A stretch of 64,000 nt of DNA from Octopus sinensis (lineage: Eukaryota), in assembly GCF_006345805.1 (NCBI RefSeq), contig NC_043009.1, positions 8,990,001 to 9,054,000 on the forward strand. Reading direction: 5' to 3'. Both the position numbers and the translations under genes were made by a program. Numbering within the stretch: the stretch's first letter is position 1; every line of letters begins with the position of its first letter. A model generated the notes under the pieces. The model did no database searches and was not told where the DNA came from. It was given only the letters and a program-made list of their open reading frames with translations. Shown in pieces: positions 1 through 64,000 of the stretch.

Positions 1-938
1 TATCTTGTACGTATGTGTATATGAGGCTGTTAAATGTGTGTGAGACCTTAATTTCTGTTTATGTGGAGTTGTGTGTGTGTGTGTGTGTGTGTGTGATGCT
101 ATTGAGTGCATGTATACTTATGTATGTGTTTGTGTGTATGTGTGTATAAGAGATGACCTGGAGCTTAAGCCAGTGGTCAGTGTTAAAAATCAAAGTTATG
201 GAAATGAATCCGGTTACGTTATGTGACTGTATCCTCTTTTCCTTCCTCCGAAAAGAATGAAGTGAGATGTCCCCAATGCAGGACACAATGTATGTGCGTG
301 TGTGTGTTTGTGCATGAGTTCATATTTCTTCTTTGTCTCTCCGTGTGTTCACTGACTGTAAACAAAACAACAGCCTCACTATCTGATACAGGCGGGGTTG
401 TATGCTTGCAGTCAACCGCAGAAAAAGCATGTCCTTGCTCTTTGACATGTCTTGGCCTGCTGTCTGATCTTTTTTAAACAAAAAAAGGCTCATCAATATG
501 TATGGGCTGTTTATTGGGATTATTACTTTGATTGATAACAGGGAGGGTTGGAAAATGGAAAGCTATCCAACTGGAACATCTCCTTCAGCGAATTCCATTT
601 GAGTTATGCAAGCTGGGGAAAAAGGGATGGTAAATGATGTATACACTCTTACAGAGTTAATAACTCTTTAGTTCTTTATTCGAAATTCCTTGAATCCTAA
701 ATATTTTCAAGGGTGCTGCTGCTATGTAAAAAGCACAGTGTTGGTGCCACAAACAAAGCACTGGTGTCTTTTAAAACACACTGGTGCTGCATTGGAAGCA
801 CTGGCATCACGTAACAAAAAAGAAAAAAAAACTGGTCCCATTTAAAAAGCACTGGTGTTACCTTAAAAGCACCCAGTACACTCTGTAAAGTAGTTGAGGA
901 GTATTTGAAGGATCTGGAACCCAACCTAGGGCCCCAGG

Positions 939-1090
939 TCTACGGCGTTCGCCACTGGAATAAGGAGTAGTTGGAGATCACACAGTCGTTAGCCTCAAAT
1001 TGCCAGGCCTGGTCGGCGTTTGTGAGAGACGCAGCATTGAGGATAAATGAAGCCAGCTCAACCCACCCCGGGTGAATGCTGTCAGAAGAA
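939..1090 (+). mobile_element. Degenerate LINE 3' end (RTE/Rex-like C-terminus)
   Basis: Translates as ...LASNCQAWSAFVRDAALRINEASSTHPG*, resembling the 'A..R..WR..V' C-terminal motif of RTE-type ORFs. Confidence 0.4.
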
Positions 1091-1111
1091 GAAAGAAAGA
1101 AGTAAAGTAGT

Positions 1112-1232
1112 TGGTGTTTGGAAGGGGATCCAGCTGTAAAAACCAAACTAAAGCAGACTATGGAACCTGGTGTAACCCCTGGCCTTGCCAGCTCTTGTCA
1201 AACTGTACATCCCATGCCAACATGGAAAATGG
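1112..1232 (+). mobile_element. Degenerate RTE-type 3' tail repeat
   Basis: Diverged match to the recurrent tail 'gaagggcatccagctgtagaaac...cccatgctagcatggaaa' seen at 15650-15794. Confidence 0.6.
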
Positions 1233-1261
1233 ACACACAAGCATATACATAAACACACATA

Positions 1262-1429
1262 TACGACGGGCTTCTTTCAGTTTCCGTCTACCAAATCCAC
1301 TCACAAGGCTTTGGTCGGCCCAAGGCTATAGTAGAAGACACTTGCTCAAGGTGCCACGCAGTTGGACTGAACCTGGAACCATGTGGTTCGTAAGCAAGCT
1401 ACTTACCACACAGCCACTCCTTGTGCCTA
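1262..1429 (-). mobile_element. tRNA-derived SINE family A, 5' half
   Basis: Minus strand reads taggcacaaggagtggctgtgtggtaagtagcttgc...ggttcagtccaactgcgtggcaccttgagcaagtgtcttc, matching the fuller copy at 20697-21094. Confidence 0.85.
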
Positions 1430-1430
1430 G

Positions 1431-1537
1431 AAAAATATGGAACGCTTCACGAATTTGCATGTCATCCTTGCGCTGTGGCCATGCTAATCTTCTCTGTATC
1501 ATTCCAATTTTAGAATATGTACCGCCGTAGCTAGTAC
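1431..1537 (-). pseudogene. U6: Full-length U6 snRNA copy, probably a retropseudogene
   Basis: Minus strand: GTACTAGCTACGGCGGTACATATTCTAAAATTGGAATGATACAGAGAAGATTAGCATGGCCACAGCGCAAGGATGACATGCAAATTCGTGAAGCGTTCCATATTTTT. ACAGAGA box, AGC triad and T5 end are present, with several substitutions. The upstream flank is a MITE fragment rather than a PSE/TATA promoter. Confidence 0.92.
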
Positions 1538-1640
1538 TCTTTAGCATTCAGATTTTGCTGTCAAATGTAATGCTTATTTATTATTAATGCATTACCTTTG
1601 TAGCTTTGAGATTTCAATGACGTGATTATTTATTTTTAGA
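1538..1640. mobile_element. Fragment of the TTAA-flanked MITE family
   Basis: 'ctttagcattcagattttgctgtcaaatgtaatgcttatttatt' is the reverse complement of the right end of the copy at 11811-12397. Confidence 0.7.
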
Positions 1641-1643
1641 GTT

Positions 1644-2045
1644 AAGGCGGCAAGCTGGCAGAATCGTTAGTGTATTGGACGAAATGCTTAGTGGTATTTC
1701 ATCTGCTGTTACGTTCTGAGTTCAAATTCCACCGAGATCAACTTTGCCTTTCATCATTTTGGGGTCGATTAAATAAGTACCAGTTATGCACTGGGGTCGA
1801 TGTAATCGACTTAATCTGTTTGTCCTTGTTTGTCCCTTCTGTGTTTAGCCCCTTGTGGGTAGTAAAGAAATAGGTATTTCGTCTGCCGCTACGTTCCGAG
1901 TTCAAATTCCGCCGAGGTCGACTTAGCCTTTCATCCTTTCGGGGTCGATAAATTAAGTACCAGTTACACACTGGGGTCGATGTAATTGACTTAATCCGTT
2001 TGTCTGTCTCTTCTGTGTTTAACCCCTTGTGGTTAGTAAAGAAAT
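1644..2045 (+). mobile_element. tRNA-derived SINE family B with tandemly duplicated ~180-bp body
   Basis: Head ggcggcaagctggcagaatcgttag, B-box-like gagttcaaattcc, and body 'gcctttcatc...ggggtcgat...taagtaccag' repeated with units starting near 1692 and 1872. Confidence 0.85.
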
Positions 2046-2989
2046 CATATATTTTTAGAGTTATATTGTAAGGTAAGTGTGAGAACTCAGATCTGTCTGG
2101 TTTGAAGATAAAATAGATTATTTTGTCTGGATATGGCTGGTTTAAATACAAAAGGGTTTAAATGTAATTGTCTGTATTTTATATAACCAACATCACACTT
2201 GTATTTGATGGTATACTTAAGAAATAACTGAAATATTTATTGCAATTTTTGTTTACTACTCTGAGTTGTCTAGAATGAAATAGCCAGAACTATGGATTAG
2301 TCACCTGTGTGTAGGCGTGTGGTTACTAAGTCTTGACAACCATCTATGACCTTGGTTTAGTACACTTTTGTTCTTATTATTTGTGACAAGTCAGTCTTGA
2401 TTGAGTAATGACCTACCTTTTGATTAAAGGTGTTCCAGAGATATTCAGGCACGGTGTATCTAGAACTACAGTATTTCAAAAAGTTTTTCCCCTTATTTTG
2501 AAGAGCAATACAATGTGTATGATGGGAGATTTGGCTGTTATTTCTAACAAATCGAAGAAACTATTCAATGTTCTTTTTCATTGACTCAAGGTACTATCTT
2601 TGTCTCGAATGGAGCCAGGCCAACAAAGGTGTCTGTCTGTATGCAATTGCTTGAAATGACACAAACCAAATCTCCCTCAAATCAAACCCTACTATTCTTT
2701 GTTTTTGTTTTTTTTTAAAAAGAATATAATTGAAAATGTAATCTTTATATACGAAAAGATGGGACTGTGACATTTGTAACCTCTTTGATCATCAAGCCAT
2801 GACAGCAGATGTGTGAATTTTTATAACTCTTCACCAAGCCATCTGCACATGCATTAAATTTAAAATGCTTGTACTCCAACCATGGACTGTGATATATTTA
2901 CATTATTGATACCAATACAAACCAGCTGTGCTTTTTGGAAGGTATTATATAGTCTTTTGTAAGTTGATGATTCGATCGATTGTTACACA

Positions 2990-3307
2990 GGAATGGCTTA
3001 GTGGTTAGGGCATTCGGCTCATGATCGTAAGGTCATGAGTTCAATTCCCAGCGATGTGTTGTGTCCTTCAGCAAGGCATTTTATTTCACGTTGCTCCAGT
3101 CCACTCAGCTGGCAAAAATGAGTAGTACCTGTATTCCAAAGGGCCGGCCTTGTCACATTTTGTGTTACGCTGAATCTCCCTGAGAACTACGTTGAGGGTA
3201 CACGTGTCTGTGGAGTGCTCAGCCACTTGCACGTCAATTTCACGAGCAAGCTGTTCTGTTGATTGTATCAGCCGGGACCCTCGTTGTCATAATTGACAGA
3301 GTGCTCC
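2990..3307 (+). mobile_element. tRNA-derived SINE with CORE-like central domain
   Basis: A box tggcttagtgg, B box gagttcaattc, then gtgtccttcagcaaggcat...ctccagtccactcagctggcaaaaatgagt (CORE-like). The 3' tail is shared with 25648-26035. Confidence 0.8.
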
Positions 3308-3433
3308 TCTCCCCTAAACACAGGAGTTCCACTGAGGTGCTCTCAGTAATGATGGATTTAATCATTAATTCTGAATGACTACAACATATATTTAACATAT
3401 CTTTTTTTTACATCCTGATGTGTGTGTGTGTGT

Positions 3434-3640
3434 ATCATCATCATCCTCATCATCAATATTTAACACCTGTTGTTATGCTGGCATGGAATGGACAGCTTGA
3501 CAGGAATTGTGAAGGCCAGGGGCTGCACCAAGTTCCATAGTTTGTTTTGGCTTGGATTCTATGACTGGATGCCCTCCCAATGCTAACAACTCCAGAGAAT
3601 GTACTGGGTGCTTTTTATGTGGCACCAGCACCAGTGCTTT
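3434..3640 (-). mobile_element. Old RTE-type 3' tail
   Basis: (CAT)n followed by a diverged reverse complement of the tail consensus. Confidence 0.65.
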
Positions 3641-3935
3641 AAATATGGCACCTTGATCTTAGGACCTCAATTCTGTTGTGGTGATTGGGTCTTCACAAGT
3701 ACATCTATGGGCCACATAGATCAGTCCTCCATCATCTCCTTCATAAAGTTCAATGTTTTGAGATTGGTCTTTCCTGGGTCTCGCTCTTCCACAACTGTAC
3801 ACACACACACACACACAGACACACATGAAGAGGATTCAGGTACAATCAAGTACTTGAAAAGGTATGCACCAGATAGGGTTGGGTAATCTCTGTGGTTCTG
3901 GCCTATGGTTGGTGAGTGTCAAAATAACAGATAGG

Positions 3936-4003
3936 ATGACATTGTGATTTTCTCTCACACACTGTCTTGCAAGACAGTGTGTGAGAGAAAATCACAATAT
4001 CAT
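3936..4003. repeat. 68-bp near-perfect palindrome with no loop
   Basis: Arms 3936-3969 and 3970-4003 are reverse complements with one mismatch. Confidence 0.95.
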
Positions 4004-4930
4004 AGGAGAGAAATGTGTCTGCATGGATGATGGTTCACTTGCATGGATGATGTTCCAAAGCAAGAGACCTGGAGATGCCACTATGAAAGGTTGCTAAATG
4101 AAGAGAATGAATGGGAAAAAGATAGTCTGCCAAATGTTGACCCCACAGAGGGACCAGCTATTTGAATTGACAGTAACTTGGTAGATAAAGCAATTAAGGG
4201 TATGAAGACAGGGAAAGCCCCCCTCCCCCGGCCCATCAGGAATCACTGCTGAGATGGTGTAGGCTATAGTCTTGTCACTCATATAGTTAACCAGGGGATA
4301 CATGAAGGAGTCATACCCAATGACTGGTGTGGCAGCTCCATAGTCAACTGCTACAAAGGTAAAGGTGACACATTAGATAGAAATAATTACAGAGGTATCA
4401 AATTGTTGGATTAGGTGATGAAAGTCACAGAGAGAGTCATAGCCCAACTAATTAGGGAGAAAGTCAGTTTAGATGAGATGCAGTTTGGGTTTGTGCCAGG
4501 GAGAAGCACCACTGATGCTATATTTCTGGTAAGACAGCTGAAGGAGAAATTCCTAGTCTAAGATAAGCCTCTGTACTTGGCTTTTGTTGACATGGTCCCC
4601 TGATCCCTTATCTGATGGTCAGTGCAGAAAGTAGAGATAGATGAGTGGTTGGTGAGAGCTGTACAAGCCATGTACAGGGATGGCAATGAGTATAGTGAAG
4701 AATTTTGGGTAGAAGTGGGGCGTTCACCAAGGTTCATTCCACAGTCCCTTCTTGTTCATTGTCGTCCTCCAGGCAATAACAGAGGAATTCAAGACTGGCT
4801 GCCCCTGGGAGCTCCTCGATGCTGATGACCTTGCTCTAATTGCTGAGTCACTACCAGAACTAGAGAAGAAGTGTCAGGTGTGGAAGCAAGGTCTAGAATT
4901 CAAGGGTCTTAGAGTTAACCTAGCAAAAAA
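3970..4930 (+). pseudogene. RTE-clade LINE reverse transcriptase fragment, disrupted
   Basis: Translates with stops and frameshifts to YKGKGD..DRNNYRGIKLL, EMQFGFVPGRSTTDAIFLVRQL, LYLAFVD and LLDADDLALIAES (YADD-equivalent). Confidence 0.92.
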
Positions 4931-5174
4931 ATCCCTTGCTATGAGATTGGTCTTTAATACTTTGTCCCATGTCACAGTCCACCTATCATGGTTTATTATT
5001 TAAGCTTGTGTTGATTCCTCCATGGTGTTGTTTAGCATTTATAATAAAATAAATACAAACAAATTATAGAAATAATAAAAGAAAAATATACAGTATAATA
5101 CTGTTGCTACTTCGCGGATTTTCACCTATTGCTGGGGTTTTTGGAACATAACATACATGATAGTCGAGGGATTA

Positions 5175-5204
<30 letters not shown>

Positions 5205-5205
<1 letters not shown>

Positions 5206-5592
5206 AATATTAGGGAGTATAACTCCAAACTTACAGGGAAAAATTCAATTTAGTATTAAATCAAATGTCACAATATAAATATATAATATATAAATTAGAA
5301 AAAAAACCCACTATTATGCAATTCAAACAATGATATACATAAACCAAATCATAAATAGTTATAAAATATATTTTTATAAAACATATAACTAGATCACAAA
5401 AAGTATAAAAATGAATAATCAATATATAATATAGTTATTATATATTTACTTATTATATATTAATTATTCATTTTTATACTTTTTGTGATCTAGTTATATG
5501 TTTTATAAAAATGTATTTTATTTTTTATTTATGATTTGGTTTATGTCTATCAATGTTTGAATTGCACAATAGTGGTTTTTACTCTAATTTAT
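5205..5592. mobile_element. AT-rich element containing a ~130-bp fold-back
   Basis: Inverted arms at about 5289-5419 and 5463-5592. The left end 'aacttacagggaaaaattcaatttag' recurs at about 16870. Confidence 0.7.
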
Positions 5593-5610
5593 ATATATAT
5601 ATATATATAT

Positions 5611-5822
5611 AAACAGAGGTGCAGCACAGAATTTTGTCAGTGAACAGGTTGCAGTCTCAAAGCGATGAAAATATTTTGGCAATTTAAATTTAAATGTTGA
5701 AGTGAATCTAACGGTTTTTGTGTGTTTCTTAAATGACTTATAAACACCTTGCACGCTGCAATTGTTTTCATTCCAGCATACGATCTCAGGTCAAGTCACT
5801 TGCCATGCAAGTACATCTCCGT
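5611..5822 (+). mobile_element. Short (TA)n-embedded element, Penelope-like pLTR-type, carrying a hammerhead variant
   Basis: Flanked by (TA)n on both sides; same family as 16527-16774 and 24950-25150. Confidence 0.65.
5633..5682 (+). ncRNA. Putative type I hammerhead ribozyme with G3:C8 core
   Basis: ttgtca-GTGAACA-g-GTTGC(agtctcaaa)GCGAT-GAAA-ATATT-T-tggcaa. Stems I and II pair, partly by G-U wobble, and stem III is a palindromic AAUAUU. Confidence 0.55.
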
Positions 5823-5884
5823 AATATATATATATATATATATATAATATATAAAATGTATGTTTATATGTTTGGGTATAGGAT

Positions 5885-6530
5885 GTATATGTGTAGCATA
5901 AATATGTTTGCTTCCCAACAACATGGCTCTGGGCTCAGTCCTACAGCACGGCACCTTGGACTAGTGTCTTCTACTATATCTGCAGACTGACCAAAGCCTT
6001 GTTGAATGTATTGATCTCAGTACTTTTTTTTTTTAATGCTGGTACTTACTTTATCAGTCTTCTTTGCTGAACTTCTAAGTTACGGGGACATAAACACACC
6101 AACACCACTTGTCAATCCGTGGTGGTGGTGTTGGTGAGGCGACAAACACAGACATAAAGACATACACACATAGATATGACAGGCTTCTTTCAGTTTCCAT
6201 CTATCAAATCCACTCAAGGCTTTGATCAGCCTGAAGCTATAGTAGAAACACTTGCTCAAGGTGACACGCTGTGGGTCTGAACCCTGAACCGTATATGTAT
6301 TATTGTATGTGTACATGTATGTGTGTAGTTGTGTTTATTACCCCCCTCCCCTCGTTTGACAACTGGTGTTGGTGTGTTTACGTCCCCGTAAACTAGCGGT
6401 TCAGCAAAAGAGATAGAATAAGTACCAGTTTAAAAAAAATAAAAGTACTCGAGTTTATTCATTCGACTAAAAATTCTTCATGACGGTGCCCCAGCATGGC
6501 CGCAGTCAGCTGACTGAAAAAGCAAAAGAT
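5885..6530. mobile_element. Cluster of SINE family A fragments in both orientations
   Basis: + strand head fragment at about 5890-6000, - strand fragment at about 6010-6290, + strand 3' part at about 6340-6530. Confidence 0.7.
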
Positions 6531-6552
6531 CAAAGATATGATGTATAGAAAC

Positions 6553-6584
<32 letters not shown>

Positions 6585-6624
6585 TGGCTAAACTGGCAAA
6601 ATGACCATTCCTAAATGCAACAAC

Positions 6625-6667
<43 letters not shown>

Positions 6668-6839
6668 TACACACACACAGAGGCATGTGTGTGTGTGTGT
6701 TGATATATCATTTTGCTTGATGCTGTTTAATCTCTTGCAGACGAGTGTCCCCCGTAATGTGTTGATGTAACATGCTTCAACTCGTCCAATCATTGGTACC
6801 GGGACACACATCCTTTATAATTCTTTTAGTTGTTGTTGT

Positions 6840-6881
<42 letters not shown>

Positions 6882-7017
6882 TGTCTCTTTTGTTTTACCT
6901 CATGATTTCTGAATTCTTGTTGTCTTTGTGTTCGGCAGAATCATCCAACCTTTCTTTCTCTTTTTTTTTTTTTTTTGTGGCTTTCGTTGCTCGTATGACT
7001 TCAGGTAATTAATCACA

Positions 7018-7460
7018 CTCACACACACATGTAAACAGGTACATACATACATACACACACACACATACATACATACATACATAATACATACATGCATACA
7101 TACACATACATACATAATACATACATACACACATACATACATACATACATACATACATACATACATACATACATACGCACATACATAATACATACATACG
7201 CACACACACATACATACATACGCACATACATACATACATACATACATACATACGCACACACACATAATACATACATACGCACATACATAATACATACACA
7301 CACACATACATACATACGCACATACATAATACATACACACACATACATAATACATAATACGTACATATATACATACATACATACATAATACATACATACA
7401 TACATACATCATACATCATACATACATAATACATACACGTGTAAACATGTACACACACAA
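7018..7460. repeat. Compound (CATA)n/(CA)n microsatellite
   Basis: Directly visible; it explains the MYVC/HTY-rich ORFs in the track. Confidence 0.97.
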
Positions 7461-7479
7461 TTCGCTCGCATTCTTTTGA

Positions 7480-8046
7480 AGTCCTTCCATACCAGTGAAT
7501 ACGTTATTCAACTCTCTCTCCCTCCCTCTCTCTCTCATCTTTCTCTCTCTCTCTACCAACTTTCTCCCTCTCTCTCTCTCTGTCATAGTCACTCACGCGC
7601 AAGCACATGCACACACACACACGCCGCATTCACTCAGAAGTAAAGAAAGAAAAAAATCGAACGTTCGGCAATCTTTCTCGTCCGATTAAGGGCAGAGTGG
7701 GTGATGTCCATCCATCTCGCTGCGCTGTAAATTATTTTCTTTTCTTCAATATCGTTTGACACTTTCGGTCTCAACTTTCAGCCGGGCTAAAATATTCAAC
7801 CTCGGGGCAAGGAAACTCGATACCAATCCGACAGTTATTGATTTTGCAGTACAGCAACAACCACTCAGGTTTATGATGGATAGTTCAAATAGGATACTGT
7901 CGTGTTTTATGCCTATCTTGATGGGGGCATTATCCACTTAAAGTAACCTGATATGGCTTCAACAAGGAATCGAAACCGTGTACCGACGAACTGTGTTCGC
8001 CGGGAACGTAGATCTTTACTCTGCAGCACTTGTTGCTTTTTATGGC
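7480..8046 (+). promoter_or_regulatory. Putative promoter, 5' UTR and first exon of the STIL-like gene
   Basis: Non-repetitive and CpG-rich relative to its flanks. It ends in ATG GC|GTATGT (ATG 8042-8044, donor 8047), whose phase 2 matches the 26230 exon to give MANEMKDLKFP. Confidence 0.45.
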
Positions 8047-8522
8047 GTATGTACCTTAAATTTTATTTCATTGCTTTAATCGTTTTATCCAAGGGTCATA
8101 AAAAAAGTACTAATATAAACGAGCGAAATCTTTATAGATAATGGTTAGTTGTTGTCTATATTTTAATTCATTACCCGTGGGAGTCATAATTAATTTCACT
8201 CGGGGGCACTCAATATTCGATGTAGATCACATACAAAATAAAAAAAAAAGAAAAGAAAACCAGCAACAAAGTTAATTGTGAAAAGAAAAAAAAATCGAAA
8301 TGATAAAAGCAATATTATTGTTTTCTTTCATGATTATCGTAATTTTGATTAGAATTTCTTTTTCAATTATGTAAGAAGTTGACCTTTGTAGATCTTGGAT
8401 CTCTGCCAAAATTTCATGTTGGATACCATTATAGTAATCTAACTAACCATAAATAAAAGCTACAGCTAACATTCCAACGCATTAAGGGCTTAGCTCTTTT
8501 CAGTAAGTTTTCTTTTAAATTC

Positions 8523-8577
<55 letters not shown>

Positions 8578-10427
8578 TTCGATTGATATTATTAATCATC
8601 TGCGCTGTGTCTTTGCACTGTGAGTACCCTTTTCTTATAACTGTGTCTCTTCTACCCTTTTCAGTTGCATGAAATCTCTTAATAATATCGATTTCTTTGC
8701 AACTAGTCACGAAGCCATTTCTCAGGGTAACAAACAATGCAAGTCAACTTAAATCGATACTCCCGTGTGATTTAATCTGTTAATGTTAACTGTTCAATTT
8801 AATGCCAAACTTTTTGTCCTCGCATTAATCAGTCACAGTATATTTACTGACATTTCCACTGAGAAATTTCGATACAAATTCTTTATTATCGAGTTATTGT
8901 CTAGTAACTCTATCCTGTGCTGTTCGAACGGGTCTATGATACACTGATAGATAATCGAACACCGAAAATGAAATTGCTTGGTGTTGGGATTCTCACGCTG
9001 ACAAATATCAGCACACCCTTAAAAATGGGGGTAATTTTTGATGCCCCCCTTTATTAACCAGTGAGGTATGAGGGAGATGGTCGGCCTAGGAAACGCTTTT
9101 ACTGGGTCGGTACTTTCGGGTTTGCTCTATAAGTCTGTATATGTTTGGAGATCTGTCGAGGGGAAACTCAAAGGTTGCCCCGGGCGCCACTCGTTCTAGG
9201 TTCACCCCTGCCCTTTATAAAAGAGAATATAAAATCGAATTTGCATCCATATAATTCTTTCTTTGTCGTGGTATTGATAAGTTTAAAAAGTTTAAAACCA
9301 TCTTAACTCTGTCAAACATAGCAATTTGTCTGCCTTCTTTTGAATTATCGTGGGGCTTTCCCATCCCATATGTGAAACAGTGGTTTAGTGGATGTGGTAT
9401 TAAATTTTCAGTTCAAAGATTTTGAGTTCAAATCCGCTCCAAACATTTCATTGTGTATTTAACTGGTACATTTAATTCTACTTCGTCTCAGTTCATCCAG
9501 CTGTTGAGAATAGATACCATGGGAATGTTACATGAGATAGACTGGCATTTTATCTAGGGTAGGATTATAATTTTTGTCTACTTAAATACGCAATGACAAG
9601 GTGAAGCAAAAGCCCCTAAAAACTAGTTTAGGTTTTAAAAGTATTTACATTTTAAATGAAAGACTTTGGTGTTACTCATAGCTGCAGCATAAATTGTAAG
9701 ACATGCAACAAGCTGCACTCTGTGCAGCTTGTCATATGTTCATCCAAATGAGGTTACCGGTTTTGAATAATGAAAGAATTCTGTTTTAAATTCTTAGCCT
9801 TAAAAATGGCAACTGATCAACTGATAGAGACTGTTATTTAAATTGGTTTTCAAATAGTTCCTCATTTCTATATTGTAATCTTTAGTTTTGATGAATAGAT
9901 TAGGAAATGATATTTACACCATAAGGTTGTGTAGTGTTAATTTATTTCAGCTTCTGTATTGAGTTTTTTTTTTGTAGGATACACTAGTTCTAGGATGTTT
10001 GAAAATGCATTGGGTTATTGGGGCATCACTGAAGATTTCATTTTTATTTTGTGGATCTAGATTGGGCATGGAGCAACATTTTTTGAAGGGGATGCATATG
10101 ACATGACTCATCAAGAGTAGAGCTGCACTACTAAAAGATTTAGCATAATTTTGCATTAGGCATGCCATTTGGAAAATCCTGTGGGCTGCAGATTGTCCAC
10201 AACAGGTCCAGAGCATTTTAGACTAGTCTGGTGGAGCCCTTTCCATCTCTAAGCTACTTTCCGAGTGTGATTTGAACTTGGCATGGCAGGTTAACACAAC
10301 TTTAGTTAATTAAGTAGTGTTGTTGCTGCTGCTAGCAGCAGTGAGTTATTCCACGTATATACAGCCATATGGACTGAGCTATATCAGTTAATTGTTCTGA
10401 CCATGGACACAAAACAGAGGCAGAAGT

Positions 10428-11640
10428 CATCATCACCATCATCGTTTAAGTCTGCTTTCCATGCTGGCATGGGTTGGATGGTTTGCCTGGGGACTGGCAA
10501 GCCAGGAGGCTGCACCAGGCTCTGATCTGATCTGGCAAAGTTTCTACAGCTGGATGCTCTTCCTAACGCCAACCTCTCTGAGAGTGTAGTTGGTGCTTTT
10601 TACATTCCACTGGCATGGGGGCCAGTTAGGCGGCACTGGCATCAACCATGTTCGAATGGTGTTTTTTATGTGCCACCGGCACGGGAGTCAGTCAAGCGGC
10701 ACAGGTACTGACCACACTCAAGTGGTGCTTCTTATGTGCCAGTCAGGCAGCACTGGCATTGGCCACAACTACGATTTCACTTGACTCAGTTGGTCTTTTC
10801 AAGCGTAGCATATTGTTCAATGATTGAAGGATACTTTTAAAAGGGCCAGTTATGCAACACTGGCATTGGCCACGGCTATGATCTCACTTGGCTTACCAGG
10901 TCTTCTCAAGCACAGCATATCTCCAAAGGTCTTGGTTGCTTGTCATTGCCTCTGTGAAGCCCAGCGTTCAAAGGTCATACTTCACCATCTCATCCCATGT
11001 CTTCCTGGGTTTACCTCTTTCACAGGTTCCCTCCACTGTTAAGGTGTTATACTTCTTCACACAGCTTTCTTCATCCATATGCAACACATGACGATACCAG
11101 AGCAGCTGGCTCTCTTGCACACCACAACTGATGCTTCTTATGTCCAACTTTTCTCTCAGGACACTTACATTCTGTCATGTACATACACTGATATTACACA
11201 TCTAGCAAAGCATACTGGCTTCATTTCTTTCAAGCCTATGCATGTCCTCAGCAGTCACAGCTTATGTTTCACTACAGTGTAGCATGTCTGTTCGCACACA
11301 TGCATCATACAGTCTACCTTTCATTCTGAGGGAGAGGCCCTTTGTTACCAGAGGAGGTAGGAGCTCTCTGAATTTTGCTCAGGCTATTCTTATTCTAGCA
11401 GTTATGTTCTCAGAGCATCCATGCCCGCTACTGACTTGGTCACCTAGGTAATGGAAGCTATCTACAGCTTCTAGTTTTTCCCCTTGGTATGTGATGGGAA
11501 CTGCTTTCTGTACATCTTTGGTGTTTATTGTCCCTGTGCATCTGCCACACACAAAAACTATCTTCCCAGTTAACCTTCCTTTGATATTGCTGCATCTCTT
11601 ATGAACCACCAAATCACCTGCTCATCTCTGCTGTTACTGT
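10428..11640 (-). mobile_element. 5'-truncated RTE LINE (ORF C-terminal relic plus 3' UTR and tail)
   Basis: ORF 11379-11612 (HKRCSNIKGRL...VDSFHYLGD...ARIRIA), then tail modules and (CAT)n at 10428. Confidence 0.88.
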
Positions 11641-11810
11641 CTACATCTCTGGATCTAGTTTTAGGAGATTTATATAAGTTTCTAACATCAGGAGAAGGTA
11701 AAACATTTTAGGAGACAGGAAAGTTGATTAAATCTGTTTTAGTTCTTGTCAGGTACTTATTTCATTTACTTGCAGGAGAATGAGAGACAGTCAGCCTTGG
11801 AGGGATTTTA

Positions 11811-12397
11811 AACCTTTAGCATTTAAACTGGCCATATCTGGCCTAAATAATTTCTCTTGTATGCTCAAACCAGCCAGATGTGGCTTCTCACACCTGCCCT
11901 ACATTGTCATTTTTAAAATATATACAACTAGCAGTATCGCCCGGCGTTGCTTGGGTTTGTAAGGGAAATAACTATATATGCGTTTTTAGAGATGTAAAGT
12001 ATAATAGCCATCTCAATATGGCTAACCACAAGGAGGGAGGTGTTACTGTAGCTTTTTACGTTCTGAGATTTAATAATAAATGTTTAGAGAGTTACTTCCC
12101 TTATATATGCCAAAAATGGGAAAAATTGATGGTAAATTTTTTTTTTAAATCGTAGACTCATCGTAGACGCGCGCTAATACCCAGAAGGGCTCGATATGAA
12201 TCACGACTATAAGATACCCGGTTTTGGTTAAACTGCACCGCAAAATGTGGGAGTAGTTAGGAATCTAAATCGTAGGAGACAGACACACAACCTTACTTTT
12301 ATATATTAAGATCACATCATCAAAATCTCATGATTAATTCAAAGCAATGTGAATAAATAGGCGTTACATTTGACAGGCTAATCTGAATGCCAAAGGG
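11811..12397. mobile_element. TTAA-type (piggyBac-like) MITE interrupted by a Helitron
   Basis: Ends (a)cctttagcatt...aatgccaaaggg|ttaa. Internal sequence is collinear with 29453-29935 once the Helitron is removed. Confidence 0.7.
11928..12311 (-). mobile_element. Non-autonomous Helitron
   Basis: Minus strand starts TC (12311) after A and ends with a GC-rich hairpin (ccc.agcaacgccggg) plus CTAG (11928) before T, with no TSD. Confidence 0.85.
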
Positions 12398-12927
12398 TTA
12401 AACCAATATAAAGCAATGCGGCTAGATCTGACAAGATAATCTTATCCAACTTTTAACTGATTCTGTCTTTATATTGTAATTTAGAAGTATGTTGACATAC
12501 TAGGAGCCTCTGTGTAGTCACTTGATCTGGTAAACATAGCAGCTAAGTTCCCTGAATACACCCTGCTGGCTCAAGAAAAGAAAAAAAAAAGGAAAGACAC
12601 ATTGGATGATATAGTCTCTGATATACAAAACGATAGGGTGGTTATGGTTGGAGTGCTTTTCTATGATAGTGATGCTTGTTTACAACTACTGCATAATGTC
12701 AATAGGCACAAACATATGCATGTGTACACACATATGATGGGCTTCTTTTAGTTTCCATCTAGCTGTGCTATAATAGAAGACACTTGTCCAAGGTGCCACG
12801 CAATGAGACTGAACCCAGTATCATGTGGTTGGGAAGCAAACTTCTTACAACACAGCTATTCCTATGTCCACACAAACATATATATATATGTGTATGTAAT
12901 CAAAATAAGCAACAAGAATGACTCCGG

Positions 12928-13020
12928 TAATTAGGTACGATCGTTTCGTACTACATCATTTTATTAAATGTTGTAAGTATTACAACAGATTTAAGATGCT
13001 GAGTACTCATCAGCCAATTA
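12928..13020 (-). ncRNA. Type I hammerhead ribozyme, canonical core
   Basis: taattgg-CTGATGA-GTAC(long hairpin)GTAC-GAAA-C-GATC-GTA-cctaatta. All core nucleotides are canonical; predicted cleavage GUA between 12936 and 12935. Confidence 0.85.
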
Positions 13021-13159
13021 TAGAGGTTTTCCATTAATACAAAAATTTTCAAATCAAGTGGCAACATTATAGAGAAGGTAGATACATAGACAAAGATGTG
13101 GATTTAAATTTTAAGAACATATGAGGTAGTGAAGTCCTTCCATATGTATGTATGTATCA

Positions 13160-13684
13160 TTGGACACTAAACTCTGCTTGCGAAGACCTGTTGAGGCAAG
13201 TGAAATCAAAATCAAATTCGATGATTGGCATCTGTGCTAGTGGAACGCTAAGAGCACCAACCGAGTGTGATTGTTGCCAGAGCAGCTGACTGACTTCCGT
13301 GCCAGTGGCACATAAAAAGCACCACTCAAGCGTGATCGTTACCAGCGTCGCCTTACTAGCACTTGTGCAGGTGACATGTGAAAAAGACATTTGAGCGAGG
13401 TTGTTGCCAGTGCCACTGAACTGGCTCCTATGCAGGTGGCATGTAAAACACCATTTGAGCATGGCCGTTGCCAGTACTGCCTGACTGACCCATGTGCCGG
13501 TGGCACATAAAAGCACCCACTACACTCTCAGATTTGTTGGTATTAGGAAGGGCATCCAGCTGTAGAAACTCTGCCAGATCAGATTGGAGCCTGGTGCAGC
13601 CATCTGGTTCACCAGCCCCCAGTCAAATCGTCCAACACATGCTAACATGGAAAGCAGACGTTAAATGATGATGATGATGATGAT
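13160..13684 (+). mobile_element. RTE 3' UTR with several 'ggcacgtaaaaagcac' modules and (ATG)n tail
   Basis: About five module copies, then the tail consensus and gatgatgatg. Confidence 0.8.
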
Positions 13685-14314
13685 GTAGTTTATTGATTTT
13701 AGTCTTTGAACTGCAATCATATTGGGGTTCTGTCTTAAAGCATTTACTTGATTTCTACTACTCATTCCAGTCACCTACTTATTTTCTCAATAAGTATGTG
13801 TGTGTGTGTGTGTGTATGTGCGTGTGTGTGTAGCTCTATGTGTGTGTGTACTATTTAGTGATACTTGTTATCATTTATATAAAGTTGAATTATACTTGCT
13901 TAGTTTTGCCCTTTGCTTCCCATGGTGCATAGGCCATTGATACCTTTTTTTCCCTCCCCTGGTGCGCTTGACTCTGGGGTGTCATTTTTGCTTCTCTCTA
14001 TTTGGACCCTTGCTTTTCCAGCTGTGTTTCAGTATGCCATCTTCAGCTACTTTTAGAGTGTCTCCCTTGTGGGTTTCCCCAGGTGGTCAGAAAGGGAGTC
14101 CGCCTTATCTTCCTTGCGGATTTCGTTGCGCCATGTCATGTTTCCTTTGAGGGAAGTCCTTCGTCTCCCAGGTCCTGTTGGTTTTGAATATTCATTAATG
14201 CTTCACTAACTCTGCTTTTATTTTATTTTTTCTAGGTAGGGGTTTTGGTCCCATGCAAACTCATTATCTCTGAGAAGTGTTGATCCATAATAGTATTTTT
14301 GGTGTCCACACAAC

Positions 14315-14499
14315 TGGTACCTCTGCTGGTAGCATGTAAAAGCACCCATTACACTCTTGGGTTGGTTGGCATTAGGAAGGGCATCCAGCTGTAGAAACTA
14401 TGCCAAATCTGACTGAAATCTGGTGCAGCCCCTCAGCTTACCAGCCCTGGTCAAACCATCCAACCCCTGCCAGCATGAACAACAGATGAGGATGATGAT
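14315..14499 (+). mobile_element. RTE-type 3' tail
   Basis: Tail consensus ending in gatgaggatgatgata. Confidence 0.7.
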
Positions 14500-14606
14500 A
14501 TATATTTATATATATATATAGAGAGGTGTGTGTATATATATATATATTTGTATATATGTATTTGTATAAACATACGGATATATATGTGTGTGTATGTATA
14601 TGTATG

Positions 14607-14674
<68 letters not shown>

Positions 14675-14677
<3 letters not shown>

Positions 14678-15794
14678 CGACAGAGCGTTAGCACCTTGAG
14701 AGAAATGTTGTACCTAAGAAGCATCAGTTGTGGTGTGCAAGAGAGACGATTGCGCTGGTATGGTCATGTGGCGAGAATGGATGAAGATAGGTGTGTGAGA
14801 AAGTGCCAATCCCTAGCAGATGAGGGAACCCGTGGAAGAGGTAGACCCAGGAAAACCTGGGACGGGGTGGTGAAGCACGACCTTCGAACTTTAGGCCTCA
14901 CTGAGGAAATGACCAGAGACCGAGACCTTTGGAAATATTCTGTACGTGAGAAGACCAGGCAGGACAAGTGAGCCCAGCCCACTTATGAATGCCTTTCGTC
15001 CCTTGGACACAAAGACCGGTTGAGGCAAGCGAAGTCGATATAGAACCTCATCCGACGACAGACACCCATGCCAACCCCCCATGCTTGCGAAGACATGTTG
15101 GGGCAAGCGAAATCGAAATCGAAACCGAATTGAACCAGCCAGGATCCCTGGCCTGGTGGTACGTAAAAAGCACTATCCGACTCGTGGCCGTGGCACGTAA
15201 AATACTCCAATGCGACCGTACGACAGGCACCCATGCAACCCCCTTTGCTTGTGAAGACATGTTGGGGCAAGCGAAATTGAAATCGAATTGAACCAGCCAG
15301 GATCCCTGGTCTGGTGGTACGTAAAAAGCACTATCCGACTCGTGGCCGTGGCACGTAAAATACTCCAATGCGACCGTACGACAGGCACCCATGCCAACCC
15401 CCTTTGCTTGTGAAGACATGTTGGGGCAAGCGAAATCGAAATCGAATTGAACCAGCCAGGATCCCTGGTCTGGTGGTACGTAAAAAGCACTATCCGACTC
15501 GTGGCCGATGCCAGCACCGCCTCGACTGGCTTCCGTGCCGGTGGCACATAAAATACACCAATCTGACCGTGGCCGTTGCCAGCCCCGCCTGGCACCTGTG
15601 CAGGTGGCACATAAAAAGCACCCACTACACTCACGGAGTGGTTGGCGTTAGGAAGGGCATCCAGCTGTAGAAACATTGCCAGATTAGACTGGAGCCTGGT
15701 GCAGCCTTCTGGCTTCCCAGAACCCCGGTCGAACCGTCCAACCCATGCTAGCATGGAGAACGGACGTTAAACGACGATGATGATGATGATGATG
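14675..15794 (+). mobile_element. Young 5'-truncated RTE LINE inserted in (TA)n
   Basis: ORF 14696-14971 ([12 protein letters not shown]...RGRGRPRKTW...DRDLWK), then a long 3' UTR with ~158-bp tandem repeats and an (ATG)n tail. Confidence 0.93.
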
Positions 15795-16495
15795 AGAATA
15801 ACAAAGTAGTCAAAATGTTGGATGATTATATACATTTTTATTTACATTTTTAGCACTTTGCATATATATGTATGTGCTTATATATATATATATATATATA
15901 TAGGTAAATATGTGTTTATATGTTTATATATATATATGTAAATGTGTGTGTGTGTGTGTACATATGTATACATTTTTGGGATTGGATTGCCTATGTTCAG
16001 TCCACAGCAGGATGAAGGTCTCAGCATGATCTCCACTGAGATTATACTGGTTTGATGAGCCAACTCTGTCACACTGGTTTGACATGGAGATGCAGTTTTT
16101 ACATTCTTTGTGAGGAGCAGTTAAGTTGTTTACATTGGCTCTGCAAAGTCAACCTCAGTGGAATTTGAACTCCGAACGTAACGAAAGACTAAATACCGCT
16201 AAATATTTTGCCCAGTGTGTTAACGATTTTGCCAGCTCACTACCTGTATACATATTCTTTTATATTTTTACCTGTTTCAGTCATTCGTCTGTGGTCATGC
16301 TGGAGCACGGCCTTGAAGGGTTTTCGTCGAACAAATAGACCCTGGGACTTATTATTTCTTTTAAAGCTTAGTACTTATTCCATTGGTCTCTTATACTGAT
16401 CTGCTAAGTTACAGGGATGTAAAGACACTAACACTGGTTGTCAAGTGGTGATGGGGTATAAACACAGACACAAACACACCCACACAGATATTTAC

Positions 16496-16526
<31 letters not shown>

Positions 16527-16530
<4 letters not shown>

Positions 16531-16774
16531 AATTGCAGCGTGGAAGGTGTTTATAAGCCATTTAAGAAACACACAAAAGCCGTTCGATTCACTTCAACAT
16601 TAAGTTTAATTTTTAGCGACGAAAATATTTTGACAAATTAAACTTAAATATTGAAGTGAATCGAACGGCTTTTGTGTGTTTCTTAAATGGCTTATAAACA
16701 CCTTCCACGCTGCAATTGTTTTCGTTTCAGCACACGATCTCAGATCAAGTTACTTGCTATGCGAGTACATCTCC
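16527..16774. mobile_element. Tail-to-tail palindromic copy of the (TA)n-embedded element
   Basis: Inverted arms 16527-16612 and 16635-16721 are nearly identical; the spacer is the 3' half of the hammerhead variant. Confidence 0.85.
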
Positions 16775-16842
16775 ATAAATATATATATATATATAATATA
16801 TATATATATTATATATATATATATTATATATATATATATATC

Positions 16843-17112
16843 ATAATTATTTGAGGGAATATTATTCCTAACTTACAGGGAAAAATTCAATTTAGAAATA
16901 CTAAATCAAATTTCACAAAATATAATATATATAAAAATTAGTATATATTCTATCAAATATATACGTTTTTATTATTATTTTGCAATTTACTTAATCATTG
17001 GTATTTTATTGTTATTTTAATTTTAATATTTCTATTATATGTAATTTTCTAGATGGTGTAAGTTAATTGTTCATTTTGAATTGATAAAAGATGTTTTTTT
17101 CTAATTTATATA
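16843..17112. mobile_element. Second member of the 'aacttacagggaaaaattcaatttag' family
   Basis: Left end is shared with 5205-5300 and the right end tttttctaatttatatat resembles 5575-5592. Confidence 0.55.
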
Positions 17113-18422
17113 TGTGCCCCAGCATGGCCACAGCTCATTAGCTGAAACTGGAAAAATCAAAATCAATCATATATATTTGTTGGGGTTCTTTCAGTTTCTC
17201 TATTAGATGCACTCACAAGGCATTGATCGGCCTGATGCTATAGTAGAAGACACTTGCCCAAGGTACCATGCAGTGGGACTGAACATGGAACCATGTGGTT
17301 TGGAAGAAAGCTTCTTACATACGTACATATATTTATGTATATGTATATATATATATATATATCTGTTTGTATATCTTTGTGTTTGTATTGTGTTTGTTCT
17401 CCTCCAACGCTTGACAACCAGTGTTGACTTGTTTATGTTTCCATAACTAAATTTGACATAAGTGATCAATAGAATAAATACCTGGCATTGAATTGAACGC
17501 TGGGGTCAGTTTGTTTGACTAGACCTTCCAAAGGAGTGCCCCAGCATGGCTGCTGTTCAATGACTGAAACAAGTTTAAAAAAAAAAAGCCAGGCTCAGTA
17601 TTTCTCTGTGTTTCACGTTACTAAATAATGCAGCTGTCAATATCTGGCAAAAGTATGTTGTTACTATGTTAACTATGTGTGCTAATGTATTTCTCTTGCA
17701 TTTCGGTTTTAAGGCTACTGATTAAAATTTTCTACACATATCCTGTTGCTCATTTACCAAAACAGTTGACAAGCTAAACAGAGAAACAGAAAGAAAGAGA
17801 ACGAGAGAGAGAGAGAGAGAGAAAAGGGAAAGAGAACTGAGCTGCATAGTTGGTATGCAAATAACTTTGTAGAAAACCAAAATTTCTGAAGACAAAAAAG
17901 AAACAAAAAATTATATCCTAGCTTCTGCAGTTACTGAGAAACCAGAGCGGGCATTGAAACAATCAATCAATTAATTGATCAATCAAGCAAACAGACTTGT
18001 TAAAAGCTGTAGAACCTAATTATTTGGTTGTTAGGGGTGCACAATGACGGTATTTTTGATGGATGTATAGACTGATGTAGGGGCAAGAGAGGGAGAGAGA
18101 GAGAGAGAGAGAGAAGGAGAGACCTATTTAAAGTGATAAAACGTCTGGGAAAAAGGTGTTATTTTGTTTAATGTATTGTTTAGATAATTCCTTACAAAAG
18201 GGCTCCCATGGAAATGACTAATTACTTTTGGTGTTATGTTGAATTTTTATTGAATGTGGCTGTGGTAAGAAGTTTGCTTTCCAACCACATGGTTCTGTGT
18301 TCAGTCCCACTGTTTGGCACCTTGGACCCTGGGCAAGTATCTTCTGCTATCGCCTCCAGCCAACCAAATCCTTGTGAGTGGATTTGGTAGATGGAAACTG
18401 AAAGAAGCAAGTTGTATGTGTG

Positions 18423-18482
<60 letters not shown>

Positions 18483-18880
18483 CTAGCAGTATCGCCCGGC
18501 GTTGCTCGGGTTTGTAAGGGAAATAACTATATAAGCATTTTTAGTGAGTTATAGCCAAAAAATAACAAAAAAATGCATTAAAAATGGAAAAAAAATTATG
18601 GTAAATTTTTTTTAAAATCGTCGACTCATCGTAGACATTTTTAGAGAGTTACTTCCCTTATATAATAGCGAAAAAATGCATTAAAATAGAAAGAAATGGT
18701 GGTAATTTTTTTTTTAAATCGTAGACTCATCGTAGACGCACGCTAATACCCAGAAGGGCTCGATATGAATCACGACTATAAGATACCCGGTTTTGGTTAA
18801 ACTGCACCGCAAAATGTGGGAGTAGTTAGGAATCTAAATTGTAGGAGACAGACACACAATTTGACTTTTATATATAAAGA
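18483..18880 (-). mobile_element. Non-autonomous Helitron, second copy
   Basis: Same A|TC...hairpin-CTAG|T termini as 11928-12311, with internal duplications. Confidence 0.85.
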
Positions 18881-19426
18881 TATATATGCCTAAACACTGC
18901 TTGACACTAATATTTTGGTAATATATATACACACATATATATATATGTGTGTCTGTGTTTCCCACCATTTGACAACTGACGTTGATGTGATTGTGTCCCT
19001 GTAACTTAGCAGTTCGACAAAAGAGATTGTTAGAATAACTATCGAGGCATGGCCTCAGTCCAGTGACTGAAATAAGGAAAAGAGTAAGATAAGGCTAAGT
19101 TATACACAAGTAAGTTGTTTAGCCCCAGGTCAACCCTGATTAATCAGATCTATGATCAAAGAATTCCAAACCATGACCATCCCATCTTTTAGAGATATAA
19201 TGGGCTAGATATTTTAATGTGTTGTTTCCTTTCTTAAGCTGGTAGGGTGTGATTTGAGAAAGATTTGGCTGCTATTTCTTGCTGGTTGTGCAATTGTTTA
19301 GAGTAGAGATGAGGACTTTTTAGAACTGCAGTGAATTGCAAACACACATGACTGGGAAGGTGGGGGGTCCACCTGTATTGAGGAGAATTATGAAACTTAC
19401 CATAACATATTATCCCCATCATCATT

Positions 19427-19847
19427 GGGATCTTTTCGGTTTGACTGGTAGTTTTTTAAAAATAATTTCTACGTAACTAAAAGATTTTAAACTTCGTATA
19501 CTGGTAGAATGTGTTTATAAAACATCTTTTTCTCTTGGCTTTATTGAGAAAATTCTATAGTTTGTAAGATATTTGTTGTTTTTCTTCTTCAATTTCTGCA
19601 ATTTCAACCAATCATTGACGTCTATTGAGGTAAAAAACATTCTGTACCGTATGAATATGTCCCTCGTTTAAGAAACAGATTGGGTTTATTTACATTTGTG
19701 AAGAAAAAAAGATACCCTTCTCCCCACCCCCAACCCTAACCCTAAAACAGATTGAAATGCAATAGATCGATACTAGGGTCATAATTATGGGTGACAATTT
19801 CATATGACACCGCTAGAAAAAACTGCCGTTCAAACCAAAAAGATCCC
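19427..19847. mobile_element. Non-autonomous DNA transposon with ~31-bp TIRs
   Basis: gggatcttttcggtttgactggtagtttttt ... aaaaaactgccgttcaaaccaaaaagatccc, with direct repeat atcatt on both sides (19421-19426 and 19848-19853). Confidence 0.85.
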
Positions 19848-20070
19848 ATCATTGTTTTATTTTTCACTTTTCCATGCTAGCATAGGTCTGATGGAGTCTA
19901 TTGGAGCAGATTTTCTATGGACAGATGCCCTTCCTGTTGTCAACCTTCTCCTGATTCCAAGAAAGGTAATATTTCCCCATAGCTAGTCATGTTTTCACAG
20001 AATACTAGAAATGAACAACACTGCTTGTATGACAGTCATTTACAACTATCACACGATAGCAAAACAAGGC

Positions 20071-20132
<62 letters not shown>

Positions 20133-20554
20133 TGTATGCATATATGACGGACATCTTTCAGTTTCTGCCTCTGAAATCCACTTACAAGGTTTTGGTTGGC
20201 CCAGGGTTACAGTTGAAGTCACTTGTCCAAGGTGTCACACAGTGAGATTGAACTCCTAACCATGTGGTTAGGAAGTAAGCTTCTTAACCACATACCTATG
20301 CCTGTGACTTTAATCTAAAAGTTCATGGGTATGGAACTTATATTTGTTTTGATTTGAAGGCTTAAACATTTTTCTGTTTCCAAATTTTATCAGTGGACAG
20401 TTTACAATTAGCATGCAGACCAAATTTCACATGTAGACAAAGGGTTCTCTAGCTCCTGTTGTAGAAGTTCCCTCATAAACAAGAAAGTTCACATCTTGTG
20501 TGTTGGATGTAGATTGCTTGCTCAATAAATAATGCTGAATTCAGAGACAGTAAT

Positions 20555-21148
20555 ATTAGTTTCAATTTTTGGCACAACGCCAGCAACTTTAGAGGAAGGG
20601 CTATGTCAATTACATTGACCCCAGTGCTCAAGTGGTACTTATTTTATTGACCCTGAAAGGATGAAAGGCAAAGCTGACCTTGGTGAAATTTGAACAGTTG
20701 TGGCTGTGTGGTAAGAAGCTTGCTTCCCAACCACATGATTCCAGGTTCAGTCTCACTGCGTGGCACCTTGGGCAAGTGTCTTCTACTATAGCCTCGGGTC
20801 AGCCAAAGCCTTGTCAGTGGATTTGGTAGACAGAAACTGAAAGAAGCCCCATGTATATATCTATGTGTGTATGTGTTTGTGTGTCTGCATTTGTCCCCAC
20901 ATCACCACTTGACAACCGGTGTTGGTGTGTTTACATCCCTGTAACTTAGTGGTTCAGCAAAAGAGACCAATAGGATAAGTACTAGGCTTAAAAAATAAAT
21001 CCTGGGGTTGATTTGTTCGACTAACACCCTTCAAGGCAATGCTCCAGCATGGCTGCAGTGAAATGACTGAAAGAAATAAAGGTATAAAAAGAATGGACGG
21101 AATACTGCTAAGCATGTTGCCTGGTATAATAATGGTTCTGCCAGCTTG
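20555..21148 (-). mobile_element. SINE family B interrupted by a SINE family A copy
   Basis: The B body at 20555-20696 resumes at 21095-21148. Confidence 0.75.
20697..21094 (+). mobile_element. Near full-length SINE family A
   Basis: tRNA-like head, CORE-like ccttgggcaagtgtctt, internal (TA/TG) tract, and 3' part ending ccagcatggc...tgactgaaa with an A-rich tail. Confidence 0.88.
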
Positions 21149-22559
21149 CTATCTTTTCAGATACATTAATATTATAATGTTCAACAAGTTGGCAAACTGA
21201 CAGAGTCTTCACTGCCAGACGAAATGCTTAACGGCATTTTGTTTGTCTTTATGTTCTGAGTTCAAATTCCACTGAGGTTGACACAGCTTTTCATCCTCTC
21301 GGGGGTTGATAAAATAAGTACCAGTTAATCACTGGGGTTGATGTAATCGTCTTACCCCTCTCCCGAAATTACTGGCCTTTTAGCAAAATTTGAAACCAAT
21401 ATAATGCTCAGCTTTTAACCCTTTCCCTGTGTTTCACATGTGTTACCTGTGAAACACAGAATATATTTCTCTGGCTTCCATGCATCATCATACAATATAT
21501 CTAATGTTTTTCAATTACCAAAGTATCTTGGGGACTTATGAAATGAAAGTTTAGCATATCTGATATCCTCACTGTTTGAGAAACACAATAAGAATGATCT
21601 CGTTTGAGATTACGGCCATCTTTGGCTGGTTTGACCCTGTTGTGTCCACTGATCTGATTGGTTGGCATCTAGCGCAGTTTGTCTCCCTACTTATTTCGCG
21701 CCAGAGTATAAAGGCAACCAATCACGGCCTTTGGATAAGGCCTGCTTGATTTGAGCCATCTAAACCCCTTAAATAGGTTAGATTTTCATTATTCTTCGTC
21801 TTTCGACTCCAGACCTTTTTAAGGCCTAGTCACTGACCACAGAGCTACTCAGCCATGTTCCAGTTACAGCGACAGACGACCAGTCAGCCAGCTCTGCTAT
21901 TGCTCCAGCTATGAAGACGCTATTATATACCAGCAACAGACAGAACATTTTCTATCTCCGCTGCCGTCATCACCATCATCGTACTCCAACTTTACGCCGT
22001 CTACACCATTCGTCGCCATTACCACTGCCAACTTCAAATATGTACACACCAACTCCTTACGTATGGCCGTATAATCCTACAAAAGCTTTATATTAGTCAG
22101 AAAAAATAAAACAAGTGCTAATTAAAGTCGATAACAAATATTGACACTTAAGATAAACTTACAAAAATGCTTTGGAAATGCAAACGATTAATGTCACTTT
22201 TTTTTTTCATGTAGCTCACATATAAGATAGAACTTATATGTTGCAAGAAAACATAGACAGCAGAGTCTGTTAGTAAGATTGGTCTTTTAACTTGAAGTTC
22301 AGTGTGAGCTAGTATGAAACTTTAACCCTTTTGTACAAACCCACCTGAGATTGATTGCCCCTGGTTCAATGATGCTAAATTCTTTATTTAGATTGATCTG
22401 AATTAAAACTGTTTATCAAAACTTCAAGCTAATTTATGTTCCAATACCAGCTTAATTTTAACAAAACTGATTTACAAAATTATTCATGATTTTGAAATTA
22501 ATTTAAATAGAAGTAGTATATTTCAACAGAAACATAGTAACAAAATAGTTAACTGGGCC

Positions 22560-23015
22560 ACATTAAACTATTTCAAACTTAAAATCTTCAAAGCCACAGT
22601 TGAACCAGTTCTACTATATGGCTCAGAAACCTGGATGTTATCAAAGAAGCTTGAGAGGCGGTTGGATGGAACCTACACCTGCCTCTTATGAGAGCTCAAA
22701 ATCTCTCGTGGAAGCGTCATCAAACCAAAGTACAAATATATGGGAAACTACCACCTGTGTCATCTGTTGTGAAAGGTAGGAGAGTTCAGTTTGCTGGACA
22801 TTGTTGTAGCGCTGAAAACGAGGTGATTTCTACTCTTCTCCTCTGGAAACCATCTGCTCGCGATACCAGAGGGTGCACACTCTCCTACCCTGATGTAATC
22901 TCCAGGGATACAGGCATCCAGCAACAGGACCTCCGTAATGCTGTGGTGGACCATGAAGTCTGGCGTAACATAGTAAATTCCATTTTCTCGACCACGGTCG
23001 AACAATGACGATGAT
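22560..23015 (+). pseudogene. 3' fragment of a second LINE family (RTE/RTEX-like)
   Basis: KLKIFKATVEPVLLYGSETW..., a frameshift near 22685, then ...RRVQFAGHC...VWRNIV*, followed by atgacgatgatg. Confidence 0.85.
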
Positions 23016-24083
23016 GGTTTCATGATTACTATTGAATGTTATATATATTACCTATGGTTGGCTGCATGATTAAGAAGTTCAGTTCTCAGCCATGTAGTTT
23101 CAGGTTCAGTCCCACTGTATGACACCTCGGGACTGACCAAAGCCTTGTGAGTGGTTTGGTAGATGAAATTTGAAAGAAACCCATTGTATGTGTGTGTGTG
23201 TGTGTGTCTCTCTTGTCTTGGCATAGCATGGTAGTTGTAAGAGATGTAAATAAGTGTCACCATCATACAATCATCGTTCGTTTCTAATCTTCTGTGAAAA
23301 CATGTCTGTCGGACCATGGGGAAATATTATCTTGTTTGGAAACAGGTGAGGGTTTGTGACAGGAAAGGCGTCCAACCATAGAAAATCTGTCTCAGTGAAT
23401 TCTGTCTGATATTTGCAAGCATGGGAAAGTGGATAATTAAACTGATGTTGGTGATTGAAACTGATCAAGAAAATAGAGGAATTTTGTAAAATAACTAACT
23501 TATCTATAATTTAGCTGATGTCTCAAGCATTGTGAATAAGAGTTTCTGACATAAAATGTCAAAAGAAAGTTTTAATTTAAATTATGGTAAAGCAAAAGGC
23601 CCTATTGTTTGAATAGAACCAAAAGTGGTGTCAGGCAGATTAAAGATTGCTGGTTTAGCTGCTGATAAGATGCTAATTTCCAGATGGCATCAGGCACTTC
23701 AGTCATATTCCTCATCATTATCATTGTTTCAACATCTACTTTTCCATGCTTTCTTGGGTCAGACAGAGTTTATTGAGGTAGACTTTCTATGGAAGGGTGC
23801 CCTTCCTGGTGCCCACTCTTACCTGTTTCCAAGCAAAGTAATATTTCCCTATGGTCAGATATACTCTCACAGAATATCGGGAATGAATGACACCGCTTGT
23901 ATGACAGTGACACTTGTTTACATTTATCATGTTATGTCAAGACAAGGAGACATAAACATACACATGCTCACACACACTCGGCTTCTTTCAGTTTCCATGT
24001 ACCAAATTCACTTACAAGGCTTTGGTCAGACCGGAGCTATAGTAGAAGATGCTTACTCAAGGCATGCCACTCACTGGTACTGT

Positions 24084-24390
24084 GGAGGCACATGGCCTAG
24101 TGGTTAGAGCAGTGGACTCGCGGTCGAGGGATCACGGGTTCGAATCTCAGACCGGGCGATGTGTGTGTTTATGAGCAAAAACACCTAAGCTCCACGCAGC
24201 TCCAGCAGAAGGTAATGGCGAACTTCTGCTGACTCTTTCGCCACAGCTTTCCCTCACTCTTTCCTCTTGCAGCTTGCAGCTCAACTGTGATGGACTGGCA
24301 TCCCGTCCAGGTGGGGAACCTATACGCCATGGAAAGCGGGAAACCGGCCCTTATGAGCCAGGCATGGCTCAAGAAGGAACAAACAAAAAT
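24084..24390 (+). mobile_element. tRNA-derived SINE family C nested in a - strand family A copy
   Basis: Head ggaggcacatggcctagtggttagagc...gggttcgaatc. 14-bp TSD actcact(g/c)gtactg at 24069-24082 and 24392-24405. Confidence 0.9.
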
Positions 24391-24908
24391 AACTCACTCG
24401 TACTGAACCTGCGTCCACTTGGTTGGGAAGCAAACTTCTTCACTACTCAGCTATGCTTGTGGATATCAGTGAAAATTTGCCTTCCCGAATATATTGGAAG
24501 CTAGAAACCTAAGTTAAGCACCAGCTTTCAGTTTTCTGATGTAAAGTGGACAAAAGATACCCCCCACCATTATTTCTCTCCTAGATTAGATGCCAGTTTA
24601 GTGCATGTAACAATCCCAGATAATCTGGTATTAATTCCTGATAGCCAAGTGAACTTAGGCATTGTAAAAATATATCTCCGGAAGTATAACAGAACGTCAG
24701 TAGAGTGTTTGAATTTATTGCCCATAAGCCACTATTTCACTGACTTATCCTTTTAGTCATAGTGCTGCCATCCATGCCCTCCTGTCTTTTCAGGCATAAT
24801 GTCTATGTCTGTCCTGTGTGTTTAGAAATGCATATAGTGTATATAAGACTTTTTCTGTCCAATGTGTATGTAAGTGTATATAGTGCATATATAACTACAC
24901 TTGTCCAT

Positions 24909-24949
<41 letters not shown>

Positions 24950-25150
24950 TACGGAGATGTACTTGCAGAGCAAGTGACCTGATCTGAGATCGTGTGCAGG
25001 AACGAAAACAATTGCAGCGTGGAAGGTGTTTATAAGCCATTTAAGAAACACACAAAACTGTTAGATTCACTTCGACATTTAAATTTAATTTGTCAAAATA
25101 TTTTCGGCACTTTGAGACAGCGACCTATTAACTGACAAAATTCTGTGCTG
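24950..25150 (-). mobile_element. Third copy of the (TA)n-embedded element, with a decayed hammerhead core
   Basis: Reverse complement of the 5611-5822 family; the core reads GTTAATA instead of GTGAACA. Confidence 0.7.
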
Positions 25151-25647
25151 GATATAAACAATTGGATTTTGGCCTAACTGGCCAACATCCTACCTATTGA
25201 TTTAGCTGTCTTTGACTCAAGCCAGTGACGGAGCTTCTACGTACTCAATCAACTTGCTAGCAACAGCATTACAAATCTCTGTTAACCTTTTTGTTACCAT
25301 ATTTCTGATGAAATATACAGCCTTTGTTTCACTTCATTTTAAAAATTAATGATGAATTTACTAAAATAAACTTTGTCATTAGTAAGCTGGTGTTTGGAAA
25401 CTAAATTACCTTGAAGCTTTGATGTAAGGTTTTAATTTAAATCACTTAAAAAAAAAAAAGCAAGAGTAATCTTGAGCAGATTGCTATCAAAAGGCTTAAA
25501 TCACATCTATCGTCTTAGAACAACAGATGTTTATATTGAAAACTGTGGTCCTAGTTGCACTGAAACTGTGAAACAGACCTGATGGTCATGACTGGATCAT
25601 AGATTTGTTCAGTCAAAGCTGACCTGGGACTAAAGAATAACATTAAT

Positions 25648-26035
25648 TGGATGGAAGCACTCCGTCGGTTACGACGATGAGGGTTTCGGTTGATCCGAAT
25701 CAACGGAACAGCCTGCTCGTGAAATTAACGTGTAAGTGGCTGAGCACTCCACAGACACGTGCACCCTTAACGTAGTTCTCGGGGATAATCAGCGTGACAC
25801 AGAGAGTGACAAGGCCGGCCCTTTGAAATACAGGTACAACAGAAACAGGAAGTAAGAGTGAGAGAAAGTTGTGGTGAAAGAGTACAGCAGGGAGCACCAC
25901 CATCCCCTGCCGGAGCCTCGTGGAGCTTTAGGTGTTTTCGCTCAATAAACACTCGCAACGCCCGGTCTGGGAATCGAAACCGCGATCCTATGACCGCGAG
26001 TCCGCTGCCCTAACCACTGGGCCATTGCGCCTCCC
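25648..26035 (-). mobile_element. Young full-length tRNA-derived SINE (family C head)
   Basis: Head ggaggcgcaatggcccagtggttagggc. Perfect 12-bp TSD aataacattaat at 25636-25647 and 26036-26047. Confidence 0.92.
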
Positions 26036-26229
26036 AATAACATTAATCACTCCTTACTAAAAAGGAAACTGCTATCCCTTGCTTCCAGTTACACTGTTTT
26101 TATATTTACCTCTGTGTGTGATGCGTGTATTCATCCCTCCCTCCTCTCATAAACGATTTACAAATTTAACAATCTTTCAGTGATCTTAAATTAATTATAA
26201 TTTTTCTTTCTCTTCTGATAATAACATAG

Positions 26230-26328
26230 AAATGAAATGAAAGATCTGAAATTTCCCAGTGTTCGGACTGTTCTTTGGGATCGAGCCAGCCAAGGTCCAG
26301 CTGTTAATGTTGATATATCTTCTTTCAG
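26230..26328 (+). CDS. STIL: STIL-like gene, coding exon (NEMKDLKFPSVRTVLWDRASQGPAVNVDISSFR)
   Basis: Pyrimidine tract plus tag acceptor, ag|gtaact donor, phase 2/2. Resembles the recalled STIL motif [28 protein letters not shown]. Confidence 0.75.
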
Positions 26329-26389
26329 GTAACTATTATTATTATTATTATTATTATTGTTATTGTTATTGTTATTATTGTTATTGTTA

Positions 26390-26915
26390 TTATTGAGTGA
26401 GAGAGCAGAGCATGCCATCAAAGTGACATTGGGATACAAATATATGAAGCCCAATATACCCATCATTTCTACCCGTCTGATAAAGGTGCACCAGGCACAT
26501 GCATCACAATGATGTGTGCACAACATGGTGGCCTCATATCAAGATAAACAGTGCATGACCTTGCAGGTGGGGCCCAGTTAGAATTTCCTTCAGGTCAAGT
26601 GTCCCATCCTGCTGAATAAGGGTTGTTTAAGGAAGATGATCAAAACATTCATGTTTCTAGAGGTGAATTACTCAAACACCCAAAGAATCCTTTTCAACAC
26701 ATGGCTATGATGCTCCCCTACTACTCCTGCTCCTCGTGATCAGAGATGCACATATCGTCAGCTACTAAGGGCAGTTGCTTGGTTAAGGTCAAGCAACCGA
26801 CATTGAGCAGAATATTTGCTGTGGCCCATTTTTTACACTGAGACAAAACATGTACATGATAATATTTCCAATCAGTTAAAATCACAAACCACGAGAGCCA
26901 CTGCCTGGTTCTGTC
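26390..26915 (-). mobile_element. Probable non-LTR retrotransposon 3' fragment ending in an (AAT)n tract
   Basis: A non-simple block abutting an (ATT/GTT)n tract at 26335-26395; family not identified. Confidence 0.35.
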
Positions 26916-27560
26916 TCGTTTCCACTGAGATCAATGTAAATCCTTAAAAATGTTTTAGCCCGAAGGCCGCGGCCATGCTGGGGCACCACCGCTGTAATTG
27001 AATAAATACTCCAAAATGTTAGGCCTTGTGCCTATAGTAGAAGGAATTGAAATTATTTATACTGGTGGTGGTGGTGGGTGAAGGTGTATGATCTTGTGGC
27101 TAGGTTCAATCCCCACACTGGGTGGTGTGTTATGTTCTTGAGCAAAACACTACATTTCACATTGCTCCAGTCCTCCTTTCAATCAGGTGGCAATGTTGAC
27201 CTGCTCGCCTAGCCAACAGGATGGTGTCATTCGAAGGCTAAATCGATGCAAAGTGCATTGTGACCAGCAATGTGTAACAACATCTGATAGTCCTGTCGGT
27301 CATGTGATTATAGTAGGGAGAGTTAGTAACACCCGAGTAGCGAGCTAAAATATCTTGCAGTACTTGAATACTCATTTAAATTCTGCTACGATTGATTTTA
27401 TAATTCAACTTTGCAGGGTTGAGAAAAATTAATAGAAAAATAACAAACAAACCCTAAAACAAAAGACCACCACAAATTATTATGTTTTAGAGTCAATTTA
27501 ATTGACTATACCTCTTCTTTATTGTTATTTGAGGAAATTGTTTTTATTATCTCTTTTATT

Positions 27561-28241
27561 GTGCCGGTGGCACGTAAAAAGCACCCACTACACTCTTGGA
27601 GTGGTTGGCATTAGGAAGGGCATCCAGCTGTAGAAACTCTGCCAGATCAAGATTGGAGCCTGGTGCAGCCATCTGGTTCGCCAGCCCTCAGTCAAAATCG
27701 TCCAACCCATGCTAGCATGGAAAGCGGACGTTAAACGATGATGATGATTGTGGTGGGTTGGCTATTTCTTCCAGCTCTTTTTGTTCTGAGTTCAAATCCT
27801 GCTGAATTTGTCTTTGCCTTTTGTCCTTTCAGGGTTGATAAAATATACTACCAGTTAAGTACGTAATTGACTAATTCTGTCTCCCAAATTCTACACCTTA
27901 ACCTATGCTAGAAACATTATTTTTTCTTTTCTGTTTTATCCCCACATTGGTCCCGGTTGAGCAGACATGATGGAAAAAACACTGCAATTGTGACCATTTG
28001 TGCCGAGTAGTTCATATTTTCATTGTCATTGCCAGTGCCGCCTGACTGGCCTCCGTGCTGGTAGCACGTAAAAAGCACCCACTACACTCTCGGAGTGGTT
28101 GGCGTTAGGAAAGGCATCCAGCTGTAGAAACTCTGCCAGATCAGACTGGAGCCTGGTGCAGCCATCTGGCTCGCCAGCCCTCAGTCAAATCGTCCGACCC
28201 ATGCTAGCATGGAAAGCGGACGTTAAACGATGATGATGATG
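27561..28241 (+). mobile_element. Two highly similar RTE-type tails in direct orientation
   Basis: 27561-27748 and 28030-28241 both follow the tail consensus and end in (ATG)n. Confidence 0.85.
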
Positions 28242-29452
28242 ATTGTTACTGTGGCTACATTATATGATATATCTTTCCCTTTTTTTGACATGTGAGTGGG
28301 TGTTGAAAGGTTCCTGGCTTTGGGTAAAAGAAAATACAGGAGGATCATTTAATTATGGTTTTATTCAATATTCCCATCTCAGATTCACACAATTATTGCA
28401 GCGGTCCTTCAGTTTTTCTAAGCCCTGTAAAGGAATTCAGAAGGTTGAGCCTGCAGCCAGGTCTTTCATGATACCCTAAAACCAGGAACTTCTCAGCACT
28501 CCCTCATAGTAGGATGCGATTTGAGGGAAATATAGTTCCTATTTTAAATAGGTTCAGCAACACCATACGGGCTCCCTTGCTGGCTTGTTTTTGTTGTTGT
28601 TTAGCCTGAGTCAGCCCCGAGGGAGCAGACCTATGGAGATCAATGGTGTTCCAGCTGTGACCATCGTAACTTTTTATATATCAGGGACTACATTGTCTAG
28701 TGTGTTGTGTCTCCCTTTTTTGAGACAGTACAGTATATTTGAGGGAATTTGGTTGCTATTTCTTGCAGGTCAAACTAGCATTGGGCTATATTTTTTTGCT
28801 TTTGCTTTTATGTTACTGCTCTCTGTGTTGGTGGAAGTGATGGTGTTATTAGTGTTGTTGTTGAAATGGTGTGTTAGCAGGAAGAGTATCAAATTATGCA
28901 CGTTAACAATATCTAGATCTGCCCCACTTTTTTTCTGAATTCAGGTCCCTTCAAGGCCAGCTTTCCTTTTCATCTTTCTCTTCTGTACCAGCAATAAACA
29001 GGGGCTGGTTCAAATGCTCTACACTAATGCTCAGTCAGAAAAAAAAATATTATTATTATTATGTTGTTAGAAACAGTAAGATACAGACAGAATCAATAAG
29101 TTACTGTTGTCAGATCAATCAACTGACAACATTCTCTTTTGTACAAAATAAATTTAGATATAAATCACAAGTGTTATGTAAAGATCATTGTACTGAAGAA
29201 TGATTAGTTTTTACTCAAGTAAACCAAATGTATTTTTTAATTGTTCCTTAACACTCTCACATTCAGATTGCTCTGTCAAATAGATTACTTGTTTATTCAT
29301 GTTGTTTTGAATCAATCATGCATTATCTCATAGCTTCGAAATTGTGATGATGTGATAGTTATTTTTTTTGTATGACATTGTAAGGCAAGTGTGAGAAGTT
29401 AGATCCGGTTGGTTTGAATGTAAAAACAGGTAGACTATATGCCCAGTTTTAA

Positions 29453-29935
29453 CCCTTTAGCATTTCAACCAGTAATATATCAGGCCCAACTATTCTCGAT
29501 GCTGTATGTTGAAACTGGGCAGATCCTGTCTCTCACACCTACAGTACAATGTTGTTGTGAAAAATAAGCAATCACATCATCATCATCATCGTTTAACGTC
29601 CGCTTTCCATGCTAGCATGGGTTGGACGGTTCGACTGGGGTCTGGGAAGCCAGGAGGCTGCACCAGGCCCGGTCTGATCTGGCAGTGTTTCTACAGCTGG
29701 ATGCCCTTCCTAATGGCAACCACTCCATGAGTGTAGTGGGTGCTTTTTATGTGCCAGGCAAGGCTGGCAACGGCCACGATCGGTTGGTGCTTTTTATGTG
29801 CTACCGGCATGGTGGCCAGTCGAGGCGGCACTGGCAACGGCCACATTCGGATGGTTCTTTTACATACCACAATTACAATTTCCATTGATTTTAGATCGAT
29901 TTCGAATCTCGAAATGCATAACCAGGGCTAAAGGG
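29453..29935. mobile_element. TTAA-flanked MITE interrupted by a - strand RTE tail (about 29575-29885)
   Basis: ttaa|ccctttagc...gctaaaggg|ttaa; the RTE tail is inserted at an atcacatcat site. Confidence 0.8.
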
Positions 29936-30123
29936 TTAAACAAAAATAAGAATGTGGCATTCTCCACCTTTAAAACCCCAGGGTTTCGAGCCCTGGGAAA
30001 CAAAATCCTCAGGGAATTAAGAAATTATTGTTATTTCTTAATTCAATAAGAAATTAATAAATTATTGTTATTGTTGTAAAAATTCAAGAATTAAAATGTT
30101 TTTTTTTTCTGTTTTACTTGTAG

Positions 30124-30236
30124 GAAATTTCAGATATGTCTCTCTTCAAAAGCTCTTCATATCCTCCAACAACACTGTTCTGGGTTAGTGGAGAGCCAGC
30201 TTTTGCTTTTGTCTGGTTATATACATTCAGATAATG
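30124..30236 (+). CDS. STIL: STIL-like gene, coding exon (KFQICLSSKALHILQQHCSGLVESQLLLLSGYIHSDN)
   Basis: ttttacttgtag acceptor, g|gtaagt donor, 113 bp. It is open only in the frame required by the preceding phase-2 exon. Confidence 0.8.
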
Positions 30237-30649
30237 GTAAGTACTTCACTGTAATTGTAAGAAATTGCTTTGCTGTTTAATTACCATCTTTTCCTTTTTA
30301 TCTTTTACTTGTTTGAGTCATTGGATTGCGGCCTTGCTGAGGCAGTGCTTCAAAGGGTTTCAGTGGAACAAATGTACCCAAGTGCTTTTTTTTAAAAGTC
30401 TGGTACTTATTCTATCATTGTCTTTTGCTAAACTGCTGAGTTATGGGGACATAAAGCAACACCAGTTGAGCAGTGCAATAGGGGTAATAAATACAAAGAC
30501 ACACAAACACATATATATATATGCTGTGACTGCAAAGACCCGACAAATTACATGAGTTCATGGCTGTTTCCTGCACCAGCTTCACATAGCAGCCCCAGCC
30601 CATCCAAAGTACCTTGGTTCTCAGGACGGCCTGCTGTGTTTACCTTGGA

Positions 30650-31037
30650 TCATAGGGCGACCTGCTGTGCTTGAGGAGGCCTATTGAGCCAAGTACGTCA
30701 ACATCAAAATAAAATCAAATGGAAATTGTACTTGTGATACCCGTGCACGTAAAAAGCACCATCCGAACATGGCCGATGCCAGCGCTGCCTTGACTGGCTT
30801 CTGTGCCAGTGGCATGTAAAAAGCACCAACCGATCGTGGCTGTTGCCAGCCTCCCTGGTGGTACGTAAAAAGCACCCACTACACTCACGGAGTGGTTGGC
30901 GTTAAGAAGGGCATCCAGCTGTAGAAACACTGCCAGATCAGACTGGGCCTGGTGCAGCCTCCTGGCTTCCCAGACCCCGGTCAAACTGTCCAACCCATGC
31001 AAGCATGGAAAACTGACGTTAAACGATGATGATGATG
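30650..31037 (+). mobile_element. RTE 3' UTR and tail
   Basis: Module repeats, tail consensus, and (ATG)n. Confidence 0.8.
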
Positions 31038-32139
31038 TGTTTGTGTTTCTAGCTCTCTATCTGTCTATGATGAGCTTCCACACAACCTCTGTTGCCAAAT
31101 TTACTCACAAGGCATTGGTTGGCCTGGGGTTGTAGTAGAAGACACTTACCCAAGGTGCTGCACAGTGGGACTGAACCCAAAACCAAGTGGTTGCAAAGTG
31201 AGTTACTGAAACACACAACCATGCCTGCACCTGATTTATTATTCAGTTTTATTTACGCATCAACCAAACTTTGGTACCTTTGTTTGTATGGTTGTCTTTT
31301 AATCCAGTACAGACCTTTGGTCAACATCTTTCCAACAGTGAAGATCCTGCTTTTTCTTGTGTGCAATACCCTGGGGGTGGGAAGGAAGTGGGGGAGACAT
31401 GTATGCTATTCTTTGCTGGATGGATGGCCATGTAAAAGCTCCCCTGCTAGCTTGATTTATTTGAGTTATTTCAATAACTCAAATGTGAATTCTTTTGATG
31501 TCAACCCGTCTGAGACTACCCCTGGCTCTATGATACAATCTCCCTGCTATGAAGTGCTCTAAAAACCTTCCATCAAACTTTCATCTTCATTTATGTTCCA
31601 GATATTTTTCTACTAAAAGCACAAGGCCTGGAATTTGTTGATCACAGTTGATCACATCGACCCCCAGTACCTGACTGGTACTTAATTTATTGACCCCGAA
31701 AGGATGAAAGGCGAAGTCAAATTCGGCAGAATTTGAACTCAGAACAGAGAGACAAAATACTGCGAAGCATTCTACCAGCTCGCTGCCTAACATGGTAACA
31801 AAAATATGTTAACCAAAAGGGTCATGGCACATTTTATTGTTTCGTTTGCCTCGTAAGGCAGTATACTGGCAGTCATTAACACATCATACAAAACGTTTAG
31901 TGGCATTTCTTTCAGTCCTTTATGTTCTGATTTAATTCCACAGAGGTTAACTTTGCCTTTTTATCCTTTCAGCATTTATAAAATAAGTACTGACTCTCTT
32001 TAAATCACTGGCCCTATGCCAAAATTTGAAAGAATTATTTTGTTTATTTCCGTTTACTTGACTGGCAACCTGTGTTCTACAACTAATTCACAGTGATTGA
32101 AAAAAGCATCCTTCTTTAAAAATACTTGCTTCAACTCCT

Positions 32140-32435
32140 TCATCATCATCATCATCGTCTGCTTTCCATGCTAGCATGGGTTGGACGGTTCAACTGGGGT
32201 CTGGGAAGCCAGAAGGCTGCACCAGGCCCAGTCTGATCTGGCAGTGTTTCTACAGCTGGATGCCCTTCCTAATGCCAACCACTCCGTGAGTGTAGTGGTG
32301 CTTTTTTACATGCCACCGGCACAGGTGCCAGGGGAGGCTGGCAAACGGCCACGCGCGGATGGTGCTTTTTATGTGCCACCGGCACTGGTATCACAGCTAC
32401 AAATTCCATTGATGTTGATCAATTTCGATTTTGAT
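32140..32435 (-). mobile_element. RTE 3' UTR and tail
   Basis: (CAT)n plus the reverse complement of the tail consensus. Confidence 0.8.
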
Positions 32436-34129
32436 ATTAAATATAAAAATTTGTAAAGACTTCCCATTTCTTTGCACGAATGTAAATTTCTTTATTATTT
32501 TTTATATGAAGCAAAAACAACATCTTTGTCATCTTTATCAGTCAAGTTTTATTTTCTTTCTTTTTATGAGGATCATGGATAGTATAAGCGATCGAGCACG
32601 GATCTGGTGGTGTTTAGTTTTAATATTGTTTTAAACTTGGACAAGTGTTTTCTGCTGCTTTGCGACTGGATTTGGTAGATTTCTTTTCCTTGCCTTGCAA
32701 GTTACTTGGCAACTTCACTAGTGTCAGTGGCATGAAAAGATGCACCCTGTACATTCCGTAAAGTGGTTGGCATTAAGAAGTGCATCCAGATGTAGAGACC
32801 ATGCTAAAGCTGACACTGGAGCTCAGTGCAGCCCTACAGCTCACCAGATCCTGTCAAACCATCCAATCCATGCCAGCATGGAAAATGGATGTTAAACGAT
32901 GATGTTATATAATTATGTCTTGTTTTGACATCGCGACAGTTGTAAATGAGTATCACTGTTATACAAGTGGTGTCATTCATTTCCATTATTCCGCAAAAAA
33001 AAAAAATATCTGGTCATGAGGAAATATTACCTTGCATGGAAACAGGTGATGGTTGCCCAGTGGAAAGTCATCTGGGCATAGAAAATCTGCCTCAGTAAAT
33101 GCTCTTTGACATGTAATTCAGTTAAAATGGTGATGATGATGATGATGTTCAAAGTTCAAATCCCATCGATGTCAACTGTGGTCTTTCAGCCTCTTGGTGT
33201 GAGTGGTGGTGGTGATGGGAATGAAATAAGTACCAGTCTAATACTAGAGTCAATTTAATCTATTGTCTTCTTCTCTCAAAGATGTCCTGACTTGTACTTT
33301 AGTTACAAAATTGTATTAAATACTTTTTTTTTCTTTTTGGTGGCATTGTTATCAATAAAATAGTATCTCCTCATCTGCAACATTGGTTATTATGAAAGGA
33401 AGTAATTATTGGTAATTATCAATAATTATTTCCTTTGCTAACGACAACGATACACTTATGGAGCAACTCTTTCAAAGCAGCAGTAGCAGCATCAGTAGTA
33501 GTAGTAGAAGCAGCACCAGAAGTTGTTGTTCACTTTCAAAGTCAGCCCTGGTCAAGTGGTCCTCTGGTGAAAAGCTTTCCGGCAGTAATCAGCCATCTTG
33601 TTTTCAGACATGGCTTGGTGTATCTTACTAACATCATACATGTCCAAGGGTAGGATGAGATTTGGTTGCTATCTCTAGCTAATCAAGTGACCATTTAGAT
33701 AACCCTTGTTGACTTGTCTTTACTGTTGTTGAGAAGCCCCAGGTCAAATAGAATTGTGATCCTGAAGTGGGGCCATTTATCACAAAATACCTAAGTTTTC
33801 AGTTTAGAGAGATTTAATCCTCTCGTTGCCATATTTCTAATGAACTATGCTGCTTTTGTTTTAATTAGGTTTGAAAACAATAAAAAATTTAGTAATATAA
33901 CTTTATCATTGTCAATCTGGTATCTGGAAGATAAATTAAAATGAAACTTTGATAAAAGGTTTTAATTTAGAACACTTTAAAACGAGAAGTTTGTACTGTA
34001 GAACTAGGGGCAGTCTCAGGTGGACGGGTATCAAAAAGGTTAAACTTTTCTTGCTGAAATGCATATAAAAGAGAAGTGTGGACATGATTAATACAGCTGT
34101 ATGCCTGACCAAATGCTTTGCAATATTTA

Positions 34130-34472
34130 ACTCTACTTGTGGAGAACTGTTGAGGCAAGTGAAAACCAAAATCAAAATCAAAATCGATCAACATCAATGG
34201 TAATTGTAGCTGTGATACCAGTGCCGGTGGCATGTAAGAGAATCATCCGAACATGGCCGTTGCCAGCGTCGCACTGACTGGCCTCCGTGCCGGTGGCACA
34301 TAAAAAGCACCCACTACACTCAAGGAGTGGTTGGCATTAGGAAGGGCATCCAGCCGTAGAAACACTGCCAGATCAGACTGGGCCTGGTGCAGCCTTCTGG
34401 CTTCCTAGACCCCAGTTGAACCATCCAACCCATGCTAGCATGGAGAGCGGTCGTTAAACGATGATGATGATG
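34130..34472 (+). mobile_element. RTE 3' UTR and tail
   Basis: Tail consensus ending ttaaacgatgatgatgatg. Confidence 0.8.
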
Positions 34473-35194
34473 AATTTTGTCCTCCACGATAATGAGTTCA
34501 ATACTAGCTTGGGTCTGCTTTGCCTTTAATCTCCTGTCAGAGAATATTGTTAAGGCATGGCTGTGTAGGCACAAGCATTTATGTGTGGTTAGGAAGCTTG
34601 CTTTTCAACCACGTGGTTTTGGGTTCAGTCCCTGTGTATGGCATCTTGAGAAAGTGTCTCAGGCTCACTGAAGCCTTGTGATTGAATTTAGTGGGTGGAA
34701 GTTCCCATTGTCTGTGTACATGTGTGTGTAAGTGCTTGTGCTTCCTAACATAGGAGGGAATAAAGATTTAAAGTTAAATAGTTTGATTCTATTTCCTTAC
34801 AAAAATTAGTCACGTGCTTAAGAAAAAGAAAAAACAAAAAAAGAAGTAATCTAAACTTCTGTATAATTCTTGTGCAGAATCTGCTACCACATGGTAGGGA
34901 AGTGGAAGCAGAGCAGTTTAGGAATATAGGAAGGAACATAATTATTATCTCTGAATATACAGTATAAATCTGAGAGTATATTGAGTTTCAAGTAGGCTAA
35001 GAAAATATCCGGCAATCGTATGATATGAAATTAGGATGTGAACTGAAGTAGAAAATACCATGCATTTTAGGGAAATGGTAGATGCAGAAAACCTGGGATT
35101 GAAGTTCTCAATTTATTTAAAAGAGTTCGTTTGTAAATGAAAGTATATCAAGGACAAATAGAGATAAACATGTCAAGCAATATTTTACGTTCAT

Positions 35195-35540
35195 TCAAAC
35201 CCATGTTCTGAGTTCAAATTCCACCAAGGACGACTTTGCCTTTCATCCTTTCGAGATCGATAAAATAAGTACCAGTTGAGCACTGGGGTTGATATAATCG
35301 ACTTAATCCGTTTGTCTGTCCTTGTTTGTCCCCTCTGTGTGTAGTTCCTTGTGGGCAGTAAAAAAATAGGTATTTCATCCATCTGCATGTTTTGAGTTCA
35401 AATTCCGCCAAAGACGACTTTGCCTTTCATTCTTTCAGGGGTCAATAAAATAAGTACCAGTTGAGTACTGGGGTCAATGTAATCAACATACTCTCGCCCT
35501 TGAAATCAGTTGCCTTGTGTCAAAATTTGAAACCAATTAA
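35195..35540 (+). mobile_element. SINE family B body in two tandem units
   Basis: Same ~180-bp periodicity as 1644-2045. Confidence 0.8.
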
Positions 35541-35581
35541 TGTTATGAGTTTTAAATTAAACTAATTTTATTTATTTTTAG

Positions 35582-35673
35582 ATGGCTCGAAGTTTTCAAT
35601 CCTCGTGGATCCACTGGATGTCTCTAATCTTACTTCAGAGACGAATGAGAAATCTTTACAAATATCTGTCCTG
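35582..35673 (+). CDS. STIL: STIL-like gene, coding exon (DGSKFSILVDPLDVSNLTSETNEKSLQISVL)
   Basis: tttattttta g acceptor, ctg|gtaaat donor, phase 1 in. Resembles the recalled STIL segment DEEGVTLTVDRFD. Confidence 0.7.
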
Positions 35674-36200
35674 GTAAATATAGTTTATAGTTTTGTCTTT
35701 TGTGTTTTTCTAATTTGTTTTATAACAAGTTTAATTAAAACCTCTACTGCTTTCTCCTTGCCCTTTCAGTTCCTATTTAAACTAAGTAACAGTTAGAAGT
35801 CAAATATTCAGAGCTGTATGTTAATTGGGAATGACAAAAATGAAATTAAAGTTGATGACTGTTTTTATTAAGAATAAAAAAAAAATGTTTTTTTACACTT
35901 TATTGTAACCTGATATCAACACTAATAAAGATTTACATTCGTTAACATAAGCATCTTGTCATTAGCTATTAACTTGAATCCGAGCTTTTGCTCTTGTCTC
36001 TTCTTGTTCAGGCCTACATTATGGTGACAGCCAGTCAGATGATTAAGAACAATTAATTAAACCTTTGTGTCAAAATGGTCAAGAAGAAAGTGAGGTCACC
36101 AGGATGTATTCAACTACACAAAGTCAACATGTCCGTCTGACTAGATATTGTTGCTTTAACTTGCTCCTTCTCGCTTTACAGTGAAAGTGTATTACTAATT

Positions 36201-36243
<43 letters not shown>

Positions 36244-38102
36244 GAACTTATTTATCATCATCATTCATGTTATTGTCATTTGATGTCTCTATTTCCTTTT
36301 TCCATGCTGGTACTTGTACGAATTTGCTGTACAGCTTATTATTAATCATCTTTATCATGTCCTGTTTCTTTCTGTTGGACACAGTTTCCTAAGATCCGAG
36401 CTCACTACGTCTTCCTCTTCTCTGCATACCCCCCTCTACCAACAATACACAGCACTCGTCATCCATCCACATCACAGTACAGTCTCTAGGTGATACCTTT
36501 AGTGCTTGACTGCTCTCTGAAATCATTTAGGATCTGATTTTTATACTGTTTAACACATATCTAATGTTATTTTCTTTGCTGTTTCTCACAATATGTAATC
36601 TTTTACTTTTGCAGTTTGTACTCTATTCACAATTATAGTATACTATCATATAGATATAGCAGTATATCATTTAAACATAGCCTATTATTATCACATAAAA
36701 GCAAACCATTTATGATATTAAACAGTGTACAAGTTTACCTTATTGTGATTTGATGTTGCTTTCCCATTAGCCATAGTCTGTGGCATCTGTATGTATTGTA
36801 TGACATCTGAAAAGCTTCTTGCCAAGACACAGGTCTGGGCAAGGTTTTATTTTATGAGAATTTGCTCATACATGCAAGTCTACCCTCTACACCTCCCCAT
36901 GTTACTGATGTAATCCAAGAGAAAGGCAAGGGGTCGATACAGCTTGGCACCAGTGCGGTTGTAGGTGTTTTTGTCAGGGCTCAAAGAATCGGAACAGATC
37001 CTACAAGATGTTCCAGCCAATACTTCACCAATTCCTCTAATCCTCCTCCTTGGACTCTTTATTTCTCAACCCCTGAAAGAATGAGAGGCTTGAGTAGAGT
37101 CAAGCTCTCACTTTTGTCTATGGTCATCAATACATCCTTCTCTAGAGTATAGTGCGCACCCTCTCCAATCCTTGGTCCATTTCAATGTATACCCCTTTCT
37201 GTAACTTGGTGGGTATCAACACTATCTCATCTTCACCATCTCTCCCCCATCTTTACCTGAAGCAGCTATGTTTATTCTGTACTGCGATACACCTTTGTTT
37301 TTTCCTCAATTCTACTCCTCCCATCAGTTGAAGGGTGGGGGTCATATCTTGCAAGTTACTTGGTGACCTCACTGGGACTGGTGCCACATAAAAAGCACCC
37401 AGTACACTCTATAAAGTAGCTGGTGTTAGGAAACCATGTCAAAGCAGATGGCCGGGTTTGGTGCAGTCTTCTGACTTGCCAGTTCCTGTTGAACCATTCA
37501 ACCCATGCTAGCATGAAAAATGGATGTTAAATGATGATGATGATGATGATGATGCCGCCACTGTTGTTGTTGTTTCATTGGTATATAATATTAATGTTAT
37601 TATTTATATAGCGATCTGTGTATCTTACTCCATGCAAACAGATCATGGAAAGACAAACTGACTGTGGTATTCGTCTTGAGATAATATCTCTTATGGATGT
37701 ACTATGTTAAATAACACAAACATATACTAGTATCAAATGAAAATATCCAACAGCTGTTATGGGACTGTGTCTGCTACTGATATATTTTTATGTTATTTAA
37801 CACAATGTCTCCATAATGGCTATTATCTCTAGATGAATACTGCAGTTAGTTTGGCTTTCTGTGATGTATTTGCATTAAGTATGATACACAAATCACTATT
37901 CTAAACCAATACTGCTTCTGTTGCATGTGTTGAATTACTATTGTTTATGTTTATTTTTATTAATATTTTATCCAGGTTTCCAAATCTAATAAGTGTAGTT
38001 TCATCCCAGAAGATTATAACAGAGCTGTAAAAGTAAGTGTATTGTAAATATATCCATTCTTTTCAATTTCTGCACCAGAAACATCATCAGCTTTAGTAAA
38101 TC

Positions 38103-39270
38103 ACCATCATTTAGCATCCATTGTCCATGCTGGCATGGGTTGGACGGTTTGACCAGGGCGGGCAAGCTGGAAGGCTGCACCAGACTCCAATCTGATTTGG
38201 CATGGCTTCTACAGCTGGATGCACTTCCTAACACCAACCACTTTGAGAGTGTAATGGGTCCTTATATGTGCCATCAGCATGCGTGCCATTTGCGTGACAC
38301 CAGTATCTGCCATGACTGTGATTTTACTTGGCTTGATGGGTCTTCTTCTTAAGCACAATGTAATGCCAAAGGACACGGTCATTCTCTCCATGGGGCCCAA
38401 CACTCGAAAGGAGCTCAGCCACATTGCTTCCATGGGGCCCAATGCTTGAATGGTGCTTTTTACGTGCCACTTACTTGGCACCAGCATCAGCTATGACTAT
38501 GATTTCACTTGACTTGACAGGTCTTCTCAAGCACAGCATATCGCCAAAGGTCTCAGTCACTAGTCATCACCTCTGTGAGGCCCAAAGATCATGCTTCACC
38601 TCGTACCATGTCTTCCTGGGTGTACCTCTACCACAGGTTCCCTCCACAGTTAGAGATTGGCACTTATTTACACAGCTGTCCTCATCCATCCATACCTCAT
38701 AACCATATCAGCACAGCTGTCTCTCTTGCACACCACATCTGATGTCTCTTATGCCTAACTTTTCTCTCAAGATGTTTACACTCTGTCGAACATGCACATT
38801 GACATTGCACAGTCAATGAAGCATACTGGCTTCATTTCTTTCAAAGCCTACACACGTCCTCGGCTGTCACAGCCCATGTTTCACTGCCATGTAGCATAGC
38901 TGTTCGCACACAGACATCATACAATCTGCCTTTCACTCTGAGAGAGAGGCCCTCTGTTGCCAGCAGAGGTCAGAGCTCTCTGAACTTTGCCCAGCCTAAT
39001 CTTATTCTCACTGCTACACTCTTAGAGCATCCACCTCTGCTATTAACATGGTCACCTAGATAACGTAAGCTATCTACTACCTCTAGCCATTCCCTTGGCA
39101 GTTGATGGAGTCTATTTTCTGTATATTTTCGGTGTTTATTGTACCTGTGCATCTTCCACACACACAAAAGCTATTTTCCCTGCAAAATGTTTCTTGTTGT
39201 TTGTGCTGTTGGGTAGTTGCACTTTTCCCTGGTTATTTCTGTTCTTTTCTTCAATACTGAAATGCTTTTT
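38103..39270 (-). mobile_element. 5'-truncated RTE LINE, degenerate
   Basis: Collinear with 10428-11640 (VVDSLRYLGD...AVRIRLGWAKFREL) plus tail. Confidence 0.85.
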
Positions 39271-39479
39271 TTTTTTTTGAATTAAAAGAAAGAAAAGATT
39301 ATCTTTTATAATGCTTAGCCTGTAAGGTGAACCATCAACCTATTGAAGTGATCAAGAAGAGAAGGGGTTGACTGGGACATACCCTACAGAAACCTGTTTC
39401 CAGCATTACAAGGCAAGCCTTTCAATGGGGGAGATGGAAGCATGCTTGCTTGCTTTCTGTTCTTGCTTGATGGGGCTGG

Positions 39480-40260
39480 GGTCATTTCAGGTTAGTGGTC
39501 CCTAAGATGTCATCATGTGTAGAGTTGACCAGGTCCACCAGTGCTCTCCATTGCTGATGGCCCCGTGCCAGCTCCTCTGCAACCTCCAAGGTGATGCTGA
39601 GGCTCTGGAGATCTTCCCTAATTACATCCAGCTATCTGCCATGAGGCCTCTTCTAGTTTGCAGCTGCTGCGTCAAATAAGTGTAAAGCCCTGGTAGGGTG
39701 ATCTAGCGGGAGACGGAGGACATGTCCATGCCAGCACATGCGGCACATAGCTACGAGGTGGGAGGCTGCAGGCTGTTGCATGCATGCATGCAGTTCTTTG
39801 TTGGAAATTTGAAGGTACCTTCTGATTTTCTTGATGGTCCTCAGGCATCTGCTATCGATGGAAACAAGGTAGACCAAAAACAGCATGAAAAATGTCCACA
39901 GAAGCTGAAGTACTGGAAGATGGCTACCCCTGGGGACAATCCATTGCCAAAGTTCGAGACCGATGGAAATCTCTTGTTTGTATCCTATGCTCCATATGGG
40001 GTCAAAGAATGCTGTCATTAATTCTTGAGTCGGATTAAATCAATGATTTCTGCCCATGCTAGAGCACTGCTTAATGACAGTATCTTTTAGAGTTTAGTGC
40101 TGGTATTTTTGATTTATCACTGTTTGTGTGTGTATATGTGTATGCAGTTGAAGAATTAGTGAGTTACTTCAGGCTGCTTATTTATGGTTTGTAGGCTACT
40201 GAAGATGACTGTCTGGAAGGTGGAAGAGGAACATACACCACCTTCCTGCTGAAATCTTCA
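39480..40260 (-). pseudogene. Degenerate LINE ORF C-terminal fragment
   Basis: ORF 39653-40018 contains CWHGHVLRLPLDHPTR, similar to the RLRWxGHVxR motif. Confidence 0.6.
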
Positions 40261-40343
40261 GCAAGAACTGTCACCATATTCTTGAGTCTATGATCAAAAA
40301 CATGCCATTCATGACCTTTCCATCTCTTTCCTTATGTCAGATA

Positions 40344-40567
40344 TAGGTGCAGGCATGACTAGGTACAGGTATGTCTAGATGCAGATATGGCTAGGTTCAG
40401 GCATGGCTTGATGCTAGCATAGCTAGGTGCTGGTGTGGCTAAGTGCAGATACGGCTAGGTGCAAGCAAGGCTTGGTGCAGGTATGGCTTGGTGTAGGTAT
40501 GACTCGGTACAGGCATGGATTGGTGCCAGCATGGCTTGATGCAGGCATGGCTAGGTGCAGGCATGGC
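40344..40567 (+). repeat. 16-bp minisatellite (~14 copies) running into a SINE family A head (to about 40690)
   Basis: Unit taggtgcaggcatggc; the last unit continues as ...atggctgtgtgg. Confidence 0.85.
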
Positions 40568-41252
40568 TGTGTGGTTAAAAAGCTTGGGTACAGTCCCCTC
40601 TGCATGGCACCTTGGGCAAGTGTTTTCTTCTATAGTCCTAAACTGACTAAAACCTCATGAGTGAAGTTGATAGATGGAAACTGAAAAGCTCACGTGTAAG
40701 TGTGTGTGTGTGTGTGTGTGTGTTTGTGTCTCCTGTCCTAAACCTTACATGATAGTTGTAAAACGATTGTCACCGTCATACAAGCGGTGTTGCTCATTTC
40801 CAATATTCTGTATAAAATGGGTCTGGCCATGGGGAAGCATTATCTTGCTTAGAAACAGGTGAGGGCTGGCAACATGAAGGGCATCTCACCATAGAAAAAA
40901 ATCTACCCAATAAACCATATTTGAACCATGCAAGCAAGGAAAAGTGAATGTTAAAATGATGACGACAATGATGATGATGATGATCACACACACACACACA
41001 CACACACGCGTGCATGCACACATACGCGTGCATGCACATACACACACGCACACACACACGCACACGCATGCACACACGCACACGTGCGTGCACAGTGTAC
41101 TTCATTGGAAATTTGATCATAAAAGAATTAATGGCGTTTCAGTCGTTTAAAAGCCTGGGTTACTGATCGAAAGAGCAGGAATCAATGATACACGGCATGA
41201 TAGATAATATATGAAACACCTGATGTCCCACTTATCGTACCACAGCCCTATC

Positions 41253-41285
<33 letters not shown>

Positions 41286-41539
41286 AGCCTTAGCATTTAT
41301 CATCCTGTTTAGGTTAGGAATAAGCCATTGACTAAATTTTGTTGCCAATGATACAATTCAAACAGCAGAGTGTTCTATCAATTGTTCTATCTTAGTGAAT
41401 TCATTGTTCTTTAGTCCTAACCTTAAAATAATTGCTATATTGTGATATGTGTTCATGACAGAATTCCAACAATTTTATGTTGATTAGTGTGTATATGTGT
41501 GGTATATCTATATTATATATATTCATTTAGCGTCCGTTT

Positions 41540-41927
41540 TCCATGCTAGATAATATTAATATATATAAATATATATATGTGTGTGTATATATATATATAA
41601 TAATATATTATATATATATAATATATATACATATATATAACTATATTATACCAATATATATATATATAATACATATATAGAAATATAATATATACATAGA
41701 TATATATATTAATATATATATATACATATATTATATATATATATACATAATATATATATATATATAACATATATATATATATACATATACATATATATAT
41801 ATATACATATTACATTTATTATACACTAAATATATATATATATATACAATATATATATATACATATAATATATATATACATATACATATATATATATATA
41901 TACATATATTATATATATATATAATTA

Positions 41928-41959
<32 letters not shown>

Positions 41960-42012
41960 AAATATATATATATAATATCTATATATACATATATATATAT
42001 ATATACATATAT

Positions 42013-42044
<32 letters not shown>

Positions 42045-42266
42045 CATATATAACGGGAAGCTTTATGAAAATAACAAAAACAAAAACGACGAAGGCAGGT
42101 GAAAACAAACGACAATTGTATTAGTATGGCGATCAGGAAATATAAATAAAAACAAGTCTTTAAACGTTTCGAGCCTACGCTCTTCAACAGAAAGATACAC
42201 AGAGAGAGAAAAAACAGAAAAACACAGGAAAGAAGGAGGAAAAAAAATGCGGTGCAGTGCTATAGT

Positions 42267-42297
<31 letters not shown>

Positions 42298-42337
42298 GGA
42301 TATATATATAGTATATAGATATATATGATATATAGAT

Positions 42338-42372
<35 letters not shown>

Positions 42373-42373
42373 C

Positions 42374-42422
<49 letters not shown>

Positions 42423-42856
42423 ATACAATATATATAATTATAATACAATATATATTATAATATATTACATATATATATATATATAATATATATAATTATA
42501 TAAAAGGGCTTAGTAAAATAAATTACTTTGCCGCATAACTGAACTCATTAGAAATACAGCGCTAAAAACGTTTTTAAGCTATTTCTAATATTAAAGAAAA
42601 ATCTCTCTCATAATAGTGTTTGCTGTATATATATTATATATATACATATATATTATTATATATAATCTCTCTCATATATAGTGTTTGCATATATATATAT
42701 AATATACATATAATATATATATACATATATATAATATATATACATATAATATATATATACACATATATATATAATATAACATATATATATATATATATTA
42801 CACATATATTATTATATATATAATACATATATATATAATAATATATACATATATAT

Positions 42857-42900
<44 letters not shown>

Positions 42901-43006
42901 TATTATATATATAACACATATATATATATAACATTATATATATATATTATACATATATATAATATAACATATATTATATAGTATATATATACATATATTA
43001 TTAATA
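41540..43006. repeat. Degenerate (TA)n field with embedded repeat fragments (42050-42265, 42500-42625)
   Basis: Directly visible; it explains the Y/I-rich ORFs. Confidence 0.95.
42156..42195 (-). ncRNA. Putative minimal type I hammerhead ribozyme, A6U variant
   Basis: tcttt-CTGTTGA-a-GAGC(gtag)GCTC-GAAA-CGT-T-t-aaaga. Confidence 0.5.
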
Positions 43007-46000
43007 TGTCTGTCCGTAAAAAACAAGTGATCTCAAGATAAGAAATCTTTGAACTTTAATTCATCCGTTCTCTATTTTATTATTATTATTTATTAATTAT
43101 ATTATTCTGATCCCCCTAGTCGCCACTCTGTTTACTATTTCAGCCGCCTCGCCTCGTTTTGCATATTCTGTATAATTCACTAGTTATCGTTATTGATATT
43201 TTAAGATCTATCTCCCTTATAGAAATTGGCTGCCGATTCTTCGCGGGGGTTTTTCTTTTCTCTCCCTTCTCTCCCCCTCTTGTTACATTGTCGTCTGTCT
43301 GGACCCTCTCTTCCTACCACCCGCCATGGCTAGCATACTTAAGCTAGTAAAATGCCTCATTCTTGATTCCGAATTCCTTTTGCCAAGTCTGTCCGTAAAC
43401 GAAGTGATCTCAAGATAAGAAATCTTTGAACTTTAATTCATCCGTATCTCTATTTATTATTATTTATTATTAATTATTATTATTCTGATCCCCCTAGTCG
43501 CCACTCTGTTTACTATTTCAGCCTCGCCTCGCCTCGTTTTGCATTCTGTATAATTCATAGTTATCGTTATTGATATTTTAAGATCTATCTCCCTTATAGA
43601 AATTGGCTGCCGATTCTTCGCGGGGGTTTTTCTTTTCTCTTTTCCCTTCTCTCCCCTCTTGTTACATTGTCGTCTGTCTGGACTCCTCTCTTCCTACCAC
43701 CCGCCATGGCTATGCATACTAAGCTAGTAAAATGCCTCATTCTTGATTCCGAATTCCTTTTGCCAAGTCTGTCCGTAAACGAAGTGATCTCAAGATAAGA
43801 AATCTTTGAACTTTAATTCATCCGTATCTCTATTTATTATTATTATTTATTAATTATATTATTCTGATCCCCCTAGTCGCCACTCTGTTTACTATTTCAG
43901 CCTCGCCTCGCCTCGTTTTGCATATTCTGTATAATTCACTAGTTATCGTTATTGATATTTTAAGATCTATCTCCCTTATAGAAATTGGCTGCCGATTCTT
44001 CGCGGGGTTTTTCTTTTCTCTTCCCTCTCTCCCCCTCTTGTTACATTGTCGTCTGTCTGGACTCCTCTCTTTCCTACCACCCGCCATGGCTATGCATACT
44101 TAAGCTAGTAAAATGCCTCATTCTTGATTCCGAATTCTTTTGCCAAGTTGTCCGTAACGAAGAAGTGATCTCAAGATAAGAAATCTTTGAACTTTATTCA
44201 TCCGTATCTCTATTTATTATTATTATTTATTAATTATTATTCTGATCCCCCTAGTCGCCACTCTGTTTACTATTTCAGCCTCGCCTCGCCTCGTTTTGCA
44301 TATTCTGTATAATTCACTAGTTATCGTTATTGATATTTTAAGATCTATCTCCCTTATAGAAATTGGCTGCGATTTTCGCGGGGGTTTTTTCTTTTTCTCT
44401 TCCCTTCTCTCCCCTCTTGTTACATTGTCGTCTGTCTGGACTCCTCTCTTCCTACCCCCCGCCATGGCTATGCTACTTAAGCTAGTAAAATGCCTCATTC
44501 TTGATCCGAATTCCTTTTTGCCAAGTCTGTCCGTAACGAAAGTGATCTCAAGATAAGAAATCTTTGAACTTTAATTCATCCGTATCTCTATTTATTATTA
44601 TTATTTATTATTATTATTATTCTGATCCCCCTAGTCGCCACTCTGTTTACTATTTCAGCCTCGCCTCGCCTCGTTTGCATATTCTGTATAATTCACTAGT
44701 TATCGTTATTGATATTTTAAGATCTATCCCTTATAGAAATTGGCTGCCGATTCTTCGCGGGGTTTTTCTTTTCTCTTCCCTTCTCTCCCCCTCTTGTTAC
44801 ATTGTCGTCTGTCTGGACTCCTCTCTTCCTACCACCCGCCATGGCTATGCATACTTAAGCTAGTAAAATGCCTCATCTTGATTCCGAATTCCTTTTGCCA
44901 AGTCTGTCCGTAAACGAAGTGATCTCAAGATAAGAAATCTTTGAACTTAATTCATCCGTATCTCTATTTATTATTATTATTTATTAATTATTATTATTCT
45001 GATCCCCTAGTCGCCACTCTGTTTACTATTTCAGCCTCGCCTCGCCTCGTTTTGCATATTCTGTATAATTCATAGTTATCGTTATTGATATTTTAAGATC
45101 TATCTCCCTTATAGAAATTGGCTGCCGATTCTTCGCGGGGTTTTTCTTTTCTCTTCCCTTCTCTCCCCTCTTGTTACATTGTCGTCTGTCTGGACTCCTC
45201 TCTTCCTACCACCCGCCATGGCTATGCATACTTAAGCTAGTAAAATGCCTCATTCTTGATTCCGAATTCCTTTTGCCAAGTCTGTCCGTAAACGAAGTGA
45301 TCTCAAGATAAGAAATCTTTGAACTTTAATTCATCCGTATCTCTATTTATATTATTATTTATTAATTATATTATTCTGATCCCCCTAGTCGCCACTCTGT
45401 TTACTATTTCAGCCTCGCTCGCCTCGTTTTGATATTCTGTATAATTCACTAGTTATCGTTATTGATATTTTAAGATCTATCTCCTTATAGAAATTGGCTG
45501 CCGATTCTTCGCGGGGTTTTTCTTTTCTCTTCCCTTCTCTCCCCCTCTTGTTACATTGTCGTCTGTCTGGACTCTCTCTTCCTACCACCCGCCATGGCTA
45601 TGCATACTTAAGCTAGTAAAATGCCTCATTCTTGATTCCGAATTCCTTTTGCCAAGTCGTGTCCGTAAACGAAGTGATCTCAAGATAAGAAATCTTTGAA
45701 CTTTAATTCATCCGTATCTCTATTTATTATTATTATTTATTAATTATTATTATTCTGATCCCCCTAGTCGCCACTCTGTTTACTATTTCAGCCTCGCCTC
45801 GCCTCGTTTTGCATATTCTGTATAATTCACTAGTTATCGTTATTGATATTTTTAAGATCTATCTCCCTTATAGAAATTGGCTGCCGATTCTTCGCGGGGT
45901 TTTTTTTCTCTTCCCTTCTCTCCCCTCTTGTTACATGTCGTCTGTCTGGACTCCTCTCTTTCCTACCACCGCCATGGCTATGCATACTTAAGCTAGTAAA

Positions 46001-49000
46001 ATGCCTCATCTTGATTCCGAATTCCTTTGCCAGTCTGTCCGTAAAACGAAGTGATCTCAAGATAAGAATCTTTGAACTTTAATTCATCCGTATCTCTATT
46101 TATTATTATTATTTATTAATTATTATTATTCTGATCCCCCCTAGTCGCCACTCTGTTTACTTTCAGCCTCGCCTCGCCTCGTTTTGCATATTCTGTATAA
46201 TTCACTAGTTATCGTTATTGATATTTTAAGATCTATCTCCCTTATAGAAATTGGCTGCCGATTCTTCGCGGGTTTTTCTTTTCTCTCCCTTCTCTCCCCC
46301 TCTTGTTACATTGTCGTCTGTCTGGACTCCTCTCTTCCTACCACCCGCCATGGCTATGCATACTTAAGCTAGTAAAATGCCTCATTCTTGATTCCGAATT
46401 CCTTTTGCCAAGTCTGTCCGTAAACGAAGTGATCTCAAGATAAGAAATCTTTGAACTTTAATTCATCCGTATCTATTTATTATTATATTATTTATTAATT
46501 ATTATTATTCTGATCCCCCTAGTCGCCACTCTGTTTACTATTTCAGCCTCGCCTCGCCTCGTTTTGCATATTCTGTATAATTCACTAGTTATCGTTATTG
46601 ATTTTAAGATCTATCTCCCTTATAGAAATTGGCTGCCGATTCTTCGCGGGGTTTTTCTTTTCTCTTCCTTCTCTCCCCCTCTTGTTACATTGTCGTCTGT
46701 CTGGACTCCTCTCTTCCTACCACCGCCATGGCTATGCATACTTAAGCTAGTAAAATGCCTCATTCTTGATTCCGAATTCCTTTTGCCAAGTCTGTCCGTA
46801 AACGAAGTGATCTCAAGATAAGAAATCTTTGAACTTTAATTCATCCGTATCTCTATTATTATTATTATTTATTAATTATTATTATTCTGATCCCCCTAGT
46901 CGCCACTCTGTTTACTATTTCAGCCTCGCCTCGCCTCGTTTTGCATATTCTGTATAATTCACTAGTTATCGTTATTGATATTTTAAGATCTATCTCCCTT
47001 ATAGAAATTGGCTGCCGATTCTTCGGGGGGTTTTTCTTTTCTCTTCCTTCTCTCCCCCTCTTGTTACATTGTCGTCTGTCTGGACTCCTCTCTTCCTACC
47101 ACCCGCCATGGCTATGCATACTTAAGCTAGTAAAATGCCTCATTCTTGATTCCGAATTCCTTTTGCCAAGTCTGTCCGTAAACGAAGTGATCTCAAGATA
47201 AGAAATCTTTGAACTTTAATTCATCCGTATCTCTATTTATTATTATTATTTATTAATTATTATTATTCTGATCCCCCTAGTCGCCACTCTGTTTACTATT
47301 TCAGCCTCGCCTCGCCTCGTTTTGCATATTCTGTATAATTCACTAGTTATCGTTATTGATATTTTAAGATCTATCTCCCTTATAGAAATTGGCTGCCGAT
47401 TCTTCGCGGGGGGTTTTTCTTTTCTCTTCCCTTTCTCCCCCTCTTGTTACATTGTCGTCTGTCTGGACTCCTCTCTTCCTACCACCCGCCATGGCTATGC
47501 ATACTTAAGCTAGTAAAATGCCTCATTCTTGATTCCGAATTCCTTTTGCCAAGTCTGTCCGTAAACGAAGTGATCTCAAGATAAGAAATCTTTGAACTTT
47601 AATTCATCGTATCTCTATTTATTATTATATTTATTAATTATTATTATTCTGATCCCCCTAGTCGCCACTCTGTTTACTATTTCAGCCTCGCCTCGCCTCG
47701 TTTTGCATATTCTGTATAATTCACTAGTTATCGTTATTGATATTTTAAGATCTATCTCCCTTATAGAAATTGGCTGCCGATTCTTCGCGGGGTTTTTTTT
47801 CTTTTCTCTTCCCTTCTCTCCCCCTCTTGTTACATTGTCGTCTGTCTGGACTCCTCTCTTTCCTACCACCCGCCATGGCTATGCATACTTAAGCTAGTAA
47901 AATGCCTCATTCTTGATTCCGAATTCCTTTTGCCAAGTCTGTCCGTAAACGAAGTGATCTCAAGATAAGAAATCTTTGAACTTTAATTCATCCGTATCTC
48001 TATTTATTATTATTATTTATTAATTATTATTATTCTGATCCCCCTAGTCGCCACTCTGTTTACTATTTCAGCCTCGCCTCGCCTCGTTTTGCATATTCTG
48101 TATAATTCACTAGTTATCGTTATTGATATTTTAAGATCTATCTCCCTTATAGAAATTGGCTGCCGATTCTTCGCGGGGTTTTTTTTTTCTTCCCTTCTCT
48201 CCCCCTCTTGTTACATTGTCGTCTGTCTGGACTCCTCTCTTCCTACCACCCGCCATGGCTATGCATACTTAAGCTAGTAAAATGCCTCATTCTTGATTCC
48301 GAATTCCTTTTGCCAAGTCTGTCCGTAAACGAAGTGATCTCAAGATAAGAAATCTTTGAACTTTAATTCATCCGTATCTCTATTTATATTATTATTTATT
48401 AATTATTATTATTCTGATCCCCCTAGTCGCCACTCTGTTTACTATTTCAGCCTCGCCTCGCCTCGTTTTGCATATTCTGTATAATTCACTAGTTATCGTT
48501 ATTGATATTTTAAGATCTATCTCCCTTATAGAAATTGGCTGCCGATTCTTCGCGGGGTTTTTCTTTTCTCTTCCCTTCTCTCCCCCTCTTGTTACATTGT
48601 CGTCTGTCTGGACTCCTCTCTTCCTACCACCCCGCCATGGCTATGCATACTTAAGCTAGTAAAATGCCTCATTCTTGATTCCGAATTCCTTTTGCCAAGT
48701 CTGTCCGTAAACGAAGTGATCTCAAGATAAGAAATCTTTGAACTTTAATTCATCCGTATCTCTATTTATTATTATTATTTATTAATTATTATTATTCTGA
48801 TCCCCTAGTCGCCACTCTGTTTACTATTTCAGCCTCGCCTCGCCTCGTTTTGCATATTCTGTATAATTCACTAGTTATCGTTATTGATATTTTAAGATCT
48901 ATCTCCCTTATAGAAATTGGCTGCCGATTCTTCGCGGGGTTTTCTTTTCTCTTCCTTCTCTCCCCCTCTTGTTACATTGTCGTCTGTCTGGACTCCTCTT

Positions 49001-52000
49001 TCCTACCACCCGCCATGGCTATGCATACTTAAGCTAGTAAAATGCCTCATTCTTGATTCCGAATTCCTTTTGCCAAGTCTGTCCGTAAACGAAAGTGATC
49101 TCAAGATAAGAAATCTTTGAACTTTAATTCATCCGTATCTCTATTTATTATTATTATTTATTAATTATTATTATCTGATCCCCTAGTCGCCACTCTGTTT
49201 ACTATTTCAGCCTCGCCTCGCCTCGTTTTGCATATTCTGTATAATTCACTAGTTATCGTTATTGATATTTAAGAAGATCTCCCTTATAGAAATTGGCTGC
49301 CGATTCTTCGCGGGGTTTTTCTTTTCTTTCCCTTCTCTCCCCCTCTTGTTACATTGTCGTCTGTCTGGACTCCTCTCTTCCTACCACCCGCCATGGCTAT
49401 GCATACTTAAGCTAGTAAAATGCCTCATTCTTGATTCCGAATTCCTTTTGCCAAGTCTGTCCGTAAACGAAGTGATCTCAAGATAAGAAATCTTTGAACT
49501 TTAATTCATCCGTATCTCTATTTATTATTATTATTTATTAATTATTATTATTCTGATCCCCCTAGTCGCCACTCTGTTTACTATTTCAGCCTCGCCTCGC
49601 CTCGTTTTGCATATTCTGTATAATTCACTAGTTATCGTTATTGATATTTTAAGATCTATCTCCCTTATAGAAATTGGCTGCCGATTCTTCGCGGGGTTTT
49701 TCTTTTCTCTTCCCTTCTCTCCCCCTCTTGTTACATTGTCGTCTGTCTGGACTCCTCTCTTCCTACCACCCGCCATGGCTATGCATACTTAAGCTAGTAA
49801 AATGCCTCATTCTTGATTCCGAATTCCTTTTGCCAAGTCTGTCCGTAAACGAAGTGATCTCAAGATAAGAAATCTTTGAACTTTAATTCATCCGTATCTC
49901 TATTTATTATTATTATTTATTAATTATTATTATTCTGATCCCCCTAGTCGCCACTCTGTTTACTATTTCAGCCTCGCCTCGCCTCGTTTTGCATATTCTG
50001 TATAATTCACTAGTTATCGTTATTGATATTTTAAGATCTATCTCCCTTATAGAAATTGGCTGCCGATTCTTCGCGGGGTTTTTCTTTTCTCTTCCTTCTC
50101 TCCCCTCTTGTTACATTGTCGTCTGTCTGGACTCCTCTCTTCCTACCACCCGCCATGGCTATGCATACTTAAGCTAGTAAAATGCCTCATTCTTGATTCC
50201 GAATTCCTTTTGCCAAGTCTGTCCGTAAACGAAGTGATCTCAAGATAAGAAATCTTTGAACTTTAATTCATCCGTATCTCTATTTATTATTATTATTTAT
50301 TAATTATTATTATTCTGATCCCCCTAGTCGCCACTCTGTTTACTATTTCAGCCTCGCCTCGCCTCGTTTTGCATATTCTGTATAATTCACTAGTTATCGT
50401 TATTGATATTTTAAGATCTATCTCCCTTATAGAAATTGGCTGCCGATTCTTCGCGGGGTTTTTCTTTTCTCTTCCCTTCTCTCCCCCTCTTGTTACATTG
50501 TCGTCTGTCTGGACTCCTCTCTTCCTACCACCCGCCATGGCTATGCATACTTAAGCTAGTAAAATGCCTCATTCTTGATTCCGAATTCCTTTTGCCAAGT
50601 CTGTCCGTAAACGAAGTGATCTCAAGATAAGAAATCTTTGAACTTTAATTCATCCGTATCTCTATTTATTATTATTATTTATTAATTATTATTATTCTGA
50701 TCCCCCTAGTCGCCACTCTGTTTACTATTTCAGCCTCGCCTCGCCTCGTTTTGCATATTCTGTATAATTCACTAGTTATCGTTATTGATATTTTAAGATC
50801 TATCTCCCTTATAGAAATTGGCTGCCGATTCTTCGCGGGGTTTTTCTTTTCTCTTCCCTTCTCTCCCCCTCTTGTTACATTGTCGTCTGTCTGGACTCCT
50901 CTCTTCCTACACCCGCCATGGCTATGCATACTTAAGCTAGTAAAATGCCTCATTCTTGATTCCGAATTCCTTTGCCAAGTCTGTCCGTAAACGAAGTGAT
51001 CTCAAGATAAGAAATCTTTGAACTTTAATTCATCCGTATCTCTATTTATTATTATTATTTATTAATTATTATTATTCTGATCCCCCTAGTCGCCACTCTG
51101 TTTACTATTTCAGCCTCGCCTCGCCTCGTTTTGCATATTCTGTATAATTCACTAGTTATCGTTATTGATATTTAAGATCTATCTCCCTTATAGAAATTGG
51201 CTGCCGATTCTTCGCGGGGTTTTCTTTTCTCTTCCCTTCTCTCCCCTCTTGTTACATTGTCGTCTGTCTGGACTCCTCTCTTCCTACCACCCCGCCATGG
51301 CTATGCATACTTAAGCTAGTAAAATGCCTCATTCTTGATTCCGAATTCCTTTTGCCAAGTCTGTCCGTAAACGAAGTGATCTCAAGATAAGAAATCTTTG
51401 AACTTTAATTCATCCGTATCTCTATTTATTATTATTATTTATTAATTATTATTATTCTGATCCCCCTAGTCGCCACTCTGTTTACTATTTCAGCCTCGCC
51501 TCGCCTCGTTTTGCATATTCTGTATAATTCACTAGTTATCGTTATTGATATTTTAAGATCTATCTCCCTTATAGAAATTGGCTGCCGATTCTTCGCGGGG
51601 TTTTTCTTTTCTCTTCCCTTCTCTCCCCCTCTTGTTACATTGTCGTCTGTCTGGACTCCTCTCTTCCTACCACCCGCCATGGCTATGCATACTTAAGCTA
51701 GTAAAATGCCTCATTCTTGATTCCGAATTCCTTTTGCCAAGTCTGTCCGTAAACGAAGTGATCTCAAGATAAGAAATCTTTGAACTTTAATTCATCCGTA
51801 TCTCTATTATTATTATTATTTATTAATTATTATTATTCTGATCCCCCTAGTCGCCACTCTGTTTACTATTTCAGCCTCGCCTCGCCTCGTTTTGCATATT
51901 CTGTATAATTCACTAGTTATCGTTATTGATATTTTAAGATCTATCTCCCTTATAGAAATTGGCTGCCGATTCTTCGCGGGGTTTTTCTTTCTCTTCCCTT

Positions 52001-55000
52001 CTCTCCCCCTCTTGTACATTGTCGTCTGTCTGGACTCCTCTCTTCCTACCACCCGCCATGGCTATGCATACTTAAGCTAGTAAAATGCCTCATTCTTGAT
52101 TCCGAATTCCTTTTGCCAAGTCTGTCCGTAAACGAAGTGATCTCAAGATAAGAAATCTTTGAACTTTAATTCATCCGTATCTCTATTTATTATTATTATT
52201 TATTAATTATTATTATTCTGATCCCCCTAGTCGCCACTCTGTTTACTATTTCAGCCTCGCCTCGCCTCGTTTTGCATATTCTGTATAATTCACTAGTTAT
52301 CGTTATTGATATTTTAAGATCTATCTCCCTTATAGAAATTGGCTGCCGATTCTTCGCGGGGTTTTTCTTTTTCTTCCCTTCTCTCCCCCTCTTGTTACAT
52401 TGTCGTCTGTCTGGACTCCTCTCTTCCTACCACCCGCCATGGCTATGCATACTTAAGCTAGTAAAATGCCTCATTCTTGATTCCGAATTCCTTTTGCCAA
52501 GTCTGTCCGTAAACGAAGTGATCTCAAGATAAGAAATCTTTGAACTTTAATTCATCCGTATCTCTATTTATTATTTTATTTATAATTATTATTCTGATCC
52601 CCCTAGTCGCCACTCTGTTTACTATTTCAGCCTCGCCTCGCCTCGTTTTGCATATTCTGTATAATTCACTAGTTATCGTTATTGATATTTTAAGATCTAT
52701 CTCCCTTATAGAAATTGGCTGCCGATTCTTCGCGGGGTTTTCTTTTCTCTTCCTTCTCTCCCCTCTTGTTACATTGTCGTCTGTCTGGACTCCTCTCTTC
52801 CTACCACCCGCCATGGCTATGCATACTTAAGCTAGTAAAATGCCTCATTCTTGATTCCGAATTCCTTTTGCCAAGTCTGTCCGTAAACGAAGTGATCTCA
52901 AGATAAGAAATCTTTGAACTTTAATTCATCCGTATCTCTATTTATTATTATTATTTATTAATTATTATTATTCTGATCCCCCTAGTCGCCACTCTGTTTA
53001 CTATTTCAGCCTCGCCTCGCCTCGTTTTGCATATTCTGTATAATTCACTAGTTATCGTTATTGATATTTTAAGATCTATCTCCCTTATAGAAATTGGCTG
53101 CCGATTCTTCGCGGGGTTTTTCTTTTCTCTTCCCTTCTCTCCCCCTCTTGTTACATTGTCGTCTGTCTGGACTCCTCTCTTCCTACCACCCGCCATGGCT
53201 ATGCATACTTAAGCTAGTAAAATGCCTCATTCTTGATTCCGAATTCCTTTTGCCAAGTCTGTCCGTAAACGAAGTGATCTCAAGATAAGAAATCTTTGAA
53301 CTTTAATTCATCCGTATCTCTATTTATTATTATTATTTATTAATTATTATTATTCTGATCCCCCTAGTCGCCACTCTGTTTACTATTTCAGCCTCGCCTC
53401 GCCTCGTTTTGCATATTCTGTATAATTCACTAGTTATCGTTATTGATATTTTAAGATCTATCTCCCTTATAGAAATTGGCTGCCGATTCTTCGCGGGGTT
53501 TTTCTTTTCTCTTCCCTCTCTCCCCCTCTTGTTACATTGTCGTCTGTCTGGACTCCTCTCTTCCTACCACCCGCCATGGCTATGCATACTTAAGCTAGTA
53601 AAATGCCTCATTCTTGATTCCGAATTCCTTTTGCCAAGTCTGTCCGTAAACGAAGTGATCTCAAGATAAGAAATCTTTGAACTTTAATTCATCCGTATCT
53701 CTATTTATTATTATTATTTATTAATATTATTATTTGATCCCCCTAGTCGCCACTCTGTTTACTATTTCAGCCTCGCCTCGCCTCGTTTTGCATATTCTGT
53801 ATAATTCACTAGTTATCGTTATTGATATTTTAAGATCTATCTCCCTTATAGAAATTGGCTGCCGATTCTTCGCGGGGTTTTTCTTTTCTCTTCCCTTCTC
53901 TCCCCCTCTTGTTACATTGTCGTCTGTCTGGACCTCTCTTCCTACCACCCGCCATGGCTATGCATACTTAAGCTAGTAAAATGCCTCATTCTTGATTCCG
54001 AATCCTTTTGCCAAGTCTGTCCGTAAACGAAGTGATCTCAAGATAAGAAATCTTTGAACTTTAATTCATCCGTATCTCTATTTATTATTATTATTTATTA
54101 ATTATTATTATTCTGATCCCCCTAGTCGCCACTCTGTTTACTATTTCAGCCTCGCCTCGCCTCGTTTTGCATATTCTGTATAATTCACTAGTTATCGTTA
54201 TTGATATTTTAAGATCTATCTCCCTTATAGAAATTGGCTGCCGATTCTTCGCGGGGTTTTTCTTTTCTCTTCCCTTCTCTCCCCTCTTGTTACATTGTCG
54301 TCTGTCTGGACTCCTCTCTTCCTACCACCCGCCATGGCTATGCATACTTAAGCTAGTAAAATGCCTCATTCTTGATTCCGAATTCCTTTTGCCAAGTCTG
54401 TCCGTAAACGAAGTGATCTCAAGATAAGAAATCTTTGAACTTTAATTCATCCGTATCTCTATTTATTATTATTATTTATTAATTATTATTATTCTGATCC
54501 CCTAGTCGCCACTCTGTTTACTATTTCAGCCTCGCCTCGCCTCGTTTTGCATATTCTGTATAATTCACTAGTTATCGTTATTGATATTTTAAGATCTATC
54601 TCCCTTATAGAAATTGGCTGCCGATTCTTCGCGGGGTTTTTTTCTCTTCCTTCTCTCCCCCTCTTGTTACATTGTCGTCTGTCTGGACTCCTCTCTTCCT
54701 ACCACCCGCCATGGCTATGCATACTTAAGCTAGTAAAATGCCTCATTCTTGATTCCGAATTCCTTTTGCCAAGTCTGTCCGTAAACGAAGTGATCTCAAG
54801 ATAAGAAATCTTTGAACTTTAATTCATCCGTATCTCTATATTATTATTATTTATTAATTATTATTATTCTGATCCCCCTAGTCGCCACTCTGTTTACTAT
54901 TTCAGCCTCGCCTCGCCTCGTTTTGCATATTCTGTATAATTCACTAGTTATCGTTATTGATATTTTAAGATCTATCTCCCTTATAGAAATTGGCTGCCGA

Positions 55001-58000
55001 TTCTTCGCGGGGTTTTTCTTTTCTCTTCCCTTCTCTCCCCCTCTTGTTACATTGTCGTCTGTCTGGACTCCTCTCTTCCTACCACCCGCCATGGCTATGC
55101 ATACTTAAGCTAGTAAAATGCCTCATTCTTGATTCCGAATTCCTTTGCCAAGTCTGTCCGTAAACGAAGTGATCTCAAGATAAGAAATCTTTGAACTTTA
55201 ATTCATCCGTATCTCTATTTATTATTATTATTTATTAATTATTATTATTCTGATCCCCCTAGTCGCCACTCTGTTTACTATTTCAGCCTCGCCTCGCCTC
55301 GTTTTGCATATTCTGTATAATTCACTAGTTATCGTTATTGATATTTTAAGATCTATCTCCCTTATAGAAATTGGCTGCCGATTCTTCGCGGGGTTTTCTT
55401 TTCTCTTCCCTTTCTCCCCCTCTTGTTACATTGTCGTCTGTCTGGACTCCTCTCTTCCTACCACCCGCCATGGCTATGCATACTTAAGCTAGTAAAATGC
55501 CTCATTCTTGATTCCGAATTCCTTTTGCCAAGTCTGTCCGTAAACGAAGTGATCTCAAGATAAGAAATCTTTGAACTTTAATTCATCCGTATCTCTATTT
55601 ATTATTATTATTATTAATTATTATTATTCTGATCCCCCTAGTCGCCACTCTGTTTACTATTTCAGCCTCGCCTCGCCTCGTTTTGCATATTCTGTATAAT
55701 TCACTAGTTATCGTTATTGATATTTAAGATCTATCTCCCTTATAGAAATTGGCTGCCGATTCTTCGCGGGGTTTTTCTTTTCTCTTCCCTTCTCTCCCCC
55801 TCTTGTTACATTGTCGTCTGTCTGGACTCCTCTCTTCCTACCACCCGCCATGGCTATGCATACTTAAGCTAGTAAAATGCCTCATTCTTGATTCCGAATT
55901 CCTTTTGCCAAGTCTCTGTCCGTAAACGAAGTGATCTCAAGATAAGAAATCTTTGAACTTTAATTCATCCGTATCTCTATTATTATTATTATTTATTAAT
56001 TATTATTATTCTGATCCCCCTAGTCGCCACTCTGTTTACTATTTCAGCCTCGCCTCGCCTCGTTTTGCATATTCTGTATAATTCACTAGTTATCGTTATT
56101 GATATTTTAAGATCTATCTCCCTTATAGAAATTGGCTGCCGATTCTTCGCGGGGTTTTTTTTCTCTCCCTTCTCTCCCCCTCTTGTTACATTGTCGTCTG
56201 TCTGGACTCCTCTCTTCCTACCACCCGCCATGGCTATGCATACTTAAGCTAGTAAAAATGCCTCATTCTTGATTCCGAATTCCTTTTGCCAAGTCTGTCC
56301 GTAAACGAAGTGATCTCAAGATAAGAAATCTTTGAACTTTAATTCATCCGTATCTCTATTTATTATTATTATTATTAATTAATTATTATTATCTGATCCC
56401 CCTAGTCGCCACTCTGTTTACTATTTCAGCCTCGCCTCGCCTCGTTTTGCATATTCTGTATAATTCACTAGTTATCGTTATTGATATTTAAGATCTATCT
56501 CCCTTATAGAAATTGGCTGCCGATTCTTCGCGGGGTTTTTCTTTTCTCTTCCCTTCTCTCCCCCCTCTTGTTACATTGTCGTCTGTCTGGACTCCTCTCT
56601 TCCTACCACCCGCCATGGCTATGCATACTTAAGCTAGTAAAATGCCTCATTCTTGATTCCGAATTCCTTTTGCCAAGTCTGTCCGTAAACGAAGTGATCT
56701 CAAGATAAGAATCTTTGAACTTTAATTCATCCGTATCTCTATTTATTATTATTATTTATTAATTATTATTATTCTGATCCCCTAGTCGCCACTCTGTTTA
56801 CTATTTCAGCCTCGCCTCGCCTCGTTTTGCATATTCTGTATAATTCACTAGTTATCGTTATTGATATTTTAAGATCTATCTCCCTTATAGAAATTGGCTG
56901 CCGATTCTTCGCGGGGTTTTTCTTTTCTCTTCCCTTCTCTCCCCCTCTTGTTACATTGTCGTCTGTCTGGACTCCTCTCTTCCTACCACCCGCCATGGCT
57001 ATGCATACTTAAGCTAGTAAAATGCCTCATTCTTGATTCCGAATCCTTTTGCCAAGTCTGTCCGTAAACGAAGTGATCTCAAGATAAGAAATCTTTGAAC
57101 TTTAATTCATCCGTATCTCTATTTATTATTATTTATTAATTATTATTATTCTTCCCCCTAGTCGCCACTCTGTTTACTATTTCAGCCTCGCCTCGCCTCG
57201 TTTTGCATATTCTGTATAATTCACTAGTTATCGTTATTGATATTTTAAGATCTATCTCCCTTATAGAAATTGGCTGCCGATTCTTCGCGGGGTTTTTCTT
57301 TTCTCTTCCCTTCTCTCCCCCTCTTGTTACATTGTCGTCTGTCTGGACTCCTCTCTTTCCTACCACCCGCCATGGCTATGCATACTTAAGCTAGTAAAAT
57401 GCCTCATTCTTGATTCCGAATTCCTTTTGCCAAGTCTGTCCGTAAACGAAGTGATCTCAAGATAAGAAATCTTTGAACTTTAATTCATCCGTATCTCTAT
57501 TTATTATTATTATTTATTAATTATTATTATTCTGATCCCCTAGTCGCCACTCTGTTTACTATTCAGCCTCGCCTCGCCTCGTTTTGCATATTCTGTATAA
57601 TTCACTAGTTATCGTTATTGATATTTTAAGATCTATCTCCCTTATAGAAATTGGCTGCCGATTCTTCGCGGGGTTTTTCTTTTTCTCTTCCCTTCTCTCC
57701 CCCTCTTGTTACATTGTCGTCTGTCTGGACTCCTCTCTTCCTACCACCCGCCATGGCTATGCATACTTAAGCTAGTAAAATGCCTCATTCTTGATTCCGA
57801 ATTCCTTTTGCCAAGTCTGTCCGTAAACGAAGTGATCTCAAGATAAGAAATCTTTGAACTTTAATTCATCCGTATCTCTATTTATTATTATTATTTATTA
57901 ATTATTATTTTCTGATCCCCCTAGTCGCCACTCTGTTACTATTTCAGCCTCGCCTCGCCTCGTTTTGCATATTCTGTATAATTCACTAGTTATCGTTATT

Positions 58001-61000
58001 GATATTTTAAGATCTATCTCCCTTATAGAAATTGGCTGCCGATTCTTCGCGGGGTTTTTCTTTTCTCTTCCTTCTCTCCCCCTCTTGTTACATTGTCGTC
58101 TGTCTGGACTCCTCTCTTCCTACCACCCGCCATGGCTATGCATACTTAAGCTAGTAAAATGCCTCATTCTTGATTCCGAATTCCTTTTGCCAAGTCTGTC
58201 GTAAACGAAGTGATCTCAAGATAAGAAATCTTTGAACTTTAATTCATCCGTATCTCTATTTATTATTATTATTTATTAATTATTATTATTCTGATCCCCC
58301 TAGTCGCCACTCTGTTTACTATTTCAGCCTCGCCTCGCCTCGTTTTGCATATTCTGTATAATTCACTAGTTATCGTTATTGATATTTAAGATCTATCTCC
58401 CTTATAGAAATTGGCTGCCGATTCTTCGCGGGGTTTTTTTCTTTTCTCTCCCTTCTCTCCCCCTCTTGTTACATTGTCGTCTGTCTGGACTCCTCTCTTC
58501 CTACCACCCGCCATGGCTATGCATACTTAAGCTAGTAAAATGCCTCATTCTTGATTCCGAATTCCTTTTGCCAGTCTGTCCGTAAACGAAGTGATCTCAA
58601 GATAAGAAATCTTTGAACTTTAATTCATCCGTATCTCTATTATTATTATTATTTATTAATTATTATTATTCTGATCCCCTAGTCGCCACTCTGTTTACTA
58701 TTTCAGCCTCGCCTCGCCTCGTTTTGCATATTCTGTATAATTCACTAGTTATCGTTATTGATATTTTAAGATCTATCTCCCTTATAGAAATTGGCTGCCG
58801 ATTCTTCGCGGGGTTTTTCTTTTCTCTTCCCTTCTCTCCCCCTCTTGTTACATTGTCGTCTGTCTGGACTCCTCTCTTCCTACCACCCGCCATGGCTATG
58901 CATACTTAAGCTAGTAAAATGCCTCATTCTTGATTCCGAATTCCTTTTGCCAAGTGTCCGTAAACGAAGTGATCTCAAGATAAGAAATCTTTGAACTTTA
59001 ATTCATCCGTATCTCTATTTATTATTATTATTTATAATTATTATTATTCTGATCCCCTAGTCGCCACTCTGTTTACTATTTCAGCCTCGCCTCGCCTCGT
59101 TTTGCATATTCTGTATAATTCACTAGTTATCGTTATTGATATTTTAAGATCTATCTCCCTTATAGAAATTGGCTGCCGATTCTTCGCGGGGTTTTTCTTT
59201 TCTCTTCCCTTCTCTCCCCCTCTTGTTACATTGTCGTCTGTCTGGACTCTCCTCTCTTCCTACCACCACCCGCCATGGCTATGCATACTTAAGCTAGTAA
59301 AATGCCTCATTCTTGATTCCGAATTCCTTTTGCCAAGTCTGTCCGTAAACGAAGTGATCTCAAGATAAGAAATCTTTGAACTTTAATTCATCCGTATCTC
59401 TATTTTTATTATTATTTATTAATTATTATTATTCTGATCCCCTAGTCGCCACTCTGTTTACTATTTCAGCCTCGCCTCGCCTCGTTTTGCATATTCTGTA
59501 TAATTCACTAGTTATCGTTATTGATATTTTAAGATCTATCTCCCTTATAGAAATTGGCTGCCGATTCTTCGCGGGGTTTTCTTTTCTCTTCCCTTCTCTC
59601 CCCCCTTGTTACATTGTCGTCTGTCTGGACTCCTCTCTTCCTACCACCCGCCATGGCTATGCATACTTAAGCTAGTAAAATGCCTCATTCTTGATTCCGA
59701 ATTCCTTTTGCCAAGTCTGTCCGTAAACGAAGTGATCTCAAGATAAGAAATCTTTGAACTTTAATTCATCCGTATCTTATTATTATTATTTATTAATTAT
59801 ATTATTCTGATCCCCCTAGTCGCCACTGTTTACTATTTCAGCCTCGCCTCGCCTCGTTTTGCATATTCTGTATAATTCACTAGTTATCGTTATTGATATT
59901 TTAAGATCTATCTCCCTTATAGAAATTGGCTGCCGATTCTTCGCGGGGTTTTTTCTTTTCTTCCCTTCTCTCCCCTCTTGTTACATTGTCGTCTGTCTGG
60001 ACTCCTCTCTTCCTACCACCCGCCATGGCTATGCATACTTAAGCTAGTAAAATGCCTCATTCTTGATTCCGAATTCCTTTTGCCAAGTCTGTCCGTAAAC
60101 GAAGTGATCTCAAGATAAGAAATCTTGAACTTTAATTCATCCGTATCTCTATTTATTATTATTATTATTAATTATTATTATTCTGATCCCCTAGTCGCCA
60201 CTCTGTTTACTATTTCAGCCTCGCCTCGCCTCGTTTTGCATATTCTGTATAATTCACTAGTTATCGTTATTGATATTTTAAGATCTATCTCCTTATAGAA
60301 ATTGGCTGCCGATTCTTCGCGGGTTTTTCTTTTCTCTTCCTTCTCTCCCCTCTTGTTACATTGTCGTCTGTCTGGACTCCTCTCTTCCTACCACCCGCCA
60401 TGGCTATGCATACTTAAGCTAGTAAAATGCCTCATTCTTGATTCCGAATTCCTTTTGCCAAGTCTGTCCGTAAACGAAGTGATCTCAAGATAAGAAATCT
60501 TTGAACTTTAATTCATCCGTATCTCTATTTATTATTATTATTTATTAATTATTATTATTCTGATCCCCCTAGTCGCCACTCTGTTTACTATTTCAGCCTC
60601 GCCTCGCCTCGTTTTGCATATTCTGTATAATTCACTAGTTATCGTTATTGATATTTTAAGATCTATCTCCCTTATAGAAATTGGCTGCCGATTCTTCGCG
60701 GGGTTTTTCTTTTCTTTCCCTTCTCTCCCCCTCTTGTTACATTGTCGTCTGTCTGGACTCCTCTCTTCCTACCACCCGCCATGGCTATGCATACTTAAGC
60801 TAGTAAAATGCCTCATTCTTGATTCCGAATTCCTTTTGCCAAGTCTGTCCGTAAACGAAGTGATCTCAAGATAAGAAATCTTTGAACTTTAATTCATCCG
60901 TATCTCTATTTATTATTATTATTTATTAATTATTATTATTCTGATCCCCCTAGTCGCCACTCTGTTTACTATTTCAGCCTCGCCTCGCCTCGTTTTGCAT

Positions 61001-62597
61001 ATTCTGTATAATTCACTAGTTATCGTTATTGATATTTTAAGATCTATCTCCCTTATAGAAATTGGCTGCCGATTCTTCGGGGGGTTTTCTTTTCTCTTCC
61101 CTTCTCTCCCCTCTTGTTACATTGTCGTCTGTCTGGACTCCTCTCTTCCTACCACCCGCCATGGCTATGCATACTTAAGCTAGTAAAATGCCTCATTCTT
61201 GATTCCGAATTCCTTTTGCCAAGTCTGTCCGTAAACGAAGTGATCTCAAGATAAGAAATCTTTGAACTTTAATTCATCCGTATCTCTATTTATTATTATT
61301 ATTTATTAATTATTATTATTCTGATCCCCCTAGTCGCCACTCTGTTTACTATTTCAGCCTCGCCTCGCCTCGTTTTGCATATTCTGTATAATTCACTAGT
61401 TATCGTTATTGATATTTTAAGATCTATCTCCCTATAGAAATTGGCTGCCGATTCTTCGCGGGGTTTTTCTTTTCTCTTCCCTTCTCTCCCCTCTTGTTAC
61501 ATTGTCGTCTGTCTGGACTCCTCTTCCTACCACCCGCCATGGCTATGCATACTTAAGCTAGTAAAATGCCTCATTCTTGATTCCGAATTCCTTTTGCCAA
61601 GTCTGTCCGTAAACGAAGTGATCTCAAGAAAGAAATCTTTGAACTTTAATTCATCCGTATCTCTATTTATTATTATTATTTATTAATTATTATTTTCTGA
61701 TCCCCCTAGTCGCCACTCTGTTTACTATTTCAGCCTCGCCTCGCCTCGTTTTGCATATTCTGTATAATTCACTAGTTATCGTTATTGATATTTTAAGATC
61801 TATCTCCCTTATAGAAATTGGCTGCCGATTCTTCGCGGGGTTTTTCTTTTTCTCTTCCTTCTCTCCCCCTCTTGTTACATGTCGTCTGTCTGGACTCCTC
61901 TCTTCCTACCACCCGCCATGGCTATGCATACTTAAGCTAGTAAAATGCCTCATTCTTGATTCCGAATTCCTTTTGCCAAGTCTGTCCGTAAACGAAGTGA
62001 TCTCAAGATAAGAAATCTTTGAACTTTAATTCATCCGTATCTCTATTATTATTATTATTATTAATTATTATTATTCTGATCCCCCTAGTCGCCACTCTGT
62101 TTACTATTTCAGCCTCGCCTCGCCTCGTTTTGCATATTCTGTATAATTCACTAGTTATCGTTATTGATATTTTAAGATCTATCTCCCTTATAGAAATTGG
62201 CTGCCGATTCTTCGCGGGGTTTTTTTTCTTTCTCTTCCCTTCTCTCCCCTCTTGTTACATTGTCGTCTGTCTGGACTCCTCTCTTCCTACCACCCGCCAT
62301 GGCTATGCATACTTAAGCTAGTAAAATGCCTCATTCTTGATTCCGAATTCCTTTTGCCAAGTCTGTCCGTAAACGAAGTGATCTCAAGATAAGAAATCTT
62401 TGAACTTTAATTCATCCGTATCTCTATTTATTATTATTATTAATTATTATTATTATCTGATCCCCCTAGTCGCCACTCTGTTTACTATTTCAGCTCGCCT
62501 CGCCTCGTTTTGCATATTCTGTATAATTCACTAGTTATCGTTATTGATATTTTAAGATCTATCTCCCTTATAGAAATTGGCTGCCGATTCTTCGCGG
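43007..62597. repeat. Tandem satellite array, 382-bp consensus unit, about 51.6 copies
   Basis: The anchor gtccgtaaa recurs from 43012 to 62365 with periods of 380-382 bp where measured. Differences are almost all 1-bp indels in homopolymer or (ATT)n runs. Confidence 0.98.
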
Positions 62598-62673
62598 CGC
62601 GCCGCCCTACCCACCCCCACCACCAATACCGGATATCTCTATTTGCTCCAACTATACCGGATGTCGTTTTTCT

Positions 62674-63255
62674 CCCACCACCATTATAGGTGTCTACTCT
62701 TTGAACCCCCTCTTCAATACGCTATTTCACCATGCATTACCCCTCTCTCGATATCCTACGTTCTACTTGCCTAGAACCTGTCCTCTGGACCACCCCTCCC
62801 ACTGGTGCTCACCCCTCCCACTGGTGCTCCCCTATATTTCTGCATCCCCCACCACCATTATGGGTGTCTACTCTTTGAACCCCCCCCCTCTCAATACGCT
62901 ATTTCACCATGCATTACCCCTCTCTCGATATCCTACGTTCTACTTGCCTAGAACCTGTCCTCTGAACCACCCCTCCCACTGGTGCCCACCCCTCCCACTG
63001 GTGCTCCCCTATATTTCTGCACCCCACCACCATTATAGGTGTCTACTCTTTGAACCCCCCTCTTCAATACGCTGCTCCCCTATATTTCTGCACCCCCCAC
63101 CACCATTATAGGTGTCTACTCTTTGAACCCCCCTCTTCAATACGCTATTTCACATGCATTACCCCTCTCTCGATATCCTACGTTCTACTTGACTAGTACC
63201 TGTCCTCTGAACCACCCCTCCCACTGGTGCTCCCCTATATTTCTGCACCCCCCCC
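62674..63255. repeat. ~175-bp C-rich tandem repeat, about 3.3 copies
   Basis: Units start near 62674, 62848, 63022 (internally deleted) and 63095, with an internal 18-bp sub-repeat cacccctcccactggtgc. Confidence 0.9.
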
Positions 63256-63490
63256 ATAAAAAGCACCATCCGAACGTGGCCGATGCCAGACCCCTCTGGC
63301 ACCTGTGCAGGTGGCACGTAAAAAACACCCACTACACTCGCGGAGTGGTTGGCGTTAGGAAGGGCATCCAGCTGTAGAAACACTGCCAGACTAGACTGGA
63401 GCCTGGGGCAGTCCCGAGCTCCCCCGACCCCGGTCGAAAACCGTCCAACCGTGCTAGCGCGGAAAACGGACGTTAAACGATGATGATGAT
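63256..63490 (+). mobile_element. RTE-type 3' tail
   Basis: Tail consensus ending ttaaacgatgatgatgat. Confidence 0.85.
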
Positions 63491-63648
63491 ACATAGATAT
63501 ATATATATACATATATATTATAATATATATATATTATATATATATACATATATTATATAATATTATATATATATATATATATAGTTATATATATATAATA
63601 TATTATATATATATCTATATAATATATATACATATATATAATATATAC

Positions 63649-63699
<51 letters not shown>

Positions 63700-63906
63700 C
63701 AATATATATATATTATACATATATATATATAGACAGATATATATAATATAGAGTACCCGAATATATATATACAATCATATATATATATACATATAATATA
63801 CATATATACATATATATATATGCTTATATATACATCTATATATATATTACATATATACATATAATATAACACATATTACATAATCTATAATACATATATA
63901 TAATAT

Positions 63907-63937
<31 letters not shown>

Positions 63938-64000
63938 TATATCTATATAATATATATATACTATACATATATATAGATGTAATATATATATATACATATA
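63491..64000. repeat. Degenerate (TA)n microsatellite
   Basis: Directly visible. Confidence 0.95.

What the first reader, a model, noticed from the sequence alone, without database searches (positions are those of the whole stretch)
43007..62597. ~19.6-kb extremely homogeneous 382-bp tandem array, possibly intronic
Seen: about 51 full units plus a partial one. Substitutions are very rare, and variation is nearly all single-base indels in runs, which looks like unpolished long-read error over near-identical units. The unit is complex: an (ATT)n tract, (gcctc)3, a long pyrimidine tract, and more CpG than the flanks. It has no match elsewhere in the window, and I recognise no rRNA, tRNA, 5S or snRNA in it. 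Inference: very recent amplification or strong concerted evolution. The unit length is near two nucleosome repeats. If the STIL-like gene continues to the right, the array lies inside its intron.
Basis: partly seen in the sequence, partly recalled or inferred. Interest (0 to 1): 0.7.

Follow-up and report, generated by a model that had tools for sequence, protein, structure and literature searches.

The report
Young 382-bp satellite array, octopus-type genome
This is a real but ordinary non-coding satellite: about 51.6 near-identical copies of a 382-bp unit in repeat-rich DNA that looks octopus-like, and almost all differences between copies look like long-read sequencing errors.

Summary
Window 43008-62597 holds 51 full copies and one 237-bp partial copy of a complex 382-bp unit.

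- **Variation:** 13 substitutions and about 186 indel events in 19.35 kb. Indels are deletion-biased about 4:1, and their rate rises from 0.3% per single base to 22% per 5-base run. Shared variants are not clustered in neighbouring units, so this looks like consensus error rather than divergence.
- **Content:** the unit has no ORF running through it, no Pfam, protein, Rfam or tRNA match, no stable RNA fold and no internal half-unit repeat. It has no other copy in the window.
- **CpG:** observed/expected is 1.11 in the array and 0.44 in the flank.
- **Setting:** long (AT)n-rich blocks lie on both sides. The array starts and ends abruptly, in mid-unit on the right.
- **Lineage:** a ~234-bp SINE (at least 13 copies) and a LINE tail 75% identical to an Octopus vulgaris protein point to an octopod genome. 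Satellites there cover 3.1% of the genome in 80 families that have not been described individually.

Best reading: a very young or strongly homogenised satellite array with no sign of function. True copy number and true homogeneity need the reads. I found no STIL-like gene, so an intronic position is untested. Interest is low.

The parts
43008..62597 (.). Tandem array of the 382-bp unit: 51 full units plus a partial unit (62361-62597, consensus positions 1-240). The + strand is 66% pyrimidine.
   Evidence: TRF; unit-by-unit alignment; composition
49455..49836 (+). Unit 18, one of four units identical to the 382-bp consensus; used as the reference copy.
   Evidence: Exact identity asserted; per-unit table
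49519..49552 (+). ATT-rich tract of the reference unit (unit positions 65-98).
   Evidence: the only part of the unit with matches elsewhere in the window, all at (ATT)n microsatellites
49589..49603 (+). (GCCTC)3 of the reference unit (unit positions 135-149).
49697..49729 (+). 33-nt pure polypyrimidine tract (unit positions 243-275) containing a perfect 15-nt mirror repeat, TCTCTTCCCTTCTCT. Triplex (H-DNA) potential is my inference and was not tested.
41559..42998 (.). Left flank: a 1.4-kb (AT)n/(ATAC)-type low-complexity block with two non-AT islands (42040-42275 and 42500-42625). It abuts the first unit directly.
   Evidence: TRF; sequence; composition and k-mers
62598..63254 (+). Right flank: a 76-bp unique piece followed by a C-rich 177-bp repeat (TRF: 2.3 copies at 62674-63073, with further partial copies to about 63254). 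It is unrelated to the 382-bp unit and occurs nowhere else in the window.
63255..63488 (-). One copy of a ~234-bp SINE present at least 13 times in the window. Its head abuts the right (AT)n block.
63489..64000 (.). Right (AT)n/(ATAC)-type block, with the same composition and top k-mers as the left block. It runs off the end of the window.

Best explanation
The array is a non-coding satellite DNA array in a transposon-dense, microsatellite-rich stretch of an animal genome, most likely an octopod. A complex 382-bp monomer is repeated head to tail about 51.6 times.

**Shown**
- The copies are essentially identical.
- The residual differences have the signature of long-read consensus error, not of mutation.
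- The monomer encodes no protein, no known RNA and no stable fold.
- The array has sharp ends and sits between two long (AT)n-type blocks.
- Its CpGs are undecayed, whereas the surrounding DNA is CpG-depleted.

**Inferred**
- The array was amplified very recently, or is kept homogeneous by frequent unequal sister-chromatid exchange or replication slippage.
- It holds a non-integer number of units, it stops in mid-unit on the right, and its edge units are not degenerate. I therefore think it more likely arrived as, or was cut from, an already repetitive piece than that it grew from a local single-copy sequence. That piece could be a fragment of another array or a rolling-circle product of a circular monomer, captured at a break in the fragile (AT)n tract.
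- It most likely has no organismal function and behaves as neutral or selfish DNA.
- The high CpG content reflects youth and/or lack of germline methylation.
For: - **Array and statistics:**
- **Error-like variation:** 13 substitutions against about 186 indel events; deletions outnumber insertions about 4:1; indel rate is 0.3% per single base and 22% per 5-base run. None of the 13 substitutions affects a CpG.
- **No higher-order structure:** recurrent variants are not enriched in neighbouring units at lags 1-6 (P = 0.23-0.86).
- **Non-coding:** 382 = 3n+1, and stops occur in all six frames. The two longest unit ORFs have no hit among 5.8 billion proteins and none in Pfam.
- **No RNA signal:** no Rfam or tRNA match. 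Both strands fold less stably than their shuffles, z +1.67 and +0.80.
- **No internal repeat:**
- **CpG:** observed/expected 1.11 in the array against 0.44 in the flank, which also shows TG/CA excess of 1.3. SINE copies range from 0.24 to 0.91.
- **Flanks:** the AT blocks on the two sides are alike. No terminal inverted or direct repeat encloses the block.
- **Lineage:** the best-identity hit of a LINE-tail ORF (75%) is an Octopus vulgaris protein.
- **Satellites are common there:** a repeat annotation of O. vulgaris lists 87 Mb (3.12%) of satellites in 80 families (PMC13282606 supplement).
- **General background:** homogenisation by unequal crossover or rolling-circle amplification, and euchromatic satellite arrays including those of molluscs, are reviewed in PMC12692304.
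Against: - There is no comparative or read-level evidence. I found no second copy of the unit in any searchable collection, so genome-wide abundance, presence in sister species and real copy number are unknown.
- Consensus building inside an array can erase real variants, so 'essentially identical' is an upper bound on homogeneity.
- Error counts differ along the array: 98, 33 and 68 events in the three thirds. This could be uneven polishing, or partly real edge divergence.
- The capture or rolling-circle origin rests only on boundary geometry.
- The octopod assignment rests on one 75%-identity LINE hit and my memory of the SINE.
Confidence: 0.7

Rival explanations
1. Assembly product. A satellite exists, but its length, its homogeneity or even its placement are artefacts. 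Copy number may be inflated or collapsed, variants may be erased by read correction and polishing, or the block may be mis-joined through the (AT)n low-complexity sequence on both sides.
For: - The error profile shows this stretch is poorly polished long-read consensus.
- Both sides of the 20.5-kb block (array, 177-bp repeat and SINE) are the same kind of (AT)n sequence, which assemblers handle badly.
- Errors are fewest in the middle third of the array, as expected if multi-mapped reads polish the interior.
- At least one public octopus assembly was built from ONT R9.4.1 reads with Illumina and ONT polishing (PMC10700109).
Against: - The junction (AT)n|unit 1, and the junction between the mid-unit end and unique sequence, must each have been present in reads.
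- The right flank is complex, unique sequence.
- This rival changes the numbers, not the nature of the feature.
- It cannot be tested without the reads.
Confidence: 0.2
2. An expanded internal tandem repeat of a transposable element. Examples would be a Helitron-type element, which carries satellite arrays in bivalve molluscs, or a tandem-repeat-containing MITE. The array would then have been delivered by transposition.
For: - Euchromatic satellite arrays of molluscs are often linked to Helitrons and other transposons (PMC12692304).
- The array has sharp ends and lies in AT-rich DNA, the kind of target Helitrons use (my own knowledge).
- Another tandem repeat and a SINE lie directly next to it.
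Against: - No terminal inverted or direct repeats enclose the block.
- The boundaries do not read A|TC...CTRR|T in either orientation (sequence).
- The unit and the 177-bp repeat have no other copy in the window.
- No transposase, Rep or helicase signal was found in the window. Pfam found only RVT_1 near 4.4-5.0 kb.
Confidence: 0.08
3. A functional array. It could be part of a centromere, a source of long non-coding or piRNA transcripts, or a chromatin or regulatory element kept unmethylated and homogeneous by selection.
For: - CpG is not depleted (1.11) in a CpG-depleted neighbourhood.
- Strand asymmetry is strong, and each unit has a 33-nt polypyrimidine mirror-repeat tract.
- The array is extremely homogeneous.
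- I found no description of octopus centromeric DNA in the papers I could search.
Against: - The array is only 19.6 kb and is bounded on both sides by ordinary SINE- and LINE-rich sequence.
- There is no structured-RNA signal, no Rfam match and no CENP-B-box-like motif.
- Youth alone explains both the CpG content and the homogeneity.
Confidence: 0.05

Closest known systems
Satellite DNA arrays dispersed in euchromatin (described in oysters, Tribolium and hemipterans; reviewed in PMC12692304)
   Same: - Head-to-tail non-coding monomers longer than 60 bp.
- A kilobase-scale array embedded among transposons, not a megabase heterochromatic block.
- High homogeneity within the array, as expected from concerted evolution.
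   Different: - Genome-wide copy number, other loci and chromosomal position are unknown.
- No transposon association was detected here, unlike the Helitron-linked oyster satellites.
- Identity among units is higher than usually reported, although part of that may come from consensus building.
The 80 'Satellite' families (87 Mb, 3.12%) in the 2026 Octopus vulgaris repeat annotation (PMC13282606, Supplementary Table 1)
   Same: The same kind of feature, in what is probably the same or a closely related genome. A TRF- and RepeatMasker-based annotation would call this array a satellite.
   Different: I could not test whether this 382-bp unit is one of them.
Centromeric satellites (for example alpha satellite, 171 bp)
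   Same: Tandem, non-coding and homogenised, with a unit length that is a rough multiple of nucleosome spacing.
   Different: - The array is 19.6 kb with both ends in ordinary sequence, and it shows no higher-order repeat.
- There is no CENP-B-box-like motif and no dimeric substructure.
- CENP-A association is untestable here.
Tandem gene clusters (5S rDNA, snRNA, tRNA or histone repeats)
   Same: The unit size of a few hundred bp and the very high identity between units resemble these clusters.
   Different: No RNA gene and no protein domain lies in the unit.

Membership tests
Satellite DNA (tandem non-coding repeat) | Head-to-tail repetition of a monomer longer than about 60 bp over many copies | tested here: met
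   51.6 copies of a 382-bp unit; TRF score 37360; unit-by-unit alignment
Satellite DNA (tandem non-coding repeat) | The monomer does not encode a protein or a known RNA | tested here: met
   Stops in all six frames. No protein hits, no Pfam match, no Rfam or tRNA match, and no fold signal.
Satellite DNA (tandem non-coding repeat) | Family-level abundance: further arrays or copies elsewhere in the genome | not testable with these tools
   Only one 64-kb window is available, and it holds no other copy. No eukaryotic genome collection could be searched. Metagenome, viral and prokaryote scans were negative.
Satellite DNA (tandem non-coding repeat) | Concerted evolution: units more alike within a species than between species | not testable with these tools
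   Within-array identity is close to 100%, but no orthologous array was available for comparison.
Centromeric satellite | Very long arrays, usually with higher-order repeats or at least local variant structure | tested here: not met
   The array is 19.6 kb with both ends in the window. Variants are not clustered at lags 1-6.
Centromeric satellite | Association with CENP-A/CenH3 chromatin | not testable with these tools
   This needs ChIP or CUT&Tag data. A CENP-B-box-like motif is absent, but that motif is not defining outside mammals.
Transposon-borne tandem repeat (Helitron- or MITE-associated, as in bivalves) | The array is enclosed by the element's conserved termini (TIRs, or 5'-TC...CTRR-3' with insertion between A and T) | tested here: not met
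   No inverted or direct repeat links the flanks. The boundary sequences do not fit Helitron ends. The test is weak without other family members.
Tandem RNA or histone gene cluster | Each unit carries the gene | tested here: not met
   Rfam at gathering threshold and in a permissive scan of three units; ARAGORN; Pfam on the unit ORFs
Macrosatellite | Monomer longer than about 500 bp, often composite (definition in PMC12692304) | tested here: not met
   The unit is 382 bp and has no internal sub-repeats.

The most novel reading that the evidence does not exclude
The array is not junk. It would be a germline-unmethylated, selectively homogenised locus, for example a core centromeric repeat or a strand-specific non-coding or piRNA precursor array, in octopods. 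I found no description of centromeric DNA or of individual satellites for that group in the papers I could search. Its undecayed CpGs, strong pyrimidine/purine strand asymmetry and one triplex-prone mirror repeat per unit would then be functional features.
Probability: 0.05. Interest if true: 0.55.

Novelty: new member of a known kind. Interest (0 to 1): 0.2.

Why it matters
On its own it matters little. Tandem satellite arrays are a normal component of animal genomes, and about 3% of an octopus genome is already annotated as satellite.

It has some practical value:
- It marks a stretch where the assembly is poorly polished and the copy number is unreliable.
- It supplies a clean 382-bp consensus that could serve as a FISH probe or a k-mer marker for octopod satellites, which have barely been described.
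- Undecayed CpG inside a CpG-depleted neighbourhood makes it a convenient test case for how fast new repeats become methylated and decay in a cephalopod genome.

Tried and rejected
- **Coding unit:** rejected. There are stops in all frames, and the longest ORFs of both strands hit nothing among 5.8 billion proteins or in Pfam.
- **RNA gene cluster or structured RNA:** rejected.
- **Ancestral ~191-bp dimer, or other internal repeats:** rejected.
- **Higher-order repeat or locally spreading variants:** rejected.
- **Relationship between the unit and the adjacent 177-bp repeat:** none; the alignment score is within shuffles.
- **Transposon envelope around the block:** none found.
- **CENP-B-box-like motif:** none.
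- **Relatives in public collections:**
  - Exact-pattern scans of viral and prokaryote genome contigs, and the first metagenome scan, found nothing.
  - The second metagenome scan found three chance 21-22-mer matches in GC-rich bacterial contigs.
  - These collections hold little or no animal DNA, so the negatives say little.
- **ORF spanning the 177-bp repeat and the SINE:** my third protein search, used to name the lineage, found nothing.
- **STIL-like gene:**
  - Pfam on ORFs of 45 aa or more, both strands of 1-43 kb, gave only RVT_1. The - strand set was filtered for low complexity and for paralogues within the window.
That query is a lead, not a test.
- **Literature:**
  - A search for a printed copy of the SINE sequence found nothing.
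  - Searches for octopus or cephalopod satellite papers found none.
Full report
**1. The observation**

Tandem Repeats Finder reports a single array at 43008-62597 with period 380, 51.6 copies, 97% matches, 2% indels and score 37360. I cut the array into units by semi-global alignment to a majority consensus. This gave 51 full units of 372-384 bp and a last unit (62361-62597) that stops at consensus position 240.

The consensus is 382 bp, and four units (18, 20, 23, 27) are identical to it. It is 38.5% G+C and 66% pyrimidine on the + strand, which explains the constant GC and AT skew across the array.
- an ATT-rich tract at unit positions 65-98;
- (GCCTC)3 at positions 135-149;
- a 33-nt pure pyrimidine tract at positions 243-275, which contains a perfect 15-nt mirror repeat.

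**2. Nature of the variation**

Against the consensus, units 1-51 carry 13 substitutions, about 35 insertion events and about 151 deletion events in 19,349 bases. The indel rate per run per unit rises with homopolymer length: 0.003, 0.015, 0.056, 0.069 and 0.216 for runs of 1, 2, 3, 4 and 5 bases.

Several substitutions sit next to indels and are probably alignment effects. None affects a CpG. The 32 recurrent variants are no more often shared by units 1 to 6 positions apart than in random permutations (P = 0.23-0.86). There is therefore no higher-order repeat and no local spread of variants.

Deletion bias, steep dependence on homopolymer length and random placement are the signature of residual long-read consensus error, not of mutation. 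Event counts in the three thirds of the array are 98, 33 and 68. I read this as uneven polishing, though some real edge divergence cannot be excluded.

One caveat applies. Read correction and polishing within a tandem array pool reads from all units and can erase true private variants. The apparent identity of nearly 100% is therefore an upper bound.

**3. What the unit is not**

- **Not coding.** 382 is 3n+1, and all six frames of a tetramer contain stops. The longest ORFs of the - strand (81 aa) and the + strand (95 aa) hit nothing among 5.8 billion proteins. Four unit ORFs gave nothing meaningful in Pfam.
- **Not an RNA gene.** Rfam finds nothing in the array at gathering thresholds. A permissive scan of three units gave only noise (best E=0.67). 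ARAGORN finds no tRNA.
- **Not a structured RNA.** Both strands fold less stably than dinucleotide shuffles, z +1.67 and +0.80.
- **Not internally repetitive.** There is no internal direct repeat, no similarity between half-units and no ~191-bp periodicity. The 'two nucleosomes' remark is only arithmetic.
- **No centromere motif.** No CENP-B-box-like motif occurs in the window.
- **No other copy here.** Outside the array, only the (ATT)n part of the unit matches anything in the window.

**4. Setting**

The first unit directly follows a 1.4-kb (AT)n/(ATAC)-type block (41559-42998). That block contains two non-AT islands.

On the right, the array stops in mid-unit and continues into these segments:
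- 76 bp of unique C-rich sequence;
- a C-rich 177-bp repeat (62674 to about 63254);
- one copy of a ~234-bp SINE (63255-63488, - strand);
- another (AT)n block with the same composition and top k-mers as the left one.

The 177-bp repeat is unrelated to the 382-bp unit and is unique in the window. No inverted or direct repeat links the two flanks. The junctions do not look like Helitron ends.

Blocks of this AT-rich kind and size occur only around the array in this window.

**5. CpG**

CpG observed/expected is 1.11 in the array. In 1-41558 it is 0.44, and TG and CA are in excess there (1.32 and 1.30). This shows that CpG decay operates in this genome. SINE copies in the window range from 0.24 to 0.91.

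The monomer has therefore not undergone CpG decay. Either it is young or it escapes germline methylation. The sequence cannot distinguish the two.

**6. Lineage and literature**

The window is dense in repeats:
- at least 13 copies of the SINE;
- reverse-transcriptase and LINE-tail fragments;
- many microsatellites.

A LINE-tail ORF (14675-14968) finds its most identical relative (75%) in a protein named 'Hypothetical predicted protein [Octopus vulgaris]', CAI9729969.1. The SINE consensus also matches what I remember of the abundant octopus SINE, but that is memory, not a test. I take the genome to be octopod, with moderate confidence.

In O. vulgaris, SINEs make up about 11.7% of the genome. 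'Satellite' makes up 87.5 Mb (3.12%) in 80 families (PMC13282606 and its Supplementary Table 1). That paper does not describe the families individually. The genome paper, PMC10700109, does not mention satellites, tandem arrays or centromeres at all. The latter assembly was built from ONT R9.4.1 reads polished with Illumina and ONT reads. That chemistry would produce exactly the error profile seen here, but I cannot show that the window comes from that assembly.

Four literature searches for octopus or cephalopod satellites found no description.

**7. Interpretation**

The feature meets the testable defining criteria of satellite DNA: it is tandem, its monomer exceeds 60 bp, and it is non-coding. 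Such arrays are common in euchromatin, including in molluscs. They are kept homogeneous by unequal crossover or rolling-circle amplification (PMC12692304).

Three boundary features bear on its origin:
- the number of units is not an integer;
- the right end is abrupt and falls in mid-unit;
- the edge units are not degenerate.

From these I infer that the array more likely arrived as an already repetitive piece, or was truncated, than that it grew from local single-copy sequence. The surrounding (AT)n tract is a plausible fragile site for such a capture. This step is inference only. I see no evidence of function.

**8. Rivals**

- **Assembly artefact.** Wrong copy number, over-homogenisation or a mis-join through (AT)n cannot be excluded without the reads. 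This would change the numbers, not the nature of the feature.
- **Transposon-borne repeat.** This is not supported by the boundaries, but it can only be tested genome-wide.
- **Functional array.** A centromeric, non-coding-RNA or chromatin role is not excluded. Only the CpG content and the strand asymmetry speak for it, and youth explains the first.

**9. The intronic idea**

I found no STIL-like gene. Pfam on all ORFs of 45 aa or more on the + strand of 1-43 kb gave only RVT_1 near 4.4-5.0 kb. A filtered set of - strand ORFs gave nothing. Short or divergent exons could have been missed, so the array may or may not be intronic.

**10. Verdict**

The feature is an ordinary satellite array in a poorly polished part of a long-read assembly. 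It is a new member of a known kind, and possibly already present in an existing octopus repeat library. Interest is low.

Noticed in passing
window 1431-1537 (-): A full-length U6 snRNA match (101.7 bits, E=2.7e-25) that ends in a T5 run. By my memory of canonical U6, several bases differ in the 5' stem-loop and in the 'CCCCTGCGCAAGG' region. I saw no obvious TATA box in the 100 nt upstream, so it may be a variant copy or a pseudogene.
   Followed up: partly
window 63255-63488 (-) and at least 12 other sites (e.g. 15547-15782, 32141-32373, 30817-31034, 29581-29798): A ~234-bp SINE family in both orientations, 78-95% identical to the local consensus. The copy next to the array keeps the most CpGs (18; observed/expected 0.91), although it is only 88% identical to that consensus.
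   Followed up: partly
window 62598-63254 (+): A second, C-rich tandem repeat of 177 bp lies directly to the right of the array. TRF reports 2.3 copies plus nested 19-bp and 73-bp repeats. It is unrelated to the 382-bp unit, is unique in the window, and its copies differ mainly in C-run length.
   Followed up: partly
window 41559-42998 and 63489-64000: Unusually long (AT)n/(ATAC)-type blocks bracket the array region. The left block has two non-AT islands: 42040-42275, which is purine-rich, and 42500-42625. Nothing of comparable size occurs elsewhere in the window.
   Followed up: partly
window 15055-15507: A 158/159-bp tandem repeat (2.8 copies, 94% matches) lies next to a SINE copy at 15547-15782. 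It shares a short stretch with the SINE.
   Followed up: no
window 7040-7437: A (TACA)n microsatellite of about 103 copies. The window also holds many other long di-, tri- and tetranucleotide repeats, for example (AT)89 at 14498-14674 and (TTA)18 at 8525-8577.
   Followed up: no
window 40344-40568: A 16-bp minisatellite (TAGGTGCAGGCATGGC, 14 copies, 73% matches).
   Followed up: no
window 1693-2045: A 180-bp tandem duplication (2.0 copies, 86% matches) just beside the U6-like gene.
   Followed up: no
window ~4400-5000 (+), 14675-14968 (+), 22400-23005 (+), 39656-40039 (-): Degenerate LINE fragments. There is an RVT_1 match (E=4.4e-9) near 4.4-5.0 kb. Several ORFs look like LINE C-terminal tails, and the one at 14675-14968 is 75% identical to an Octopus vulgaris hypothetical protein. 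No cellular gene was recognised anywhere in 1-43 kb.
   Followed up: partly
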